A stretch of 64,000 bases of DNA, taken from contig JAHLWP010000015.1 in assembly GCA_019057865.1 (NCBI GenBank), positions 1 to 64,000 of the forward strand. Reading direction: 5' to 3'. This document shows positions 1-64,000 of the stretch, one piece after another. Positions within the stretch are counted from its first letter, which is position 1, and each line of letters begins with the position of its first letter. Under the pieces are notes generated by a model. It was given only the letters and a program-made list of their open reading frames with translations, ran no database searches and had not been told where the DNA came from. The DNA comes from Promethearchaeota archaeon (GTDB lineage Archaea; Asgardarchaeota; Lokiarchaeia; Sigyniarchaeales; SOKP01). Both the position numbers and the translations under genes were made by a program.

Positions 1-109
1 TCGGCTTTCCGACCACGGAAATTAATAGAAAAAAAAATAAATACTTGAATACTATTAGAAAAAAAACATTTTCTTAGAAAATTTTCTCATCTATCATTTA
101 GTAAGGATT

Positions 110-2026
110 TTAAAAAAATTGCTCTATTTCAGCGAGAAAAAGATCTGCAATTGCGAGCCATTTCTGCTTTGTCTCAGGGTCAGATGTACTTTTCTTTGTT
201 AAATTTTTACCTTTTTTGAGATTTTTAAGTGCTAAATCATAATTTTCAAGCGCTTTATAACAAATCCCTAATTTAATATAAGTTTGATAAATGTACCAAT
301 CATCACTTCCAATCACGATTGCTTTAAGGAATCTTTTTACGGCTTCATCGTACTCTTCAAAATACATCAAAATTTCACCAAAAGTGTCTTGATAAATTCC
401 ATTTTCTGGGTCATCTTTTATGAGCTTTTGAATAATTTGTATCGATTCTTCTTTTTTGTCTAAATACTGCATCCAATAAGCTTTATAACAAATAAGATCA
501 TTATCTTTTGGAAATTTTTGAATAAGTCTATTAATTATCTCTAATCCTGCTTTAATATTTTGCGTTCTTCTAAGAACAGCTGCCTTTAATATTTTAATAT
601 CTTTTTCACTTTCAGGAAAAAGTTCAAGCAAATTATCCAATAGTTTTATTGCTTCTTGGTATTGATTAAAATAAATCAAAATTCTAATCTTCAAATAATA
701 TAAATCAAGGTCTTCGGGGTTTAATTCAATTTTCTTATCAATCCCTTTTATTTGTTCTTCATATTGATTTTCTAAATTTTCAGAGATTTGTGATTGAAAA
801 ATATCTGTTATGTTCTGCCAAATAATTCCTTCTAATTTATCATAAGTTTCTTTTAATTCTTTTTTAGTCTCAATTTTATAAGCAAGATATTTAATATATT
901 CTGGTAAAAATTCTCTTAATGACGCGTTCAAATCTTTATTAAATAAGAATTCACAACTCTTGTTTGCGATATCATTTATAATGGATTCCAAATCTATTGT
1001 AGGCACATTTGGCGTTGGTTTTGAAAAAAGCTTATTCAAATAAGAAACTTTAGTAATTTTATTCTCTGTAATTACTCGAAATATTCTTTCTAATCTTCCA
1101 TCTGATTGAAAGTAATATTGCTCACCCGATGGTTGTTTTAACTTGAAAAATCTTAATGGATATATTTTACCTTCTGAAATTTCGTCAATATAATAATCAA
1201 GTGTAGTTTTTTTAATTTTATAGAGTTTTGAGAAATCTTCAGAGGAAATAAAGTTTGGATATTGATCTGGATGATTAATTGAAAGAAAAAGTAAGATTTT
1301 ATGAAATATCTCCTCATCTTTTAATAATGGTTTTACTTTTTCATAATCTAATGTTAATATATTGGTAAGAAATCTAAATTGAATATCTTTATCTTTAATT
1401 CTGAATGTATCTAAAAATTTAATAGTTTTATTAGTAATCTCTTCAATTCGTTTACTCTCCTCCTCTAATATAGTTTGCCTATCTAAATCATAATTTTTAA
1501 GCATTCTTGAATACTCTGATTTACCTGCTCGGGTAATTATATATTTTCCATCCTCCTTTATTACAAAACCCTTTTCAATTAATAAACTTAAATTCTTTGA
1601 CAATGAAGATTGATTTATGGATAAAGGATCTTCAAGGAAGTCAGACCTTTTGCAATAATTATTATTGTAAACCATCCATAGAATCCAGTGGGAGTAATTT
1701 CTTCCACTTTTTAAGATTATTTTAGGAGGATAATTTGGTTTACGTGTCTTTTTCTCCGCACTTGATAACTCATGAAACTTATTTTTCCCCTCTGAAGTGA
1801 TTCTGTAATGCCCTCTTGAAAAATTTTCTACAAAGCCCTTACGTTTTAATGTTTCTAAATGTCTAGATAAAGTACCTGTAGGAATTTCAGTTGGTTCTTG
1901 ACGGAAGTCTGCCCATTTACACACGTCATTATTATTCAACATCCAGAGAATAATATGGTCATAGTCTGGCTTTTTCAACTTGGAAGGGCTATAGATCTTT
2001 TCTGGAGGATAATTTATGATTCCCAT
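110..2026 (-). CDS. Tandem winged-helix (2x wHTH) + C-terminal TPR protein, putative transcriptional regulator
   Basis: Internal repeat YPP.KI..Y.H.ILWM..C...DF...LS..L..L...GFV...Y.IT..GK occurs twice; C-terminal TPR-like helices (YQDTFGEILMYFEEYDEA, YIKLGICYKALENYDLA). Confidence 0.8.
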   Translation of the reverse strand: MGIINYPPEKIYSPSKLKKPDYDHIILWMLNNNDVCKWADFRQEPTEIPTGTLSRHLETLKRKGFVENFSRGHYRITSEGKNKFHELSSAEKKTRKPNYPPKIILKSGRNYSHWILWMVYNNNYCKRSDFLEDPLSINQSSLSKNLSLLIEKGFVIKEDGKYIITRAGKSEYSRMLKNYDLDRQTILEEESKRIEEITNKTIKFLDTFRIKDKDIQFRFLTNILTLDYEKVKPLLKDEEIFHKILLFLSINHPDQYPNFISSEDFSKLYKIKKTTLDYYIDEISEGKIYPLRFFKLKQPSGEQYYFQSDGRLERIFRVITENKITKVSYLNKLFSKPTPNVPTIDLESIINDIANKSCEFLFNKDLNASLREFLPEYIKYLAYKIETKKELKETYDKLEGIIWQNITDIFQSQISENLENQYEEQIKGIDKKIELNPEDLDLYYLKIRILIYFNQYQEAIKLLDNLLELFPESEKDIKILKAAVLRRTQNIKAGLEIINRLIQKFPKDNDLICYKAYWMQYLDKKEESIQIIQKLIKDDPENGIYQDTFGEILMYFEEYDEAVKRFLKAIVIGSDDWYIYQTYIKLGICYKALENYDLALKNLKKGKNLTKKSTSDPETKQKWLAIADLFLAEIEQFF

Positions 2027-2098
2027 AATTTGAGAAAACTTAATTTTATTTTCTAAATTATAGATCGTTTTCTTTTCTATTTATATCTATTTCATAGA

Positions 2099-2131
2099 AC
2101 TTCCATAAAAAATCGAAACTATCATGGAAGT
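2099..2131. promoter_or_regulatory. Inverted repeat ACTTCCAT-N17-ATGGAAGT upstream of TATA-like TTATAAA; candidate operator
   Basis: 8-bp perfect arms in the divergent intergenic region; identical copy at 9147-9179, variant at 10433-10461. Confidence 0.5.
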
Positions 2132-2245
2132 ATCGGAAGCTCAATTATAAAGGTAACTATATCTCAACATTTAATTGATCATCGTATTGATGATAAAACC
2201 AAATTTTTAAAAAAAAAAAAGAGTTGGATAAAAAAAATATTTGAG

Positions 2246-2944
2246 GTGAAAATGGTAGTGAAAAAGAAATCAAAAGTGACTACAGCACTGATTCCGGTAT
2301 TATTTTTAATAGGTATCATAGCAATTGTTACACCAGTGAACGCTTGTTACACTAATCGCATTTACATCATGGCAATAGGAGATGATCTAGATCTCCCTAG
2401 AACTAGTAATTTTATCATAGGGAACATTAAATTCAGTGGAGACAGTGAGCCCCCATCGGCAGGAGTATTTTTCTATTCAAAAATCTATGGTGAATCAGGT
2501 GAAAAATATGCGATGCTAGGAATGCTCAAAAATGGATTCCTTATAATGACCGATTTCGAATTTTATTGCCCAATCTTTGATGTCTGGTGGATTAACGTTT
2601 GGTGGGTCATGGGTGAGGGAATATTTAGAACTACTGATACCGATATCGAGGTATATTTTCGAGAGTCGCTTACAATAGCCATGCCAAATACCGAAGGTCA
2701 ATGCGTTCCAGCTTCCATTTTTATGTGGCTAAGCCCTACAGCTGAATATCGTGAATCGGAGGGTAATCCCACCGATCCCGAAAATCCCCTAAGACCAACA
2801 GGCCCAGTTAAAATTTGGGAACAAGGAGGATGGGCCCTTGCTGGGGTTTTTTGGGATGTTGGCATCCCTATGGATTTTGGGTTTGGAGTTGGTATATTGC
2901 CGATCGGTGTGATATCCTATTTGACAATATCCATAGGAATATGA
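2246..2944 (+). CDS. Secreted/surface protein, paralogue P1 (chimeric)
   Basis: Basic N-terminus, hydrophobic stretch and PVNA cleavage-like site; GAGGTGA RBS; homologous to 9294 and 10577. Confidence 0.8.
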   Translation: MKMVVKKKSKVTTALIPVLFLIGIIAIVTPVNACYTNRIYIMAIGDDLDLPRTSNFIIGNIKFSGDSEPPSAGVFFYSKIYGESGEKYAMLGMLKNGFLIMTDFEFYCPIFDVWWINVWWVMGEGIFRTTDTDIEVYFRESLTIAMPNTEGQCVPASIFMWLSPTAEYRESEGNPTDPENPLRPTGPVKIWEQGGWALAGVFWDVGIPMDFGFGVGILPIGVISYLTISIGI

Positions 2945-3328
2945 ATCCCATAACGCTAAGTCAATCGTAAGAGATAAAAAATAATGTAATATCTTAATTA
3001 AAATATAGAAAAAGAGAGGAACATGTTTAGATAATTGGCTTCTCGAATGACCACACCTAAACCAATATTCCTCCATTCTATATATCTTTTTTTTAATTAT
3101 TAAATTTAATGGACTATAGAATCTTTACACTATTGTATAATACACTAATTAAATTAATAATTATAACATTGATTTCAAACCCAATTTAAGTTAATATTAA
3201 TGGAGATAAACTCTCTTGAGCCTCTCATAAAAGAGATTTTTATTGCGAGAACTCTTCATTAAGCATTAGATTTAAAATTCTAATTAGCTTAATATTTCAT
3301 AAAGTTATAATCCAAATCAAATGAATAC

Positions 3329-5284
3329 ATGTCTCACATAGGGCTAAAGCAATTAACAAGAGCGGAACAGTTTTTTGATGCTGGTAAGCTTGATGAGGCT
3401 CTTGAAATATTAAACGATTGGAAGCAATTTGAGGGGCTTAATCCTCAGCAAAAAAACCATTTTCAGTTTCTTAAGGGCTTAATTCTATTTTATCAGAATA
3501 AAAGTGAAGAAGTTTCTAAATTGGGTGAACAGTTATTAAAAGAAGGGCAAAAACTTAATGAACCTCTCCAATCGGTTGATGGATATTTTTTTATAATCGT
3601 TGGACCAGGTCTAGCTAATAAATTTGACGAAGCATCCAAATTTCTTGAAAAAGCTGAAGGTTCGTTAAGGCTTATTTCTAATAGACCTAGAGATGTTTTA
3701 ATTCAAAGAGAAGTTCGTATAAGATTGGCAAAAGCATTTATTAATGTGTTTGGAGGTAATATAGAAATAGCAGAGAAGTGCGTAGACTGGATCTTAGGGT
3801 CACAAAAAGACCTTGGTATATCATTCGAAATTGTTTGGGCTAATATATTAATGGCACTAATAATGGGTAAAGCAAAAAGTAAATTTGATCTTGGTCTGGA
3901 ATACATCAAGAAAGCAATGTCAATAGCAAAGGAAATTAAATTTAACCACTTCTGGATTGCTATATGTCATCTAATTTTTGGGGCGTTATATAATGCTATT
4001 GGCGAATTTAATATTAGCTTGAAACATCATATGAAGTGTTTAGCGATATTTAAAGAAATTAACAACAGTTTCTATACTGCAGGAGCACTTAATAATATAG
4101 GATCCACCTATATTTCTATTGGTGATTATGATCTTGCTTTGGAATATTTAGAAGAAAGTTTATCATATTATGAAATCCAATCTATACAATTACAACTCCC
4201 TCTTGGTAATTTAATTGATGTGGCTCTGGAAATAGGAGATAATCAACGTGCGCAAAAATATTTTCAACGCTTAGAAGATATGTACAATCAAACAAAAGAT
4301 GAAGATGTCATTTTAATCTATCAATTCGCTAAAGCTTTAATGTTAAAAAGCAGTTCTCGAATCCGCGATAAAGCTAAAGTTGAAGAATTATTGAAAGAAG
4401 TCATCAAAACAGAAACTATTCGTTTTGATCTTATTATTTGCGCAATTATCCATCTTTGTGACTTGCTTCTTTTAGAATATCGTCTAAATAATAATAGTGA
4501 AGTACTTGATGAACTAAATCACTACATTGCTAAATTATTAACTATAGCTGAGAAATCACATTCATATCTAGTTTTTTGTGAAACATTCATATTACAAGCC
4601 AAATTAGCTTTAATAAATTTTAATCTGAAAGCAGCCCGACGATATTTAACTCAAGCTCAAAAGATAGCGGAATCATATGGTATAAAACGATTAGCAATGA
4701 AAATTTCACATGAGCATGATGAATTACTTAGACAAATAAAGATGTGGGAGAATTTAAAAGAATCAGAAGCGTCTTTATCTGAACGCTGGAAATTCGCTGG
4801 TTTGAACGAGCAAATGGAGAATATGGCAAGAAAACGAATGATTGAAGCTCCTAAGATCTCAGAAGAGGAGCCTGTTTCAATTTTAATCATAACCGAAGGG
4901 GGAACTTCTATATTTTCCCATTCCTTTATTAAAGATAAAGCATTTGAATCTCATATTTTTGGTGGTTTTATAACCACTATTGATTATTTTATTAGGGAAA
5001 TGTTTTCTGAAGGACTAGACCGCGCAATCTTTGGTGAATATACTCTTCTTATCAAATCTATTCCCCCTTTTTTTATTTCTTATATATTTAAAGGTGATTC
5101 TTATTATGCTTATCAGAAGATAACTTATTTTATTGATCATATCCAAAAAGAAGATGTTATTTGGCAAAATTTACTTAAATCTTTTCAAGTAAGCCAGTCT
5201 ATTCACTTAAAAGATATCCCCTTACTTGAATCCTTAATAACAGATACATTTATCACTAAAAATATCGTATCTAGTGAATTATAA
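3329..5284 (+). CDS. TPR-repeat protein with C-terminal longin-like domain
   Basis: TPRs (ALNNIGSTYISIGDYDLALEYLEESL); C-terminal ILIITEGGTSIFSHSF...HIFGGFITTIDYFIREMF resembles the longin fold start. Confidence 0.75.
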   Translation: MSHIGLKQLTRAEQFFDAGKLDEALEILNDWKQFEGLNPQQKNHFQFLKGLILFYQNKSEEVSKLGEQLLKEGQKLNEPLQSVDGYFFIIVGPGLANKFDEASKFLEKAEGSLRLISNRPRDVLIQREVRIRLAKAFINVFGGNIEIAEKCVDWILGSQKDLGISFEIVWANILMALIMGKAKSKFDLGLEYIKKAMSIAKEIKFNHFWIAICHLIFGALYNAIGEFNISLKHHMKCLAIFKEINNSFYTAGALNNIGSTYISIGDYDLALEYLEESLSYYEIQSIQLQLPLGNLIDVALEIGDNQRAQKYFQRLEDMYNQTKDEDVILIYQFAKALMLKSSSRIRDKAKVEELLKEVIKTETIRFDLIICAIIHLCDLLLLEYRLNNNSEVLDELNHYIAKLLTIAEKSHSYLVFCETFILQAKLALINFNLKAARRYLTQAQKIAESYGIKRLAMKISHEHDELLRQIKMWENLKESEASLSERWKFAGLNEQMENMARKRMIEAPKISEEEPVSILIITEGGTSIFSHSFIKDKAFESHIFGGFITTIDYFIREMFSEGLDRAIFGEYTLLIKSIPPFFISYIFKGDSYYAYQKITYFIDHIQKEDVIWQNLLKSFQVSQSIHLKDIPLLESLITDTFITKNIVSSEL

Positions 5285-5401
5285 CTTCTAAATTAAATAA
5301 ATGCTGTTTTTACCAAAATTCATTTAGCTAAAATTTTATATTTTACAATATCTAATTTTACATACAAGTATAATAAAATTTGAGAAACACTTACTGATTT
5401 A

Positions 5402-5956
5402 ATGACTAAAACTCAGGAATTTGGATTTAAGATATCTATAATAGGAGATGGAGGGGTCGGTAAAACATCTTTAATAAAAAAATTTACGAAAGGGACCTTT
5501 GAAAAAGATTATATTAAGACTATAGGTGCCCAATTTTCGAGATATGATAAAGAAATTAATGGGGATGCTATTAATTTAGTATTTTGGGACATAGCTGGCC
5601 AAGATGATTTTAATTTTTTACACCCTTTATTTTATAAAGAAAGTAGAGCCAGTATTATTGTATGTAGCCTTGAAGCAAATGATTTAGGTAATAATAGCTT
5701 TCTTCATATAAAGAATTGGTATAATGAATTAAGCAAGTATTGTGGCGATATTCCTGTAGTTTTATTTGCCAATAAATTTGATTTGGTGAATGAAAATAAT
5801 TTAAATGAACTTGAAATACAAGAAATTGTCAAAGAATATAATTTTCTTGGATACTATATTACTTCTGCAAAAACAGGACAGGGAGTAATAGAAGCATTTA
5901 ATGCAATTATTGAAAAATTATATTATAAATATAAAAAGTTATCCTCCCAGGAATAA
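5402..5956 (+). CDS. Rab/Ras-like small GTPase
   Basis: G1 GDGGVGKTS, G2 YIKTIG, G3 WDIAGQ, G4 NKFD, G5 TSAK; no C-terminal prenylation Cys. Confidence 0.95.
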   Translation: MTKTQEFGFKISIIGDGGVGKTSLIKKFTKGTFEKDYIKTIGAQFSRYDKEINGDAINLVFWDIAGQDDFNFLHPLFYKESRASIIVCSLEANDLGNNSFLHIKNWYNELSKYCGDIPVVLFANKFDLVNENNLNELEIQEIVKEYNFLGYYITSAKTGQGVIEAFNAIIEKLYYKYKKLSSQE

Positions 5957-6061
5957 CTTAATTGTAATTCTCTTCAATCTGCATAATCTCTGCAAATATT
6001 CATGATAATGAAATAGAATTTCTAAAAAAAAAATGATTAGAATTATCAATTGAATCTAGTT

Positions 6062-7063
6062 TCATTTTTGAAATTCTTTTGGAATATGGACAGCAAACTT
6101 ACATTCCACTTTTCCTGTAAGAGGGGTTTCAATTGGCTCTACTTTAGTTGGTTGATCGAATATGATATCCCAATATTGTTTAGTGAATCCAGCACTGCAA
6201 TGACAGAAATTAGGAGAAATTTCTTGCTCAGTACCGTTCTTAATTGCACCTCGTACCCAAGCACAGTAACAACTATAATATCTTTTCATCCTTTCGTCCT
6301 CAGCATTTAGAAGTTTTTTTATTTGATACGGTATTTTAGTAACAATTATTTTATCTCCTTCTCTTATTCCAGGAGTGATTGTTGGATTGCTTTTTATATA
6401 TTCTACTACTTCTTCATCAATATACTGAGCATATTCTAAAGTACCCTCTTTTTGGTGTTTTTGAACTCTTTCTACAAATTCCTGCTTTTTCAACTTTAAA
6501 AATTCATCAATATCACTTAATCTTAAAAAATCCTCTCTATCTCTTTTAATGGGTTCAAGAGGGCGTCCATGCAGGCAAGGTGCTAATAATTTTATGGTGT
6601 CTTCTACACTGAGTTTCTCTTCTAGTCTTTTCATAATCTCTTTTGTAAATTCTGGTTTTTTATCAGGATCGCCTCCTAAAGGCGGAATGTCTATATTTTC
6701 AAAAATTTCATCTCGAATTTTTTCATCGAATTGCTCAGCAATTCTGAGATATAGATTGTCCATTGCATTAGAGGACTCTTCGATATCAATAATCTCAACG
6801 ATATAATCATATTTTTTTGTGAAATAAGCATAGTGATATAGAGCTATTAACAATTCTAATACAGTTTTACTTTCATTTTCAACTAAATATTCTGTATATT
6901 CGAGGATTCCTCCAGTGGGAATTGAATCAACATTCAAATCCTCTTTTTTGAGATAACTATTAAATTGGTTTAATCTAGAAACAAAACCCGTAGCCTGCTC
7001 TTGAGTAATATTATTCTGTAAAAGATATTTCATGAAAACTTTTTCTTTCAAAATAAAATACAC
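6062..7063 (-). CDS. Cys-rich hypothetical protein (DUF6144-like C-terminal domain)
   Basis: YSCYCAWVR...FCHCSAGF..QYW...C.FAVHIP motif set; start may be the ATG at 7033. Confidence 0.6.
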   Translation of the reverse strand: MYFILKEKVFMKYLLQNNITQEQATGFVSRLNQFNSYLKKEDLNVDSIPTGGILEYTEYLVENESKTVLELLIALYHYAYFTKKYDYIVEIIDIEESSNAMDNLYLRIAEQFDEKIRDEIFENIDIPPLGGDPDKKPEFTKEIMKRLEEKLSVEDTIKLLAPCLHGRPLEPIKRDREDFLRLSDIDEFLKLKKQEFVERVQKHQKEGTLEYAQYIDEEVVEYIKSNPTITPGIREGDKIIVTKIPYQIKKLLNAEDERMKRYYSCYCAWVRGAIKNGTEQEISPNFCHCSAGFTKQYWDIIFDQPTKVEPIETPLTGKVECKFAVHIPKEFQK

Positions 7064-7157
7064 TTTTATTTTTAGTTATCCTGGAAGAATAAATTAAGGA
7101 TATAATTTATCAACTTCGATATGCTTATATTTTCAATAATCCACTTTTATATTTAAT

Positions 7158-9074
7158 TTAATAAAATTGTTCTATTTCTGTGAGAAAAAGATCTGCGATT
7201 GTGAGCCATTTGTGCTTTGTCTCAGGGTCAGATGTACTTTTCTTTGTTAAATCTTTACCTTTTTTGAGATTTTTAAGTGCTAAATCATAATTTTCAAGGG
7301 CTTTATAACAAATCCCTAATTTAATATAAGTTTGATAAATGTACCAATCATCACTTCCAATCACGATTGCTTTAAGGAATTTTTTTGTTGCTTCATCGTA
7401 CTCTTCAAAATACATCAAAATTTCACCATATGTATCCTGATAAATTCCATTTTCTGGTTCGCCTTTTATGAGGTTTTGAACAATTTTTATCGATTCCTCT
7501 TTTTTGTCTAAATATTGCATCCAATAAGCCTTATAGCAAATAAGATCATTATTATTTGGAAATTTTTGAATTAATTCATTAATTATCTTTAATCCTGCTT
7601 TAAGATTTTGCATTCTTTTAAAGACAGCTGCCTTTAGCATCTTAATATCCTTTTCACTTTCTGGAAAAATTTCTAGCATTTCTTCTAATAATTTTGTTGC
7701 TTCCTGGTATTGGTTAAAATACATCAAAATTCTTATCTTCAAATAGTAAAATTCAAGATTTTCTGGGTTTAATTCAATATCCTTATCAATTTTTTTTATC
7801 TGTTCTTCATATTGATTTTCTAAACTTTGAGAGATCTGTGCTTGAAAGAGATCTGTTATGTTCTGCCAAATTATTCCCTCTAATTTATCATAAGTTTCTT
7901 TTAATTCCTTTTTAGTCTCAATTTTATAAGCTAGATACTTAATATATTCTGGTAAAAACTCCCTTAATGATGTTTTCAAATCTTTATTAAATAAGAATTC
8001 ACATGCCGTATTTACAATATCATTTATGATAGATTTCATATCAATTGTAGGCACTTCTGGCGTTGGTTTTGAAAAAAGCTTATTCAAATAGGTGATTTTA
8101 GTGATTTGATTCTCTGTGATTACCCGAAATATTCTTTCTAATCTTCCATCTGATTGAAAGTAATATTGCTCACCTGATGGTTGTGTTAATTTGAAGAATC
8201 TTAATGGATATATTTTTCCTTCAGAAATTTCGTCAATATAGTAGTCTAGTGTAGTTTTCTTAATTTTATAGATTTCTGAGAAATCTTCAGAGGAAATATA
8301 GTTTGGATATTGATCTGGATGATTAATTGAAAGAAAAAGTAGGATTTTATGAAAAGTATCCTCGTCCTTTAATATTGGTTTTACTTTTTCATAATCTAAT
8401 CTTAATATATTGTTAAGAAATCTAAATTGTATATCCTCTTCTTTAATATTGTAATTCTCAAAAAATTTGATGGTTTTTTTAGTAATCTCCTCAATTCGTT
8501 TACCCTCCTCCTCTAAAATAGTTTGTCTATCTAAATCATAATTTTTAAGCATCCTTGAATACTCTGATTTACCTGCTCGGGTAATTATATATTTTCCATC
8601 CTCTTTTATTGCCAATTCCTTTTCTATTAATAAACTCAAATTCTTTGACAATGAAGATTGATTTATGAATACAGGTTCTTCAAGGAAGTCAGACCTTTTG
8701 CAATAATTATTATTATAAACCATCCAAAGTATCCAGTCAGAGTAATTTCTTCCACTTTTTAAGATAATTTTTGGAGGATAATTTGGCTTACGTGTCTTTT
8801 TCTCCGCACTTGATAACTCATGAAACTTCTTTTTCCCCTCTGAAGTGATTCTGTAATGCCCTCTTGAAAAATTTTCTACAAAACCCTTACGTTTTAATGT
8901 TTCTAAATGTCTAGATAAAGTACCTGTAGGAATTTCGATTGGTTCTTGACGAAAGTCTGCCCATTTACATGATTCATTATTATTCAACATCCAGAGAATA
9001 ATGTGGTCATAGTCCGGCTTTTTCAACTTGGAAGGGCTATAGATCTTTTCTGGAGGATAATTTATGATTCCCAT
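7158..9074 (-). CDS. Tandem wHTH + TPR protein, copy 2
   Basis: Same length (638 aa) and high identity to 110..2026. Confidence 0.8.
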   Translation of the reverse strand: MGIINYPPEKIYSPSKLKKPDYDHIILWMLNNNESCKWADFRQEPIEIPTGTLSRHLETLKRKGFVENFSRGHYRITSEGKKKFHELSSAEKKTRKPNYPPKIILKSGRNYSDWILWMVYNNNYCKRSDFLEEPVFINQSSLSKNLSLLIEKELAIKEDGKYIITRAGKSEYSRMLKNYDLDRQTILEEEGKRIEEITKKTIKFFENYNIKEEDIQFRFLNNILRLDYEKVKPILKDEDTFHKILLFLSINHPDQYPNYISSEDFSEIYKIKKTTLDYYIDEISEGKIYPLRFFKLTQPSGEQYYFQSDGRLERIFRVITENQITKITYLNKLFSKPTPEVPTIDMKSIINDIVNTACEFLFNKDLKTSLREFLPEYIKYLAYKIETKKELKETYDKLEGIIWQNITDLFQAQISQSLENQYEEQIKKIDKDIELNPENLEFYYLKIRILMYFNQYQEATKLLEEMLEIFPESEKDIKMLKAAVFKRMQNLKAGLKIINELIQKFPNNNDLICYKAYWMQYLDKKEESIKIVQNLIKGEPENGIYQDTYGEILMYFEEYDEATKKFLKAIVIGSDDWYIYQTYIKLGICYKALENYDLALKNLKKGKDLTKKSTSDPETKHKWLTIADLFLTEIEQFY

Positions 9075-9293
9075 AATTTGAGAAAACTTAATTTTATTTT
9101 CTAAATTATAGATCGTTTTCTTTTCTATTTATATCTATTTCATAGAACTTCCATAAAAAATCGAAACTATCATGGAAGTATCGGAAGCTCAATTATAAAG
9201 GTAACTATATCTCAACATTTAATTGATCATCGTATTGATGATAAAACCAAATTTTTAAAAAAAAAAAAGAGTTGGATAAAAAAAATATTTGAG

Positions 9294-9935
9294 GTGAAAA
9301 TGGTAGTGAAAAAGAAATCAAAAGTGACTACAGCACTGATTCCGGTATTATTTTTAATAGGTATCATAGCAATTGTTACACCAGTGAACGCTTGTTACAC
9401 TAATCGCATTTACATCATGGCGAAAGGGGATGACGAAGATATTGCTGGAGCTACTACTTCAATCATAGCAATGATTGAATTCGATAAAGCTAGCGGCATC
9501 CCTTCAGTGGCACAAGTAGAATTCCAAACAAAAATTTATGATGAATCAGGAGAGAAAATTTATTCGATGAAGGGAAAGCTTATAGATGGTTTAATAATAA
9601 GCGATAGCTTTCAATTTTATTGCACAGTACGAGAAGTCACGTGGATTAACCTTTGGTTTATCATGGGTGAGGGAAGACTTAAAACTACTGATACAGTTAT
9701 CGAGATAGAATATCGAGGGCAAACAATAACCTTGCCAAATACGGAAGGTCAATATATTCCATTTTCCATTTTTATGATGGTAAGCCCTAAAGGTGAATAT
9801 GTTTTAGGTGAAGATCCCGAAGTTTTTATTTGGCCACAAGGAGGATGGGCTACTGCTGGAATTATGGTTGGTGGAATCCCGAGCTTCGGTGTGGTAACCT
9901 ATTTGACAAAATACATGGAAAAATTGGTCCCTTAA
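9294..9935 (+). CDS. Secreted/surface protein, paralogue P2
   Basis: First 43 aa identical to P1, then diverged; shares KIY.ESGEK, WIN.W..MGEG..TTDT, PNTEG, W.QGGWA. Confidence 0.8.
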   Translation: MKMVVKKKSKVTTALIPVLFLIGIIAIVTPVNACYTNRIYIMAKGDDEDIAGATTSIIAMIEFDKASGIPSVAQVEFQTKIYDESGEKIYSMKGKLIDGLIISDSFQFYCTVREVTWINLWFIMGEGRLKTTDTVIEIEYRGQTITLPNTEGQYIPFSIFMMVSPKGEYVLGEDPEVFIWPQGGWATAGIMVGGIPSFGVVTYLTKYMEKLVP

Positions 9936-10029
9936 CACTAAGTCAAGCGTAACAGATAAGAAATATATTCTAAAATCTTTTTTTTTTTTTTTCATCTCAT
10001 TTTAAATTAAATATAGGATTGAATGTGTT

Positions 10030-10299
10030 GTGCTAGAACAAACATTTCTAAATAATAACTCTTCTAACTTCACAATCCTACACTTCACAATCCTACACTG
10101 TATCATAACTGATAAAGTCACGGGTGAAATATTACAACATTCCATTTACGGAGATACTTCAAGGGACTATCGGATTAACGAACTTTCTGAACAGTATATA
10201 ACAAACTTCAAGACTCATAAAATACCTACAACCTATTTAGTTAGTATTTACAGGAGAGGTTTCTTTATAGGTGATTTTACCTTTACTACAGTCAAATAA
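10030..10299 (+). pseudogene. Short ORF or gene remnant with an in-frame 15-bp tandem duplication
   Basis: ACTTCACAATCCTAC x2 at 10067-10096 (FTILH FTILH); no recognisable family or RBS. Confidence 0.3.
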
Positions 10300-10576
10300 A
10301 TTCTAATTCCAAACTTTTTTTTTAAATATTCTCATCCTACAAATTTTTTCGAACTAGTTTTTCACATCAATTTTTTTTTCACTTTGTCATCTTACTCTGG
10401 CATACATGAGGCAATTTATTAAATTTTCTTTTCTTCCATAAAGAATCGAAAGTTCCATGGATATATCGGAAGCTCAATTATAAAGGTAATTCTATCTCAA
10501 CCTTTAATTAGTCATCATAAAGATGATAAAACCTAAAATTAAAAAAAAAAGAGTTGAATAAAAAGAAATATTTGAG

Positions 10577-11239
10577 GTGAAAATGATAGTGAAAGAGAAA
10601 TCAAAAGTGACTAAAGCACTGATCGCGGCATCATTTTTAATATGTATCATAGCAATTGTTACACCAGTGGTGGCGGCTAATACTAATCGCGTCTTCTTCG
10701 TAGCAATAGGAGATGATCTAGATATCCCTGGAACTACTAATATTATCATAGGGAAGATTAAATTCGGTGGAGGCAATGAGCTCCCATCGGCGCGAGTAGT
10801 TTTCCATTCAAAAATCTATGATGATTCAGGTGAAAAAGTGTATACTATGATAGGAATGCTCAAAGATGGATATCTTATGGACACCAGCTTTTCATTTTTT
10901 TGCCCACTCTTTAAAGTCTGGTTTATTAACGTGTGGCAAGTCATGGGTGAGGGAAAGTTTAGAACTACTGATACCAATATCGAGGTATATTTTCGAGATT
11001 TGCTTACAATAACCATGCCAAATACTGAAGGTAAATTTGTATCAGCACCGATTTTAATGTTACTAAGCCCTACAGCTGAATATAGAAATGGTGATCCAAT
11101 AACTGGACCGATAGGGCCAGTTAAAATTTGGGAACAAGGAAGATGGGCCCTTGCTGCGGTTATATGGTATGTTCCTGAAATTGGTGATTATTTGCCGATC
11201 GGTCCGCTATCCTATTTGACAATATCCATAGGAATATGA
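10577..11239 (+). CDS. Secreted/surface protein, paralogue P3
   Basis: Signal peptide; body closest to P1; own copy of the promoter (10433-10576). Confidence 0.8.
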   Translation: MKMIVKEKSKVTKALIAASFLICIIAIVTPVVAANTNRVFFVAIGDDLDIPGTTNIIIGKIKFGGGNELPSARVVFHSKIYDDSGEKVYTMIGMLKDGYLMDTSFSFFCPLFKVWFINVWQVMGEGKFRTTDTNIEVYFRDLLTITMPNTEGKFVSAPILMLLSPTAEYRNGDPITGPIGPVKIWEQGRWALAAVIWYVPEIGDYLPIGPLSYLTISIGI

Positions 11240-11623
11240 ATCCCATAACGCTAAGTCAATCGTAAGAGATAAAAAATAATGTAATATCTTAATTAAAATA
11301 TAGAAAAAGAGAGGAACATGTTTAGATAATTGGCTTCTCGAATGACCACACCTAAACTAAAATTCCTCCATTCTATATCTCTTTTTTTGTATTATTAAAT
11401 TTATTGAACGATAGAATCTTTACAATATTGTATAATACAAAAATTATACTTATAATTATAACATAGATTCAAAACTCGATTTAAGTTAATCTTAATGGAA
11501 ATAAACTCTTTAGAGCCTCTCATAAAAGAGATTTTCATTGCGAAGATTCTTCATTAAGCATTAGATTTAAAATTATATTTACCTTAATATTTCATAAAGC
11601 TATAATCCAAATCAAATGAATAT

Positions 11624-13588
11624 ATGTCTCACCCAGGGCTAAAGCAATTAACAAGAGCAGAGCAACTTTTTGATGATGGTAATCTTGAAGAGGCTCTTGA
11701 AATTCTAAATGATGAGAGTCATTTTGAGGGGCTTAATCTTCAGCAAAAAAGTTATTTTCAGTTTCTTAAGGGATTAATTCTCTTTTTTCTTAATAAAGGG
11801 GAAGATCTCATTAGTTTAGGCGAGACAATTTATAAAGAAGGTCAAAAATGTAATGATAATCTCCAATCTTTTGATGGATTATTTTTTATTATTACTGGAT
11901 TAGCTATAGCTGGTAAATTTGAGGAAGCGTTCAATTTTTTTAAAGAAATTGAATCATTAATAAAGTCTATTTCAAATGTGTCTAAAGAAATTATAACTCA
12001 AAGAAAAGCTCGTCTAAGTGTAGCAAAAGCTTTTGTTGGATTGCATGGTGGTAAAGTAGATTTGGTTGAGACGTCTTTAGAGTGGATCTTAGATTCACAA
12101 GAAAAATTCGAGAAATCATTCGAAATCGTCTGGGCTAATCTTCTAATGGCGAGTTATTTAGTACGAGTAAAAAGCAAGTTTGATCTTTGTAGGGAGCACA
12201 TCAAAAAAGCATTATCTCTTGCAAAGGAAATTAAATTTAATCACTACTGGATTGCTCTGTGTCAACTCTATTTTGGAGTATATTATATATCTATTGGCGA
12301 AATGGATAAAAGCTTGAAATATAACATAAAGGGTTTAGAATTATTTAAAAAGATAAAGAGTAGTTTTAATGTTGCACTTCTATTAAATAATATTGGGAAT
12401 TTATATGGTGAAATGAGTGAATATGAACTTGCTGTGGAACATTTAGAGGAGAGTATAAATCTTTTAGAGCAGATTCCTCAAAGTTTTTTTTCTATTGAAG
12501 GCACTATTGAAAGTTTAATAACCTTAGCCGTTGAACATGGAGATAACGAACGTGCTCAAAAATATTTTCATCGTTTGGAAGATATTTATAACCAAAAAAG
12601 AGACGATAGAATTGAATTTCTTTACAAATTTGATAAAGCCCTAATTTTAAAAACAAGTTCTCGAATCCGAGATAAAGCAAAAGCAGAAGAATTATTCAAA
12701 GAACTCATAGAAACTGATACTATAGCTTTTGATCTTATTATAAAAGCTCATATCCATCTTTGTGACATACTTCTCACGGAATATCGTATTAATAATGATA
12801 GTGAGATTTTTACCGAATTGAATTATTACATTTCCAAATTATTGACTATCGCGGAGAAACAACATTCGTATATTGTTTTTTGTGAAACCTTCATACTTCA
12901 AGCCAGATTAGCTCTACTAAATTTTGATATAAAATCGGCTCGACTGTTTTTGACTCAAGCACAGAAGATAGCAGAGTCCTATAGCATGAAACGCTTAGCA
13001 ATGAAAATTTCACATGAACATGATGAATTACTTAGACAAATAAAGATGTGGGAGAATTTAAAAGAATCAGAAGCGTCTTTATCTGAACGCTGGAAGCTCG
13101 CTGGTCTGAACGAGCAAATGGAGAATATGGTAAGAAAACGAATGATTGAAGCTCCTAAGATCTCAGAAGAAGAGCCTGTCACAATTTTTATCATAACAGA
13201 AGGAGGGTCAACTTTATTCTCCCACTCATTTATTGATCAAAAATCTTTTGAATCACATCTTTTTGGCGGTTTCTTAACAACTATTGATTATTTTATTAGG
13301 GAAATGTTTTCTGAAGGACTAGACAGCGCAATCTTCGGTGAATATACTCTTCTTATGAAATCTATTCCACCTTTTTTTATTTCTTATATATTTAGAGGTG
13401 ATTCTTATTATGCTCATCAGAAGATAAATTATTTTATCGATCATATCCAAAAAGAAGATGTTATTTGGCAAAATTTACTTAAATCTTTTCAAATAAGCCA
13501 GTCTATTCACTTAAAAGATATTCCCTTACTTGAATCCTTAATAACAGAAATATTTATCACTAAAAGTATTGTATATAGTGAATTATAA
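11624..13588 (+). CDS. TPR + longin-like protein, copy 2
   Basis: Homologous to 3329..5284; TPR part diverged, C-terminal third highly similar. Confidence 0.75.
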   Translation: MSHPGLKQLTRAEQLFDDGNLEEALEILNDESHFEGLNLQQKSYFQFLKGLILFFLNKGEDLISLGETIYKEGQKCNDNLQSFDGLFFIITGLAIAGKFEEAFNFFKEIESLIKSISNVSKEIITQRKARLSVAKAFVGLHGGKVDLVETSLEWILDSQEKFEKSFEIVWANLLMASYLVRVKSKFDLCREHIKKALSLAKEIKFNHYWIALCQLYFGVYYISIGEMDKSLKYNIKGLELFKKIKSSFNVALLLNNIGNLYGEMSEYELAVEHLEESINLLEQIPQSFFSIEGTIESLITLAVEHGDNERAQKYFHRLEDIYNQKRDDRIEFLYKFDKALILKTSSRIRDKAKAEELFKELIETDTIAFDLIIKAHIHLCDILLTEYRINNDSEIFTELNYYISKLLTIAEKQHSYIVFCETFILQARLALLNFDIKSARLFLTQAQKIAESYSMKRLAMKISHEHDELLRQIKMWENLKESEASLSERWKLAGLNEQMENMVRKRMIEAPKISEEEPVTIFIITEGGSTLFSHSFIDQKSFESHLFGGFLTTIDYFIREMFSEGLDSAIFGEYTLLMKSIPPFFISYIFRGDSYYAHQKINYFIDHIQKEDVIWQNLLKSFQISQSIHLKDIPLLESLITEIFITKSIVYSEL

Positions 13589-13669
13589 CTTCTAAATTAA
13601 AGAAATGCTGTTATATACAAAATTCATTTAGCTAAAATTTTATATTATACAATATCTAATTTTACATTA

Positions 13670-14224
13670 ATGACTAAAACTCAGGAATTTGGATTTAAGA
13701 TATCTATAATTGGAGATGGAGGGGTCGGTAAAACATCTTTAATAAAAAAATTTACGAAAGGGACCTTTGAAAAAGATTATATTAAGACTATAGGTGCCCA
13801 ATTTTCAAGATGTGATAAAGAAATTAATGGGGATGTAATTAATTTAATATTTTGGGATATAGCAGGTCAAGATGATTTTAATTTTTTACATCCTTTATTT
13901 TATAAAGAAAGTAGAGCCAGCATTATTGTATATAGCCTTGAAACAAATGATTTAGGTAAATATAGCTTTCTTCATATAAAGAATTGGTATAATGAATTAA
14001 ACAAGTATTGTGGCGATATTCCTGTTGTTTTATTTGCCAATAAATTTGATTTGGTGAATGAAAATAATTTTAATGAACTTGAAATTCAAGAAATTGTCAA
14101 AAAATATAATTTTCTTGGATACTATATTACTTCTGCAAAAACAGGACAAGGTGTAATAGAAGCATTTAATGCAATTATTGAAAAATTATATTATAAATAT
14201 AAAAAATTATCCTCCCAGGAATAA
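13670..14224 (+). CDS. Rab/Ras-like small GTPase, copy 2
   Basis: All G motifs intact; 10 aa differences from 5402..5956. Confidence 0.95.
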   Translation: MTKTQEFGFKISIIGDGGVGKTSLIKKFTKGTFEKDYIKTIGAQFSRCDKEINGDVINLIFWDIAGQDDFNFLHPLFYKESRASIIVYSLETNDLGKYSFLHIKNWYNELNKYCGDIPVVLFANKFDLVNENNFNELEIQEIVKKYNFLGYYITSAKTGQGVIEAFNAIIEKLYYKYKKLSSQE

Positions 14225-14330
14225 CTTAATTTTATTTCTCTTCAATCTACATAATCTCTGCAAATATTCATGATAATGAAATAGAATTTCTAAAAGAAAA
14301 AATTATTAGAATTTTCAATTTAATCTAGTT

Positions 14331-14758
14331 TCATTTTTGAAATTCTTTTGGAATATGGACAGCAAACTTACATTCCACTTTCCCTGTAAGAGGGGTTTCA
14401 ATTGGTTCTACTTTAGTTGGTTGATCGAATATGATATCCCAATATTGTTTGATGAATCCAGCACTGCAATGGCAGAAATTAGGAGAAATTTCTTGCTCAG
14501 TACCATTCTTAATTGCACCTCGTACCCAAGCACAGTAACAACTATAATATCTTTTCATTCTTTCGTCCTCAGCATTTAGAAGTTTTTTTATTTGATATGG
14601 TATTTTGGTGACAATTATTTTATCTCCTTCTCTTATTCCAGGAGTGATTGTTGGATTGCTTTTTATATATTCTACTACTTCTTCATCAATATACTGAGCA
14701 TATTCTAAAGTACCCTCTTTTTGGTGTTTTTGAACTCTTTCTACAAATTCCTGCTTTT
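14331..14758 (-). pseudogene. 5'-truncated copy of the Cys-rich DUF6144-like gene
   Basis: Only the part from KQEFVERVQK onward matches 6062..6489; the N-terminus of ORF 14849 is unrelated sequence. Confidence 0.8.
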
Positions 14759-14917
14759 GAATATTGTCTGGCATTGACTTTTGGTGCATGTGTTGGTATT
14801 TTAGAAAAAACAGCTGGATCTGATTTAAAATTGCTTCAAGATCCAGCATGGCAGAATGAAAATTTAACCAATGTGGAAAATAATTCTGAAAGTATTAAGG
14901 CTTTTCTTACCCAATAA
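14748..14917 (+). pseudogene. 3' remnant of an interrupted gene (possibly SLOG-like domain end)
   Basis: IPAFEYCLALTFGACVGILEKTAGSDLKLLQDPAW...FLTQ** begins at the duplication junction; the family guess rests on motif resemblance only. Confidence 0.45.
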
Positions 14918-14933
14918 TAAATTTTTATTCAAG

Positions 14934-15752
14934 TTAACCTAATTCAGTTTTAAGAAATGACTCTAGGTTTGTATTACTTGCAATAAAAGGAAATCTTATA
15001 TCTATTGATAAAGTTTGATCAATTTCAGTTCCATTTAAAGAAAAAATTTTGCCACCCGCTTCTTTTAAAATCAACATTCCCGCAGCCACATCTACTAAAC
15101 GGTTACTTTTTCTTAGGTTGATGAATGCCTCCATACTTCCACTTGCAATTTGACAAAGAGTTAAAGCAGTGCTCCCTAATATTCTTACCCTATAAAATCT
15201 CCTTATTAGTGGAGTTAATTTTTGTAAATCTTCCATTAAGTTTTTCATTGGTAGATTAAGTTCAAAAAAACACTTTTCAGAGATATCAAGATCCGAAACA
15301 TGTATTTTTTTATCATTAAGATAAGCACCTTTTTCTTTTTCTGCCCAATAAATATCTTTAGTAAACAGATTAAGAACTACTGCCCTTTGAATATCGCTAA
15401 TTTTTGATCCGATCGCATGGGCAATAGAAACAGAACAATATGGTATGCCTCTTACAGCATTATTCGATCCATCTAAAGGATCAACAATTAGAACATTTTG
15501 ATTATTCATTGCTTTTTCCTTATTTCCTATATATTTTTCTCCAATTTCTTCGCTGATTAACAATGTATCAACATTAGCCTTTTCTAACGATTCTATAATC
15601 ACATTTTCTGCTATAATATCAATATTCATGGAAACATCTCCACCTGCACCCCTAGTTGACTTCAATCCTGCTTCTTTTTGTCCCAATAATGGAGAAACTT
15701 TATTAAATACATTTATAGTAATTTGTTTCAAGAAGTTAATATCAATTTCCAT
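14934..15752 (-). CDS. suhB: Inositol monophosphatase / FBPase (archaeal IMPase family)
   Basis: ISEE, VDPLDGSNN, RILGSTAL, VDVAAG..I..EAGG. Confidence 0.9.
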   Translation of the reverse strand: MEIDINFLKQITINVFNKVSPLLGQKEAGLKSTRGAGGDVSMNIDIIAENVIIESLEKANVDTLLISEEIGEKYIGNKEKAMNNQNVLIVDPLDGSNNAVRGIPYCSVSIAHAIGSKISDIQRAVVLNLFTKDIYWAEKEKGAYLNDKKIHVSDLDISEKCFFELNLPMKNLMEDLQKLTPLIRRFYRVRILGSTALTLCQIASGSMEAFINLRKSNRLVDVAAGMLILKEAGGKIFSLNGTEIDQTLSIDIRFPFIASNTNLESFLKTELG

Positions 15753-15829
15753 TAAAAATCAAATAAAACTATAATTAAATTAAAAAATCAGAAATAGAAA
15801 ATAATGTTTGCTTTTTTAAGAGATTTCAA

Positions 15830-16567
15830 TCATATACTATCTCTTTCTTTTAAGATCTTATTTTTTTCAATAATCCATTTATCTACAACAAATTTCTGAA
15901 AATCAGTTTTATTAGTAACATCATATTCCGAATGTATAGTGCTTTTCGGAGCCCAAAATTCTTCTCCTGTATCTAATGTGATTAATAAAGCCTTAGGGCT
16001 CTCAACTTTAATTTTCGCTTTAACTTTAACTGTATCAACCAACACACCAAATTCTGTAGTTTCAACAACTTGAAGACCATCTCGAGCTGTGATTTGTTCT
16101 GAAAAAAGACTATATTCACTTTCCTCATCGACTAACTTTTCTTTAGCTTTAGTTTCAAAAGCGCCGCTCGTAGCATACTCTATTTTTTCAGTAAGTATAT
16201 GATCAAGCAATAAAGTCATTAAATTAATGCTTGGAAATCGAAGTTTCTTTTTATAATCTCCAATTTTTATTTGTAAGACTTGACGGGATTCATCTTCCCA
16301 ACCTACATAAATCTCTGTTTTACGATCTTCAAAGATATGATATCCTCTCCAGTTTGCACTCTTTTTATTAAGAACCTCTAAAATGCATATCATTTCCTCT
16401 ATTGAGATTTTGACTGTTTTTCCTTCTCCTTTGGTAGTTTTCTCCCAAGATCCATCTTCCTTTCTATTTATACAACTTAAGAAAATATATGGAACCATTT
16501 TGGTGGGACTTGTAACAATAATGCTCGAATTCTGCCCATAAATAGTTTTTGTATGAAAATCTGCCAT
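15830..16567 (-). CDS. Two-domain hypothetical protein (possible PC4/Whirly-like N-domain; ES.KALLI...W.PKS C-domain)
   Basis: Long ORF; domain guesses from motif pattern only. Confidence 0.55.
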   Translation of the reverse strand: MADFHTKTIYGQNSSIIVTSPTKMVPYIFLSCINRKEDGSWEKTTKGEGKTVKISIEEMICILEVLNKKSANWRGYHIFEDRKTEIYVGWEDESRQVLQIKIGDYKKKLRFPSINLMTLLLDHILTEKIEYATSGAFETKAKEKLVDEESEYSLFSEQITARDGLQVVETTEFGVLVDTVKVKAKIKVESPKALLITLDTGEEFWAPKSTIHSEYDVTNKTDFQKFVVDKWIIEKNKILKERDSI

Positions 16568-16681
16568 TATAATCAATTCTTATAAAAATTAAAAATAAAA
16601 CCCATATTATTATTTGGAATATAACAGTTTAAGGATTTAAATATCGCTAAAATATAGAATTTAACATATATAAAATTTAAA

Positions 16682-16987
16682 TCACATTAACTCAATCTCT
16701 ACTAGAACAGATTCAGGAATCTGAATCTTCATAATAAGATGCATACTTCTCTCATTAGCAATGATTTCAAAAAGACGTTTATGAATTCTCATTTCGAACT
16801 TAGCCCAAGTGCTCGTTCCCTGGCCAGAGGGCGATTTTCGAACAGGCACACGTAATCGTTTAGTAGGCAAAGGTATTGGTCCATGTTTTTTGATCCCTTG
16901 ACTCTTGCATACATTTTCAATTTGGTCACATACAGATTGTAATGCTCCTAATTCTGTCGATGATAAACGTATGCGTGCTTTCTGTAT
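16682..16987 (-). CDS. rpsJ: 30S ribosomal protein uS10, extended to an ATA start (101 aa)
   Basis: (M)QKARIRLSS...GPIPLPTKRL.VP.RKSP.G.GT.TW..FEMRIHKR; ATA at 16987 with GGTGA 7 nt upstream and an in-frame TAA two codons upstream. Confidence 0.92.
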   Translation of the reverse strand: MQKARIRLSSTELGALQSVCDQIENVCKSQGIKKHGPIPLPTKRLRVPVRKSPSGQGTSTWAKFEMRIHKRLFEIIANERSMHLIMKIQIPESVLVEIELM

Positions 16988-17112
16988 TTTTTATTCACCA
17001 AGGGAATTTATTTAAAATTTACGGTTTTAACTCTTACTCTAACTATTTAATGTAATATCGATAATAATTGCTATTAAATAAATTTTTTTATCTAACCTCC
17101 TTTTGAATAAAA

Positions 17113-18255
17113 CTAAGAAAACTGTAATAGAAATTTATTTCCTAAATTTACATTATCCAAATATTTTTTTGCAACTTTTAAATATTTTAAAGCTTGTTCT
17201 TTTGGTGTAATAGGTAAATCCCTCATTTGGTAGTCACCGTGAAACACTAAAAGGCTATAGGGGATTTCAGGATTTATCTCACTAATAAATCTCGCAATTA
17301 ACTCCACTTCTTCATGGTTAACATAACCCGGAACCATTAAAGTACAACCGCTCATTTCTGGCATTTCTTTTCCCCTGGTTCCAAAATAATCTTCAGCCAA
17401 GAATTTGAAATTTTTAAGAGTTCTGTTATTACTGATACCACATAATGCTAAATTTAATTTCTCATCGAAACTTTTTAAATCGAATTTAATATTTCCGCCC
17501 GTTTTTATTGCGATTTTCATGCATTTTTCTACTAAATCTTGTCTTCCACTTCCATTCCATTCCCAACATATACGCATTATCCTCTTAGGGTCTTGCTTTT
17601 CGATTTTCTTTAATATTAGTTCTGCTAAACTTATAGTAAAAGGTAATTGCACCTCCGGAGTACCTCCAAAATAGCATAGACAAGTAATATTTTCATTCTT
17701 TACTATTTGATTTGCTAAAAATTCACTATCAAATAGATTTCGCTTCTGAAATTGCTTATGACTACTATTCTGGCAGAAGAGACACGAATACGAACATCCA
17801 TACAGGAAAGCAGCATAACTATATGTCCCATATTCAGGTTCATTATAGTCAGAATATTCAGAATAACCTGCTGAAGTGCCTGCAGGACAAAACCATGCAT
17901 TACAACAATTGGTTGGATTCGCATCTAAATAACTATGTATATAACCCTTAGATTTTGTAGGAAAAGGCAAATCTCCTTTCTTGTTTTTTTGAATATTTCT
18001 CAAACCACAATAGCTTACATCATTCTCAGAAAGGGAACATTCATTTATACAATAATTACATTTCAATTTAATATTTGGTCTTTCTGCTTTAGGAGGTTTA
18101 TCGGGCAAATCTACAAGTTGTCTAACCTGTTTATGAACTGATAGGATATGAGCTTTAATTAAATTCCAATCTTCTTCTAAAATACAGTTCCTACATACCT
18201 GTAGAACCTCAGAGATTAGCCTATCGGTTTTTCCACAAAAATTACAAGTTCCCAT
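17113..18255 (-). CDS. Radical SAM enzyme (PflA/AmmeMemoRadiSam-like) with N-terminal Cys clusters
   Basis: GCSYSCLFCQN (CX3CX2C), YFGGTP, KFDLK, N-terminal CxxC pairs. Confidence 0.85.
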   Translation of the reverse strand: MGTCNFCGKTDRLISEVLQVCRNCILEEDWNLIKAHILSVHKQVRQLVDLPDKPPKAERPNIKLKCNYCINECSLSENDVSYCGLRNIQKNKKGDLPFPTKSKGYIHSYLDANPTNCCNAWFCPAGTSAGYSEYSDYNEPEYGTYSYAAFLYGCSYSCLFCQNSSHKQFQKRNLFDSEFLANQIVKNENITCLCYFGGTPEVQLPFTISLAELILKKIEKQDPKRIMRICWEWNGSGRQDLVEKCMKIAIKTGGNIKFDLKSFDEKLNLALCGISNNRTLKNFKFLAEDYFGTRGKEMPEMSGCTLMVPGYVNHEEVELIARFISEINPEIPYSLLVFHGDYQMRDLPITPKEQALKYLKVAKKYLDNVNLGNKFLLQFS

Positions 18256-18257
18256 TT

Positions 18258-18917
18258 TTATTCTTTTTTCTTTAATAGCAAAAATGTTTGACCAGATTTC
18301 TGTTTTGGATTGTTTTTTATCATAAATCCTTCAAACCCATTATTAATAAATGATTTATTAAAAATATTTAATTCTTTATCATCCTTTGGAAAAAATTCAA
18401 TAATCACTCTTCCTTGTTGTTTCAAAATTTGTTTTATATATTTTGCTGTGTCATTAAGGAGTTTAACCTTCTCACCATAGTTACTTTTTCCGTATGTTAT
18501 AAAGTTATACGATGAAATAGAAATAATATGATTAATGATATTTGCCTTTATAGGTAAAAAATTAATATCTGCTAAAATTAATTCTATATCTTTATAGTTT
18601 TCATATATTCTCTTTTTTTCTCTTACTCTTGAAATCATATCAATTAAAATATCTACTCCAATTACTCTAAAACCATGTTCAATTAGAATTTCTGATGAAA
18701 ATCCTGTTCCGCACCCTAAATCTAAAATTAAAAAAGAATCGTTCTTTTGAACAATCGTTTCCTCTTTATCATTCAATTTATTATCAAAAAGATATTGGAT
18801 ACTTAATAAGGTGGATCTTTTTTGATTGCGTTCCATAGATTTTGAACTATCATATTCACCAGCTTTGGTATCGATATAATCATCTGGGAATTTTGGGAGA
18901 CGATTTTTTCTTGTCAA
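18258..18917 (-). CDS. Class I SAM methyltransferase, Bud23/WBSCR22-like
   Basis: ILDLGCGTGFSSEIL, ISIS, F.PKDD, GF.G...P..K motifs in Bud23 order. Confidence 0.75.
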   Translation of the reverse strand: MTRKNRLPKFPDDYIDTKAGEYDSSKSMERNQKRSTLLSIQYLFDNKLNDKEETIVQKNDSFLILDLGCGTGFSSEILIEHGFRVIGVDILIDMISRVREKKRIYENYKDIELILADINFLPIKANIINHIISISSYNFITYGKSNYGEKVKLLNDTAKYIKQILKQQGRVIIEFFPKDDKELNIFNKSFINNGFEGFMIKNNPKQKSGQTFLLLKKKE

Positions 18918-19045
18918 TAGTGATCACATATATATAAATAATTAAAATATATAAATAACCTAAAGTCAATATAGGTATAGAGAAATTAAATTAAAATTAA
19001 TTGTTTAATTTCGAGACAAAAAATTATAGAAAAGAATTGAGATTT

Positions 19046-19441
19046 ATGTCAAAAAAACCTGTTGTGGTAGTGGTAGACGATGAGCCAGATATTCTCAAAC
19101 TCACAAAGAAATTCTTGGATTTAGGAGAAATTGAAACAATAACTTGTGTCAACGCCAAAGAAGCTATTAAAACGATAGAGGAGAAATATAATAAAATTTC
19201 TTTGGTTCTCCTAGATATTATGATGCCAGGGCAATCTGGATACAGTGTGCTTGAGGAAGTAAAAAATAATGACAGATATAACCATATTAAGGTCGTTCTA
19301 TTCACAGTTAAAAGTTTTAATGAGGATATCCAGAAGGGCAAGCGTCTAGGAGCGGATGGATATATCACTAAACCGTTTTCAGGAAAAGAACTACTAAAAT
19401 ATATACAAAATATGTTAACTGAAAAAGAAGAAACTAACTAG
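19046..19441 (+). CDS. Stand-alone response regulator receiver domain
   Basis: VVDDE, LLDIMMPGQSG, FT, YITKPF; ATG at 19046 preferred. Confidence 0.92.
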   Translation: MSKKPVVVVVDDEPDILKLTKKFLDLGEIETITCVNAKEAIKTIEEKYNKISLVLLDIMMPGQSGYSVLEEVKNNDRYNHIKVVLFTVKSFNEDIQKGKRLGADGYITKPFSGKELLKYIQNMLTEKEETN

Positions 19442-19656
19442 ACTTTAATCTCTATATAAAACTTAAATTCCTACTTGTTAATATTAATTAAAATGGATTC
19501 TTTCTTACTTATTGTAAATTTCCCAAGGAATTTTTATAGAGAAATATTTCAATTTCTAGTTTTTAAAATTTTAAAAAAAATTATTAATATGAAGTAAAGA
19601 AAAGATAATATATTTAAAAATTTAAAAACGAAGAATAACAGCGAGTATGATTAAAA

Positions 19657-20334
19657 ATGGTATATGAAGCAGAACCGGATAGAATTCCTTTTGTGAAACA
19701 ATATTTCTCTGTAATCATATTAGCCGCAAATATATTCGTATTTATTTGGCAAATAATGGATCCAGCAGGGGATATGCATATTGAGGCAGCATTTGTTCCT
19801 TCTGATTCTTTTGAAGGTAAGAATTATTGGACTTTAATAAGTTCTATGTTTATGCATGGAGATATAGTACATATAATCATGAACATGTGGTTTTTCTTTG
19901 TAATAACTGATAATTGTGAACATGGTATGGGTCATATTTTATATCTAATTACTTATTTAGCTTCAGGTTTTTTTGGTAGTATACTTCATGCTTTGAGCAC
20001 ATTAATCGTTCCAATATCAGGATTTGAAGATATCCCTTCACTAGGAGCATCTGGGGCAATATTTGGACTTATGGCTGTTTACGCTATTCTCTATCCTGGT
20101 AATAAGTTTAATATTCCCTCTTCAACAGGCATGACAATGCGAAAAGTGGGTGCGGGAGTTTTTATCGCGACTTACTTTATAGCGGAATTAACTTATGCTA
20201 TTTATTCGATTGCTGCTCCCTTTGGTTCCCAAACCGCCCATTTTGCTCATGTTGGTGGATTTATTGCGGGGGCAATAATAGCTCTAGTATTTAAAGGAAT
20301 AAAAGGGACATCATATAAGAAAAAACCAAAATAA
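19657..20334 (+). CDS. Rhomboid intramembrane serine protease
   Basis: SMFMHGDIVHIIMNM, GASGA, AHVGG. Confidence 0.92.
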   Translation: MVYEAEPDRIPFVKQYFSVIILAANIFVFIWQIMDPAGDMHIEAAFVPSDSFEGKNYWTLISSMFMHGDIVHIIMNMWFFFVITDNCEHGMGHILYLITYLASGFFGSILHALSTLIVPISGFEDIPSLGASGAIFGLMAVYAILYPGNKFNIPSSTGMTMRKVGAGVFIATYFIAELTYAIYSIAAPFGSQTAHFAHVGGFIAGAIIALVFKGIKGTSYKKKPK

Positions 20335-20418
20335 TCCCTTTTTTTTTAATTATTTTTCTTTAATCTTGTTTTCTTATTTTTATTAAATTTTTTGAATAAA
20401 GGATAATTTAATGAATTA

Positions 20419-21777
20419 ATGTCTACAAATATAGTTGTAATAGGCATGGGATATGTAGGTATCCCAATGGCGGCTTTGTTAGCAGATGTAGATGATTTTT
20501 ATGTTACCGGAATTCAAAGAAGATCGAAAAGATCAGGATGGAAAATAGATTGGCTCAATAATGGGAAGAATCCATTCGAGGGAGAGGAACCAGGGTTAGA
20601 TGAGCTGATAGATAGAGTCGTAAAGAGCGGAAAATTTAAGGTTACAGATAAATATGATGATGTTGATGATGCTGATTTTATTCTCATTGATGTACAAACA
20701 CCAGTTGATTTAGACTCTAAAATTCCTCGATATGAATCATTAGAAGAAGTTACTAAAAAAATCTCAAAACATTTAAAAAAAGGAGTTACAGTCATAATTG
20801 AATCCACAGTAGCACCAGGGACAACTGATAATATAATCCAACCGAGATTAGAGGAAGGGAGTGGGTTTAAAAGAGGACAGGATTTTTATTTAGTATTTTC
20901 ATTCGAACGAGTTATGCCAGGAAAAATGCTCGAATACATAACTGATATGGAAAGAGTGATTGGAGGAGGATGTGATAAAGCAAACAACAAAGCGAAATCC
21001 TTATATGAGAAGGTAGTTGAGAAGGATATAAGATATACTGACACATTAACTGCAGAATTAACGAAATGCATTGAAAATACTTATAGGGATGTTAATATTG
21101 CTTTTGCTAATGAAATGGCATTGTTATGTGAAGATTTTGATAGAGATATATTCGAAATTATAGAATTGATTAACCAAAGGCATGATAGAATGATGCATTA
21201 TCCTGGTTCTGGTGTAGGTGGTCACTGTCTTACGAAAGATCCTCACTTACTCGAGTATGGTCATCGTACATACACAGAACATAAATATAATTCTGATATC
21301 TTATTAAAAGCAAGAGAATTAAACGATTTCATGCCTCGCCACATGGTAGAGTTGATGGAGGATACGTTTAGAGAATCTCGCAGATTAGTAGATAATATTA
21401 AAGTAGTTCTTTTAGGAGTTTCTTATAAGGCAAATACAGATGACACAAGGAATACCCCTACTGAGAACATAGTTAAAGTATTAAAAAGCAGGTACCATTC
21501 TCATAATATAACTTTTATAGCACACGATCCATACGTTAAAGAGCGAGAATACAAGGAAACTGAACTAACCGATGATTTTGATAAGGCAGTTTCCGGCGCA
21601 GATGTTCTCATTTTTGCTACAAATCACAATGAATATTATAATATTGATCTCGAGGATCTTAAGAGGAAAGTTAGAACACCAATTATTATTGATGGTAGAA
21701 ATATTTTTAAAAAAAAATTAGTTGAACAAAAAGGTTTTATCTATCGTAAAGTTGGAGAAGGACCTAAAAAACCTTAA
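20419..21777 (+). CDS. Nucleotide-sugar dehydrogenase (UDP-ManNAc/UDP-GlcNAc dehydrogenase family)
   Basis: GMGYVG, ESTVAPGTT, K..EN.YRDVNIAFANE, GVGGHCL, YK.NTDDTR, DGRN. Confidence 0.9.
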   Translation: MSTNIVVIGMGYVGIPMAALLADVDDFYVTGIQRRSKRSGWKIDWLNNGKNPFEGEEPGLDELIDRVVKSGKFKVTDKYDDVDDADFILIDVQTPVDLDSKIPRYESLEEVTKKISKHLKKGVTVIIESTVAPGTTDNIIQPRLEEGSGFKRGQDFYLVFSFERVMPGKMLEYITDMERVIGGGCDKANNKAKSLYEKVVEKDIRYTDTLTAELTKCIENTYRDVNIAFANEMALLCEDFDRDIFEIIELINQRHDRMMHYPGSGVGGHCLTKDPHLLEYGHRTYTEHKYNSDILLKARELNDFMPRHMVELMEDTFRESRRLVDNIKVVLLGVSYKANTDDTRNTPTENIVKVLKSRYHSHNITFIAHDPYVKEREYKETELTDDFDKAVSGADVLIFATNHNEYYNIDLEDLKRKVRTPIIIDGRNIFKKKLVEQKGFIYRKVGEGPKKP

Positions 21778-21832
21778 AATGTATTAGTATATCTTATAGA
21801 ACTTGTAATTAAAGCTTTGCTTTATCGATTAT

Positions 21833-21970
21833 TCATTCTTTTTCCTTTAATTTTTCTTCTTGGTGCTTTAATTTTAATGCTCGTCTATGCCACATGTTAA
21901 TTAATGAACAACTAGTATAATAGCAATCATCATCAAATCCCAAATCTAAATAATCTTCTTTTTCATCCAT
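21833..21970 (-). CDS. 45-aa microprotein, Cys-containing putative paralogue of the upstream CxxU ORF
   Basis: MDEKEDYLDLGFDDDCYYTSCSLINMWHRRALKLKHQEEKLKEKE*; AGGGT upstream; not in the ORF track. Confidence 0.55.
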   Translation of the reverse strand: MDEKEDYLDLGFDDDCYYTSCSLINMWHRRALKLKHQEEKLKEKE

Positions 21971-22175
21971 CTTATGATACCCTTTAAATTCTTATAAATT
22001 TCAACATAAATAAGGATTAAAAAAGTACTGCTTATAAAAAATAGAAGAAGAATGATTATTATTAATTATTAATAAATAGGTTAGTGTTGAATAAATTTAA
22101 GAGTATTGATCTCTCAAGTTCTTGCGGAACTTTAAAATTAAATCCTAACATTTAATGATTTAATTCTTTGAGATG

Positions 22176-22325
22176 TTAATTATTTAGTTTTAATGATTTT
22201 TTGTTGTGACGTCGTTTTTTTATATTTTGAATACAGTTTATGATACCATCAATAATGCCTCAGCCTGTACAATACTGTTCTGTTTCATGTTCTGTGCTGT
22301 CTAATTTATTTTTCCATCCAGACAT
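22176..22325 (-). CDS. Candidate 49-aa selenoprotein (CxxU; in-frame TGA at 22262-22260)
   Basis: MSGWKNKLDSTEHETEQYCTG[TGA]GIIDGIINCIQNIKKRRHNKKSLKLNN*; the TGA aligns with Cys21 of the 21970 ORF. Confidence 0.5.
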
Positions 22326-22485
22326 ATTCATCCATTGCTTCAAATATCTTTTAATTTAAAATATTAATAAGAAAATAAATAGATTGTTGTTTTAAATAAT
22401 AAGATTTTGAGAGAAGAATAAAAAAAAAGATAATATAACAATAAATATTTAAATTAATTAAAAAAAACGGTTGAAATATTGAAAA

Positions 22486-22764
22486 ATGGGTAGTATTAAA
22501 GATTTAAAGAATGAGCTTTCAGAAATGAGAAAAAGTATGGAAAAAATGACAGCTGAATTACATGAAACAAATTTGGTTATCCGCGACTCGTTAAAATTAA
22601 CTTCAGAAACTATTAAAGAAATGAGTGAAAATTTCACTAAAGCATTAGAAGATGTTTTGAATCAGATGTCTGATTTAACAATTCAGATGAATATAAAAGA
22701 TACAATTCTTAAAACGCTGGGAATTGATGGTATGATTCCAGATTTTTTAAAAAAAAAAAAATAA
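22486..22764 (+). CDS. Small coiled-coil hypothetical protein
   Basis: Heptad-like pattern, ATG start. Confidence 0.7.
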   Translation: MGSIKDLKNELSEMRKSMEKMTAELHETNLVIRDSLKLTSETIKEMSENFTKALEDVLNQMSDLTIQMNIKDTILKTLGIDGMIPDFLKKKK

Positions 22765-22773
22765 CAAAAAGAA

Positions 22774-22980
22774 TTACTTATTTGATATTTTTGCTTCCTT
22801 TTGCCAGTTTTTAATAACAAAATACATTATTATAAGAGATATCACATAAACAACAGTAATTAATGACCATAACATAACTTCATTAGGGTTTTTTGAAAAT
22901 GATGCATCTATTGCCTTGTATATGAAGAAAATACTAAGGAGTAATAATAGTTGAATTCGAAATCTCAGTTTATTATCCAT
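22774..22980 (-). CDS. Small two-TM membrane protein
   Basis: Two hydrophobic segments. Confidence 0.65.
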   Translation of the reverse strand: MDNKLRFRIQLLLLLSIFFIYKAIDASFSKNPNEVMLWSLITVVYVISLIIMYFVIKNWQKEAKISNK

Positions 22981-23080
22981 TTTTCTGAAAATTTTTTATT
23001 TAATAATTAAAATATTATATTACTTAGAATTAAAAGTATAAGTATAAAAAAGAATTAAATATAATTGTTTACTAGAAAAA

Positions 23081-23284
23081 ATGACAGAAAGGGCTCCTCC
23101 CTTATGTTATATATGTGGTAAAAGCTGTACAGATTCAGTAGAAGATTTATATTATTGTATTTGTGATGCTGCTATTTGCCATAGTTGCATAAATACTGTC
23201 AAAAAAAATGATAAAACTTGGGTTTGTCCACATTGTAAGGAAGCCAATGATTTAGAAAAAAGCAAGTTATTTAGATTAACTTGA
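23081..23284 (+). CDS. Stand-alone C4C4 RING-like zinc finger protein
   Basis: C-x2-C-x13-C-x-C-x4-C-x2-C-x12-C-x2-C. Confidence 0.75.
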   Translation: MTERAPPLCYICGKSCTDSVEDLYYCICDAAICHSCINTVKKNDKTWVCPHCKEANDLEKSKLFRLT

Positions 23285-23500
23285 TCTAATTTTCTTTATT
23301 AACTAAATTTAGAGAATCTAAGAATTAATCTGATTTCAATAATTGCCTATGATGAAAATAATTATATTATGATTTAAAATCCTTAAAAATGAATAAATTG
23401 AGGAAGTCTGAGGCATTATTCATTTATAATATAAGAATTATTAAATGGTTTCAAAATTTTAATTATTTAAATAGTCAAGAATAAAAAGTTGATTTTACTA

Positions 23501-23992
23501 ATGAGTGCTAATATTATAACGAAAGTCTTAGAAATTAATAATTGTGATAAAGAAACTCTTATTAGAGCTTTATATAAAGCAGAATTTTGGGAAGCTATTA
23601 AACCCACAAAAAAATTAGAAGCTAAGTTTATAGCTCCAAATGTTTTATATAGTAAAATGTATGATGAAATGGATTTGATTAAAGTTCCTATTGAAATGGA
23701 AGGTGAATTAGTTCTCACAGATAAAGGAGAGCAAGAAGAAAAAGGACGATTAATCGAATTAAATGTTCGAAATAATAAGGACGTTAGAAACTTAGAGGGA
23801 AGGTTAAGAATAAAAGAAATTACTCCTAATAAAACCAAACTCGGTGTTTATATAACTAAGTTTACATTAAGCAGTGATTTTTTGAATTTGATAGGAAAGA
23901 GTGCTGCATACGTTTTGAGACGTAAAATAAGTGATATAACAAGGAATTTAGAAAATTTTTGTAAAACGAACTCATTGAGTAGTCTATTATAA
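23501..23992 (+). CDS. Hypothetical protein, possible SRPBCC/START-like fold
   Basis: Strand, two helices, sheet and long C-terminal helix pattern; inference only. Confidence 0.55.
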   Translation: MSANIITKVLEINNCDKETLIRALYKAEFWEAIKPTKKLEAKFIAPNVLYSKMYDEMDLIKVPIEMEGELVLTDKGEQEEKGRLIELNVRNNKDVRNLEGRLRIKEITPNKTKLGVYITKFTLSSDFLNLIGKSAAYVLRRKISDITRNLENFCKTNSLSSLL

Positions 23993-24081
23993 AATCACTT
24001 TATATTTTCCTTTTCAAAAGTAATATATTTCTGAAATTTTATTATATAAATAAGAGATATTTTGATGTCAAGGGTTAAAAT

Positions 24082-24927
24082 ATGAATATCTGGATTATGG
24101 AGAGTGACTCAGGAATCACACTCTTGTACAAGCCGTACATGAATTTTTCTGTGAACGAGGATTTAGTATCTGGTCTCCTCACAGCTTTAAATCAATTTAC
24201 AATAGTTGAATTTAAACAAGGAATCGACTCAATTGAAATGGGAGGACTAAGATGGGTTTATATACAAGATAAAGAATCTAATTTATTATTCATCGCTGCT
24301 GATACTAAAGATGTAAGTGCAGATATGTTAAGATCCCGTTTGGATGTTATACGTAATACTTTTATAGAGCAATACTTGAATGACAAAGCCTATTGGTTAA
24401 ATAGATGGAACGGGAATGTTGAAATTTATAGACCTTTTGAGAAAACAATCGATGAATTTTATACTCAATGGAAGCAAGCAGAACACATAACCACAGTAGC
24501 TGAGTTCTTTGATATTTTAGGAATATTCCAGCAAATTCTAAATTTGGTCATCAACGTAATCGAAAGTCATTTATTGCCAGAGAAGAAAGAAATTATCTAT
24601 AATCGTATTGAAGAAATGTTTGAACATTATGCAGGTCATGATTATGTAAGAAATAATCCTGAATTGAGCAAAATAACTTTCAATAGAGAATCAGGGATCA
24701 ATATTATTAATATTAATCCAACTAATTGTGATATGTTTGTTGTTGAGAAACAAATAATAAATTTAATTAGACGAATTGTAGATATTATTAAAAGTGAAGA
24801 AGATTTTTATTCAAGTTTGAAATATTTTATTGATGAGAATATTTTTGATTATCTTATCTCAAACTTTTCTTTATTGAATGAATTAAACTTGTTCAGGTTC
24901 TTATTACAACTTTTTTTATCAAAATAA
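24082..24927 (+). CDS. Protein with N-terminal longin-like domain
   Basis: IWIMESDSGITLLY...DLVSGLLTALNQF...IDSIEMGG...LLFI. Confidence 0.7.
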   Translation: MNIWIMESDSGITLLYKPYMNFSVNEDLVSGLLTALNQFTIVEFKQGIDSIEMGGLRWVYIQDKESNLLFIAADTKDVSADMLRSRLDVIRNTFIEQYLNDKAYWLNRWNGNVEIYRPFEKTIDEFYTQWKQAEHITTVAEFFDILGIFQQILNLVINVIESHLLPEKKEIIYNRIEEMFEHYAGHDYVRNNPELSKITFNRESGINIININPTNCDMFVVEKQIINLIRRIVDIIKSEEDFYSSLKYFIDENIFDYLISNFSLLNELNLFRFLLQLFLSK

Positions 24928-25103
24928 TTAAGGTTCAGGCAAACATTTGATTGAAGATTCGATTTAAATAGAAATTCAAAACAGGATCTTCAAAATCTTT
25001 AAATTCTCTGAGCTAAATTTAAGAACGATTAATTTCAAATAGATTTATTAAACTCTATTTATTTAATTTATTATTAATTTCAAGTAATTGATCCAACTAA
25101 ATT

Positions 25104-26402
25104 ATGGAGCCATATCTTCTTTTAATAATTTTCATATTGTTTGCTCTAATAATTTTAAGTTATTCAAAATCAAATTTGGATTTTGTAGCAATTTCCTTAT
25201 TATGTTGTTTTACAGCAGCATCAATTACATCTTTAGTAGTTGGTACTACATTTAATGATTTCATTGTTGGGATTCAATGGCAAGCAATTATTGTAATATT
25301 ATGTATGAGTTTAATTACAAAAATCGCCCAAGATTCAAATATCTTGGAATTTTTGGCTGTAAAACTCTTTAAAGTTTCTAGAGGCAACCAAAGAATATTT
25401 TTTTGGCTTCTTTGTACAATCACAACACTTTTAGCCGCAGTTATTAGTGATATAGTTGTCGTTTTGATATTAGCACCAATCGTTATTCGGTTATGCCATT
25501 TTTTAAGAATAAGATCGGGGACATATCTTTTAGGGATGACCATTTGTATTAATATTGGCTCTATAATAACTCCTTTTTCAAGTGGGGAAAATATTATCAT
25601 ATCCACTGAATTTGAACTTAATACATTTTATTTTATTCAAAATTTTTGGATCTTTTCATTTTTCTTGTTATTTTTAACAATATACTTACTAGATAGATTT
25701 CTTTTATCAAAAGAACCTAAGATTGATGAAGAACAGAAAAAGTTTGTTATTGACTTAGTAGATACTGATATTATGATAAAAAATAAGAAAATGTTCTATT
25801 TTAACAGTATTGCGATAATATTTATTTTTGTTTTATTCGCCATATTACCTTTATTATATTTAACAGCAGCAATGTCCGCTTTAATTTTGGTACTAGTTAA
25901 TAGAAAATTTACTAAAAAACCAATGGGTGAACTTTTAAAAGATATTGAATGGGAAATTATCTTCTTTTTCATTTCGTTATACGTAGTTATTAAATGTCTT
26001 TTAGATGCTGGATTAGAAGAACTTTTCACTTCGATTCCATTTGAAACATTCAATCCAATTCTCTTATCTTTTTTAATTCTAATAATTGTTAGTGCAGTCA
26101 GTGGATTTATTGCTAATACTCCAACTGCATTAATTTTTAATGTAATAATTCAAACTTTAATAATCCAGTTTGAATTTGTTCCATTACCTCTTTTATTTGC
26201 CTTTATCATTGCAATTAATCTTGGGGGTAATTTTATACCTCAAGGAGCTGCATGTGATATGATGACATTAAAAATAGCAAGAGATTCGGGGGTAGATAAT
26301 TTAAGTTATAGAAGATTACTAATTACTGGCGCTACTTTTGCCTTAATACATATAGGAATTTCAGCCATTTACTTAACAATATTTACAGTAATATTTGGCT
26401 AA
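25104..26402 (+). CDS. Ion transporter superfamily permease (ArsB/NhaD/CitMHS-like)
   Basis: Many TM segments; INIGSIITPF...ENIII; SGFIANTP; NLGGNFIP.GA. Confidence 0.85.
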   Translation: MEPYLLLIIFILFALIILSYSKSNLDFVAISLLCCFTAASITSLVVGTTFNDFIVGIQWQAIIVILCMSLITKIAQDSNILEFLAVKLFKVSRGNQRIFFWLLCTITTLLAAVISDIVVVLILAPIVIRLCHFLRIRSGTYLLGMTICINIGSIITPFSSGENIIISTEFELNTFYFIQNFWIFSFFLLFLTIYLLDRFLLSKEPKIDEEQKKFVIDLVDTDIMIKNKKMFYFNSIAIIFIFVLFAILPLLYLTAAMSALILVLVNRKFTKKPMGELLKDIEWEIIFFFISLYVVIKCLLDAGLEELFTSIPFETFNPILLSFLILIIVSAVSGFIANTPTALIFNVIIQTLIIQFEFVPLPLLFAFIIAINLGGNFIPQGAACDMMTLKIARDSGVDNLSYRRLLITGATFALIHIGISAIYLTIFTVIFG

Positions 26403-26487
26403 ACCTAAATTATACTATTTCATTATCAATTAAAGTATAAGAAAAATAAAGAAATTATTAAATTTAACTTCCTTCAGCGAGTTTGGA

Positions 26488-26622
26488 TTACAACCACAAT
26501 CTGAGTCGCATCGAATCAATAACTCTTTCAATTGAAATCATTAATACTCCCATTCTATTATGAGTATTATATTTTTTAGCTTGATCTAAAGTTGAGTGAT
26601 ATGCTTTTGTCATTATCCAATC
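26488..26622 (-). pseudogene. C-terminal relic of a fourth glutamate dehydrogenase
   Basis: DWIMTKAYHSTLDQAKKYNTHNRMG...ERVIDSMRLRLWL* aligns to the last 44 aa of GDH 29381..30646. Confidence 0.85.
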
Positions 26623-26675
26623 TTATACTTAAAAAATTTAAAATTAAAAAAAGATTTTAATAATATATTATTCAA

Positions 26676-27926
26676 TTATGGAAAAATACCTCTTAATTCA
26701 ACAGCTTTTGCTACTCGAGAAAGAGCAATAATATAAGCGGCTGTCCTTAAGATTAAATTCTTCTCTTTTGAGATTTTGTACACGTTTTCAAATGCATCTA
26801 CAATAATTTTTTTTAATTCTTTATTGACACGATCTAAACTCCAAAAGTAACTGTGTATATCTTGAATATATTCAAAATAAGATACGCAAACACCACCCGC
26901 ATTAGCCAAAATATCTGGAATCACAAAGATTCCTTTATTATGTAGAATTTTATCTGCTTCTGGAGTTGTTGGACCATTTGCACCTTCTAAAATAATCTTA
27001 CAATTTATTTTATCAGCATTAATATTAGTTATTTGATTCTCCAAAGCTGCTGGAACCAACACGTCGCATTTTGTAGTAAGTAATTCTTCGTTTGAAATAT
27101 GCTTATAATTATTTTTGTTAAAGTCTCTTAAAAATTTTCCTTGATCTCTCCATTCTAATAATTCTTTAATGTTTAAACCTTTTTCTGAATAAATTCCACC
27201 GAAGATATCTGAAACTGCAAATATTTTACTACCATAGTTATATAATATGTTAGCAATCCATCCTCCAACATTCCCAAATCCTTGAATTATAATGCTCATG
27301 GATTTCAAATCGTAATTTAATTTATTACATAATGCTTCAAGCACATAAAACATGCCCATACCAGTAGCACTATCTCTACCCACAGATCCTCCTATTTCTA
27401 TTGGTTTTCCAGTAACAACTCCAGGTATAGTTCGTCCTTTTTGCATGCTATATACGTCCATGATCCATGCCATGATTTGTGCATTAGTATTAACATCTGG
27501 TGCAGGGATATCGATATCTGGACCAATAAAATTTATAATTTCAGCTGTATATCTTCTCGTAAGTCTTTCTAACTCTTTTTTAGATAATTTTAAAGGATCT
27601 ACGAATATACCTCCTTTTGCTCCTCCAAAAGGTAAATTCAAGAGACTACTTTTCCAAGTCATCCATATTGCTAAAGCCTTTACTTCATCAAGAGTAACAT
27701 TTAGAGAATATCGTATACCTCCTTTCCCAGGTCCTCTAATTGTTGAATGATGAACTCTATATCCTTCAAAAATTTTCAACTTACCATCATCCATCATAAT
27801 CGGAATAGAAACAATTAGGGAGCGTTCTATCCGCTTTAAATATGGAACAATATTTGAGTCCAAATCCATAACTTCTGCTACAATATCTATCTGTTTTTTT
27901 GCCATTTCATAAGGATTTATAGCTAT
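26676..27926 (-). CDS. gdhA: Glutamate dehydrogenase (ATA start at 27926 likely; ATG alternative at 27905)
   Basis: GPGKGGIRY, GGAKGG, DIPAPD, TGKP, GFGNVG, PD.LANAGGV.VSYFE. Confidence 0.95.
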   Translation of the reverse strand: MAINPYEMAKKQIDIVAEVMDLDSNIVPYLKRIERSLIVSIPIMMDDGKLKIFEGYRVHHSTIRGPGKGGIRYSLNVTLDEVKALAIWMTWKSSLLNLPFGGAKGGIFVDPLKLSKKELERLTRRYTAEIINFIGPDIDIPAPDVNTNAQIMAWIMDVYSMQKGRTIPGVVTGKPIEIGGSVGRDSATGMGMFYVLEALCNKLNYDLKSMSIIIQGFGNVGGWIANILYNYGSKIFAVSDIFGGIYSEKGLNIKELLEWRDQGKFLRDFNKNNYKHISNEELLTTKCDVLVPAALENQITNINADKINCKIILEGANGPTTPEADKILHNKGIFVIPDILANAGGVCVSYFEYIQDIHSYFWSLDRVNKELKKIIVDAFENVYKISKEKNLILRTAAYIIALSRVAKAVELRGIFP

Positions 27927-27973
27927 TTTATTTCACCTTAAGATTTTTTCATAATAAATTAAAATTTAAGCAA

Positions 27974-29242
27974 TTAGGGAAATAATCCTCTTAATTCATG
28001 TGCTTTAGCTAATCTTTTTGCGCCAATAGCGAATGCTGCTATCCTAAGTGAAGTATTCATTTTTTTTGATAAATTATATACATCCTCAAAAGTTTTAATA
28101 ATAATATTTTTCATTTCTCTATTAACACGATCTAATCCCCAGAAATAACTGTGTATATCTTGAATATATTCAAAATATGAAACACATACTCCCCCGCTAT
28201 TTGCAAGAATATCTGGAACGATAATTACGCCCTTCTCATTCAAGATGGCGTCCGCTTGGGAAGTTGTTGGACTATTTGCGCCTTCCAATATGATTTTACA
28301 ATCTATATTATCAGCATTTTTACTGTAAATTTGATTCTCAACCGCAGCAGGGATCAAGACATCACATTTTAAACTAAGTAATTCATCATTGGTTATAGTA
28401 CTAATATTTTTTCCATTATAATCTTTAAGTGAATTCCCTTGTTGCTTCCATTTAATTATTTCGTTAATATCTAATCCGTCTGGTGAGTATATCCCTCCTT
28501 GTTTTTCAGAAACTGCAATGACATTACATGAAATTTCACATAACTGTTTAGCAACAACCGATCCCACTTTTCCAAATCCTTGAATCACAATTTTCATTTT
28601 TTTTAAATCAAAATTTAGTTTCTGGCAAATGTGTTTAAGTAGATAACCCATTCCAGTTCCAGGGGCTTCAAGTCTTCCAACAGAACCCCCTATTTCAATT
28701 GGTTTACCAGTTACTACGCTTGGGATAGTTCGACCCTTTTGCATACTATATGTATCCATGATCCAAGCCATTGTGGTTGAATCAGTATACATATCTGGTG
28801 CTGGAATATCTATATCTGGGCCAATCATACTTATGATTTCAGCAGTATATCTTCTAGTCAATCGTTCTAATTCTTTTTTCGATAATTCTTTAGTATCTAC
28901 GCAAACTCCCCCTTTAGATCCTCCTAAAGGTAAATTTAAAAGACTTGTCTTAAATGTCATTAAAAACGCTAAAGCTTTAATTTCGTCAAGAGTAACATCT
29001 GGAGAATATCTTAAACCTCCTTTTGCTGGACCTCGTAAAGTTGAATGATGAACTCTGTAACCTTCAAAAATTTTAAGAAAACCATCATCCATAACTATAG
29101 GGATGGAAACTATTAGTGAACGTTCAACCTTTTTTAGATATTCTAAAGTATTTGGATTTAAATTTATTAGTTCCGCAGCAATATCAAGTTTCTTTTTAGC
29201 ACTTTCAAACGGATTTATTATCAATATTTTCACAATATACAA
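27974..29242 (-). CDS. gdhA: Glutamate dehydrogenase paralogue
   Basis: Same motifs, with variants GRLEAPG, GFGKVG and AVSEK; start may be the TTG at 29224. Confidence 0.93.
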   Translation of the reverse strand: MYIVKILIINPFESAKKKLDIAAELINLNPNTLEYLKKVERSLIVSIPIVMDDGFLKIFEGYRVHHSTLRGPAKGGLRYSPDVTLDEIKALAFLMTFKTSLLNLPLGGSKGGVCVDTKELSKKELERLTRRYTAEIISMIGPDIDIPAPDMYTDSTTMAWIMDTYSMQKGRTIPSVVTGKPIEIGGSVGRLEAPGTGMGYLLKHICQKLNFDLKKMKIVIQGFGKVGSVVAKQLCEISCNVIAVSEKQGGIYSPDGLDINEIIKWKQQGNSLKDYNGKNISTITNDELLSLKCDVLIPAAVENQIYSKNADNIDCKIILEGANSPTTSQADAILNEKGVIIVPDILANSGGVCVSYFEYIQDIHSYFWGLDRVNREMKNIIIKTFEDVYNLSKKMNTSLRIAAFAIGAKRLAKAHELRGLFP

Positions 29243-29380
29243 TTATTTTTATGATAATTAACTTAAATTGTGATCAATATTTAAAATTAAATTTTTTTTA
29301 AAAAAATTAGGATTTATTTGTAGAGAATATGTTTTTGTTTAATAAATTCTTAAAATTTATAAAAAATTTTCATCTAAAAA

Positions 29381-30646
29381 TTATAACCAACCACGTAATT
29401 GCATAGCATCTACAACCCTCCCAACTGCTATTATATAAGCACCCATTCGATTGTGAGTATTATATTCTTTTGCTTTATCAACTGTAGAACGATATGCCTT
29501 AGTCATCACACGATCCAAAGCTGTAAATACTTCCTTTTCATCCCAGAAATATTGATAATATCCTTGGACCATTTCGAAATATGAAACAGTAACTCCTCCC
29601 GCATTACATAAAAAGTCAGGAATCACGAAAATTTCATTCTTAGATAAAATTTGATCTCCTGCAGGTGTAGTTGGTCCATTTGCAAGTTCTGCAACAATCT
29701 TACAATTTAATTTTTCTGCATTCTTTCGTGTTATAACATTTTCAAGTGCAGCAGGAATTAAAATATCACATTCTAATTCTAATAATTCTTCATTGGTTAT
29801 CATTTGAGCATCTTTTAGACCTACCAATGTTGATGTTTTTTCCTTTTGAACCAAAGCCTTGTTAGGATCGATACCATCCTTATTATATATTCCACCCTTG
29901 GAATCAGATATTGCAATAATTTTACAATTAAAATCTTGCGTTAAGATTTTAGAAGCCCAAGATCCGGCATTTCCAAATCCTTGTATAACTACCTTTGCAC
30001 CATTTAGATTTAATTCGATATCTTTTGCAGCTTCTCTAATACAAAACGCGCCACCTTTAGCTGTCGAGATTAGACGTCCAGCACTTCCACCTAAAGGCAA
30101 AGGTTTTCCAGTAATTACAGCAGGTGCATGTTTACGCATAATTGTTTCGTATTCATCCATCATCCACGCCATAATCTGAGGGTTAGTATAAACATCAGGT
30201 GCAGGTACATCAATTGAAGGTCCAATTATATCAGCTAATTTTCTAATATAATTTCTTGCAAGTATTTCAAGTTCTCTATTACTCATCTCTTTAGGAGTAC
30301 AAATAATTCCTCCTTTAGCACCTCCTAATGGAATATCCACACAGGCACATTTCCAAGTCATCCAAGCAGATAGAGCTTTAACAAGAGCAGCACTTTCATC
30401 GGGATGCCATCTAATTCCCCCTTTCATTGGCCCTCTCGCTGAGTTATATTGACTCCTAAAACCCTTAAATGTTTGCAAAGATCCATTGTCCATTCTCATA
30501 GTTATTTTTATTTCGACAAATCTTTCTGGCTGATTCAAAGCCTTATAAATTTCTCTATCACAACTCATTAACTTACAGGCTGTGTAAAGCTGAATTTGAG
30601 AAATCTGAAAAGGATCTAAATTTTCACTATCTTTTAACTTTTCCAT
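29381..30646 (-). CDS. gdhA: Glutamate dehydrogenase
   Basis: GPMKGGIRWHP, GGAKGG, DVPAPD, GFGNAG, AISDSKGG. Confidence 0.95.
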   Translation of the reverse strand: MEKLKDSENLDPFQISQIQLYTACKLMSCDREIYKALNQPERFVEIKITMRMDNGSLQTFKGFRSQYNSARGPMKGGIRWHPDESAALVKALSAWMTWKCACVDIPLGGAKGGIICTPKEMSNRELEILARNYIRKLADIIGPSIDVPAPDVYTNPQIMAWMMDEYETIMRKHAPAVITGKPLPLGGSAGRLISTAKGGAFCIREAAKDIELNLNGAKVVIQGFGNAGSWASKILTQDFNCKIIAISDSKGGIYNKDGIDPNKALVQKEKTSTLVGLKDAQMITNEELLELECDILIPAALENVITRKNAEKLNCKIVAELANGPTTPAGDQILSKNEIFVIPDFLCNAGGVTVSYFEMVQGYYQYFWDEKEVFTALDRVMTKAYRSTVDKAKEYNTHNRMGAYIIAVGRVVDAMQLRGWL

Positions 30647-30653
30647 AATTTAG

Positions 30654-33386
30654 CTATGATTTTTTTTTAGAAATTTTATTAGTTAAATAATTGTCTATTT
30701 CTTTAGCAGCTCTCTTTCCTGCACCCATAGCAGATATAACAGTAGCACTTCCAGTAACTATATCTCCACCAGCAAATACTCCCTCTATATTAGTCTGTCC
30801 ATTTTCATTCGTATTAATATATCCCCATTTGGTCAATTTTAATTCTGGAATTGATTTTGTAAGGATAGGATTTGCTCGTGCACCTATGGCTATGATAATG
30901 GTATCAGTGTCTATTAAATATTCCGAATTTTCAATACGAATTGGTCTTCTACGTCCAGATTCGTCAGGTTCTCCTAATTTCATTTTAATAACCTCCATTT
31001 GCTTGACGTTTTCATTTTCATCCCCTATAAATCTCACTGGGTTTGTTAAGAATTGAAATTTAATGCCTTCTTCTATAGCATGATGATATTCTTCCCTTCT
31101 TGCAGGCATTTCTACCTCCGACCTTCTATATACGACTATAACCTTCTCCGCACCTAACCTTAGTGCTGTTCTGGCTGAATCTAAAACAACGTTACCTCCT
31201 CCAATAACAGTTACGATTTTTCCAATTTTAATGGGTGTATCATAATCAGGAAATCTGTAAGCTTTCATTAAATTTGATCGTGTTAGGAACTCATTAGCAG
31301 TTAGAACTCCATTTAAGTTCAGTCCGGTTACTTTAAGAAATATGGGAAGTCCCGCGCCAACTCCAATGAAAAAGGCTTTGAATCCCATCTTCTTTAACTC
31401 ATCAAGAGTTAGGGTTTTTCCAATAATTGTATTATACTCTATTTTTACATTTAGCATCTTCAATGTCTCAATTTCATCTTTAACAATTTCTTTTGGCAAC
31501 CTAAACTCTGGAATTCCGTATGTAAGGACACCCCCTCCAGCATGGAATGCCTCGAAAATAGTAACATCATAACCCCTCATTGCTAATTCTCCAGCAGCTG
31601 CTAACCCGGCAGGTCCTGAACCTATAACAGCAACTTTAATACCTTTAGGAGCTGCACATTCGGGACATTCTTTTAATTTGTTTTTTCTTTCCCAATCAGC
31701 AATAAATCTTTCTAAATAACCAATTGCAATTGGTTCTCCAAGAGAGTTTAATAAGCATGTTTTTTCACATTGCATTTCTTGTGGACATACTCTTCCACAA
31801 ATGGCAGGTAATAAATTATCTGTTTTGATTTTATAGAGAGCCTCAATAAATTTTTCCTGTTTTAAAAGTTTTATAAATTCAGGGATTCTAATATCTACAG
31901 GACAACCAGTAACACAGAGCGGCAATCCACATTGTAAGCATCTTTGAGTTTCTAGTTTGACTAATTCAGTTGTTAATCCTTTTGGTACTTCTTCAAAATT
32001 AGTTGTTCTTATTTTTGGATCTTGTTCAATCATCTTCACTGGATATTGATCAATATAATTTTTTAACTTAGACTTAGCGATTCTACTTAATTCATTATAA
32101 CTTCTGCTATCTCCTTTTATATCTTCTTTAATAATCTTATTAAGGTCTAATGCTTTTTGAAAAAACTCAGCACCTTGTTTAGTACGTATAATTACTGTTG
32201 ACCAACCAGGTTCAGAACCAATTGATCCTACTGAAATATCTGCATGTTCAGCTGTTAAATCATCACAGAAAAAACAACCAAATCTCCCATATTTCTTAAT
32301 TCTTTTTATTGGAATATCAGAAATTTTACTATCTTGATCATAAATGATAAATCTTCCCTTATCTATATCCATCTTTTTAACATCAGAAGGATAAACTTGA
32401 AACTCATTCTTCAAAAGTTCAATAATTTTATTATAATCAAAGGACTCCATGCAAAAGACTCCAATTTTTAGCACTATATTATCATAAAATGGCTTATTTA
32501 AAGGATAAAAAGAGATTTTTTTAAGAGCTTTCATAATACAAGGTGTGCCAACTACTGCAATTTTATCATGATCCTTGGCATCGTGAAAAATTTTTAATAC
32601 TGGGGTATTTGTATACTTTGTACCTGCAGTCATTAGGAGTTCTTCATCATTTTCAACTAAAATTGGTAATGGTTTTAGAGGTTCATCTCCTACAGTAACA
32701 GCAAAAGAACCATCAATAAACCCTTGTTCAAATGCGGTTTTAAGTAATGTAGTAACTATTCCTCCATCTTGTGCTACTTTCTTTATACGCGGATAGGTTG
32801 TCTGAGCTGTATAAATATCCCGATAATAATTGAACTGTTCTAAGAATTTGATATTAGGAGTGTGATTTTCTTCATGATTTTCTAATACTTTTGGAAAAAA
32901 GGATCTGGGACAACATGAATAACATAATCCACATTCAATACATGACTCATCATCAATCTCAAATGTCCCTTCAGAATAATCAATTGCATTAACAGGGCAG
33001 ATTGTAACACATAAACCACAACCACAACAAAGGTTCGTCTCTTTAATTATGGTGGTATTAGGAAAAACTCCCTTTTTTTCAGACTTTTCAATTATATCTT
33101 GAAAAAATCTAGGTTTCTCCCCTACAAATCCTAGTAATCCTAATTCTTTTAAATATTCGATATTAGCGAATATATTTGTGTCTGATAAGTTTAATTCCTC
33201 TTGTAATCTCTGAATATCAGTAGTACCTAATTCTTCAATTTTTTTTAAAATTCTTTGCCTGTCACTTTCTGCAATAGATAAAGAATTAATCAATTGTTCA
33301 AATTCTAGTTTATTATATTTTCCAATTTTTAGGATTTTATCCTTATTATTTAGTAATGTATCAATTAAGGGGGATTGTACTTCCAT
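30654..33386 (-). CDS. Fusion of wHTH-like + 2x[4Fe-4S] ferredoxin + FrhB (F420-binding) + NfnB/SudA (GltD-like) domains
   Basis: CCGCGLC..CP and CIECGLC..CP; QDGG..T.LL, GTKY, GTPC, IG.FCMESF, C..C.D.TAE.ADISVG; RCLQC...C...CP, CGRVCPQE..CE..C, GSGPAG, GGGNV..D.AR. ATG at 33386 follows GAGGT. Confidence 0.9.
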   Translation of the reverse strand: MEVQSPLIDTLLNNKDKILKIGKYNKLEFEQLINSLSIAESDRQRILKKIEELGTTDIQRLQEELNLSDTNIFANIEYLKELGLLGFVGEKPRFFQDIIEKSEKKGVFPNTTIIKETNLCCGCGLCVTICPVNAIDYSEGTFEIDDESCIECGLCYSCCPRSFFPKVLENHEENHTPNIKFLEQFNYYRDIYTAQTTYPRIKKVAQDGGIVTTLLKTAFEQGFIDGSFAVTVGDEPLKPLPILVENDEELLMTAGTKYTNTPVLKIFHDAKDHDKIAVVGTPCIMKALKKISFYPLNKPFYDNIVLKIGVFCMESFDYNKIIELLKNEFQVYPSDVKKMDIDKGRFIIYDQDSKISDIPIKRIKKYGRFGCFFCDDLTAEHADISVGSIGSEPGWSTVIIRTKQGAEFFQKALDLNKIIKEDIKGDSRSYNELSRIAKSKLKNYIDQYPVKMIEQDPKIRTTNFEEVPKGLTTELVKLETQRCLQCGLPLCVTGCPVDIRIPEFIKLLKQEKFIEALYKIKTDNLLPAICGRVCPQEMQCEKTCLLNSLGEPIAIGYLERFIADWERKNKLKECPECAAPKGIKVAVIGSGPAGLAAAGELAMRGYDVTIFEAFHAGGGVLTYGIPEFRLPKEIVKDEIETLKMLNVKIEYNTIIGKTLTLDELKKMGFKAFFIGVGAGLPIFLKVTGLNLNGVLTANEFLTRSNLMKAYRFPDYDTPIKIGKIVTVIGGGNVVLDSARTALRLGAEKVIVVYRRSEVEMPARREEYHHAIEEGIKFQFLTNPVRFIGDENENVKQMEVIKMKLGEPDESGRRRPIRIENSEYLIDTDTIIIAIGARANPILTKSIPELKLTKWGYINTNENGQTNIEGVFAGGDIVTGSATVISAMGAGKRAAKEIDNYLTNKISKKKS

Positions 33387-33387
33387 C

Positions 33388-34272
33388 CTATGATACCTCA
33401 CGTTCATATTTTTCTAAAGCTCTACATTCCTCCTCATAACATTCTAAAGATTCTTTTTCTTGAGCAAGAAATCTATTAGCGCGTTTTAGTAGATTATCAA
33501 AATTAACAATATGTCCATCAACATCAGGACCATCTACACACGCAAATTGGATATCTCCATCAATAGTGGAAAAACGACAACCTCCACACATTCCAGTTCC
33601 ATCAATCATAATAGTATTCAAAGAAACATAAGTCTTTACTTTAGGTAAATCACCAGATCCATTAGTAGTAAGAGCGACAAATTTCATCATGATTAGAGGT
33701 CCAATCGCAATTACAATACTAATTTTCTCTCTTTTTAGTATATCTTTAAGTGGTTCAGTAACAACTCCCTTCCTTCCTTCAGTCCCATCATCAGTACAAA
33801 TGATTAATTCATCACTTACAGAACGCATTTTTTCTCTCCAAAATAGTAAACTTGTGTTTCTTGCACCCATTATTGTAATTATTTTATTTCCTGCTTCCTT
33901 TAATTCTTTCACTTGAGGATAACATGGAGCAATTCCAACACCACCCCCAATTATTATTACAGGAAATTCATACTTTTGAATGTGAATTCTATTTCCTAAA
34001 GGTCCAACAACATCAAGGATCTTATCACCTACATTTTGATGAGACAATAATTTAGTACTTTTCCCGATAACCTGAAAAACAATAGTTATTATTCCTTTTT
34101 CTCTGTTATAATCTGCGATTGTTAATGGAAATCTTTCACCAGTTTCATTTATTCTTAATAATATGAAATTTCCAGCATATGCTTTTTGAGCGATTAGTGG
34201 AGTGTGAAGAACCATTTCGAATAGTAATCCACTAGTCCCAAATTCCCTTTTCTCTAATATTTCATATGGCAA
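33388..34272 (-). CDS. nfnA: NfnA/SudB (NADH-dependent ferredoxin:NADP+ oxidoreductase small subunit)
   Basis: ERFPLTIAD, GPLG, GGGVGIAP, MIDGTGMCGGCR...CVDGP. Confidence 0.9.
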   Translation of the reverse strand: MPYEILEKREFGTSGLLFEMVLHTPLIAQKAYAGNFILLRINETGERFPLTIADYNREKGIITIVFQVIGKSTKLLSHQNVGDKILDVVGPLGNRIHIQKYEFPVIIIGGGVGIAPCYPQVKELKEAGNKIITIMGARNTSLLFWREKMRSVSDELIICTDDGTEGRKGVVTEPLKDILKREKISIVIAIGPLIMMKFVALTTNGSGDLPKVKTYVSLNTIMIDGTGMCGGCRFSTIDGDIQFACVDGPDVDGHIVNFDNLLKRANRFLAQEKESLECYEEECRALEKYEREVS

Positions 34273-34466
34273 TTTTACTACATTTAGTTTGGTAAATTAA
34301 CGGTTTAAATTCCTTTCTTAAAATTTAAGAATTAATTAAATTTTTTTAAATTATTGATTATGAAAAAGAGGAAACCATTTGGTTAAAAATTATTTACAGA
34401 ATATAAGTTTTAAATATTTAAAATATTAAAAAAAATTGAAATTTTAAAAAGAAAAATAGTACATAT

Positions 34467-34660
34467 TTAATTTAGGAAAAATAATTCTCCAATAAAAATA
34501 GTTAAACCTATAGTTTTAATTCTATCTTTTAATACCTTATATTCATTCAAATAGCAATTGAAATGAGCTAAGCTCTTCGGGCAACTAACAGTCATGTATT
34601 TTGCACCACTTTTTATAGCTTCTTTAATCTGATTTCTTTGAATTATTTTAGAATAATCAG
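34467..34660 (-). pseudogene. Degenerate C-terminal fragment of a CCG-domain (HdrB/GlpC-like) protein
   Basis: QIKEAIKSGAKYMTVSCPKSLAHF resembles EA..TGA...VT.CP.C; the second Cys and the upstream CCG are missing. Confidence 0.6.
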
Positions 34661-34864
34661 TATAGATTAAATAAACAAACACTCTGCAACTATTTTTTAA
34701 TCCTTTCAGAATTGAGAAGATAATGGTTGTAAAATTAAACTTGATCAAAAGATCCAATGTGTTATAGAAATTTCTAAGTTTTTATGGAAAAGTTAATTTG
34801 GTTAGAAAAATTTATAGAGAATAAGAACTAATTCAAATGCCTATAGATTCTGCTAATAATTGAT

Positions 34865-36418
34865 ATGATTATTGTCTTAGATTTTGGGGGTCAATATTGC
34901 CATTTAATTGCAAGAAGAATTAGAGAGTTAGGAGTATATTCCGAGATTTTACCTTATGATATTGATTTAAATAAAATTAAAGAAATAAATCCAAATGGGA
35001 TTATTTTATCTGGAGGACCTGGAAGTGTATATGATAAAGGCAGTCCGCAATTATCAAAAGAATTTTATGATTATGTAAGAGGAAATAAAATTGCTGTTCT
35101 CGGAATTTGTTATGGTCTTCATTTACTTATTCATCAACTTGGTGGAAAAATTGAACCGCATGTTCAGAAAGAATATGGCCGGACAGAAATAAATATCATA
35201 AAACCAGAAGGACTGCTTGATTCTTTAAAAAAAAGAGAAATAGTATGGATGTCTCATGGAGACCAAGTAAAAGAAATGCCTGATGGCTTTCAAATATTAG
35301 CTAAAACAGACACATGCCCTATAGCTGCTTATCAAAATAAAAAACTAAAAATATATGGGGTCCAATTTCATCCTGAAGTTATACATACGCCAAATGGAAA
35401 CATCATACTCAATAATTTTATTAGTAAAATCGCAAATGCGAAGAAAGAATGGAAATTAGAGGATTGGATACAAAAAACGATCAAAGAGGTTCAACAAGAA
35501 ATAGGTCCGAATAAAAGAGCTATTTTAGGTCTTAGTGGAGGTGTAGATTCATCTGTTACTGCCTTATTGATTCAAAAAGCAATTGGTGATAGACTACATT
35601 GTATCTTTGTAAATAATGGACTATTGAGAAAAAATGAAGAAATAGAGGTTCAAAAGACATTTAAAGAAAATTTAAAATTCAAAAACTTTCATTATGTGGA
35701 TGCTGAAGATCTTTTTCTGGATAAGCTTAAGGAAGTTGAAGATCCAGAGGAAAAACGTCGAATTATAGGACACACTTTTATTGAAGTATTTGAGAATAAG
35801 ACTATTCAATTAGAAAAAGCGTATCCTAATATAAAATACCTTGCCCAAGGTACAATATATCCAGATAGAGTGGAGACAAGTGCTACAAGTAATGCATCAG
35901 CGAAAATTAAATCACATCATAATCTTACCCTGCCTGATGATATGACATTGGAAATTATTGAACCATTGAGGGACTTGTATAAAGATGAAGTTAGAAAAAT
36001 TGGAATTAAATTAGGCTTGCCAAAAGAAATAATTCATAGGCACCCATTCCCAGGACCAGGATTAGCTGTCAGAATTATTGGCGTCATAGACAAAGAGAAA
36101 CTTGATATTTTGAGAGAGGCAGATGAGATTCTAATTGATGGATTAAAAAAGGCAGGAATTTATGAAAGTCTATGGCAAGCATTTTGCGTGTTTTTGCCCT
36201 TAAAGACTGTCGGAATTATGGGTGATTATCGAACTTATGAGTATATATGCGCAATAAGAGCAGTCGAATCTCTTGATGCAATGACTGCAAATTTCGCTAA
36301 ATTAGATCTGGATTTATTGGAAAAAATTGGTACAAGAATCATTAATGAAGTAAAAGGAATAAATCGAGTAGTATATGATATCACCAATAAACCCCCAGGT
36401 ACAATTGAATATGAATAA
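34865..36418 (+). CDS. guaA: GMP synthase, single-chain (GATase + ATPPase)
   Basis: LDFGGQY, GICYG, QFHPE, SGGVDS, IKSHHN, HPFPGPGL, KPPGTIEYE. Confidence 0.97.
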   Translation: MIIVLDFGGQYCHLIARRIRELGVYSEILPYDIDLNKIKEINPNGIILSGGPGSVYDKGSPQLSKEFYDYVRGNKIAVLGICYGLHLLIHQLGGKIEPHVQKEYGRTEINIIKPEGLLDSLKKREIVWMSHGDQVKEMPDGFQILAKTDTCPIAAYQNKKLKIYGVQFHPEVIHTPNGNIILNNFISKIANAKKEWKLEDWIQKTIKEVQQEIGPNKRAILGLSGGVDSSVTALLIQKAIGDRLHCIFVNNGLLRKNEEIEVQKTFKENLKFKNFHYVDAEDLFLDKLKEVEDPEEKRRIIGHTFIEVFENKTIQLEKAYPNIKYLAQGTIYPDRVETSATSNASAKIKSHHNLTLPDDMTLEIIEPLRDLYKDEVRKIGIKLGLPKEIIHRHPFPGPGLAVRIIGVIDKEKLDILREADEILIDGLKKAGIYESLWQAFCVFLPLKTVGIMGDYRTYEYICAIRAVESLDAMTANFAKLDLDLLEKIGTRIINEVKGINRVVYDITNKPPGTIEYE

Positions 36419-36429
36419 ATATTACCCAA

Positions 36430-37134
36430 TCATGCTAGATTTGAAACTATACCCTCTTTTTCTATTGTCCAAGCACCATAACCATGGATAAATAAACATA
36501 TAGCAAATGTGTATAATACGATTTTTTGACCCGTTACTTGAATTATTAGTCCACTAGTTGTTTCTATGCTCGGTCCTGCAAATAGTAATACTAAATATAA
36601 TGCTAAAATCACTGAAAACACCATAAGATTATATCCATATTTTTTTGGGTAAGTTTTATCAAGAAAAATAGAGATTAAATATAAAAAGGAGGCAAAGAAT
36701 CCTATTAGAAACCCTGCATAGACAAAAAGTATGTGTGCAGCCCGATGAATATCTGACGGTGCAAAAGTTATAGCAGAAAAACAAAACGCAGAGAATATTC
36801 CGAGAATAGACCCTCCAAGACTAATCCAATGTTCTATACTCCCTTTATCGAAAAAATGTGGAAAAGCTAAAAATGATGGTATTAATAAGATACCCACGAA
36901 AAAAAATGCCGTGCTAAAAAAAACAAATGCCACGAAATTAGACTCTCCTGAGTGTGATACCGTCCGACCTATATCACTAAAAAAATTTAAAAAGAAAGAA
37001 TATCCTGGAATAGTATGGTCGTTATATGTACCTCCCGTATAGAGTAACATTCCTATAAATGTGAAGAGGATAAATTGAGCACATCCAACCATATTCAAAA
37101 TGTACGCCCATTTTTTCCAATTTGTAAGATTCAC
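36430..37134 (-). CDS. Multi-pass membrane protein (DUF998-like)
   Basis: YS...NFFSDIG, several TMs, conserved His, Q.I near the C-terminus. Confidence 0.65.
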   Translation of the reverse strand: MNLTNWKKWAYILNMVGCAQFILFTFIGMLLYTGGTYNDHTIPGYSFFLNFFSDIGRTVSHSGESNFVAFVFFSTAFFFVGILLIPSFLAFPHFFDKGSIEHWISLGGSILGIFSAFCFSAITFAPSDIHRAAHILFVYAGFLIGFFASFLYLISIFLDKTYPKKYGYNLMVFSVILALYLVLLFAGPSIETTSGLIIQVTGQKIVLYTFAICLFIHGYGAWTIEKEGIVSNLA

Positions 37135-37276
37135 TCTAATTCTCCCTAGAAAGGATTAAAAATTAAATTAATATCAATTTGAAATTATAAAAAACTATTG
37201 CCTTTTCTACTTCAAGACAAAAACTTTTAATTTGGTAAATATTTTTTAATATCCAATTTTTAACATCTTGATTATA

Positions 37277-39067
37277 ATGACTGAAAAAGAAATTGCATGG
37301 GATTTAACTGAAATTTTTTCTGGGTCTGATGATACTAAAATAACTGCAACTATGGACAACTTATTGAAAAAAGCTGATGGATTCATAAATGACTATAAAG
37401 GAAAAATCATTACACCTGATTTTAATTCCCAAAAATTGCTAGAACTGTTCAAAAAACAAGAGGAGTTTCAAGCAGATCTAGCTGAATTAAATCTCTATAC
37501 AAATAGATTATATAGTGGGAATATGACAATTCCAGAAAGCGAGGCTTTGAAAAATCGAGTTGAAGATTTTGGAACAAAAATATCAAAAGATTTAGCATTT
37601 TTGGAGTTAGATACAGCAAAATTTGTGAATAACAATCCTGATCTTGTTAATGATCCAATTTTATCTAATTATAAGCATATTTTAGAAACGATTCAAAGAG
37701 CATTTCCTCATTATTTATCTGAGGTGGAAGAGCAACTAATCCTTGAAAAAGATCAATATGGGATTAGGGCCTGGAGTAATTTACAGTCTAAATGGTTAAA
37801 TACAAGAAAAATAATAGTAAGTGTTGAGGGTAAAGAGAAAGAGTTATCATATGGCGAAGCAAATGCTTTACTTACACATCCAGATAGGAATACTCGAATA
37901 TCAGCAAATAAATCTATTTATGGTTTGCTAGAGAAGGAAGAGTATGTGTTTTCATCAGCACTACGGAGTGTTTGTGGAGATTGGGTAAAAAATTCTCAAA
38001 GACGAAAATATGATACCCCAATGCACAATAGTCTTATAGTAAATGATACAAATCAAGAAATTATTGATAATTTAATGAAAGCAATAGAAGAAGGGGTAGA
38101 AGTATATCGCAAATATCTAAGCCTAAAAATTAAAATATTAGATCTTCCTAAGTTAAATTGTGCAGATGTTCGAGCTCCGCTCCCAATGGCGCCTCACAAA
38201 AAATATTCATGGGAAGAAGCAAAACAATTGGCAATTCAAGCCTATGAAAAATTTGATCCTGAATTTGCTAAAATTGTAAAAGATATGTTTACTCGAAATC
38301 ATATTGATGCGAGTCCTAGAAAGGGTAAAAGAAATGGAGCAAATTGTGCTTCATGGTATAAAGGTAAATCTGCTTATATTCTTATGACTTATACTGGAGA
38401 AATCAATGAAATTTTTACGCTTATTCACGAGCTTGGACATGCCATCCATGGTTATTTGGCTATTGCTGAACAAACCTACTTTAATATTCATCCTGGTTAC
38501 ACCGTAGCAGAAACCGCATCAACCTTCGGGGAATTATTAATAACCGATCTCCTCCTTGAAAAGGCAGGTTCAGATGAAGAAAAAATGGCGATATTAGCGC
38601 ATGTATTGGATGATGCTGGGCAAGCTGCTTTTCAAGTGAGTGCTAGAGTCTGGTTTGAACAGGATCTCTATAAGGCTATTGAAAGTGGTGAAAATTTGGA
38701 TGGAAAAACGATTTCAAAGTATTGGTGTGCTGGTAGAGACAAAATTTATGGAGATTCTGTAGAATGGTTTGATGAAATGGATTGGGAGTGGACAATGAAA
38801 CCACATTACTTTATACCAAATTTTCGTTTCTACAATTATCCATATGTTTATGCTCAATTGTTTGTTTATGCCTTATATAAAACGTATAAACAAGAGGGAA
38901 AAGAATTTGTCCATAAGTTCAAAAAACTTCTCGCTGTGGGGGGTAGTTTGTCTCCAGAAGACCTTGGTAAAATTGTAGGATTAGATGTCACAAAAAAAGA
39001 TTTTTGGAAGTTAGGAATTAAACAATATGAAGATTTCGTAAATCAGTTAGAAAAACTTATGAATTAA
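37277..39067 (+). CDS. pepF: Oligoendopeptidase F (M3B)
   Basis: WDL, KGKR.GA, HELGH, AETAS, PH....FYNYPY. Confidence 0.93.
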   Translation: MTEKEIAWDLTEIFSGSDDTKITATMDNLLKKADGFINDYKGKIITPDFNSQKLLELFKKQEEFQADLAELNLYTNRLYSGNMTIPESEALKNRVEDFGTKISKDLAFLELDTAKFVNNNPDLVNDPILSNYKHILETIQRAFPHYLSEVEEQLILEKDQYGIRAWSNLQSKWLNTRKIIVSVEGKEKELSYGEANALLTHPDRNTRISANKSIYGLLEKEEYVFSSALRSVCGDWVKNSQRRKYDTPMHNSLIVNDTNQEIIDNLMKAIEEGVEVYRKYLSLKIKILDLPKLNCADVRAPLPMAPHKKYSWEEAKQLAIQAYEKFDPEFAKIVKDMFTRNHIDASPRKGKRNGANCASWYKGKSAYILMTYTGEINEIFTLIHELGHAIHGYLAIAEQTYFNIHPGYTVAETASTFGELLITDLLLEKAGSDEEKMAILAHVLDDAGQAAFQVSARVWFEQDLYKAIESGENLDGKTISKYWCAGRDKIYGDSVEWFDEMDWEWTMKPHYFIPNFRFYNYPYVYAQLFVYALYKTYKQEGKEFVHKFKKLLAVGGSLSPEDLGKIVGLDVTKKDFWKLGIKQYEDFVNQLEKLMN

Positions 39068-39088
39068 TTGACTTCATTTGTTATTCTG

Positions 39089-39131
39089 CCTTCAATTGTC
39101 TTGGTTAGATTGGAGGGTCTATTTTTTTTTT
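39089..39131 (+). terminator. Hairpin followed by T-run after pepF
   Basis: CCTTCAAT/ATTGGAGG stem followed by 10 T. Confidence 0.4.
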
Positions 39132-39270
39132 AAATATCCATATATCCAACGACCAATTCTCCTAAATAAGGTGTAGGAATTGATCCTTCATTCATCCTAC
39201 TCACTGGACTCTTGCTTGTACCGCTGCCAGTACCATCGAAGGTCATTCCATCCACCTTTCCTTCTTGCAT
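39130..39270 (-). CDS. 46-aa Gly/Ser-rich small ORF
   Basis: MQEGKVDGMTFDGTGSGTSKSPVSRMNEGSIPTPYLGELVVGYMDI*; perfect SD AAGGAGGTGAT upstream, but separated from it by an in-frame TAG. Confidence 0.4.
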   Translation of the reverse strand: MQEGKVDGMTFDGTGSGTSKSPVSRMNEGSIPTPYLGELVVGYMDI

Positions 39271-39325
39271 ATAGGCCAAATTTTCCTATAACATGAAAAT
39301 CTTTTTAACATCACCTCCTTATCTT

Positions 39326-39580
39326 TTACAAGGCCTCATATTGACGTGGTCTACGATTATAATATATTTTTAATCTTTCTGGTGCTTTTATGTTAATTCT
39401 TCGGATTACTTTAGAGAGAGAGTTGGGATTTGAATATCCCATCGCCGCAGACCATTCTGCTGCTGTGGATCTTCCTAATTCTCTTAATTTTTCTAAACAT
39501 ATTTGCTCGTATGTTCTTGTCTCTTTTTCTATCGTCTTTAACTTCTCCTGAAATTTATATCTAAATTGTTTTAATGACAT
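39326..39580 (-). CDS. Small winged-helix DNA-binding protein
   Basis: LEKLRELGRSTAAEWSAAMGY...LSKVIRRI...RPRQY. Confidence 0.7.
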   Translation of the reverse strand: MSLKQFRYKFQEKLKTIEKETRTYEQICLEKLRELGRSTAAEWSAAMGYSNPNSLSKVIRRINIKAPERLKIYYNRRPRQYEAL

Positions 39581-39614
39581 CTTAATTCTGGGTAAAGCAT
39601 CATTTCATTTTATG

Positions 39615-39630
39615 TGGGAATGCTTTCCCA
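39615..39630. promoter_or_regulatory. Palindrome TGGGAA-TGCT-TTCCCA; candidate autoregulatory operator
   Basis: Perfect 6-bp arms about 35 bp upstream of the wHTH gene; related site TGGGTAAAGCAT at 39589-39600. Confidence 0.45.
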
Positions 39631-39964
39631 TTACTTACTTAAATAATAATACACGCGGTCATATATAAATCTTCGGATTGTGATTAAACAATTCTATAAT
39701 ATTTCATCAAATTATTAAATAACTCGACAAAAATAATAAAACAGAATGAACAAAGCACCTAGATCGAGTAAATATTATGAACTATTTTCAATACTATATA
39801 GTCATATATTTTAAATTAATGGTTAATTATTGAAAAATTTTTAATTTAGTAGATGTATTTTTATAGAGCTAACAAAATAAGTGTTAAATATCTTAGTATC
39901 AATATACAACTTAATCCAATATTTTCATTTTAATATATATATAAAAAAATAGAATTGATTTAAA

Positions 39965-40507
39965 ATGAGTTTAAAGTGTTATTATCATCCTGAAAGAGAA
40001 TCTATTACCAAATGTGAAACCTGTGGGAGATTAATTTGTGTAGCGTGTAAAACAGTTGTTCATAGAACACATGGAACTAACGAAGATAGATATTCTACCC
40101 GTCATGAAGTTTGTGTTCCATGTAAACTCGATGAAGAGCTACAAAAATTCAGTATGACCCGAATTATTGCTACTTTTTCTATTTTCTTTATTTTCATAAT
40201 TATATTCATATCTATAACTACTGTTACCAATACTCAGATGAGAGATCCTATTTTGAGATTTCTTCCTATTATAGGTATTGTAGCATTAATTATTATCACC
40301 ATAGGCTATCTTATTTGGATGATATTTAAACGGCCTAAAGAAATAGCAAAGATTAAAATTCAGAAAGAAGAATTCTTAAAAAGTATAAAAGTTCCAACAA
40401 GTATTAAAGAAGAGGAAATAATAACAAAGTTTTGTCCTGAATGTGGTACTCGAGTTGAACCCGATACTTCAGTTTGTAGCTATTGTGGCTTTATTATTAA
40501 AGAATAA
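39965..40507 (+). CDS. B-box-like zinc finger + 2 TM + C-terminal zinc ribbon protein
   Basis: CYYHP.....C..CGR.IC..C; two TMs; CPECG...CSYCG. Confidence 0.8.
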   Translation: MSLKCYYHPERESITKCETCGRLICVACKTVVHRTHGTNEDRYSTRHEVCVPCKLDEELQKFSMTRIIATFSIFFIFIIIFISITTVTNTQMRDPILRFLPIIGIVALIIITIGYLIWMIFKRPKEIAKIKIQKEEFLKSIKVPTSIKEEEIITKFCPECGTRVEPDTSVCSYCGFIIKE

Positions 40508-40536
40508 TTTGAATAATTCCTATTTCCAATTTTAAT

Positions 40537-41028
40537 TTATTCTTCTTCTTTTTCTTCTTTTTTTAATATTTTTACAAGAGAACTACCTTCTTTTATGACA
40601 TTTAAGACTAAGTGAGTATTAGTACTTTCCACATATTCAGATGTATGAATTTTTTTAATCATCACACTAAGCTCTTTTCTAGTCTTAAATCTTACGAAGA
40701 TGAGGGCATCGTAGGTTCCTGTAATATCATAAACTCCAAACACATTCGGATTTTCAGCAATCATTCCCTCCACCTCAAGCATTTTACCTTTTGAAACAGT
40801 AATTTCAATAATCGCTATAATATCATAACCTAATTTTTCATAATCAAGTTGAGCTCCGTAGGATTTTATTTTTCCTTCCCTTTCTAATTCTTCAACATGA
40901 CTTTTAATGGTTACAGGAGATTTACTTAATTCCTGTGCTATTTTTCTATAGGATTCACGGCCATCTTCACTTAAAATTTTTAATATTTCAAGATCTACAT
41001 CTTTTGAGAGGATTTCTTCATCATTCAT
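40537..41028 (-). CDS. Lrp/AsnC transcriptional regulator
   Basis: D.EIL..L..DGR.SYR.IA.EL; YDITGTYD; divergent from glnA. Confidence 0.93.
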   Translation of the reverse strand: MNDEEILSKDVDLEILKILSEDGRESYRKIAQELSKSPVTIKSHVEELEREGKIKSYGAQLDYEKLGYDIIAIIEITVSKGKMLEVEGMIAENPNVFGVYDITGTYDALIFVRFKTRKELSVMIKKIHTSEYVESTNTHLVLNVIKEGSSLVKILKKEEKEEE

Positions 41029-41229
41029 ATTTAAACCTACTTTCTTAAATCATTAATATTAGATCACAATAAAAAAATATCTTGGGATTTAATATTTTAA
41101 TTATTAATATATTATTATTTGTTTAAAAATTTGTCGGATTTCTGGACGTTTGATATAATTATAAGCAATATTTTTATATCTTTGATCATATATTTATATA
41201 TAAATTGGAAATTAGGATTTTGATATTAT

Positions 41230-42588
41230 ATGATAGAAAAAAATCATCCTAAAAGAAAAGAGTTATGTGAAAAAGTAATCGAAAAAGTTAAGGAAAATGA
41301 TATTAAATTCATCTATCTTCAATTTACAGACATGCATGGCATTATTAAGTCGTTTGAAATTAATTCAAAGCGAATAGAGGATTTTTTTGAAATAGGTGAG
41401 AGTTTTGATGGAAGTTCTATAACTGGTTATGGAGCGATTGAGGAATCAGATAAAGTTGCTCTTCCAGATCCATCAACATTTTACATTATACCTTGGAGAA
41501 ATGATAATAGAAAAGTTGCTCGAGTATTTTGTGATATCTACAACCCTAATGGCTCAAGATACGATGGGGATCCGCGATATATACTTCAAAAAGCTGCGAA
41601 GAAAGCAGAAGACCATGGATATACTTATTATTGTGCTCCAGAAATGGAATTCTTTATTTTAGAGAAAAGTACTAAAGCAGAGGTATTTAATCCATCAGAT
41701 ATGAGAGGATATTTCGATTATGACCCATATGATATTAATGAGAAAGTGCGCTATACTATTGCTGAGTATTGTGATATAATGGGAATCGAAATAGAAGCTT
41801 TACACCATGAGGTAGCGCTTGGACAACATGAAGTTGATTTTCGTTATGATGAAGCAGTTAATACAGCTGATAATACAAATACAATTAAAATGATAATTAA
41901 GACTGTAGCTGCCAAAAATAATATGACTGCTACATTTATGCCCAAACCTTTCGCGGGTATTAATGGTTCAGGGATGCACGTACATCAATCATTATGGGAA
42001 GGGCAAAATAATGTTTTTTATGACGAATCTGATAAAGATAATATTTCAATTATGATGAGGAAGTGGATAGCTGGTCAATTAAAACATGCAAGAGCAATGT
42101 GTGCTGTTCTAAGTAGTTGGCCTAACTCTTATAAAAGGCTTGTGCCTGGCTATGAAGCACCTGTTTATATAGCTTGGGGATTCAGGAATAGATCTCCCTT
42201 AATTAGAGTACCAGATTTTCATGGTAAACCAAATGCTGCTCGATGTGAGATTCGATGCCCCGATCCTGCTGGAAATCCATATCTACAATTCGCTGTACTC
42301 TTGTCAGCAGGGTTAGATGGAATTTTATCTGAGGATATTGAGATTCCAGAATCTCGAGATGAGAATGTATATAAGCTTACAACAAAAGAAATGGAAAAAG
42401 CTGGAATTGTTGCATTACCTGGAAGCCTATCTGAAGCATTGAAGGAATTTAGAAATTCAGAATTCATGAAGGAAGTCTTTGGAGAGCAACCCTTCAAGAA
42501 CTTTTACTATGCAAAATTAGAAGAAAACGATGCATATCGAGTTGTTGTAAGTGAATGGGAGAGAACTCGATATATAACACGCTTATAG
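41230..42588 (+). CDS. glnA: Glutamine synthetase type I
   Basis: FDGSSI, PEMEFF, HHEVA.GQHE, FMPKP...NGSGMHVH, RLVPGYEAP, NRS..IR.P, E.R.PD. Confidence 0.97.
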   Translation: MIEKNHPKRKELCEKVIEKVKENDIKFIYLQFTDMHGIIKSFEINSKRIEDFFEIGESFDGSSITGYGAIEESDKVALPDPSTFYIIPWRNDNRKVARVFCDIYNPNGSRYDGDPRYILQKAAKKAEDHGYTYYCAPEMEFFILEKSTKAEVFNPSDMRGYFDYDPYDINEKVRYTIAEYCDIMGIEIEALHHEVALGQHEVDFRYDEAVNTADNTNTIKMIIKTVAAKNNMTATFMPKPFAGINGSGMHVHQSLWEGQNNVFYDESDKDNISIMMRKWIAGQLKHARAMCAVLSSWPNSYKRLVPGYEAPVYIAWGFRNRSPLIRVPDFHGKPNAARCEIRCPDPAGNPYLQFAVLLSAGLDGILSEDIEIPESRDENVYKLTTKEMEKAGIVALPGSLSEALKEFRNSEFMKEVFGEQPFKNFYYAKLEENDAYRVVVSEWERTRYITRL

Positions 42589-42748
42589 GTAAATTTTCAA
42601 CTCAAATTTCTTTTTATGATCCGATTTACATAAATGTAAAATTTCATGGAATGAAAATTTTCATCAAAAGCAGGCATTTCCAAACCTTTAATTTGCATAG
42701 CAAAATAGATATAGGTTGATAAAGGTTAGTTACAAGAAAGATTATTAA

Positions 42749-44557
42749 TTATACTAATTCTTTCATTTTCTCTATATATTCTAGTGATTGGTGGCGGAAA
42801 TAAGTGTTATAAAGCTCAGCATACATTCCACCTTTAGCTATTAACTCATCATGATTACCCTCTTCCATAATTTTCCCATGATCGAGCACAACAATCCTGT
42901 CTACGTGGCGTACTGTCCAGAGACGATGAGCAATTATGATTGATGTACGACCTTCAATTGTCTTCTGTAAGGCATCTTGAATCCGAGTTTCTGTGAAAGG
43001 ATCAACTGAAGCTGTTGCTTCATCTAAAATAAGTATAGAAGGGTTTTCTAAGAGAACGCGCGCAAAAACTACTAATTGACGCTGACCCATTGAAATTAAA
43101 CTACCTCTTTCACCAGTTTTAGTTCCTAATCCCCTTGATAGATCTTTTACCCAATCAGACCCACTTGTAGTATTCAATGCGTTATAAACATCCCTTCTTG
43201 ACGCTTTTCTATTCCCATATTTTATATTATTTTCAATTGTATCTGCCCAAAGGAATGGAGTTTGAGGAATGATTCCTACTTGTTTACGGTAATCCATAAG
43301 ATCATAATTTCTTATGCTTATCCCATCTATTAAAATATCTCCTTCTTGAAATTCATAAAATCTCGCTAAGAGTTTTGCTAAACTTGATTTGCCAGCACCA
43401 GTATGACCAACAATAGCAAGAGATTCTCCAGGTTTAATTTTTAGATTAAATCTCTCAAAAACTTCTTTGGATTCTTCATACTTGAAGGAAAGATTTCTGA
43501 ATTCAATTTCACCATTAAGTTTGGATGGTTTTACGTTATCTTTTTGAATCACTAAAGGTAAGGTATCTATGAGCGCAAATATTCTTTCTGATGCTGCCAT
43601 ACCAGTCTGAAAAGTAGGCCAAAAAGAAGCTAATGTTAATAATGGAAAGAACAGATATATTAAACCTTGTATGAATAGACTTAATTCTCCCACACTTATA
43701 TTATTTCCTAAAACACTACTTCCACCATAAAAAATTAACAACGTTAAGACTATTCCTTGGATAATACCTAATGAAGGAAATATAGCATTCAGTACAAAGG
43801 CTCTTCGTAAATTAACTTTATAAGATGTAGTATTTACTTCATTAAAATTATTATATAATTTCTCCTCCTGTCGAAATGTTTTTGCAATTTGAATACCAGA
43901 AAAACTTTCTTTAACATATGCATTGACAGAAGCTAAGGCTCTTTGACCTAATAATGTTTTTGAACGGGCTAATTTTCTAAAGGATAATGCTAATACAAAG
44001 AACAGTGGAAAAGTGATGATAGTAATTAATGCTAGTGTAAGATTGATAAAGGACATAATAATTAGTAGAAAGATAATAACAAATAATGAAGAAATTAATT
44101 GAAAGGTTAAATCTACTGTCTGTCCCCAATCCCTAGAATCAGTATTAATTCGGCTAACGATTTTTCCAATGGGGTTTCGATCAAAAAATGAGAGATCATG
44201 ATTTAAAACGGCTGTTCCCGCATCTTTTCTTAAATCTAAAACAACATTTCCGATTACTTGCGAAGAATATCTTATAGTAAAATAATTAAAAACCCATGAA
44301 AGTAGATTTAATATTAAGATTATGGTTAATAAGAAAAAGAGGTATGAAATATTTCTATTTGTTTCTAAACTATTAATTGCTATACTAACAAGAATAGGTA
44401 CAAAGGCATAAGTGAGTGTAGAAATCGTTAAAAAGAGAATCACAATTGCCATTAACCGTTTATACGGACTGAAATAGTGAAATATGCGTTTTAGTAATAT
44501 TTTATCACGAAACTCTCTGTCATACTCTTCAGCTTCAAGTCCCACGTACATCCCCAT
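42749..44557 (-). CDS. ABC exporter half-transporter (TMD+NBD)
   Basis: GHTGAGKS, degenerate signature ISMGQRQ, LDEATA. Confidence 0.93.
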   Translation of the reverse strand: MGMYVGLEAEEYDREFRDKILLKRIFHYFSPYKRLMAIVILFLTISTLTYAFVPILVSIAINSLETNRNISYLFFLLTIILILNLLSWVFNYFTIRYSSQVIGNVVLDLRKDAGTAVLNHDLSFFDRNPIGKIVSRINTDSRDWGQTVDLTFQLISSLFVIIFLLIIMSFINLTLALITIITFPLFFVLALSFRKLARSKTLLGQRALASVNAYVKESFSGIQIAKTFRQEEKLYNNFNEVNTTSYKVNLRRAFVLNAIFPSLGIIQGIVLTLLIFYGGSSVLGNNISVGELSLFIQGLIYLFFPLLTLASFWPTFQTGMAASERIFALIDTLPLVIQKDNVKPSKLNGEIEFRNLSFKYEESKEVFERFNLKIKPGESLAIVGHTGAGKSSLAKLLARFYEFQEGDILIDGISIRNYDLMDYRKQVGIIPQTPFLWADTIENNIKYGNRKASRRDVYNALNTTSGSDWVKDLSRGLGTKTGERGSLISMGQRQLVVFARVLLENPSILILDEATASVDPFTETRIQDALQKTIEGRTSIIIAHRLWTVRHVDRIVVLDHGKIMEEGNHDELIAKGGMYAELYNTYFRHQSLEYIEKMKELV

Positions 44558-46372
44558 CTAAGAGTCCTCCTTTTGGCTAATTAATTGTCCAATATCAATA
44601 TCAAACTTTTTTATAAATATTTTTTGATATTCTTCGGATGATTTCAAAAGATCTTCGTGAGTGCCTATAGTAGAAATTTCACCTTTTTTCAGTACAATTA
44701 TTAAGTCTGCCCATCGAATTTGTGAAAGTCTATGAGTTATAAGAATTGTAGTTCTATCTTTAAGGATATTTTGAATTGCTCTTTGTATTTTATCCTCGGT
44801 ATTTGAATCAATTGCTGAAGTTGAATCATCTAAGATAAGAATTTTAGGATCAGAGAGAAAAGCACGAGCAATTGCTATTCTTTGTCTTTCACCTCCACTT
44901 AGTTGAACACCTCTTTCACCTACTTCTGATTCATATTGATTTGGAAAATCTCTAATAAAATCATTAGCTTGGGCTTCTTTAGCAACTTGAATAATTTCAT
45001 TCATTGAGGAGGTTCTCCCAAATGATATATTGTTGAAAATTGTATCAGAGAATAAGAAAACATCTTGCTCAATAAATGAGATCTGGTTTCTTAATGATTC
45101 TAAAGCATATTCTCGAATATCAATATTATCAATTAAAATTCTTCCTTCATTCACATCATACAAGCGGGAAATCAATTTAGTAAGAGTAGATTTTCCAGAT
45201 CCAGTAGTTCCAACAATGGCTACCGTTTGACCAGGGTGAACAGTAAAGCTGACATTCTTTATTACAGGTTTTTTACTCTCAGGATAAGTAAACGACACTC
45301 CTTCAAATTTAATTTCGCCTTCTATTGCTTTTTTAATCCCTTCTATATTTTCATCAATTTCAGTTTCTCTATTCATTAACTCAAGTAGTCTATCAGAGCT
45401 TGTAATTGCTAGTCGTACAATTGCAAATACAAATATAGATATGAAGGTTGGAAAACGTAATTGCACGATTAGTCCATAATATGCAATAATTTCTCCTATA
45501 CTCATCAAATTTTGAAAATTCAAAATTATTGCATGAGCAAATCCTAAGGTCATCGATATTGATAAAAATAATATTGGAAGATACTTTGCTTGAATTTTTC
45601 CTTGATCTATGTATGCATTTCGATACCATTCAGCCTTTGAATAATATTTTTCCATTTCTCTAGCTTCTTGAACGGTAGCTTTAACCACTTCTATTCCAGT
45701 AAGAGTTTCATTTAAAGTGGCATTCATCATTCCAAAAGATCCTCTCAATCTTCCTGTGATTGGACCCAATTTACGGACATATGATCTTAAGGAGAATAAA
45801 AAGAGGATAGAAAATAATATAGGAGCAAATATTAACTGAGGTGGATAAAAAATGACTATATATATAAGAGGTACAATTAATGCTGTAAATGATTCAAAAA
45901 TTAGAGAGAGTGCTGGACTTATTAAGAAATTAAGCATGCGAACATCATCTGTTACTCTCGCCATAAGATCTCCAATCTTTTGTTGCTCATGAAAAGACTG
46001 ACTTTTTCCTAAGAGATTTGTATAAAATTCCCTCCTACAATCTCTCTCCATTCTTTGTGCTATTACTTCCCGTAACATATAATTTATTAATCTCATTATT
46101 GGTGTTCCTACACCTAATGACAAGATAATAATAGTATAGAAAATTAACTTAGAATCATTCCCGATTAAAAAATCAGATATAGCATTTCCTATAATTATAA
46201 AAATAATAGAAGATAAATTTGAAGCAACTATAGTTGTAATTAAAACAATGATAAATAGAATCTTATTAGAACCATGAAAAACATGTTTTAATATCCATCT
46301 TCGAGATCCTTTACGTCTAGCTTTCTCAAAAGGATCTTTACCAGGTGAAAACTCTACTTTACTATTCTGCAT
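44558..46372 (-). CDS. ABC exporter half-transporter (TMD+NBD), heterodimer partner
   Basis: GTTGSGKS, LSGGERQ, degenerate Walker B LDDSTS. Confidence 0.93.
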   Translation of the reverse strand: MQNSKVEFSPGKDPFEKARRKGSRRWILKHVFHGSNKILFIIVLITTIVASNLSSIIFIIIGNAISDFLIGNDSKLIFYTIIILSLGVGTPIMRLINYMLREVIAQRMERDCRREFYTNLLGKSQSFHEQQKIGDLMARVTDDVRMLNFLISPALSLIFESFTALIVPLIYIVIFYPPQLIFAPILFSILFLFSLRSYVRKLGPITGRLRGSFGMMNATLNETLTGIEVVKATVQEAREMEKYYSKAEWYRNAYIDQGKIQAKYLPILFLSISMTLGFAHAIILNFQNLMSIGEIIAYYGLIVQLRFPTFISIFVFAIVRLAITSSDRLLELMNRETEIDENIEGIKKAIEGEIKFEGVSFTYPESKKPVIKNVSFTVHPGQTVAIVGTTGSGKSTLTKLISRLYDVNEGRILIDNIDIREYALESLRNQISFIEQDVFLFSDTIFNNISFGRTSSMNEIIQVAKEAQANDFIRDFPNQYESEVGERGVQLSGGERQRIAIARAFLSDPKILILDDSTSAIDSNTEDKIQRAIQNILKDRTTILITHRLSQIRWADLIIVLKKGEISTIGTHEDLLKSSEEYQKIFIKKFDIDIGQLISQKEDS

Positions 46373-46588
46373 TGATTAATTCAATCTAATTTAGAAAAAA
46401 ATATAATTCTCGAGTTATTATTCTTGAAATGTTCGATTCTTAATAGATTTTTTACAATTAAATTATAAATTCTAATTCTTGATAATCCTTACATTAAATC
46501 TATTAAATTATTAACGGGTTAATAATGAAACTGAACTATTTATTCTATTAAGGATCCATTTAAATAGAATAAACATTATTTATCAATT

Positions 46589-46732
46589 ATGTCGGATAAA
46601 GAAATAATGTACGACATTAGGTTGGAAGAACAGCTAGATGAATTAAAACTTGAAATATGGATGAATGAAGAATTACAGATTCAACCTAAACAACTCCATC
46701 CATTAATTTTGAAGCTCATTAGTAATAACTAG
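46589..46732 (+). CDS. 47-aa acidic small ORF
   Basis: MSDKEIMYDIRLEEQLDELKLEIWMNEELQIQPKQLHPLILKLISNN*; coding-like island in a very AT-rich spacer. Confidence 0.45.
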   Translation: MSDKEIMYDIRLEEQLDELKLEIWMNEELQIQPKQLHPLILKLISNN

Positions 46733-46831
46733 GCTTTACTTCTTCATTAATTCATTTTTGAGTTAATCTTAATTTTATTTATTTTATGGAATCTTGTTTC
46801 TCTTTTATAAGAATAATAGGAGATATATATT

Positions 46832-46851
46832 TCTATATAGAATATATAGAT
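46832..46851. promoter_or_regulatory. Palindromic box TCTATATAGAATATATAGAT, copy 1
   Basis: Exact 20-bp match at 49741-49760; lies upstream of the phosphate cluster. Confidence 0.6.
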
Positions 46852-47067
46852 TAATATTAATACATTTTATTTTTTTTTTAATTCAATTATATTAATCTAA
46901 TTTAGAAAAAATGGATTAATATTCTCTAAATAAAATATTTATAGAATAATAATTAAAACATAAAATTAAATTTAGTATGGAAATTATCTAGAAATATAAC
47001 TTGGTGCTAAGAATAGATTGCAAATCGGAGTTAAAAAATTATTAATACACTTTAAAAGGATTTTAAA

Positions 47068-47745
47068 ATGAGTGAAAATAATCAGATTGAAATTGATGAA
47101 AAAGTCCTCAAAAAATTAAATATCGATGAATTAACGCATCTTTTTATGGATAATATAAATGAACAAAATTTAAAATTAATTGAGGGAATTGAATCTCTTG
47201 TAGAAGAAAATTTTGAGAAATTTAAAAATAATATGAAATACGTCATAAAAACTAATACTGAAGTCCAAATCAAGAAACAATTTGAATCTAAAATATTCAA
47301 ATCAAAACTTATGTTTTCTAAAGCAGATAGGCTGAAATTATTCACAAAAATTAATGATATCAAAAATATAGGAGAATTTATAGCAAACAAGATGCTTCTT
47401 TATAGAGCTGTTTTCCCTGATGAGGAATTTAAAATTCATATTCGGAATATTCTCAAATCTTTAAAAATTATTTCTAATAAATTATCCAATGCAGTGAAAT
47501 TAATAGGATCTGATCTAAGCATAGCTCGCGATGTTTGTGAGGAGATTAAAGAAGAAAGAAGAAAAATGAGAAAAGAAGAATGGAACTTACTTAATCGTCT
47601 TTATAATTATGATATGGATTATTTATCAAGAACATTCTTATATCTAAAAGAATTGATTGATAATGTAATGATGTTGGCTGATCATATTAAATCCTTCTCT
47701 GAATATATTCAGTTTCTTGCAACTAAATATTTAATTTTTGATTAA
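47068..47745 (+). CDS. DUF47/PhoU-like helical protein
   Basis: All-helical; I.EEE......and L....DN....AD patterns; immediately upstream of pit. Confidence 0.65.
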   Translation: MSENNQIEIDEKVLKKLNIDELTHLFMDNINEQNLKLIEGIESLVEENFEKFKNNMKYVIKTNTEVQIKKQFESKIFKSKLMFSKADRLKLFTKINDIKNIGEFIANKMLLYRAVFPDEEFKIHIRNILKSLKIISNKLSNAVKLIGSDLSIARDVCEEIKEERRKMRKEEWNLLNRLYNYDMDYLSRTFLYLKELIDNVMMLADHIKSFSEYIQFLATKYLIFD

Positions 47746-47767
47746 AAGAAAAAAGTTAAGATCTGAT

Positions 47768-48799
47768 ATGGCTGACGATTTAACTTCAATCTTAGTTATT
47801 GTATTAATAGTAATGGCTATTGCTCTTGCTTTTTCTATTGGAGCTAATGATGAGACTTTATCGGCATTAGTAGGGGCAGGAGTCTTAAAATTCAAACTTG
47901 CACTATTTATAGGTGGTGTAGCTATAGGGGCGGGGATGATATTTTTCAGTGGTGGATTTGTAGCAAAAACAGTCGGATCTGATATTTTAGGAGAAGGTAT
48001 AACATATACAACTATCATGCTATTAACAGTGTTAATAAGTAGCATACTTTGGTTAGTTGTTGGAAGTTTTGCAGGGATACCTTTAAGTAGTACACACTCT
48101 TTGGTGGGAAGTGTGGTTGGAGTTTTAATAGTCTATGCAATTTTTCAAGGGGGTGTTAATCCTGATACTGCCTTAAATTGGACTAAGTTAGGAAATGTAG
48201 TGCTTAGTTGGTTTTTGTCACCCCTGTTTGGCTTGATAATCACTTTTTTGTTATTTAAATTAATTGCAAAACTATATTTATCCCGCTTAAAAGGCTTAAA
48301 TCAAATCGAATTATCAGAAAAACATTTCAAGTGGCTTTTACTTGTTGGTGTAATTTTTGCTGAAATATGGGTAGGAGCTAATTCTGGCGAAGCTTTAGGA
48401 ATCCTTTATGGTCTCTTGGATAATGGCTCATTAAATTTAACACAATATTTTACATATTCAATTATTTGTGGTATTTTTGCCTGCGTTGGAATATATTTTG
48501 CTGCTCGTTATGTTATCAGAAATCTAGCATCTCACATGGTAGATTCACGACCAAGTGAAGGACTTATTATTCAAATGAGTTCTGCAATAATTTTAATGGT
48601 AGCGACGATTCTTGGTCTACCTATTTCACATAGTCATGTAATAGTTTTCTGTATAATAGGAATGAGCATGGCTCAAAAAAAAGAGGTTGATTACAAAGCT
48701 CTAAGGAAGATGGGAATATATTGGTTTTTAACCTTCCCTGTTGCAGCTCTTCTAGCGGGTATTATTTATTTAGGTTTCTTTTCATTTGGATTTTCTTGA
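47768..48799 (+). CDS. pit: Inorganic phosphate transporter (PiT family)
   Basis: GAND, V.KTVG, G.PLSSTHSLVG..G, GLPIS.SH. Confidence 0.88.
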   Translation: MADDLTSILVIVLIVMAIALAFSIGANDETLSALVGAGVLKFKLALFIGGVAIGAGMIFFSGGFVAKTVGSDILGEGITYTTIMLLTVLISSILWLVVGSFAGIPLSSTHSLVGSVVGVLIVYAIFQGGVNPDTALNWTKLGNVVLSWFLSPLFGLIITFLLFKLIAKLYLSRLKGLNQIELSEKHFKWLLLVGVIFAEIWVGANSGEALGILYGLLDNGSLNLTQYFTYSIICGIFACVGIYFAARYVIRNLASHMVDSRPSEGLIIQMSSAIILMVATILGLPISHSHVIVFCIIGMSMAQKKEVDYKALRKMGIYWFLTFPVAALLAGIIYLGFFSFGFS

Positions 48800-48884
48800 T
48801 AATTTAATAATTTTAAAAAATATATATAAATTTCGATATACTCTATATAATGTTTAAGAATAAGATAGAAATGATGTGATAAGA

Positions 48885-49568
48885 ATGGGTTCTTTAATTG
48901 AATATTTAAAACGAGAAACAGCTTTAAATGCCTTAGAAAAAACTATCAAACATGCTCAAAAAGTACAAGAGTGTGTAAAAACATTAGATATTGGATTACA
49001 AATGCTTTTAAAAGAAAAAGATTATGATAAAACGCATGATATTTTCCATAAAGTTGATCTTTTAGAAGCAGAAGCTGATAATTTAAGACGAGAACTTCAG
49101 ATGGATGTTTCAAGAGGAGAGCTAGATCCCAGTGTTAGACAAAATTTGTCTCATTTAATTAAGAGAATAGATGATGTTGCTAATTGTTGTACTGGTGTCG
49201 CCCGAAGAATTGATACAGTACCTATAAAATTTTGGGAGCAAAGTAGTGATGAGACTATAAATTTAGTTAGTGAAATTATAAAAACAACTGTAGATTGTGC
49301 TCAATTTTTAGACAAAATTGTTATAAATTTAGTAGAAGATAGGAAGAATGTAAAAGAAATTGCAAAACAAATTAACTATTATGAGCATGAAGTTGATCTA
49401 TTGAATATAAAGTTAAGAAGGAGTCTTCAAAAAACAGATTATCACGTTAATTTTTTTACAATTTTCACAATAGGAAATATATTTGATATCCTTGAAGCTA
49501 TTTCAGATTCAATTGAAGAAGTCGCAGATTATATAATGGTTCTGTTAACTAGTTCTGAACGTCTTTAA
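48885..49568 (+). CDS. DUF47 (PiT accessory) protein
   Basis: LE.EAD.LRR, D.VAN, EHEVD, LE.ISD.IE.VAD. Confidence 0.85.
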   Translation: MGSLIEYLKRETALNALEKTIKHAQKVQECVKTLDIGLQMLLKEKDYDKTHDIFHKVDLLEAEADNLRRELQMDVSRGELDPSVRQNLSHLIKRIDDVANCCTGVARRIDTVPIKFWEQSSDETINLVSEIIKTTVDCAQFLDKIVINLVEDRKNVKEIAKQINYYEHEVDLLNIKLRRSLQKTDYHVNFFTIFTIGNIFDILEAISDSIEEVADYIMVLLTSSERL

Positions 49569-49740
49569 TATATTAATAATTCTGAATTCATAATTCTGAA
49601 AAAATAAATTTTTCCTATATTAAAAATTTATTAAAAGTTAATTGATATTTTGAATAATTAGAAAAGACAGGTTAAATCTATATAGATGATTTATCCATTA
49701 TTTGAAAGTTTTGGAAATTATTATCATAATTATTTTAAAG

Positions 49741-49760
49741 TCTATATAGAATATATAGAT
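49741..49760. promoter_or_regulatory. Palindromic box TCTATATAGAATATATAGAT, copy 2
   Basis: Identical to 46832-46851; an extra ATCTATATAGAT at 49676-49687. Confidence 0.6.
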
Positions 49761-49827
49761 CAGAGTTTAAATATATTGATTATTTGTTTTATATAATAGA
49801 GTTATTTAAATGAAATATGTGTTATTT

Positions 49828-50832
49828 ATGACACTTCATATAGAAACAAGAAAAGTGCAAAAAACAGGTGGATCAAGTTATATTATTTCATTACCAAAAG
49901 TTTGGATAGAAAAACATGGTATTGAAAAAAAAGATACTTTAGGTATCCTTAGTCAACCCGATGGGAATTTATTAATTACTCCTAATATAAACTCGGAAGA
50001 ATATATAAAGAGCAAGAATTTTGATGTAGATGGCATAACTGATCCCCCATATCTATTTCGACTTTTAATTGGAGCATATATTATGGGATATACGATCATT
50101 ACGATTACATCTAGTAAAAGGTTCGAGCCAATCATAAGAGATTGTATAAGAAATTTTACTAAAATAGCTATTGGACCAGAAATAATAGAAGAAACAAATC
50201 AAAGAATATTAATAAAGGATTTGCTCAATCCCAAAGAGATGCCATTCGAAAGAACGATAAAAAGAATGTATATTTTAGCTCAAACTATGCATGAAGATGC
50301 TATAAGGGCTTTAGAGACTGGTGATAAAGAATTAGCAAAAGAAGTTATTGAAAGAGATAATGAAATTGATAGATTACATTGGTTAGTAGGTCGTCAATCG
50401 CATATCGTACTTCGAGATATAATATTATGTCAAAAAATGGGTATTACATTAGAAGATGCCAGTCATTATCAGTTTATGAGTAAATTTTTAGAGCGTATTG
50501 GAGATCACGCAGTTAATATAGCAAAAAATTTATTATTAATTGATTATAAAAAAGTTGACAAGAAATTATTAGAAAATATTTCAAATGTTAGTAAATTTTC
50601 CTTAGAATTGCTCGATGTCAGTTTGGATGCTTGGCAACAAAAAAATATTAAAATTGCAAATGAAAATATAGAGAAAATTAAGAATTTAACAGATGAATGT
50701 GAAAAAATCATAACTACAACAGAAAATAATGTAGAAATATCAGTTCCACTTGGATATATAATTGAAAGTATTAGAAGAACCGGAGAATATTCTGCTGATA
50801 TATCAGAAATTATTATAAATAATCTAATCTGA
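49828..50832 (+). CDS. phoU: Archaeal PhoU with N-terminal AbrB-like DNA-binding domain
   Basis: RKVQKTGGSSYIISLPK.W; D.EIDRL; LERIGDHA.NI; R.GEYS.DISE. Confidence 0.92.
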   Translation: MTLHIETRKVQKTGGSSYIISLPKVWIEKHGIEKKDTLGILSQPDGNLLITPNINSEEYIKSKNFDVDGITDPPYLFRLLIGAYIMGYTIITITSSKRFEPIIRDCIRNFTKIAIGPEIIEETNQRILIKDLLNPKEMPFERTIKRMYILAQTMHEDAIRALETGDKELAKEVIERDNEIDRLHWLVGRQSHIVLRDIILCQKMGITLEDASHYQFMSKFLERIGDHAVNIAKNLLLIDYKKVDKKLLENISNVSKFSLELLDVSLDAWQQKNIKIANENIEKIKNLTDECEKIITTTENNVEISVPLGYIIESIRRTGEYSADISEIIINNLI

Positions 50833-50872
50833 ATTATTTAATCTCAAATTTGAAAGTAATTTATATTAAGAA

Positions 50873-51157
50873 TTAGAGTTGATAGTCTCTTCTTAACCCA
50901 ATAAGGGTTGTTGTTGCTTCAGTCCATTGTTGTAACTCCTCATCACTTCTAAAAAAAGAGATAATTTTTTCCATATCTTCTAGGTTATTAATAACACATT
51001 CTACTAACAAATCCCACGCTCCGTATAATGGGGTTGCGTATGTAATTTTCCAATCCTCATCCGAGCTAATCGGTCTTAATTGCTGTATTTTTTCAATAAC
51101 TTTCAGCTGAGTCCCAATTATTTTTAGCCGGATTAGAATATATCCACGAAAATAAAT
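50873..51157 (-). CDS. Stand-alone Lrp/AsnC ligand-binding (RAM)-like domain, 94 aa, ATT start
   Basis: (M)YFRGYILIRL...YATPLYGAWDLLVE...TEATTTLIG; absent from the ORF track; no ATG/GTG/TTG between the upstream TAA and codon 50. Confidence 0.75.
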   Translation of the reverse strand: MYFRGYILIRLKIIGTQLKVIEKIQQLRPISSDEDWKITYATPLYGAWDLLVECVINNLEDMEKIISFFRSDEELQQWTEATTTLIGLRRDYQL

Positions 51158-51260
51158 TTTAAGAGCACCGTGATTGTTTTACGTAGAATATTAATATATT
51201 AGTTTTAATCTTAATTAATAATTTTTTAATAAGCACTTAAATTTGGTTTTTCATAATGAT

Positions 51261-54200
51261 CTACCAATAAATTTCTTTTAATGAATCATGATATTCATTA
51301 AGAGATTTAATTTCTATTTTTTTCTTACGAACATTTTCAATTGCTTCTACAATTGCTTTAGCTAACTGTAAATTAATAATAACCGGGATATTATAATCTA
51401 CTGCCATCCTTCTAATTTGATACTCATCTTCTATTACTTGTCGGAACTTTTCTTCTATGGTTGTTGGTAGGGGGATATTGATCACCATATCGATTCTCCC
51501 ATCTACCATGCACTCCTTTATATTTGGTTCCATTCCACGATCGCTTACTTTATATAGTTTTACAGCAGGAATTCCCTTTTCTTTAAGCGATTTTGCCGTG
51601 TGTTCTGTAGCAAAAATGGTGAATCCTAAGGTTATGAGCTTTTTAGCGATTGGTATAATTTGTGTCTTTAATTCGTCTCCACCAACCGAGATTAAAACAT
51701 TACCACCATCCACTGGAATGTACTGTTCTGCGGCCTCTAACGCTTTCATCAGAGCATCGGGGAGGTCTTCACCTATACATGCAACCTCTCCCGTAGAATT
51801 CATTTCTACAGAGAGAATTGGATCTGCGTTGTCTAAACGCATGAAAGAAAACATTGGGGATTTTACTGCGACAAAATCTCCATAAGGTAGATTTAATAAC
51901 CTTTCGGGGATTTTTTCGCCCATTATAACTTCAGCAGCTAATTTCATCAAATTAATTCCTCTCACTTTAGAGACATAAGGCATGCTTCTACTCGAACGTA
52001 GATTCATTTCGATTACAAATACTCCCTCATTTTTAACCAAGTATTGAATGTTAAAAGGTCCCATGACTTTTAGCGCTAAAGCAATTCTTCTAGTATAATC
52101 TTCTATAGTTTCTTTTACTTTATCAGAGATCGTGATAGGAGGGATTGACATTGTTGCATCACCTGAATGGACGCCCGCATTCTCAATATGTTCTACTATC
52201 GCTCCAATAAGAACTCTATCTCCATCACATATTCCATCACACTCTACTTCTCGAGAATCTGTAAAAAATTTCGTAATTACTACGGGATATTCTCTTGAAA
52301 CTGCTGCCGCTAAATCTAATGTGTCTATCAACGTTTTTTCATCATAAGAAACCCTCATTGCTGCACCACTTAATACATAAGAAGGTCTTACAAGAACTGG
52401 ATATCCAACCTTTCTAGCAAATGTCAGAGCTTCATCTGGAGTTGTTAACATAGCCCACTCAGGTTGCTTTATACCTAATTGATCTAATAAACTACTGAAC
52501 TTTGCTCTATCTTCTGCCATATCTACTCGGGAGCCATGAGTCCCCAAGATATTAATACCAGCTTTACGATAGGATTCAGAATACTTAGCAAATTTAGCAG
52601 CAAGGTTTTGAGCAATTTGGCCTCCAGCGTTTAAAACGATGCCTTGAGCTTTTTCAAGTTCAGCAATATCTAGAACTCTTTCACCAGAAAGTTCTTCGAA
52701 ATAAAGACGGTCAACTAAGTCATAATCAGTGCTAACTGTTTCTGGATTATAATTTATCATAATTGCTTTATCTACTCCCAATTTCTGGAGGCCCCATAAG
52801 CAATTAACGCTTCCCCAGTCGAATTCACAACTACTACCGATTCTATATGTACCACAACCTAAAACTATTACCTTTTTTAGATTATCTTTTGTTTCTTGTT
52901 CATAATCGATGTCGTGTTTATTACCCCAATAAGTAAGATATAGGTACTGTCTTGTAGGAACAACTTGACCTGCTAGAGTATCAATTTGTTTTACATATGG
53001 AACTATGTTGTATCTCTTTCTAAGTCTCCTTATCGTTGGACTGTCAGTCCCTAAAATGTGAGCAATCTGTCCGTCAGAAAAACCATATTTCTTTGCTCTC
53101 AATATCCAATATTGCTTCTTATCATCAGAAGATTCTAGTAAATTTAATTTTTTAAGCTGTTCTTCTATGCTAACAATATTTTTTAACTTATAAAGAAACC
53201 ACTTATCAACCTTCGATCTTTCATAAATTTCATCAATACTTATTTCCCTTTTAATAGCTTCTCCAATTCTTATGAATCTTAGATCTGTGGGATTTCTTAG
53301 CTCGTATTTCAATTCATTAATATCATCAATTGGTTTAATATCATTACCTACAAAACCTCGCAGTCCGATGTCAAGCATACGGATTGCTTTTTGGCAAACT
53401 TCTTCAAAATTACGCCCTATACTCATGCATTCCCCAACGCCTTTCATTTGTGGACCGATTCGACGGTCTACATTCTTAAATTTTGTCAGATCCCACCGGG
53501 GATATTTCATAACCATATAATCTGTTGCAGGCTCAAAATTTGCAGTAGTTTTAAGAGTGATTTGATTCAATAACTCAGGTATGTTATAACCAATTGCGAT
53601 TTTCGCCGCTATATATGCCAATGGATAACCAGTAGCTTTTGATGCAAGTGCGGAAGACCTTGATAATCGGGCATTAATCTCAATTGCTCTATGCTCCTTT
53701 GAAAAGGGATCAAGAGCCCATTGAATATTGCACTCTCCACATACTCCTACTCCCTTTGTCGCTCTAATCGATGCTGACCTTAGCATTTGTAGTTCTTCAT
53801 CTGGAAGGGTTTGAGCTGGAGCAACTACAATACTATCTCCTGTGTGAATCCCACAGGGATCTATATTTTCCATACTGCAGTTAATAAAACAATTATCTTC
53901 GGCATCTCGAAGAATTTCAAATTCGATTTCCTTCCATCCCCAGACACTTTCCTCAATTAAGATTTGATTAATTCTTGATTGAGCAAGCCCTCTTTTAGCT
54001 AATCTTTCAAATTTGTCCCAATTATAAATAAATGCAGAGCCTTGACCTCCCAATACATATCCAACCCTCAACATTATAGGAAATCCAATTTCTTTTGCAG
54101 CTTTTACAGCATCTTTATAACTATTTACTGCAACACTTCTACAAACAGGGCAATCTGCATCATTCATTGCTTTGACAAACAAATTTCTGTCTTCTGTTGC

Positions 54201-54572
54201 TTCTATAGCTTCTACAGGAGTTCCACATACTTTCACATCATATTTCTCCAAAATTCCAGCTTCATTTAGTTCTACGCCTACATTAAGACCTGTTTGCCCT
54301 CCAAAGGCTAAGCAAATTCCATCGGGTCTTTCTTTTTTAATTATTTCTTCGACGTATTTAACATTAATCGGGAGTAAATAAACGCGATGGCTCATATGAG
54401 GGTCTGTTTGTATTGTAGCAATATTTGGGTTGACGAGGATTGTTTTTATGTCTTCTTCATTCAATGCCTTTAAGACTTGAGAACCGCTATAATCGAATTC
54501 TCCTGCTTGTCCGATCCTCACAGCTCCAGAACCTAATATTATAACTTTCTTTAATGATTCATCTAATGGCAC
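51261..54572 (-). CDS. carB: Carbamoyl-phosphate synthase large subunit
   Basis: GQAGEFDYSGSQ, two ATP-grasp domains (HTGDS, HSGDA), C-terminal MGS domain. Confidence 0.97.
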   Translation of the reverse strand: MPLDESLKKVIILGSGAVRIGQAGEFDYSGSQVLKALNEEDIKTILVNPNIATIQTDPHMSHRVYLLPINVKYVEEIIKKERPDGICLAFGGQTGLNVGVELNEAGILEKYDVKVCGTPVEAIEATEDRNLFVKAMNDADCPVCRSVAVNSYKDAVKAAKEIGFPIMLRVGYVLGGQGSAFIYNWDKFERLAKRGLAQSRINQILIEESVWGWKEIEFEILRDAEDNCFINCSMENIDPCGIHTGDSIVVAPAQTLPDEELQMLRSASIRATKGVGVCGECNIQWALDPFSKEHRAIEINARLSRSSALASKATGYPLAYIAAKIAIGYNIPELLNQITLKTTANFEPATDYMVMKYPRWDLTKFKNVDRRIGPQMKGVGECMSIGRNFEEVCQKAIRMLDIGLRGFVGNDIKPIDDINELKYELRNPTDLRFIRIGEAIKREISIDEIYERSKVDKWFLYKLKNIVSIEEQLKKLNLLESSDDKKQYWILRAKKYGFSDGQIAHILGTDSPTIRRLRKRYNIVPYVKQIDTLAGQVVPTRQYLYLTYWGNKHDIDYEQETKDNLKKVIVLGCGTYRIGSSCEFDWGSVNCLWGLQKLGVDKAIMINYNPETVSTDYDLVDRLYFEELSGERVLDIAELEKAQGIVLNAGGQIAQNLAAKFAKYSESYRKAGINILGTHGSRVDMAEDRAKFSSLLDQLGIKQPEWAMLTTPDEALTFARKVGYPVLVRPSYVLSGAAMRVSYDEKTLIDTLDLAAAVSREYPVVITKFFTDSREVECDGICDGDRVLIGAIVEHIENAGVHSGDATMSIPPITISDKVKETIEDYTRRIALALKVMGPFNIQYLVKNEGVFVIEMNLRSSRSMPYVSKVRGINLMKLAAEVIMGEKIPERLLNLPYGDFVAVKSPMFSFMRLDNADPILSVEMNSTGEVACIGEDLPDALMKALEAAEQYIPVDGGNVLISVGGDELKTQIIPIAKKLITLGFTIFATEHTAKSLKEKGIPAVKLYKVSDRGMEPNIKECMVDGRIDMVINIPLPTTIEEKFRQVIEDEYQIRRMAVDYNIPVIINLQLAKAIVEAIENVRKKKIEIKSLNEYHDSLKEIYW

Positions 54573-54577
54573 GCTTT

Positions 54578-55711
54578 TTACACATCCATAAGTTCAATAA
54601 ATTTATTAAATATTTGTTCTTTCATATCTAATGCACCTGGAGATGCTTCAGGGTTAAATGCTACCGAAAATATCGGTTTGCTCTCGTGGATGAGTCCTTC
54701 ATTTGTATTATCATCTTTATCATGGAAGAATTGCTTAAAACCATCTTTTTCAACATCCTTTAAGCAAAAAACGTGATTTTGAAAAGTAATATAACAATTT
54801 TCTGTCCCACTCTCAACTGTTGTTCTACCGCCTCGATGTTCAGCAGTTAATTTATAACAAGTAGCTCCGGAAGCAAGCCCCATAATAAAATTTCCCATTC
54901 CAATTCCCATTGTAGGAACTGAATTCTTTATTAAATTCTTTACAACTTCAATAGGTTCGTTATAGATATTAGGATTTCCAGGACCGTTTGTTATTAATAC
55001 ACCATTAGGTTTGAGTTCCATTATTTTATCATAAGAATAATTATAAGGAACTACAACTACCTCAATGTTTTTGGATAGTAAAGTTCTTAAAATATTATTT
55101 TTAACACCTAAATCTAAAACTACAACAGAACCTTTTGGATTATTAAGCGTGATCGTTTTAACTTCTTTAATAGATACAGTATCTATAAGATTTGTATTAA
55201 TTGGATCTTCAATATTTTGAACCTCTGCTTTTAACGCATCAATATTTGGTTTCTGACCTTCCTTTAAAACTTGAATTAATCCTAATTTACTACCACTTAC
55301 GACAAATTCTTGAGTAATCCTTCTAGTATCGATCCATTGGATACCAGGAATATTTTCTTCAATTAACCATTCTTCTAGAGTCCTAACACTTTCATAATGA
55401 CTTGGATCAACACAGTATTCATTGACAATCAAACCCTTTATTTTGATAGAATCTGATTCAAACTGTTTAAGTATTCCAAACTCGTCTTCTACCTTATCTG
55501 GAACTCCATAATTGCCTATAGAAGGATATGTAAAGAGCACAATCTGATCTTTATAGGTTGGATCTGTAAGAATCTCTACATATCCTGATCCTGGAATAGT
55601 CGAAAATGTTATTTCACCGGAAACTTTTTCATTAGCACCAAAACCTAACCCTTCAAAATAGGTTCCATCTTGGAACATTAAAATAGCGGGTCTTTCTTTT
55701 TTATAAAGCAT
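54578..55711 (-). CDS. carA: Carbamoyl-phosphate synthase small subunit, catalytic Cys/His lost
   Basis: GE..F.T..GY.E.LTDP.Y..Q...TYP.IGNYG; NGPGNP; GIGMG in place of GICLG; FNPE in place of FHPE. Confidence 0.93.
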   Translation of the reverse strand: MLYKKERPAILMFQDGTYFEGLGFGANEKVSGEITFSTIPGSGYVEILTDPTYKDQIVLFTYPSIGNYGVPDKVEDEFGILKQFESDSIKIKGLIVNEYCVDPSHYESVRTLEEWLIEENIPGIQWIDTRRITQEFVVSGSKLGLIQVLKEGQKPNIDALKAEVQNIEDPINTNLIDTVSIKEVKTITLNNPKGSVVVLDLGVKNNILRTLLSKNIEVVVVPYNYSYDKIMELKPNGVLITNGPGNPNIYNEPIEVVKNLIKNSVPTMGIGMGNFIMGLASGATCYKLTAEHRGGRTTVESGTENCYITFQNHVFCLKDVEKDGFKQFFHDKDDNTNEGLIHESKPIFSVAFNPEASPGALDMKEQIFNKFIELMDV

Positions 55712-55811
55712 CTTAAAATAAAGATAACTATTATTTTTTTTTAAAATTGATTATTAATGTGTTAAATAAAAAATAAAAAGAATAATCTCAATGAAAAAGA
55801 AATCTAACAGA

Positions 55812-56849
55812 TTATTGTTTGCTAATTGAAAAATAATACTCTTTATAAGTGATTTTAATAGCTTGAAAAATTGATTCTAAATCTATATCTTCAAAATTAG
55901 ACCACCACGAATAAATTTTGGTGTCAGATTTTTCTAAATCTTTAGATTCTTGTATAGATATTACATTTTGATCAATTAAAAAAGAGGGATTCAATATATC
56001 CTCAGCACCTTCTTCTAAATCTACTAAGTTTTGAAGCATACATTCAAGTAAATCATCATAAAATAGAATGGGGATATATTTTTTTTCTCTAGGTCTCAAT
56101 TCATTTAATAGAATATTCTGTTCGTCTTTATTTGTGGGAAAGCCCCTCTCATGAAGGTTAAAAACTTCTATATCTATAATTTCAGGATGATATTGAGTCT
56201 GTTTTACTTTTTCCCTCTTCTGACGGATCATTACTTCTTTTACTTGGAAAAGTAAAACATTTCTTTGCCTTCCTCTTATCTCAACAAGAATTGAATTTTC
56301 ATCAATTCTTTTATTACAAATGTCTGTAATTATTTGGCAATATTCGGTAGCAGCTTTCACAAGATCCTCTTCATCTAACTTTGCTTTTAACATTGTATTC
56401 AAATAAGCTCTTAAAAAAGCTGAAAAATCTTCTTCTAAACGGTATAAATTTCCATAAAGATACCTAGTGGAATTCCACCACTTAATTGCCCGTTCGATTG
56501 AAAGAGGAGTAAAGAAATTTTCTCGAGCTCTAACCTCAGTGAAATATAATAATTTTTCTATTCCAAGCTGAATAAATGGATTTGGGTTGATTGCTGCTGC
56601 CAGATCTTCCCCGATCGTAATAGATATCGGTTCCCTTGGTCGAATTAGAATTGAATTTTCAGCATTATAAACACGATCAACTCTCATTGGTAAAGGCATT
56701 ATTGGATTGGATTTAATAGATTTTATTATCTCGACATATTGAGGTTGTTTTAAACCTGAAGTATCTGCTTGGAACACATCAACAAAAAAGAAAAACGGTG
56801 CAGCGTCATATTTGTAAGTTTTAAATTTATGTATACTTATAAGGTTCAC
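55812..56849 (-). CDS. Hypothetical protein
   Basis: 345-aa ORF, no recognised motif. Confidence 0.75.
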   Translation of the reverse strand: MNLISIHKFKTYKYDAAPFFFFVDVFQADTSGLKQPQYVEIIKSIKSNPIMPLPMRVDRVYNAENSILIRPREPISITIGEDLAAAINPNPFIQLGIEKLLYFTEVRARENFFTPLSIERAIKWWNSTRYLYGNLYRLEEDFSAFLRAYLNTMLKAKLDEEDLVKAATEYCQIITDICNKRIDENSILVEIRGRQRNVLLFQVKEVMIRQKREKVKQTQYHPEIIDIEVFNLHERGFPTNKDEQNILLNELRPREKKYIPILFYDDLLECMLQNLVDLEEGAEDILNPSFLIDQNVISIQESKDLEKSDTKIYSWWSNFEDIDLESIFQAIKITYKEYYFSISKQ

Positions 56850-56907
56850 CAGAACATAATTAATAAAAAAATAATTCTATTTAGAAAATTAAAAAAAAGA
56901 AATAAAG

Positions 56908-58074
56908 TTATTTCATATCTACAAAATTTCCACTTTTAAATAAATCACATGGTTTTAGGTATTCACTCCCAATCTCTTCAGAAATATTTATCAATCTCTT
57001 AAGATATTTCTCATAATTTTTTATCCCTTCGCCAAAAGGACCGGGAAAATTCATACCAGCCATATTGGCATCATCAATAACTTTCCAACCACTTGCGATG
57101 CCTTCTTCCAATATTCGACATCCTTCATTGAGGCGAATGGCAAGAATCACATCATGATCAACCAATCCTGCTTTTTGAATTTTAGAAAAATCTGGTTTTG
57201 GTCTTCCTTTTGACCAATCATAAAATCCGAGTCCTGTTTTTCTGCCTAATTTTCCTTCATTAAACATTTTGGTTAATGCTTTTCCTGGTCTGAAATCCTC
57301 GTGCAATGTTTCAGCATAATAATTTCGTCCATGGTATGCGGTATCAATACCAGTATAATCAATTAAAACGAGAGGAGACATTGGTCCTCCGCTCCCATAA
57401 TCTGCATCTAAAGACTCAAATGGAATTCCTTTTTCAAAACAAGTATCAAGAAGATAATTAAAATATATTGAACCTGGTGCATTGAGTCTGTTTACAATAA
57501 ATCCCGGTCTATCTTTTAATACTTTTGCTATATATCGTTCTCCTCTAAGGCATGGTAAACTTTTGCTTACTTCTATTCCTATTTCCATGGATTCTTCAGA
57601 AGATTTTTCACCTGCTATAACTTCAATTAATTTCATTAGCGGAGCTGGATTAAAGAAATGCATACCGATACATTTATCTTCTCTATTAGTTACAGTTGCC
57701 ATTTCTGTTACAGACATAGTTGAAGTATTTGAAGCAATTATACAGTGCAAGGGAGCATTATTATCGCAAATTTTGAAAATCTCTTTCTTAACATCCATTT
57801 TTTCAACTACGGCTTCAATGATATAGTCTGCATTTTTTACGGCATAAGATAAATCTAATGTAGTGTTTAATCGTGCCATATTTTCTGCTAATGATAACTT
57901 TCCTTTAGCTTCAAGTCTTTTCAACCCATCTTCAATGCTAGCAACACCTTTATCGATAAATTCTTGCTTTATATCCACCACAGTAACGTTATATCCTGCC
58001 ATTAGAGAAATCTGAGCTATACCAGAACCCATTAACCCAACACCAATAACTACAATATTCTTAACATCACTCAT
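56908..58074 (-). CDS. 3-hydroxyacyl-CoA dehydrogenase
   Basis: GVGLMGSGIA, EAVVE, SNTS, GMHFFNP, GFIVNR, G.LGRKTG.GFY. Confidence 0.93.
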   Translation of the reverse strand: MSDVKNIVVIGVGLMGSGIAQISLMAGYNVTVVDIKQEFIDKGVASIEDGLKRLEAKGKLSLAENMARLNTTLDLSYAVKNADYIIEAVVEKMDVKKEIFKICDNNAPLHCIIASNTSTMSVTEMATVTNREDKCIGMHFFNPAPLMKLIEVIAGEKSSEESMEIGIEVSKSLPCLRGERYIAKVLKDRPGFIVNRLNAPGSIYFNYLLDTCFEKGIPFESLDADYGSGGPMSPLVLIDYTGIDTAYHGRNYYAETLHEDFRPGKALTKMFNEGKLGRKTGLGFYDWSKGRPKPDFSKIQKAGLVDHDVILAIRLNEGCRILEEGIASGWKVIDDANMAGMNFPGPFGEGIKNYEKYLKRLINISEEIGSEYLKPCDLFKSGNFVDMK

Positions 58075-58142
58075 CTTAATCTAAACCAACTTTTTAAAGA
58101 TTTTTACCATAATAAATGCTTATTTGCAATAAAATCTATTGA

Positions 58143-59072
58143 TTATGGATTTTTTTTAATGAAATCGACTATAAGTTCAGCTAGCTCAGAACCTTTATCT
58201 TCTTGTACAAAATGACCTGCACCTTTAATCGTTGTGTGATTTTGCCCTTGACATCCTGGAACAATCTTCTGCCAAAATCTCTCTCCACCTCTGGTGATTG
58301 GATCACTATCAGAAAATGCTGTCAAAAATGGCTTGCTCCATTTACTAAATTTTTCTATAGCATTTTTATTTGCTTTATGTTCTGGGTCATCTTTACTAAT
58401 CGGGACTAATGAGGGCATAATTCGAGCACCAGCTTTGAAAGAGTCATCAGGAAATGGATCATCATATCCTCTTAAAATGTCATCTGATAATTGAGTTGTT
58501 GTACCTCCCTGAATGATTGCTTTTATATCAAAAACAGGAGAACTTCTTGAAAATTCTCGCCATTTTAAAAAGGCATTGGACATTCTTTGCTCTCCCGTGG
58601 GAAGTCCACCATTAGACAAAACAATTCTCTTAAAACGATCTTGATTTTCTATAGCTACCCGTAATCCTATTAATGATCCCCAATCTTGACAAAACAAGGT
58701 GATATTACGAAGTTTAAGTAGTTTCACCCATTCTGTAATCCATTCTACATGCTTACGATAAGTATGGTCACTTTTTTCTGTTGGTTTATCAGATTTACCA
58801 AATCCTACTAAATCTGGTGCTAATATCCTATAGCCAGCATTTATAAAAACAGGAATCATATGTCTATATAAAAAACACCAGGAAGGTTCTCCATGCATCA
58901 GTAAAATACATTCTGTATTTGATCCTTCATCTAAATAATGAATTCTGATACCATCAACATCGATATAATTAGGCTTATAGGGAAATTTAGGAAGATTTTC
59001 AAATCTTTCTTCTGGTGTACGTAATAATTTCATACTTTTTACCTTTTCATTCTTTAATTCTTGGTGGAACAT
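58143..59072 (-). CDS. Haloalkane dehalogenase (alpha/beta hydrolase)
   Basis: LRTPEERF, HGEPSW, QDWG, D.DP, AGHFVQED; start may be 59033. Confidence 0.88.
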   Translation of the reverse strand: MFHQELKNEKVKSMKLLRTPEERFENLPKFPYKPNYIDVDGIRIHYLDEGSNTECILLMHGEPSWCFLYRHMIPVFINAGYRILAPDLVGFGKSDKPTEKSDHTYRKHVEWITEWVKLLKLRNITLFCQDWGSLIGLRVAIENQDRFKRIVLSNGGLPTGEQRMSNAFLKWREFSRSSPVFDIKAIIQGGTTTQLSDDILRGYDDPFPDDSFKAGARIMPSLVPISKDDPEHKANKNAIEKFSKWSKPFLTAFSDSDPITRGGERFWQKIVPGCQGQNHTTIKGAGHFVQEDKGSELAELIVDFIKKNP

Positions 59073-59128
59073 AACCTATTTTATATCCACCTAATTTATT
59101 TTATTAAACTGTGAGCTTTTATAAGCTT

Positions 59129-59683
59129 TTATTTTTTTGGTTTGAAAATTATTGCCGGTTTAGTTCTCTCAGAATAAGTAAAATTATCTGCTTCTTTAAT
59201 GTCGCCATATTTTGCTTTAAGTTCTTCTAAATTACCGGCATAGAGAGCTCTAGGTCGGCATGTCTGAACACATACTGGTATTTTATTTTCTAAGTTTCTA
59301 TCTAAACAAAAAGTGCACTTTCGCATCTTCGCTCCTTTTTGGGGTCCAAATTGTGGCGCATCGTAAGGACATGCCTTTAAGCATTTAGAATCACATTCCT
59401 CATTACCTAAGCATTTAATGCTATCCACAATTACTATTCCATCTTCTCCTCTTTTTGTTATAGCATTAACAGGACAAACAGGGATGCAGACAGGATCTTC
59501 GCAATGATAACATGGTCTTATTAAATAACTTACAAAAACATTTGGAGTCTTTCCTTTTTCGTTATATAGTACGTTCATCCAAAATTCTGGTCCTGCCGTA
59601 ACGTCATTCCAATCTTTGCAGGCGACTATGCATGCAGCACATCCTGTACATCGCGTTTGATCAAAATAGAAACCAATCTGCAT
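59129..59683 (-). CDS. dmsB: DmsB-like 4Fe-4S electron-transfer subunit
   Basis: CTGC.AC..ACK, CYHCEDP.C..VCP, C.GN..C...C..ACPY, KCTFC...P.CV..C. Confidence 0.85.
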   Translation of the reverse strand: MQIGFYFDQTRCTGCAACIVACKDWNDVTAGPEFWMNVLYNEKGKTPNVFVSYLIRPCYHCEDPVCIPVCPVNAITKRGEDGIVIVDSIKCLGNEECDSKCLKACPYDAPQFGPQKGAKMRKCTFCLDRNLENKIPVCVQTCRPRALYAGNLEELKAKYGDIKEADNFTYSERTKPAIIFKPKK

Positions 59684-59684
59684 T

Positions 59685-61934
59685 TTATTTCACCTCCGGT
59701 TTATCTTTGCTTACTTGAACAAGACAAGTTTTTAAACAACAAGCCCCATCAGGAGCATAAGCATTTTTAGTCAAAGTATTGGGACAGCCACCTCTATCAA
59801 TCCCTTCCTCATCGGGAGTATACCATGCACCTTCATGGATGACTATAACTCCAGGAATAATCCGTTCCGTAACCCATGCTTCAATTGATAAAATCCCTCT
59901 ATCATTATAAACATATATTAAATCTCCTGTCTTAATATCCCTAGGTTCAGCATCAATGGAATTAATCCAACACCTATGATGATCAACCTCTTTAAGCCAT
60001 TCAACATGGTATAATTCGGAATGAACTCTATTCTTAGGGTGCGGAGAAAGCATTTGTAATGGATATTTTTCAATTAATGAATCAAATCTATCTTCCCAAG
60101 TACTTAAATATTTAGGAATAGGGGGTAAATTGGGATCATTTATATCAGCTACTCGTTGTGAAAAGATTTCAATCTTTCCTGAAGGCGTCTTGAAAGGATT
60201 GTTTTCAGGGTCTTCTATTTGTTTTTTAAACGCCACATAGGGTTCGTCTAATTTTACTCTCCAAATTCCATCTTCTTTATATTTATCGTAATCGGTGACA
60301 TGCTCTTTAATATCTTTGGTCCCTCTCCAAAACCTTTTTAATTGCCTAGTTTCATCATAATGTTTAAAATCTTCAATACCTAACCTTACTGCGAGTTCCT
60401 CAGCAATAGTTATATCATGCTTGCACTCTCCTACTAGTTCAATAGCTTTATTCATGTATCCAAAATATGGTCCAGATGGCCAAGGTCGAGTTAAATCAGA
60501 TCTTTCTGCCATACTAGTTGTTGGTAATACGATGTCTGCATACCTGGCTGTTGGTGTCATGAATTTTTCAACACTAACCATATATTCGAGCTTTTTTAAT
60601 GCTTCTGCATTGTGATTAGTATTACCTAACTGATTTAAAAAATTATTACCGCAAAACCATCCAAATTTGATGTCGTATGGATAACCACCTTCCTTACCTT
60701 CTAAAATCTGATCAAACATCTTATTAGTATGAACCCTTGTGCGTAAGCGATGTTTTAAGTTCACTGATCCTCGTACTGAAATTCTATCAGGATGGTTTTC
60801 TTCAACCGGATTCCTACTTGGAGGTAAAATGAATGGTCCAAAAAACATGTGAGCTATTGGAATACCCATTAATCCTCCACAAGCAGCACCACCTTTTCGT
60901 CCAACATTTCCAGTCATTGCAGATAATGTCATAGCAGCTCTATTATATTGTCCACCCATTGCACTGCGTGCTGGACCTTGACAGTCCATTAACGCCGCTG
61001 GTTTAGTGGTTGCATATTCACGAGCTAATTCTCTGATCGTTTCTGCTAGTACGTTGCAGATCTTTTCAGCCCATTCAGGTGTTTTTTCAACATCGTCTTC
61101 TTCTCCCATTACATATTCCTTAAATTTCTCAAATCCAACCGTATATTTATCCAAGAACAATTGGTCATGAAGATTTTCTTTTATCATTACATTAGCCATG
61201 GCAACCATCATTGTCACATCAGTACCTGGTACAATAGGAATCCATTTGTCAGCTACAACAACATCTGTATCTGAGTATTTAGGATTAATACTTATAACTT
61301 TAGCACCTTTTTCATGTGCTTTTATAAGATAATACAAAGCATCTGTTCCTGAATTCATTCTCGCTGGATTCCAGCCCCATAATATAATTAATTTTGAATT
61401 TAACATATCTTCCCGGCTATGACCCACAAAAGGAGATGCATATTGAGTCATTGTCGCCCAAACAGCACCCTCAGAGGATACATTTCCATGATGCGTGGAG
61501 AAACCACCAAAATGGGTAAATAATCTAATCATTGCGAGTATAGGATGATGATATGCGCCGATATAACCACCACCCATAGGAAGAAATATTGCTTCATTAC
61601 CATATTTTTCTTTAGTATATTTAAGTTTTTCAGCTATTTCAACCAATGCTTCATCCCATGAAATGCGTTTAAACTTACCCTCTCCTTTTAGTCCGACTCT
61701 CTTCAGTGGATACTTAAGCCTTTCTGGATGGTAAATCTCTTTTCGAAGAGCGCGACATTTTAAGCAGGTCCTAAGTTGGTTTTCTTCATCAGCTAAGTCA
61801 TCCCCCTCAACACGGATAATTTTACCATTCTTTACATGAAATTTAATAGGACAACGTCCTCCACAATCGAATGCTGATGTAGTCCTTATAAACTTAATTT
61901 CATTAGCTTCCTGTTGTTCTTTTTGATTTTCCAT
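59685..61934 (-). CDS. DmsA-like Mo/W-bisPGD oxidoreductase catalytic subunit (no Tat peptide)
   Basis: DCGGRC, ERLKYP..R...G.G.F.RISWDEA, WG.NP, PGTD, TPTA.YADIVLP, TPSGKIE. Confidence 0.9.
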   Translation of the reverse strand: MENQKEQQEANEIKFIRTTSAFDCGGRCPIKFHVKNGKIIRVEGDDLADEENQLRTCLKCRALRKEIYHPERLKYPLKRVGLKGEGKFKRISWDEALVEIAEKLKYTKEKYGNEAIFLPMGGGYIGAYHHPILAMIRLFTHFGGFSTHHGNVSSEGAVWATMTQYASPFVGHSREDMLNSKLIILWGWNPARMNSGTDALYYLIKAHEKGAKVISINPKYSDTDVVVADKWIPIVPGTDVTMMVAMANVMIKENLHDQLFLDKYTVGFEKFKEYVMGEEDDVEKTPEWAEKICNVLAETIRELAREYATTKPAALMDCQGPARSAMGGQYNRAAMTLSAMTGNVGRKGGAACGGLMGIPIAHMFFGPFILPPSRNPVEENHPDRISVRGSVNLKHRLRTRVHTNKMFDQILEGKEGGYPYDIKFGWFCGNNFLNQLGNTNHNAEALKKLEYMVSVEKFMTPTARYADIVLPTTSMAERSDLTRPWPSGPYFGYMNKAIELVGECKHDITIAEELAVRLGIEDFKHYDETRQLKRFWRGTKDIKEHVTDYDKYKEDGIWRVKLDEPYVAFKKQIEDPENNPFKTPSGKIEIFSQRVADINDPNLPPIPKYLSTWEDRFDSLIEKYPLQMLSPHPKNRVHSELYHVEWLKEVDHHRCWINSIDAEPRDIKTGDLIYVYNDRGILSIEAWVTERIIPGVIVIHEGAWYTPDEEGIDRGGCPNTLTKNAYAPDGACCLKTCLVQVSKDKPEVK

Positions 61935-62166
61935 AAAATCATCTTGTATATAATTGTAATATTTTTAGATGTATTAGTTATTAAATTTTTATAATTACAT
62001 GTAAGTTAACCCTGTAATTACTATTATTATTTTTAATGAGCTAATATGTATCTTATATACGAGATACATTCATTAAGAATAATTATTTCATAAAAATTAT
62101 TTAAAAACTGTATATTTTTTCTAGTTAAAATTTATCTTAAAATAAAAAAAATTAAGTGAAATAAAA

Positions 62167-64000
62167 ATAAAAGAGAATAACATCAATATAATTAAAACTG
62201 GTTGTTGTCATGACTGTGGTGGACGATGTGTTCTTAGAGTACATGTTAAAGATGGTAAAATCATAAGAATTGAAACTGACAATGGAGAAGAACCTCAATT
62301 AAGAGCCTGTGTACGTGGAAGAGCCTATAGACAAAGAGTTTATTCCCCAGATAGACTAAGATATCCTCTGCGCCGTAGTGGTGAACGAGGTGAAGATAAA
62401 TTTGAACGGATTTCATGGGATGAAGCTCTTGAAATAGTCGCTTCCAAACTTATAGAAATTAAGGAAAAATATGGTAATTCCGCTATACTATTGGTTCCAG
62501 GTGGTGGAAACCAGGGGATGATTCATGGAATCATACCAATTGCTATAATGTTACATCAAATTGGAGGATATACTAGAATGTGGGGAGCTCCTTCATATGA
62601 AGGGGCATTATTTGCCTCGATGGCGACTTATGGAACAATGATGACTGGTAATGCGCGTGAAGATCTATTAAATTCAAAACTCATTATTATGTGGGGCTGG
62701 AATCCTGCTAACACAATTTGGGAACCTGGAACAAGTCTAATGTTAGCTAAAACTAAAGAGAAAGGAATTAAAATAATAGCTATAGATCCTATCTTTACAG
62801 ATTCAGCGGCAATACTTGCTAATCAATGGATTCCAATTCGACCAGGTACTGATACGGCAATATTAATTGCGATGGCTTACACAATTATTAAAGAAAATCT
62901 TCAGGATCAAGCCTTTTTAGATAAATATACTGTTGGATTTGATAAATTCAAGGAATATGTAATGGGAGAAGAAGACGGTGTTGAAAAAACACCACAATGG
63001 GCAGAGAAAATTACATCTGTACCTTCAGAGGTTATTGAAGACTTAGCACGGGAATATGCCACTTCTAAACCAGCGGCTCTTATAGCAGGGTGGGGTCCTG
63101 CGAGAACTGCCTTTGGAGAACAATATTCCCGCGCTGCTAATGTGCTTTGTGCTATTACAGGGAACATTGGAATTAATGGGGGTTATGCCTCTGGTTTTAT
63201 GAGAGCATATTATAGTCGTGAGCGGATAGTACCTGGAGGGAAAAAAACGAGAGATATTTCTACTATAGAAGAAATGCCAAAAAAACCAAGATTACAAGAT
63301 AATCCGGTTGATTTTAGGGCTCCACCTCGTAAAGATGCTTTATATAAAATAAAAGGTGGGACAAATCCTGCAAACACTAGAATTCACTATAATGATTATT
63401 ATGAAGCAATTCTACAAGGAAAAAAAGCAGGTTACCCTGCTGATATTAAAATGGCTTATATTGCAGGAACAAACCGATTAAACCAGTTTAGTAATGTAAA
63501 TAAAGGTGTTAAAGCTTTTAAATCACTTGAATTTATAGTTATTCATGAACAATTTTTGACACCTACAGCGAAATTTGCTGACATTATTTTGCCAGTAAAT
63601 ACTTTCATGGAACGTAATGATGCTGCTGTCCCTTGGCTTGGTTCTCCTTATTATATTTATTTGAATAAAGCTATTGATTCCATGTATGAATCAAAATCTG
63701 ATCTAGAAATATGCCGGGAGCTTTTAAAAAGAATGGGTATTAAATCAAGTCTTTTAGATCTGAATGAGGATCAAATATTAAGGCTATTTATAGCTCCACG
63801 AAAGGACATTAAAAATTATAATAAAATGAGAAGAGATGGTTATTATAAAGTTAAAGTTGAGGAGCCATTTGTAGCATTTAAAGATCAAATAGAGGATCCT
63901 GAGAACAAACCCTTTCCTACTTTATCAGGCAAAATTGAAATATATTGTGAACATATAGCAGAAAAAAATATTCCCTTAATGCCACCAATTCCAAAATATT
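62167..64000 (+). CDS. Second DmsA-like Mo/W-bisPGD oxidoreductase, partial (runs off window); ATA start inferred
   Basis: TGCCHDCGGRC...RACVRG, DRLRYP, RISWDEA, WGWNP, PGTD, TPTAKFADIILP, SGKIE; in-frame TAA at 62143-62145; first TTG only at 62491. Confidence 0.9.
   Translation, partial: MKENNINIIKTGCCHDCGGRCVLRVHVKDGKIIRIETDNGEEPQLRACVRGRAYRQRVYSPDRLRYPLRRSGERGEDKFERISWDEALEIVASKLIEIKEKYGNSAILLVPGGGNQGMIHGIIPIAIMLHQIGGYTRMWGAPSYEGALFASMATYGTMMTGNAREDLLNSKLIIMWGWNPANTIWEPGTSLMLAKTKEKGIKIIAIDPIFTDSAAILANQWIPIRPGTDTAILIAMAYTIIKENLQDQAFLDKYTVGFDKFKEYVMGEEDGVEKTPQWAEKITSVPSEVIEDLAREYATSKPAALIAGWGPARTAFGEQYSRAANVLCAITGNIGINGGYASGFMRAYYSRERIVPGGKKTRDISTIEEMPKKPRLQDNPVDFRAPPRKDALYKIKGGTNPANTRIHYNDYYEAILQGKKAGYPADIKMAYIAGTNRLNQFSNVNKGVKAFKSLEFIVIHEQFLTPTAKFADIILPVNTFMERNDAAVPWLGSPYYIYLNKAIDSMYESKSDLEICRELLKRMGIKSSLLDLNEDQILRLFIAPRKDIKNYNKMRRDGYYKVKVEEPFVAFKDQIEDPENKPFPTLSGKIEIYCEHIAEKNIPLMPPIPKY

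Follow-up and report, generated by a model that had tools for sequence, protein, structure and literature searches.

The rapid divergence of three genes, P1, P2 and P3, in a 64,000-nucleotide window of Asgard archaeal DNA (positions 1 to 64,000 of contig JAHLWP010000015.1, GenBank assembly GCA_019057865.1) is probably best explained by weak constraint and recombination in a functional gene for an exported beta-barrel protein, which together would account for replacements outnumbering silent changes so heavily, rather than by demonstrable positive selection. Under this explanation, the three genes would be paralogues within one genus of Lokiarchaeia-type Asgard archaea, in which selection would maintain inward-facing hydrophobic strand positions, glycine and proline turns and four acidic or polar loops (GDDxD, YDESG, TTDT and PNTEG), these conserved loops forming a putative working surface that would engage either a cation or a conserved ligand or partner. 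In the remaining ~60% of codons—outward strand positions, a long hairpin and the other loops—replacements would gather at about the synonymous rate, while frequent recombination and gene conversion among paralogues, probably also between species, would shuffle the variants, giving genes with a mosaic middle and blocks of exact identity at either end.

P1 (2246–2944, 232 amino acids, with a signal peptide at codons 1–33 followed by the beta-barrel), P2 (9294–9935, 213 amino acids, from a shorter, P2-like subfamily with two loops fewer) and P3 (10577–11239, 220 amino acids) all lie on the forward strand and are the only copies in the 4.26-Mb genome; the nearest relatives of P3 occur in other species of the same genus (L038, dS 0.09). 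They belong to a small, unannotated family of exported proteins confined to that genus. An earlier note on this DNA had not recognised the family, and our searches agree: P1 matched no Pfam family at E ≤ 0.1, P2 and P3 gave only chance-level matches there, a profile search of the PDB returned no sequence match, and nothing usable came from NCBIfam, PADLOC, viral contigs, a feature-based search of the ESM Atlas, a Foldseek search of viral models or the literature. Codon analyses were performed on 32 genes from 26 genomes of this one genus, while column entropy and signal-peptide conservation were assessed on 119 family sequences.

The same note had called the product secreted, in keeping with features conserved across the 119 sequences. 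The N-terminus is lysine-rich at residues 2–10 and hydrophobic at 14–28 (a stretch also given as 18 residues), and ends in a V-x-A motif with V31 in 113 and A33 in 115 of the 119 sequences, so that by sequence it has the basic n-region, hydrophobic h-region and small residues at −3/−1 of a Sec type I signal peptide. AlphaFold2 places a low-confidence helix at 11–28, with the barrel after it. We infer export through a Sec-type signal peptide, probably cut after V-x-A.

The mature protein, of ~190 residues, is predicted to form an up-and-down (meander) beta-barrel (mean pLDDT 84, exceeding 90 across most of residues 40–230), built from ~12 strand elements with a long hairpin and a set of conserved acidic loops. 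Changes had been reported to fall on alternating positions of the strands, and they do: 24 of the 56 predicted-strand positions on the variable face differ between P1 and P3, as do 6 of the 56 on the other, conserved face (Fisher p = 2e-4), and column entropy across the 119 members is correlated at lag 2 (r = 0.34) with no such correlation at lag 1 (r = −0.08). Of the loops, the odd-numbered ones are conserved (entropy 0.57–1.13) and the even-numbered ones variable (1.37–1.81); eleven columns are invariant, including Gly, Asp, Phe, Trp and Pro-Asn-Thr, and many more are conserved at >90%. Approximately 40% of codons are constrained, on the hydrophobic strand face, the turns and the four acidic loops, and ~60%, on the other strand face and in the remaining loops, evolve at an omega of ~1. 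The four acidic loops would sit at one pole of the barrel, ‘inward’, ‘outward’ and ‘one pole’ being terms derived here from strand alternation and loop order, not from coordinates. Mapping onto structure had been proposed as a check on diversification: variable sites do cluster, but as in any beta-barrel, where the buried face is conserved and the exposed face free. As the acidic loops are the most conserved surface, the likeliest functional site is conserved, not diversified.

Two other readings of the fold do not fit. Mean Kyte-Doolittle hydropathy, with faces assigned from strand alternation and not from coordinates, is 1.05 on the conserved face and −0.07 on the variable, presumably outer, face; the latter is polar on average, so the protein is not a lipid-embedded transmembrane barrel, and the arrangement is the reverse of the hydrophobic, variable exterior and polar interior of bacterial outer-membrane barrels. 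Nor does P resemble the lipocalins or calycins, eight-stranded barrels flanked by a C-terminal alpha-helix: its model shows no helix after the signal peptide, and the Pfam search gave no match for P1 and chance-level ones for P2 and P3.

The earlier claim of selection began from a comparison of 109 codons of P1 (2372–2698, forward strand) with their counterparts in P3 (10703–11032), in which our recount exactly reproduced 32 codons with replacements, four with silent changes only and one extra P3 codon (EK-V-Y). However, ~79% of sites in this interval are non-synonymous, so that a ratio of 32:4 corresponds to an omega of only 1.23 (Nei-Gojobori) or 1.31 (maximum likelihood), the latter indistinguishable from 1 (LRT 0.46, p = 0.5). 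For the whole gene the maximum-likelihood estimate is 0.995 and for the mature part 0.88; values of 0.2 (p = 7e-9) and 2.0 (p = 0.006) are rejected and 1 is not. Pairwise divergence is nearly flat across codon positions (0.30/0.27/0.33). Between copies of neighbouring genes omega is 0.11–0.24, against ~0.9–1.0 for P, which is far less constrained than its neighbours; the approximate counts given previously for the Rab copies (10 non-synonymous, 12 synonymous) are close to our Nei-Gojobori values of 10.0 and 13.0. GC3 is 0.32–0.35 in the P genes and 0.16–0.25 in 17 other genes of the window, placing P silent sites off the mutational equilibrium of the genome. Within the same cassettes P also has a lower dS than the adjacent winged-helix gene, and this, together with the GC3 offset, means that the silent rate may be an unclean neutral yardstick.

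Recombination within the family is strong: allowing one breakpoint in the alignment improves the AIC by 343 and allowing two improves it by 569. P1 is chimeric, its upstream region and codons 1–43 being identical to those of P2 and its body of the P3/L041 type, and in trees it falls with P2 over the full length and with L041/L004 over the mature region. All 406 bp of 1968–2373, spanning the start of the divergent winged-helix gene, the common intergenic region and P signal-peptide codons, are identical to 9016–9421, a block that we interpret as the trace of a recent conversion or crossover. The reported identity over ~150 bp at the 3′ end was confirmed at 150/150 positions (2913–3062 and 11208–11357), taking in the final P1/P3 codons and the 3′ flank. 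Targeting by a diversity-generating retroelement (DGR) was discounted, given no adenine bias between P1 and P3 (six substitution classes of 12–26 each); no reverse transcriptase was found among the open reading frames of the cassette.

The most serious rival, which we nonetheless consider unlikely, is that true diversifying or frequency-dependent selection for virus, partner or kin recognition acts on the exposed surface and hairpin, that recombination spreads the variants and that our tests are underpowered or confounded. Standard site models appear to favour it: with M0 branch lengths fixed and home-written code checked only against the IQ-TREE M0 likelihood, the 32 sequences gave likelihood-ratio statistics of 69 (one tree) or 55 (three partition trees) for M2a against M1a and 61 for M8 against M8a, with 9–16% of sites (9–15% under M2a) at an omega of 1.9–2.5. 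Candidate sites alternate along strands (101/103/105, 120, 135/137, 157/159, 189/191) or lie in loops, the genes occur as several mosaic copies whose ends are conserved, other exported proteins from the same position have a raised omega (0.48–0.57) and several close P pairs give point estimates above 1 (1.0–1.7). With ~40% of sites constrained, a gene-wide omega of ~1 in close pairs leaves room for mild positive selection elsewhere.

Against this, the signal vanishes once the synonymous rate is allowed to vary by site: a dual-rate mixture gives an LRT of 1.8 for any class with beta > alpha, ~60% of its weight falls in classes with alpha = beta, and without a beta > alpha class it beats an M2a-like grid by ~34 log-likelihood units. 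Selection of the fitted strength was detected by this test in all 12 simulated replicates (LRT 6.6–47), whereas null simulations with rate variation produced false M2a-type statistics averaging 59, compared with 52.7 observed; we therefore regard the M2a/M8 signal as artefactual, a product of rate variation together with recombination, although with 32 sequences weak or episodic selection may escape the dual-rate test. Per-site testing (180 sites, p < 0.1) found 5 positive and 41 negative sites, with ~9 positives expected by chance under neutrality. In cross-validation, sites variable in one clade had an omega of 1.10 in independent close pairs (p = 0.67 against 1), the top quartile 0.87 and conserved sites 0.51. 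Five independent close pairs have a joint omega of 0.79, no region- or gene-wide omega significantly above 1 was found between close copies, a gene-wide value of 2 or more is rejected for P1–P3, and the likeliest functional site is the most conserved set of surface loops. No beta > alpha class robust to both recombination and synonymous-rate variation, the hallmark sought for pervasive diversifying selection, was recovered. Family-wide omega under M0 is 0.62–0.64, compared with 0.136 for the winged-helix gene and 0.316 for the N-terminus of the TPR protein across species of the same genus. The earlier note had itself named an omega at or below 1 with more sequences as the outcome contrary to its claim of strong diversifying selection in an arms race; that claim is not supported by this estimate or by the dual-rate, per-site and cross-validated results. 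The exposed surface evolves at close to the pace that neutral drift permits, and we find no evidence of an arms race.

It is improbable that omega is instead inflated because silent sites are constrained or homogenised (biased gene conversion and an overlapping RNA or other element being conceivable causes) in a protein under ordinary purifying selection. Consistent with such inflation, P dS is 0.15–0.59 and winged-helix dS 0.38–1.5 (in cassettes whose winged-helix gene is 76–89% identical to that of G000), P dN exceeds that of the winged-helix gene only 2–4-fold and is much like the dN of the TPR N-terminus, GC3 is raised and divergence is flat across codon positions. However, no other frame is open family-wide (median stop-free stretches reach at most 78 codons), which rules out an overlapping gene, and the neighbours show a stronger codon bias than P (ENC 32–46 against 46–56), which rules out codon-usage selection as the cause of low dS. 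The identity blocks reflect recent conversion, which reduces dN and dS alike, and P dS is close to that of the adjacent TPR-longin gene at the same loci, so that the contrast with the winged-helix gene better fits a recombination boundary.

That the genes are decaying or spurious, with an omega near 1 because the protein is unselected, is very hard to credit: pairwise omega is indeed indistinguishable from 1, codon usage is atypical, known families do not match and an internal TAA interrupts 1 of 34 genomic copies across the genus, but not one of the 32 aligned genes is interrupted, although neutrality would predict ~100 nonsense events, which excludes a pseudogene, and purifying selection is significant at 41 of 180 sites, with invariant columns, a confidently predicted fold and a conserved place in the cassette.

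Returning to a functional gene under weak constraint, that place is an ‘exported-protein slot’ between a divergent regulator and a pair of genes for a TPR-longin protein and a Ras-like GTPase. The regulator, with two winged helices and TPRs, is encoded on the reverse strand at 110–2026, divergently from P1, with a second copy at 7158–9074 divergent from P2 (omega between copies 0.18); judging from this arrangement, it probably controls P. The TPR-longin gene (3329–5284, forward strand; copy at 11624–13588) differs strongly between copies in its N-terminal TPR part and is 86–89% identical in its C-terminal part. The C-terminal 182 residues (pLDDT 70, beta-beta-alpha-beta-beta-beta-alpha) resemble AP sigma subunits, sedlin, Mon1-Ccz1 and LAMTOR in Foldseek (probability 0.97–1.00, target-normalised TM 0.5–0.6), the modelled strand order being that of the longin/roadblock domains of GTPase regulators. 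A Ras/Rab-like small GTPase follows at 5402–5956 (forward strand; copy at 13670–14224; omega between copies 0.11). The order of divergent winged-helix gene, P and TPR-longin gene recurs in relatives. The exported protein that fills this slot in another genome, 224 residues long, proved unrelated to P (hhalign probability 0.9%). We float, as a long shot, the idea that P and the unrelated slot proteins are dedicated cargo or extracellular partners of the TPR-longin protein and GTPase, the TPR part changing with the partner; if so, an Asgard GTPase/longin module would be tied to one particular protein, which it helps to export or to sense, and its fast-diverging TPR domain would be the specificity element. 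Complex prediction for mature P1 with the neighbouring TPR domain gave no support, such output not being evidence either way.

These results define an unannotated, genus-restricted family of Asgard exported proteins that combines a confidently predicted barrel fold with conserved acidic loops and whose genes hold a set position within a multi-copy cassette centred on a TPR-longin protein and a Ras-like GTPase. Whatever interest it has comes from this association of exported proteins with a eukaryote-like GTPase module and not from an arms race. They also illustrate that, in an AT-rich genome, a striking count of replacement over silent changes can equal the neutral expectation, and that standard M2a/M8 tests can return statistics above 50 from recombination and rate variation alone.

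In RRNPP-type quorum sensing in Firmicutes, HTH-TPR regulators are encoded next to a gene for an exported signal. Here, too, the gene for a DNA-binding TPR protein adjoins, divergently, one whose product carries a signal peptide, a likeness of arrangement only: P is a folded barrel of 190 residues, not a short pro-peptide, and its regulator has two winged helices. The Neisseria pilE/pilS and opa genes are gene-conversion mosaics encoding bacterial surface proteins, and P shares with them conserved ends, a variable centre, abrupt identity blocks and strong phylogenetic incongruence along the gene. Unlike them, P has only three copies, each of them complete and equipped with its own start and signal peptide; no silent cassettes and no evidence of programmed switching were found.

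In three-finger toxins, a ‘rapid accumulation of variations in exposed residues’ has been described (PMC3847720), and positive selection is reported for such families. These toxins resemble P in being small, exported, multi-copy and lineage-restricted, with a conserved core and exposed replacements, and contrast with the P omega of 1.1 at variable sites and with P tests that are all negative once synonymous-rate variation is allowed.

The closest structural matches are to OmpA (3nb3_A, Z 9.0, 120 residues aligned, rmsd 4.8), NspA (Z 7.9) and PliC (3oe3_A, Z 7.7, 85/85 residues, rmsd 2.8), although Z scores of 7–9 are the usual top values for models without a true match and the likeness to the OmpA type is generic. 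Neighbours of the model in the ESM Atlas are PagL, YfaZ and OMP_b-brl clusters (TM 0.41–0.45), and Foldseek against the PDB gave no significant match (best E 0.05). As modelled, P may share the all-next-neighbour antiparallel barrel of the OmpA, NspA, PagL and OmpX transmembrane domains and of the soluble PliC/MliC type; it differs from OmpA- and PliC-type barrels in having no sequence relation to them, an archaeal host, a total of ~12 strand elements, and both a long hairpin and acidic loops that are conserved.

In the window, which has a G+C content of about 30%, the first 15 kb hold a segmental duplication comprising units A (109-7063) and B (7157-14849). Unit A consists of a gene for a double winged-helix plus TPR regulator (wHTH; 110-2026, minus strand), a gene for a small, putatively exported beta-barrel protein (P1; 2246-2944), a TPR protein gene (3329-5284), a Ras-like GTPase gene (5402-5956) and a Cys-rich gene encoding 333 aa (6062-7063, minus strand). 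Unit B carries the same gene set, but with two tandem P genes—P2 (9294-9935) and P3 (10577-11239)—and its last gene is truncated. Its copy of the TPR protein, here termed TPR-longin for the longin/roadblock fold of its C-terminal domain, is encoded at 11624-13588, while its Cys-rich copy (172 aa; 14331-14849, minus strand) matches the C-terminal half of the 333-aa gene. P1, P2 and P3, all on the forward strand, are the only P genes in the 4.26-Mb genome.

The earlier note compared part of P1 (2372-2698) with part of P3 (10703-11032) and proposed strong diversifying selection on a secreted protein. The note’s codon counts are exact: 32 replacement codons, four silent-only codons and one extra codon among 109, set against ten non-synonymous and 13 synonymous changes between the GTPase copies of units A and B. 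Also borne out was the alternation of P1/P3 differences along predicted strands, with changes at 24 of 56 sites on the variable face and 6 of 56 on the conserved face (p = 2e-4). Because about 79% of sites in this stretch of an AT-rich gene are non-synonymous, 32:4 lies near the neutral expectation: omega is 1.23 (Nei-Gojobori) or 1.31 (maximum likelihood, GY94, F3x4), with a likelihood-ratio test (LRT) against 1 of only 0.46. Omega for P1/P3 is 0.995 over the whole gene and 0.88 over the mature part; values of 0.2 (p = 7e-9) and 2.0 (p = 0.006) were rejected, while neither 1 nor 0.62 was. Between units A and B, the neighbouring genes all fall far below 1 (GTPase 0.11, wHTH 0.18, TPR protein 0.24, Cys-rich gene 0.24 over shared parts), so P does evolve fast relative to its neighbours and is much less constrained, yet not above neutrality. 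Across species of the genus, omega under codon model M0 is 0.136 for wHTH and 0.316 for the TPR N-terminus.

P1 is identical to P2 over exactly 406 bp on its 5′ side, spanning the upstream region, with the shared 219-bp intergenic stretch, and signal-peptide codons, and to P3 over the 150 bp at the 3′ end that the note had reported, and is therefore a chimera. In a mature-region tree, P1 clusters with genes from two other species and P3 with genes from further species, so the two are not simple recent duplicates. Of 54 genomes of the genus, 26 carry the family; 25 genomes from outside the genus all lack it. Searching 5.8 billion proteins with a word index recovered 126 members, all ‘hypothetical’, and only 31 were recovered when 1.84 billion representatives were searched exhaustively by profile; the databases assign the members to metagenome-assembled genomes labelled Asgard (Promethearchaeota/Lokiarchaeota). 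No relative was found on viral contigs. Open frames of 328-334 codons in three genomes of the genus (L023:937-1896, minus strand; L024; L025), show about 30% identity to the first half of the P barrel and have the motifs SGE, G-x-LK-x-G, VW-x-IVG-x-G and KT-x-TDT in common with it before a different C-terminal part; the L023 frame holds a 319-aa ORF bearing a signal peptide.

Selection was assessed on a codon alignment of 32 distinct P genes from genome loci (180 mature codons), which fall into P2-like and P1/P3-like subfamilies, using home-written codon-model code (M0 likelihood −9120.80, compared with −9120.87 from IQ-TREE). Among the 34 genomic matches in the genus, one alone is interrupted, by a single in-frame TAA (locus L029; genome G065, contig C17, 39340-40017), which may belong to a pseudogene, result from a sequencing error or lie shortly before the true start codon; no stop breaks the 224-aa ORF that this locus contributed to the alignment. 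Overall omega under M0 is 0.64. On one tree, models allowing positive selection were favoured (LRT 69 for M2a against M1a, 96 for M8 against M7 and 61 for M8 against M8a), an omega of 1.9 being assigned to about 15% of sites. Recombination is strong (AIC gain 343 with one breakpoint, 569 with two), and with three partition trees M2a still exceeded M1a (LRT 55, omega2 2.5, 9% of sites).

When each site was given its own synonymous rate (alpha), the non-synonymous rate (beta) exceeded it at five sites at p < 0.1 and one at p < 0.05, where about nine would be expected by chance at p < 0.1 if all sites were neutral; purifying selection was detected at 41 sites. A grid-based mixture in which synonymous as well as non-synonymous rates varied gained 35 log-likelihood units over the version with a fixed synonymous rate; classes with alpha = beta, at rates of 0.3-2.3, received about 60% of the weight. 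Allowing a beta > alpha class across the 32 genes gained an LRT of only 1.8 in this dual-rate mixture, against 52.7 with alpha fixed, which reproduces M2a. Simulated data sets with the trees and gap pattern of the real alignment decide between these readings: those generated under the fitted M2a selection gave dual-rate LRTs of 6.6-47 (mean 23), higher than observed in all 12 replicates, whereas those with rate variation but no selection gave LRTs averaging 3.9 in the dual-rate test and, falsely, 59 with alpha fixed. The M2a-type signal is thus what rate variation yields without selection. To avoid ascertainment bias, variable sites were defined in one 17-gene clade and omega was estimated from five independent close pairs in other clades. 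These variable sites had an omega of 1.10 (not distinguishable from 1, p = 0.67); the value was 0.87 for the top quartile and 0.51 for conserved sites.

The proposal of strong diversifying selection is not supported: the note took an omega of 1 or less with more sequences as its refutation, and the 32 genes give 0.64, with a dual-rate LRT of 1.8. P is most likely a functional, weakly constrained, recombining exported beta-barrel with a drifting exposed surface. Were truncation neutral, the P tree should carry about 100 nonsense events; the 32 genes, which are under selection to stay open, have none. We consider mild or episodic selection unlikely.

It is more doubtful still that constrained or homogenised silent sites have inflated omega, an explanation based on peculiarities of P itself. 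GC3 is 0.32-0.35 in P genes, compared with 0.16-0.25 in 17 other window genes, codon bias is weaker (ENC 46-56, compared with 32-46) and divergence is nearly equal over the three codon positions; biased gene conversion or foreign origin are possible causes. Within the same cassettes (L009, L019, L021, L026 and L044 against units A and B), dS of P (0.15-0.59) is 2-10 times below that of wHTH (0.38-1.5) and similar to that of the TPR-longin gene, which suggests different histories for the P/TPR unit and the regulator. Together, the GC3, flat divergence and low dS may reflect a recombination boundary and perhaps also biased gene conversion.

In relatives, the recurrent order is wHTH (divergent), P, TPR protein and GTPase. 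The genus carries a much enlarged TPR-longin family: some genomes have at least 20 matches, often arranged in tandem (loci L054-L083); genome G000 has only three. Between units A and B, its N-terminal TPR part is 46-65% identical (dS 0.65-1.9) and its last 200 or so codons, the longin part, are 86-89% identical. In cassettes of other genomes that lack P, the slot upstream of TPR-longin is often filled by other small exported or membrane proteins (L056:504-1178, L066:869-1276 and L067:935-1342; L057:3766-4431 and L062:3721-4224, minus strand), which show no relation to P (hhalign probability 0.9%) and whose omega is also raised (0.48-0.57, at dS 0.2-0.27).

P has no sequence match in Pfam, NCBIfam, PADLOC or PDB. 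Export, as the note supposed, is predicted from the marks of a Sec signal peptide and a conserved V-x-A site at the N-terminus. In an AlphaFold2 model built with 119 sequences (pLDDT 84), residues 11-28 are predicted, at low confidence, as an N-terminal helix, and about twelve strand elements after it as a meander barrel. Loops 1 (GDDxD), 3 (the turn after YD), 5 (TTDT) and 7 (PNTEG), acidic or polar in character, are conserved; loops 2, 4 and 6 vary. Loop order in the meander, rather than coordinates, would place the odd-numbered loops at the same end of the barrel, so the likeliest functional surface of P would be conserved. Foldseek gave no significant match in PDB or viral models, and structure searches found only generic small barrels, including OmpA (Z 9.0) and PliC (Z 7.7). 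Of the two strand faces, the conserved one is hydrophobic and the variable one polar on average, which argues against a membrane barrel and is consistent with a soluble one whose core is buried.

Follow-up and report, generated by a model that had tools for sequence, protein, structure and literature searches.

The window analyzed here is the whole stretch of 64,000 nucleotides, corresponding to bases 1-64000 of contig C25 in a metagenome assembly of 4.26 Mb (30% G+C, 99.7%-complete; genome G000) from an uncultured Asgard archaeon of the Loki type. Its minus strand carries rpsJ, the gene for ribosomal protein uS10, with the following features:

16682..16987, minus strand: rpsJ (ribosomal protein uS10) coding sequence, 101 codons plus a TGA stop (16684-16682), with a predicted ATA start
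16985..16987, minus strand: predicted initiation codon ATA of rpsJ, at the aligned start column in relatives
16991..16993, minus strand: in-frame TAA, two codons 5' of the rpsJ ATA, with AAA (16990-16988) between
16995..16999, minus strand: Shine-Dalgarno (SD) motif GGTGA, 7 nt before ATA and complementary to the 16S rRNA 3' end
17009..17016, minus strand: TTTAAATA box lying 23-30 nt 5' of the rpsJ ATA, conserved in position among relatives

The ATA at 16987, the GGTGA 7 nt 5' of it, and the TAA two codons 5' all read as an earlier, sequence-only reading of this DNA had described them. The codons that follow the ATA (CAG AAA GCA CGC ATA CGT TTA, read directly from the minus strand) encode QKARIRL. 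The in-frame TAA excludes any start upstream of the ATA, and the first ATG, GTG, or TTG (the canonical start codons) in the frame is a TTG at 16870, 39 codons downstream of the ATA; the canonical ORF encodes only 62 amino acids. Started at ATA, the protein is a full-length family match to Pfam PF00338 (Ribosomal_S10), in which residues 5-99 cover profile positions 1-98 of 98 with a score of 96.1 bits against a cut-off of 21.2. The sequence-only reading had remarked that rpsJ does not adjoin the gene for EF-1alpha (which indeed lies on another contig) and had suggested that it could be a secondary copy. That suggestion is refuted by the copy count, which gave a single Ribosomal_S10 match in the genome; there is likewise one in nearly every relative among the 30 related genomes searched. 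The rpsJ described here is the primary, sole, and essential S10 copy.

The rpsJ start column in related genomes

The S10 survey covered the 30 related genomes and 80 further species, and the N-terminus could be aligned in 85 loci. The start column in these loci holds ATA (51), ATG (21), GTG (7), TTG (3), ATT (2), or ACC (1), ATA thus being found in 51 Promethearchaeota species. The motif GGTG stands at the same spacing as here in 44 of 63 related loci and at 7-8 nt in 52 of the 63 close relatives; 28 of them have an in-frame stop two codons 5' of the start column. Among the 51 ATA-bearing species, each of the nine codons 3' of the ATA always specifies the same amino acid, although as many as six synonymous codons are used; codons -1 to -7 are variable and include stops, codon -2 being a stop in 26 of the 51. 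A conservation boundary located exactly at the ATA, combined with exchanges for canonical start codons in the same column elsewhere, is start-codon behavior as judged from the alignment, and argues that the ATA acts as a start codon. The comparison establishes both the position of this start and its conservation.

These data bear on the possibility that S10 is a shortened protein whose true start is a downstream canonical codon, either TTG 16870 or, in relatives, a TTG at Leu-7 (TTG in 30 of the 51 ATA-bearing species), the conserved codons 5' of it being left untranslated. Public S10 calls of 94, 89, and 76 amino acids are consistent with such starts and are found together with full-length calls of 101 amino acids beginning MQKARIRL, among them the protein of G000 itself. 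In the genome studied here, however, Leu-7 is TTA; a start at TTG 16870, which has no preceding SD, would cost about 36 of the 98 profile positions of the only S10, and codons 1-7, being invariant in amino acid with synonymous changes, have the character of translated sequence. A downstream start is therefore considered very improbable. Initiation at GTG inside GGTGA followed by a frameshift into the S10 frame was also considered, and was rejected since no slippery run is conserved among relatives in the interval between them.

ATG and ATA differ by a single G-to-A, so the ATA could in principle stand for an ATG that was misread in sequencing or assembly, or be changed at the RNA level to an AUG-like codon (for example, by A-to-I editing). 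The recurrence of ATA in 51 species, derived from many independent projects and assemblers, excludes a base-calling error; as for editing, the commonest non-canonical start in the genome (see below) is ATT, followed by ATA and ATC, and editing of A cannot yield ATT or ATC. Either form of this explanation is regarded as extremely improbable. In a gene tree of S10 the ATA state is clustered, requiring about six changes compared with 27 when the labels were shuffled, although with 300 columns the tree is a rough guide only. A well-supported clade nested within the ATA group has returned to ATG and has lost GGTGA.

Other non-canonical starts in the window

The sequence-only reading also held that non-canonical ATA and ATT starts recur in this window; they do, and they occur genome-wide as well, in dependence on SD motifs. 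The further sites that it named belong to the following genes:

26676..27926, minus strand: glutamate dehydrogenase gene, candidate ATA start at 27926-27924, alternative ATG at 27905
50876..51157, minus strand: gene for a small conserved protein of 93 amino acids, ATT at 51157-51155 behind GGTG (51169-51166) at 8 nt
62167..63999, plus strand, continuing past the window: molybdopterin oxidoreductase gene, ATA at 62167 behind GTGA (62156-62159) at 7 nt

The predicted ATT start at 51157 is strongly supported: in 30 loci of the genus the column holds ATT (21) or ATC (9), GGTG lies 7-8 nt upstream, and a stop codon is found directly upstream in nine of the 30. A Pfam search with the 93-aa protein gave no match, and so lends no support to the Lrp/AsnC-like fold that had been assigned to it. 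For the molybdopterin oxidoreductase gene, the site is upheld by domain integrity. The Fe4S4 domain corresponds to residues 10-60 of the protein started at ATA 62167, and relatives align from residues 1-5; the first canonical codon (TTG 62491) comes 108 codons later, and a start there would remove the Fe4S4 domain, so a non-canonical start is needed. On the basis of the paralog, the domain limits, and the SD position, ATA 62167 is the best-placed and most likely start, and a second ATA at 62161 may be an alternative.

The remaining site, 27926, is plausible but not forced. Its ATA has AGGTGA (27938-27933) 6 nt upstream and a TGA three codons upstream, and it aligns with a TTG in the neighboring paralog, which also has in-frame TTG and GTG codons further upstream. 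The glutamate dehydrogenase Pfam domains begin at residue 34 of the ATA-started protein, and neither dehydrogenase domain would be cut by a start at the in-frame ATG seven codons 3' of the ATA, so ATA is not required; the paralog, the domain limits, and the SD position make it a plausible start.

Two of these genes have paralogs nearby. The glutamate dehydrogenase gene is one of three tandem paralogs on the minus strand (26676-27926, 27974-29242, and 29381-30646; 39%-71% identical N-terminally), which adjoin, within the region 26676-33407 on the same strand, a gene for a 917-aa fusion of FrhB-like, 4Fe-4S, and pyridine-nucleotide oxidoreductase domains. Two divergent molybdopterin-oxidoreductase paralogs, at 59685-61934 (minus strand) and from 62167 onward (plus strand), are approximately 51% identical N-terminally; one has ATG and the other ATA. 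In the window there is also a block of about 7 kb that is duplicated in tandem (110-5956 and 7158-14224, the copies 82%-96% identical) and encodes a winged-helix and TPR protein, a MalT-like TPR protein, and a Ras-family small GTPase, a type of gene typical of Asgard archaea. ATT codons at 2186 and 9234, each with TGATC at 7 nt in a duplicated ORF, were tried as candidate starts and rejected; the copies are identical at this point, there is no family match, and GTG and ATG codons lie downstream.

Spacing of start codons behind Shine-Dalgarno motifs

The 3' end of the 16S rRNA (contig C77) reads ...GGATCACCTCCT. A genome-wide spacing test used all 5-mers of GGAGGTGAT as SD motifs and tallied the codon at each downstream distance. 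To be counted, a codon had to open at least 120 codons of open frame and to have no in-frame canonical codon upstream; for a non-canonical codon, the next ten codons were additionally required to be free of canonical ones. A peak was found at 6-7 nt behind the 5-mers, made up of ATG (113), TTG (32), ATT (29), GTG (16), ATA (16), and ATC (6). The codons ATT, ATA, and ATC (collectively ATH) thus account for 51 sites at this distance compared with about 10 expected (approximately 6, 3, and 1, from distances 13-24). Control codons that are equally common (AAA, AAT, TTA, TAT, TTT, GAA, and GAT) have no spacing peak (p = 3e-12, odds ratio 6.9).

The pattern was reproduced in 1.6 Mb of sequence from G023, another species of the genus, which gave seven ATT and seven ATA where about one of each is expected, with 31 ATG and 19 TTG. 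In 1.2 Mb of a genome of another Loki family (G032), in which rpsJ starts with ATG, the counts were ATG 40, TTG 7, GTG 2, ATT 2, ATA 2, and ATC 0; the ATH share there (4 ATH versus 49 canonical) is lower than in the genus (p = 0.006), a comparison that draws on 1.2 Mb of one outgroup genome. The counts establish the SD dependence of ATH starts and their enrichment in the lineage.

When ORFs down to 80 codons are included, starts behind 5-mer SDs exceed the background by about 44 for ATH versus 242 for canonical codons; with 4-mer SDs, and allowing for phase, the ATH excess is about 80-85. The 4-mer profile is noisy, with a three-base periodicity derived from coding sequence, and the 5-mers were relied on for that reason, although an estimated 40%-45% of the 5-mer list of ATH candidates is background. 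From these figures, ATH would make up roughly 15%-24% of strongly SD-led starts, or about 45-85 genes; assuming some 3,800 genes (estimated from 4.26 Mb), ATH starts would be used by roughly 1%-2% of genes.

Fourteen of the 71 strongest ATH candidates are operon-internal, following a gene of the same strand whose end is no more than 20 nt away, and an SD in that position must be on the mRNA. An SD of even a 4-mer is found at only one third of confident canonical starts, compared with 17% at internal control positions; this low share agrees with the statement in a review that SD sequences are rare in Lokiarchaea (PMC12993045). Of the ATH starts that were defined by conservation alone, about 10 of 11 have an SD (a hand count of listings). 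What these counts show is the usage of ATH codons at SD spacing; in the earlier proposal that this lineage has relaxed, SD-guided start selection, the loosened mechanism is an inference.

The TTTAAATA box upstream of rpsJ may be a TATA box or a leader element. If it is a TATA box, transcription would begin close to the ATA, so that GGTGA would be untranscribed, in conflict with a role as SD; the rpsJ mRNA would be leaderless, its ATA read as a 5'-terminal start and GGTGA a promoter-proximal element. TTTAAATA is conserved at -30 to -23 in relatives, and archaeal TATA boxes usually stand at this distance from the start of the transcript. A faint T-then-A pattern is seen at -33 to -19 in SD-less genes of the genome, and the rarity of SDs in Lokiarchaea (PMC12993045) also fits leaderless transcripts. 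However, GGTGA matches the 16S rRNA 3' end and is located at the spacing where ATG starts peak, and many SD-led starts (the 14 ATH candidates among them) are located at, or inside, the 3' end of the preceding gene, with no separate promoter geometry; moreover, further TATA-like boxes occur farther upstream of rpsJ. A genome-wide scan for TATA-like motifs relative to starts gave no clear positional peak. A leaderless rpsJ mRNA is judged quite improbable, and SD-led initiation at the ATA is the reading preferred here.

A comparison of stop-to-stop ORFs of G000 and G023 comprised 1050 ortholog pairs. SD-backed ATH codons occupy the same column in both genomes in eight pairs under a strict filter and in about 12 of the 1050 by eye. 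All nine SD-backed ATT candidates with an alignment reaching the start face ATT (4), ATG (3), ATA (1), or ATC (1) in G023. At least ten conserved codons 5' of the first canonical codon in both genomes are found in 49 of the 1050 pairs, and in the 31 gap-free pairs of those 49 the mismatches by codon position (146:103:271) follow a coding pattern. Shorter N-terminal extensions (10-13 codons), on the other hand, often consist of conserved promoter DNA and not of coding sequence. One ORF on contig C30 (plus strand, from index 71515, 324 codons) has coding-type conservation with G023 from 29 codons 5' of its first canonical codon; at SD distance behind GGATGA/GGGTGA it has AAA (G000) or AAG (G023), and not ATT, ATA, or ATC.

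Initiation factor aIF1 and the proposed decoding of ATH starts

The sequence-only reading had pointed to aIF1, the start-codon fidelity (proofreading) factor, as a gene to inspect, and aIF1 itself starts at ATT:

G000 contig C77, ATT at 24804, minus strand: aIF1, the only SUI1-family gene, with a stop upstream and AGGTTGTGA before the ATT

After a TGA, the aIF1 frame reads AAA GAG AGT ATT AAA GAC GAC GAC ATT TGT CCA, with AGGTTGTGA in front; no canonical codon occurs until 39 codons past the ATT, within the SUI1 domain. Among 64 distinct metagenome loci (80%-99% identical), the start column holds ATT in 62 and ATC in two. A stop lies 2-4 codons upstream in all 64, and in four of them the entire ORF lacks a canonical codon. 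The aIF1 proteins of more distant Loki archaea begin with M or V four residues earlier (MRRRIKDDD..., VRERIKDED...), so that the start seems to have been shifted onto a pre-existing Ile codon. The genes for aIF1A, aIF2-beta, PCNA, and EF-1alpha have ATG starts in G000.

The sole aEF-2 gene (contig C82, 40493-41092, minus strand) is interrupted, after the AHIDHGKTT motif and before ERGITI, by a 30-nt in-frame insert with a TAA. Seven of 24 genomes of the genus have this insert, and in an eighth (G018) it is 60 nt long and includes three stops; it is absent from all 16 genomes examined of three other families. In both G000 and G023 it is predicted to adopt the same bulge-helix-bulge-like fold, and its excision restores ...QMTDSD joined to DEEQERGITI. 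The insert is most likely a tRNA-type mini-intron in an mRNA.

The following mechanism is proposed for the ATH starts. GGTGA would pair with the 3' end of 16S rRNA and set the rpsJ ATA in the ribosomal P site, where initiation would go ahead despite the third-position mismatch; more generally, Met-tRNAi would decode ATT, ATA, and ATC once the SD has fixed the P site. Taken together, the sequence evidence makes it highly probable that rpsJ is translated from ATA 16987 in an SD-led manner, and that such starts are a fixed habit of the genus, in which about 1%-2% of genes, aIF1 included, start at ATH.

A changed decoder, in the form of a modified or different first base of the initiator anticodon or of a second initiator-like tRNA, would be another way of making ATH starts efficient. 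Precedent exists in mitochondria, where a modified C34 lets tRNA-Met read AUA, and it can be argued that initiation at the ATA of S10, a protein needed stoichiometrically, is not weak. The genome carries a tRNA-Ile(UAU) gene on contig C41 (minus strand, 172466-172621; 156 nt, including a long intron), and the way AUA is read in elongation may bear on its role as a start; this tRNA, however, scores as an ordinary elongator. Neither ARAGORN (19 tRNAs) nor Rfam RF00005 (28) detected an initiator or CAU tRNA in the assembly, and searching it for patterns of the anticodon arm and acceptor stem of archaeal initiators gave no usable match, so that these searches provide nothing in favor of a variant initiator. 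Detectable tRNA genes number only 19-28, many of them containing introns. The use of T, A, and C alike as third base fits a general third-position tolerance better than it fits one new anticodon, and a changed decoder is considered unlikely; SD-led placement of the ATH codon in the P site is preferred.

Initiation of this kind has bacterial counterparts. In Escherichia coli, infC (encoding IF3) has a near-cognate AUU behind a normally spaced SD on the gene of a fidelity factor, much as aIF1 has its ATT here, and pcnB is another bacterial gene with an SD-led start of the AUU/AUA type. The autoregulation of infC depends on its AUU; autoregulation of aIF1 would follow by analogy. In contrast to the infC and pcnB cases, the organism studied here is an archaeon with eukaryote-type factors (aIF1, aIF1A, and aIF2), and the starts involve tens of genes, including one for a ribosomal protein, compared with a handful in bacteria. 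The behavior of AUU and AUA mRNAs in bacterial initiation has been described in vitro (PMC5499595).

A second parallel is offered by eukaryotic near-cognate initiation and by eIF1, the eukaryotic homolog of aIF1, for which autoregulation via a poor initiation context is attributed to Ivanov et al. (2010), cited as reference 55 in PMC6237735. In both cases negative feedback would result, since the factor that controls start selection has a weak start of its own; eIF1, however, keeps AUG, weakens the context, and depends on scanning, whereas the aIF1 gene has ATT as the codon and relies on an SD to position it. Mitochondria use the same three start codons (ATA, ATT, and ATC), but with a modified tRNA-Met and no SD. 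NCBI translation table 11 also permits ATA, ATT, and ATC as starts, although this is permission only.

Near-cognate starts have left their mark on public annotation. The aIF1 of these organisms is represented by calls beginning MKDDDICP... (105-113 amino acids, named YciH-like) as well as by shortened calls of 84 and 70 amino acids, and G000's own aIF1 is present in public collections only as the 70-aa fragment. The contention that standard gene callers truncate or miss genes of this lineage is borne out by the shortened S10 and aIF1 calls, but it does not extend to every case, as the existence of full-length 101-aa S10 calls demonstrates. A literature search found no paper on ATT, ATA, or ATC starts in Asgard archaea or on their systematic use in an archaeal lineage, and no public record or paper was found that treats ATH starts as a lineage trait. 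Gene finders restricted to ATG, GTG, and TTG would cut or misplace the N-termini of about 1%-2% of proteins, and such N-terminal errors affect structure prediction, phylogenomics, and the marker-gene sets used for Asgard archaea; the finding is thus relevant both to researchers on translation and to those annotating Asgard genomes.

Asgard archaea have a eukaryote-type initiation machinery. By analogy with the AUU of bacterial IF3, an ATT start would make aIF1 self-limiting, and genes with ATH starts would respond jointly to the level of aIF1. It is tentatively suggested that the ATT of aIF1 forms a feedback loop that sets the stringency of start selection, and that the 45-85 ATH genes, including the one for the sole uS10, may constitute a translational regulon following the aIF1 level. 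Routine SD-guided ATH starts on aIF1 and on an essential ribosomal protein would make this lineage a natural system for the study of start-codon stringency.

Follow-up and report, generated by a model that had tools for sequence, protein, structure and literature searches.

A ferredoxin-FrhB-NfnB fusion encoded beside nfnA in Lokiarchaeia: a putative link between Nfn-type bifurcation and F420

Gene order and domain content of the locus

In the window analysed, i.e. the whole stretch of 64,000 nucleotides (64 kb), a gene for an Nfn small subunit, a fusion gene and three glutamate dehydrogenase genes follow one another on the minus strand. The first of these, nfnA (33388..34272), has a TTG start and encodes a small Nfn subunit with a-FAD, an NAD(H) site and a [2Fe-2S] cluster. 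Its product matches the small subunit of P. furiosus NfnI (5jca_S) at 1.9e-78 and T. maritima NfnA (4ylf_A) at 3.2e-73, scores 356 bits against NF004862 (cut-off 220), and keeps the D..C..C..C motif of the [2Fe-2S] cluster intact (DGTGMCGGCR...FAC). The fusion gene (30654..33386) encodes, in order, an N-terminal helical domain, two [4Fe-4S] clusters, an FrhB domain and an NfnB part. Its open reading frame covers 30654..33407 (minus strand; 917 aa) and is open upstream of the ATG as far as 33407. The ATG at 33386 (M8) is the likely start, giving a product of 910 aa; GAGGT lies 8 nt upstream, the nfnA stop lies 1 bp before it, and a product of 910 aa is also what the public gene call gives. At the other end, the glutamate dehydrogenase gene gdh-1 (29381..30646) begins 7 bp past the fusion stop and is followed by two paralogues, gdh-2 (27974..29242), 138 bp beyond gdh-1, and gdh-3 (26676..27905), 68 bp beyond gdh-2. 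The spacings of 1 bp to nfnA and 7 bp to gdh had been given in an earlier, sequence-only reading of this DNA, and both are borne out by the coordinates. The window also includes glnA, and an Rfam search of its 64 kb returned no match.

The AF2 model of the whole fusion chain has a mean pLDDT of 87.9 and a pTM of 0.81, and in 37 fused homologues all 20 Fe-S ligands of the protein vary little or not at all. The sequence-only reading had described a single ORF with wHTH-like, double [4Fe-4S], FrhB and NfnB segments; the last three are present in full according to Pfam, whereas the wHTH label is weakly supported. The N-terminal helical domain (33078..33386, minus strand; residues 8-110) is HTH-like at best. 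Its scores against the Pfam HTH families are under the cut-offs (E 0.003-0.15), and its model, with a pLDDT of 88, is all-helical and has no beta wing. Foldseek returned weak matches of this model to Zalpha, Lrp and ROK HTH folds (E > 1; alignments of 41-57 residues at 1-2.5 A), and weak HTH-like fold matches were also obtained with VIA (Z 5.3-5.8). The domain is shared with stand-alone Asgard FrhB paralogues of ~506 aa, the alignment with P0102 beginning at residue 10.

The ferredoxin domain (32892..33056, minus strand; residues 118-172) corresponds to the Pfam 4Fe-4S dicluster (residues 118-170) and holds two [4Fe-4S] clusters, with C127, C130, C133 and C137 as ligands of one and C156, C159, C162 and C166 of the other; all eight Cys are invariant in the 37 fused and in 7 stand-alone homologues. 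It is followed by the FrhB-type flavoprotein domain (32058..32837, minus strand; residues 191-450), which is assigned an FAD, one [4Fe-4S] cluster and a presumed F420 site, and in which Pfam recognizes FrhB_FdhB_N (residues 198-273, 3.6e-20) and FrhB_FdhB_C (residues 281-430, 2.2e-43). The cluster motif PC290...C319...C378xxC381 (P289-C290) is invariant in the aligned homologues; a non-canonical [4Fe-4S] motif of the form PC...C...CxxC, adjoining FAD, has been described for Fsr (PMC10229431).

The NfnB part (30654..32036, minus strand; residues 458-917) carries two [4Fe-4S] clusters, b-FAD and an NADP(H) site, and is covered by Fer4_20 (residues 467-577, 1.4e-38) and Pyr_redox_2 (residues 591-897, 1.3e-38). 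Its best matches are 4ylf_B (2.1e-166) and 5jca_L (8.1e-153); identity to T. maritima NfnB is 56-60%, and Foldseek superposes it on 4ylf_B with a TM of 0.93 and an rmsd of 2.0 A. The ligands C490/493/498/502, C537/541/547/551 and E566 are 97-100% conserved. In the alignment with PfNfnI-B, the residues Cys42/Cys45, Glu126, Arg201, Arg325, Arg333 and Arg382 are all retained, Arg201 and Arg333 (bifurcating FAD) being aligned with GIPEFRLPK and EMPARREE, respectively. Bifurcating NfnB and non-bifurcating Fnor have been told apart by a long N-terminal stretch, by Arg333 and by an upstream nfnA (PMC12221290). The stretch ahead of the first Cys pair is present here as well, aligned from T. maritima residue 7, and forms an internal linker with no free end; in PfNfnI, the NfnB N-terminus lies against the helices that carry the two clusters, beside the exposed distal cluster (PMC12221290). 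Judged by its sequence, the NfnB half thus has every mark of a bifurcating NfnB as opposed to Fnor, and in the 99.7% complete genome the fusion gene alone exceeds the NfnB cut-off. An additional metal site, specific to the fusion and formed by Cys581/Cys584 and the C-terminal Cys residues of NfnA, was considered and rejected as fusion-linked: of the two Cys in NfnA, one alone is conserved, and unfused Asgard forms have the CP[ED]C pair too.

Occurrence of the fusion in related genomes

The junctions FrhB/NfnB and nfnA/fusion are both bridged without indels by contigs from three independent studies; the fusion is no assembly artefact. The full-length gene is found in about 55 of the 134 genomes of the same family; in 266 Asgard genomes belonging to other families it was not seen. 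With contigs from three studies and so many family members at hand, the objection that the fusion might reflect a read error, or be absent in relatives, fails. In all related fused loci having upstream sequence, nfnA lies directly upstream of the fusion. Within the Asgard NfnB clade the fusion is the ancestral state, and the module was lost secondarily on two occasions. The close relatives in which it was lost resemble ordinary NfnAB, and one of them has the same locus, guaA-nfnA-nfnB-gdh x3. These losses show that the NfnB part can do without the module; it may still use free ferredoxin. A stop inside one homologue (L049) was considered as a selenocysteine codon and discarded, the codon being TAA at the position of Glu387 and not TGA.

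The neighbouring gdh genes are less constant. The synteny is tight here, but of 44 related fused loci only about 15 have gdh next to the fusion; elsewhere nfnA and the fusion alone make up the core unit. The link to glutamate oxidation proposed in the sequence-only reading is therefore kept in part: a physiological link to glutamate is suggested by synteny.

Likeness to characterized enzymes

As in known NfnAB, the locus has a two-gene nfnA-nfnB unit, in which NfnA has a-FAD and [2Fe-2S] and NfnB has a pair of [4Fe-4S] clusters (one of them with a Glu ligand), b-FAD, an NADP(H) site and the counterparts of Arg201/Arg333; the known and the Asgard proteins share 54-60% identity, with a TM of 0.93. 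Unlike known NfnAB, the large subunit is extended at its N-terminus by ~450 residues, which bring in the helical domain, two further [4Fe-4S] clusters, and an FrhB domain that adds the fifth [4Fe-4S] and the third flavin; F420 is probably its third substrate, either in place of free ferredoxin or alongside it. A 2019 Nfn review gives four architectures, FrhB occurring in none of them. The earlier statement that no characterized enzyme with this layout is known agrees with our literature search, which found no description of an FrhB + NfnB fusion in the sources within its reach, most subscription journals lying outside it.

The front half of the protein has its best PDB matches in 8riu_B (1.1e-55), 8rja_E (2.3e-51), FrhB (6qgr_B, 2.4e-50) and Fsr (7npa_A, 3.4e-42). 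F420 reactivity has been demonstrated for the F420-reductase subunits of Ca. Ethanoperedens CODH/Fwd, for FrhB and for Fsr, and all of them share the ferredoxin-plus-FrhB layout (PMC11493965, PMC10229431); F420-contact residues are defined in none of the solved relatives of the FrhB domain (PMC10229431). The closest solved relatives in sequence, CODH zeta (8RIU_B) and FwdI (8RJA_E) of Ca. Ethanoperedens thermophilum (1e-55 and 2e-51), are those in which a ferredoxin-plus-FrhB module replaces the ferredoxin outlet and passes electrons to F420, as shown by assay (PMC11493965). Unlike the module described here, they are separate subunits on CO2-forming enzymes, not on Nfn, and have no N-terminal helical domain. 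Group I Fsr, the F420-dependent sulfite reductase of Methanococcales (7NP8/7NPA), offers a parallel in gene structure, as an N-terminal ferredoxin and an FrhB-type module with the PC..C..CxxC cluster are likewise fused to a catalytic C-terminal half, the FrhB-type F420H2-oxidase being linked to that half by an Fe-S relay. In Fsr, on the other hand, that half is a siroheme sulfite reductase without bifurcating flavin or NAD(P) sites, and electrons cross between the protomers of a head-to-tail dimer.

The domains and cofactor motifs of residues 118-450 are also those of FpoF/FqoF (the input subunit of F420H2 dehydrogenase) and of FrhB (the beta subunit of F420-reducing hydrogenase). Unlike these, the fusion is under the equivalog cut-offs, and neither Fpo/Fqo membrane subunits nor FrhA/G accompany it. 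Its FrhB domain scores 225 against the FrhB model TIGR03289 (cut-off 331.5), 160 and 168 against the FpoF models NF040616 (475) and NF006808 (444), and 254 against the subfamily model NF006807 (269), and therefore belongs to a separate subfamily, being an orthologue of neither FrhB nor FpoF. Finally, in NfnABC (9N5U, 9BOV) and StnABC (8OH5) an NfnB/GltD-like bifurcating module is likewise combined, by fusion or by association, with further Fe-S and flavin modules, but what is added there resembles HydB/NuoF or formate dehydrogenase and not FrhB, and F420 is not involved.

Proposed function and its alternatives

By its gene content, this organism makes F420 and uses it. The biosynthesis genes cofG (372 bits), cofH (456), cofD (310) and cofE (257) are over their cut-offs, as is mtd (Mtd, 352 bits), so that the objection of a missing F420 biosynthesis fails. 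In the same 99.7% complete genome, neither FrhA of F420-reducing hydrogenase nor Fno was found over cut-off.

Flavin-based electron bifurcation has its simplest model in Nfn, and we know of no characterized form without ferredoxin on its low-potential side. The best reading of the locus, to which we give about an even chance, is a bifurcating enzyme of the Nfn type in which an F420 reductase forms the end of the low-potential Fe-S branch, so that NADPH, NADH and F420 would be coupled; the fused module would probably let F420 replace or supplement ferredoxin. An NfnAB-type large subunit would have gained, at its N-terminus, a complete F420 reductase module of the FpoF/Fsr-N type, which may contact the distal cluster. 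In the NfnB part, the bifurcating b-FAD would take up a hydride from NADPH. Of its electrons, one would then pass through the [2Fe-2S] of NfnA and a-FAD to NAD+. The other would run along the [4Fe-4S] clusters, first two in NfnB, then two in the fused ferredoxin and last the one in the FrhB domain, and reach the FrhB FAD, which would gather two electrons before reducing F420, its presumed substrate. The predicted net reaction, reversible and with a stoichiometry and direction that follow from the proposed scheme, is 2 NADPH + NAD+ + F420 <-> 2 NADP+ + NADH + F420H2. In the peptide-fermenting host, NAD(P)H from the putatively co-transcribed glutamate dehydrogenases could in this way yield F420H2 for F420-dependent reactions, that of Mtd in the H4MPT Wood-Ljungdahl pathway among them.

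The F420-wired Nfn proposed in the sequence-only reading is thus upheld in part, by the architecture, the NfnB marks, the upstream nfnA, the similarity of the F420 module and the genes for making and using F420, but a low-potential branch leading to F420 is energetically odd. The potential of F420 is about -340 mV (PMC10667645), close to that of NAD(P)H, and bifurcation to F420 would therefore conserve little energy; as F420 is no low-potential acceptor, a bifurcating flavin would be unneeded for its reduction by NADPH.

An unlikely but credible alternative is a four-substrate hub, in which a ferredoxin-dependent NfnAB has acquired a ferredoxin:F420 side branch and Fd, F420, NADH and NADPH are equilibrated on one Fe-S chain. 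The NfnB part is canonical at every tested residue, an unfused, ordinary NfnB persists after two independent losses of the module, and soluble FqoF/FpoF-type proteins have been proposed as Fd:F420 oxidoreductases (PMC10667645). However, if the N-terminus packs as in PfNfnI, the module beside the distal cluster would probably block or restrict the docking of ferredoxin; the sequence as such gives nothing to tell the hub from the main reading.

The closeness of the NADPH and F420 potentials, which makes bifurcation unneeded, would also suit a non-bifurcating NADPH:F420 oxidoreductase, with the NfnB part as a GltD/Fnor-type input, both electrons going to F420, and NfnA as an accessory or an alternative entry for NADH. 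In glutamate synthase and DPD, Fe-S chains do receive electrons from GltD-type modules with no bifurcation involved, and Fno was not found over cut-off in the genome. Yet the locus shows what marks bifurcating NfnB and not Fnor, namely Arg333, a long stretch at the N-terminus and an nfnA whose place upstream is strictly conserved, and we consider this reading improbable.

Slightly more improbable still is an FrhB-like domain that does not use F420, whether it supplies another acceptor as an electron-transfer or flavin module or has the structural role of an adaptor. The scores under the curated FrhB and FpoF cut-offs would fit such a role, the 12 FrhB-family paralogues of the genome suggest diversified roles, and the family includes members not using F420, with FrhB_C members found in F420-free organisms (controls). 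Against it, the best solved relatives are all F420-reactive, the FAD and cluster motifs are intact, and the genome has F420 biosynthesis and mtd. The database name, NADPH-dependent glutamate synthase (small-subunit type) with neighbouring nitrogen-metabolism genes, is very improbable: TIGR01316, which bears that name, is exceeded (583.5 bits; curated cut-off 471.75), and gdh and glnA lie within the window, but a GltB-type large subunit was not found in the 99.7% complete genome (PF01645, Glu_synthase, gave two partial matches of 23-25 bits, neither near the locus), and the upstream nfnA, the NfnB-specific residues and the closest structures are those of NfnB.

The widespread name 'NADPH-dependent glutamate synthase' is thereby corrected. 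The finding has a limited reach: the fusion belongs to a single uncultured family, and its functions are all ones that we infer. If the F420-linked bifurcating reading is true, this natural Nfn, with F420 as a built-in partner, would couple the three main hydride carriers of anaerobic archaea in a new way, and would be a test of the driving force that a bifurcating flavin really needs. More tentatively, bifurcation among NADPH, NADH and F420, without ferredoxin, may allow NAD(P)H to keep F420 strongly reduced for a reductive H4MPT Wood-Ljungdahl pathway during amino-acid fermentation, in a Lokiarchaeia family without F420-reducing hydrogenase. The published Asgard metabolic reconstructions within reach of our search leave F420 reduction to generic 'FrhB-containing modules'; the fusion, if it acts as proposed, would give a concrete route of F420 reduction for the Wood-Ljungdahl pathway in Lokiarchaeia without Frh and Fno.

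Architecture and gene context of the fusion

The fusion gene (30654-33407, minus strand, 917 codons) joins a ferredoxin domain, an FrhB-type domain and NfnB in one ORF, and the Pfam domain order agrees with the sequence-only reading: a 4Fe-4S dicluster domain (residues 118-170), FrhB_FdhB_N (198-273), FrhB_FdhB_C (281-430), Fer4_20 (467-577) and Pyr_redox_2 (591-897). By NCBIfam, the C-terminal half scores above the TIGR01316 cut-off and the middle part slightly below those of FrhB and FpoF. The full-chain model reaches pLDDT 87.9 and pTM 0.81; its N-terminal domain is a confident helical unit (pLDDT 88) with weak HTH-like matches. The most likely start codon is the ATG at 33386 (Met8), which lies 1 bp past the stop of nfnA (33388-34272, minus strand), follows a GAGGT 8 nt to its 5' side and yields a 910-aa product identical to the public gene call. 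The first gdh (29381-30646) starts 7 bp past the fusion stop, so that the coordinates and spacings reported earlier are correct. It heads three tandem archaeal-type gdh paralogues (26676-30646, minus strand; the others at 27974-29242 and 26676-27905), each below the curated GdhA_Arch cut-off, and the triple array is found again in two related loci, L055 and L061.

The best solved-structure matches for residues 110-450 are the F420-reductase subunits of Ca. Ethanoperedens CODH (8RIU_B, 1.1e-55) and Fwd (8RJA_E, 2.3e-51), FrhB (6QGR, 3ZFS; about 1e-50) and the N-terminal half of Fsr (about 1e-42). All of them react with F420 and are built alike, with a ferredoxin domain containing two [4Fe-4S] clusters followed by an FrhB fold carrying a [4Fe-4S] cluster and FAD (PMC11493965; PMC10229431). 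Across 37 fused and 7 stand-alone homologues none of the eight ferredoxin cysteines varies, nor does the PC290...C319...C378xxC381 motif.

The NfnB half is 56-60% identical to Thermotoga maritima NfnB (2.1e-166), and superposes on 4YLF_B with a TM-score of 0.93; no other NfnB in the genome exceeds the cut-off. Numbered as in P. furiosus NfnI-B, its conserved residues are Cys42, Cys45, Glu126 (an unusual ligand, bound to the proximal cluster), Arg201, Arg325, Arg333 and Arg382, the sole changed position being the variable Arg253. NfnA matches the P. furiosus small subunit (1.9e-78), with the Asp/Cys3 [2Fe-2S] motif intact. Where the Fer4_20 domain gives way to the FAD fold there is a CP[E/D]C pair (residues 581-584; 31656-31667, minus strand). 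It occurs in nearly all Asgard-clade NfnB parts, secondarily unfused ones included, and is missing from the two basal fused sequences and all bacterial NfnB compared. Two further GltD/NfnB-like modules of the same genome lie within large multi-domain ORFs (G000:C45:34534-37068, or L096:976-3510; and G000:C3 from 93963, or L095:1042-4233). One follows Fer2_4, NADH-G_4Fe-4S_3 and ferredoxin domains, an arrangement like that of the large subunit of NfnABC/Stn, and the other sits behind an extra FAD fold.

Reality, spread and origin of the fusion

Marine-sediment contigs in Logan, drawn from three independent studies, run through the nfnA/fusion junction and the FrhB/NfnB junction (about 32030-32090) with no indel at either, which argues against a read error. 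Nor is the fusion absent in relatives: among 400 genomes of the phylum searched, full-length matches occur in about 55 of the 134 from the same family, in at least seven genera, while the remaining 266 genomes, from 32 other families, gave no full-length match, only NfnB-length matches at 58-64% identity. When each species was represented by one genome, about 50 Asgard MAGs, labelled Promethearchaeota/Lokiarchaeia, carried the full-length protein at 57-85% identity, every one with nfnA directly upstream. The front half matches only one full-length and two fragment representatives among 1.84 billion cluster representatives, and the fusion thus forms one tight family. At 90% identity it falls into roughly 98 clusters, which the databases label 'NADPH-dependent glutamate synthase' or 'F420 hydrogenase beta subunit C-terminal domain', and these misleading names are the only ones it has there. 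The literature search found no paper describing an Nfn-FrhB architecture, in keeping with the earlier statement that no characterised enzyme of this kind is known, and of the four Nfn architectures set out in a 2019 review none contains FrhB. The fusion is an NfnAB joined to an Fsr/FpoF-type module, both parts known and the combination new.

Related loci vary. In one MAG a single nfnA is followed by a tandem pair of full-length fusion genes (L022:5989-11508), and several genomes of the family have two divergent fused genes, each at its own locus. In MAG DZ2M.159 a TAA (L049:7177-7179) interrupts the gene at the codon equivalent to Glu387, a pseudogene or sequencing error. Many loci, this one not among them, encode a ~919-aa protein about 1 kb upstream of nfnA (L015:2207-4963; same position in L020, L022, L025, L026 and L050) with a 4Fe-4S dicluster domain, a GltD/NfnB-like module and a C-terminal CCG (HdrB-like) domain.

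In a quick maximum-likelihood tree of NfnB parts, those of this type from Asgard archaea all fall in one clade (SH-aLRT 91) adjoining bacterial NfnB, with the fused state ancestral. Four unfused sequences branch inside this clade, in two separate positions that both have 99% support, so the module was lost at least twice, and the NfnB part can therefore function alone. One of them, from an uncultured archaeon (L061:3179-11646, guaA divergent), is 73% identical, neighbours a fused homologue in the tree and keeps the same guaA / nfnA / nfnB / gdh x3 locus, which makes it a natural 'module deleted' control. The same archaea have stand-alone ~506-aa proteins to which the entire front half, residues 10-110 included, aligns at 39% identity, which indicates that the gene originated when a protein of this kind was fused to NfnB.

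Proposed electron path and its alternatives

In P. furiosus NfnI the NfnB N-terminus packs on the helices carrying both clusters, beside the exposed distal cluster that is the supposed docking place of ferredoxin; here the module is joined to that N-terminus. A single Fe-S wire, modelled on those of Fsr and the Ethanoperedens enzymes, is the simplest reading: electrons would pass from the b-FAD through the proximal and distal clusters, the two ferredoxin-domain clusters and the FrhB cluster to the FrhB FAD and F420. The high-potential branch would run through NfnA to NAD+ as in Nfn, unaltered, for a predicted net reaction of 2 NADPH + NAD+ + F420 <-> 2 NADP+ + NADH + F420H2. The Fsr relay runs across protomers (PMC10229431), and by analogy the relay of the fusion enzyme could do so too.

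A hub serving ferredoxin as well as F420 is a less likely alternative. So is a non-bifurcating NADPH:F420 reductase: the potential of F420 (about -340 mV) is nearly that of NAD(P)H, which makes the purpose of bifurcation puzzling; all three marks by which Huang et al. 2025 (PMC12221290) tell bifurcating NfnB apart from the non-bifurcating Fnor are present here, namely an extended stretch at the N-terminus, Arg333 and nfnA lying upstream. An FrhB-like domain working independently of F420 is likewise less likely, its best solved relatives all reacting with F420.

F420 metabolism of the host

The genome (4.26 Mb, 87 contigs, 99.7% complete, about 30% GC) carries cofG, cofH, cofD and cofE over cut-off, as expected of an F420 producer, and a strong Mtd match; it shows no McrB, no GltB, no FrhA over cut-off and only a weak Fno-like match. 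It also holds twelve FrhB_C-domain genes (among them G000:C37:11819-12274, C23:4412-4864, C1:1972-2427 and C72:4883-5326), at least four of which encode stand-alone proteins of ~485-510 aa with an N-terminal helical domain, ferredoxin and FrhB like the front half. The linkage to gdh, on which the proposed tie to glutamate oxidation rests, is tight in this locus and not general: of 44 related loci with the fusion just about 15 have it, and in the closest relatives the unit is nfnA and the fusion alone, with flanking genes on the opposite strand. In published reconstructions of such archaea the reduction of F420 falls to hypothetical modules containing FrhB, and NAD(P)H-linked F420 reduction by the fusion enzyme, fed by the presumably co-transcribed glutamate dehydrogenases, would fit this physiology.
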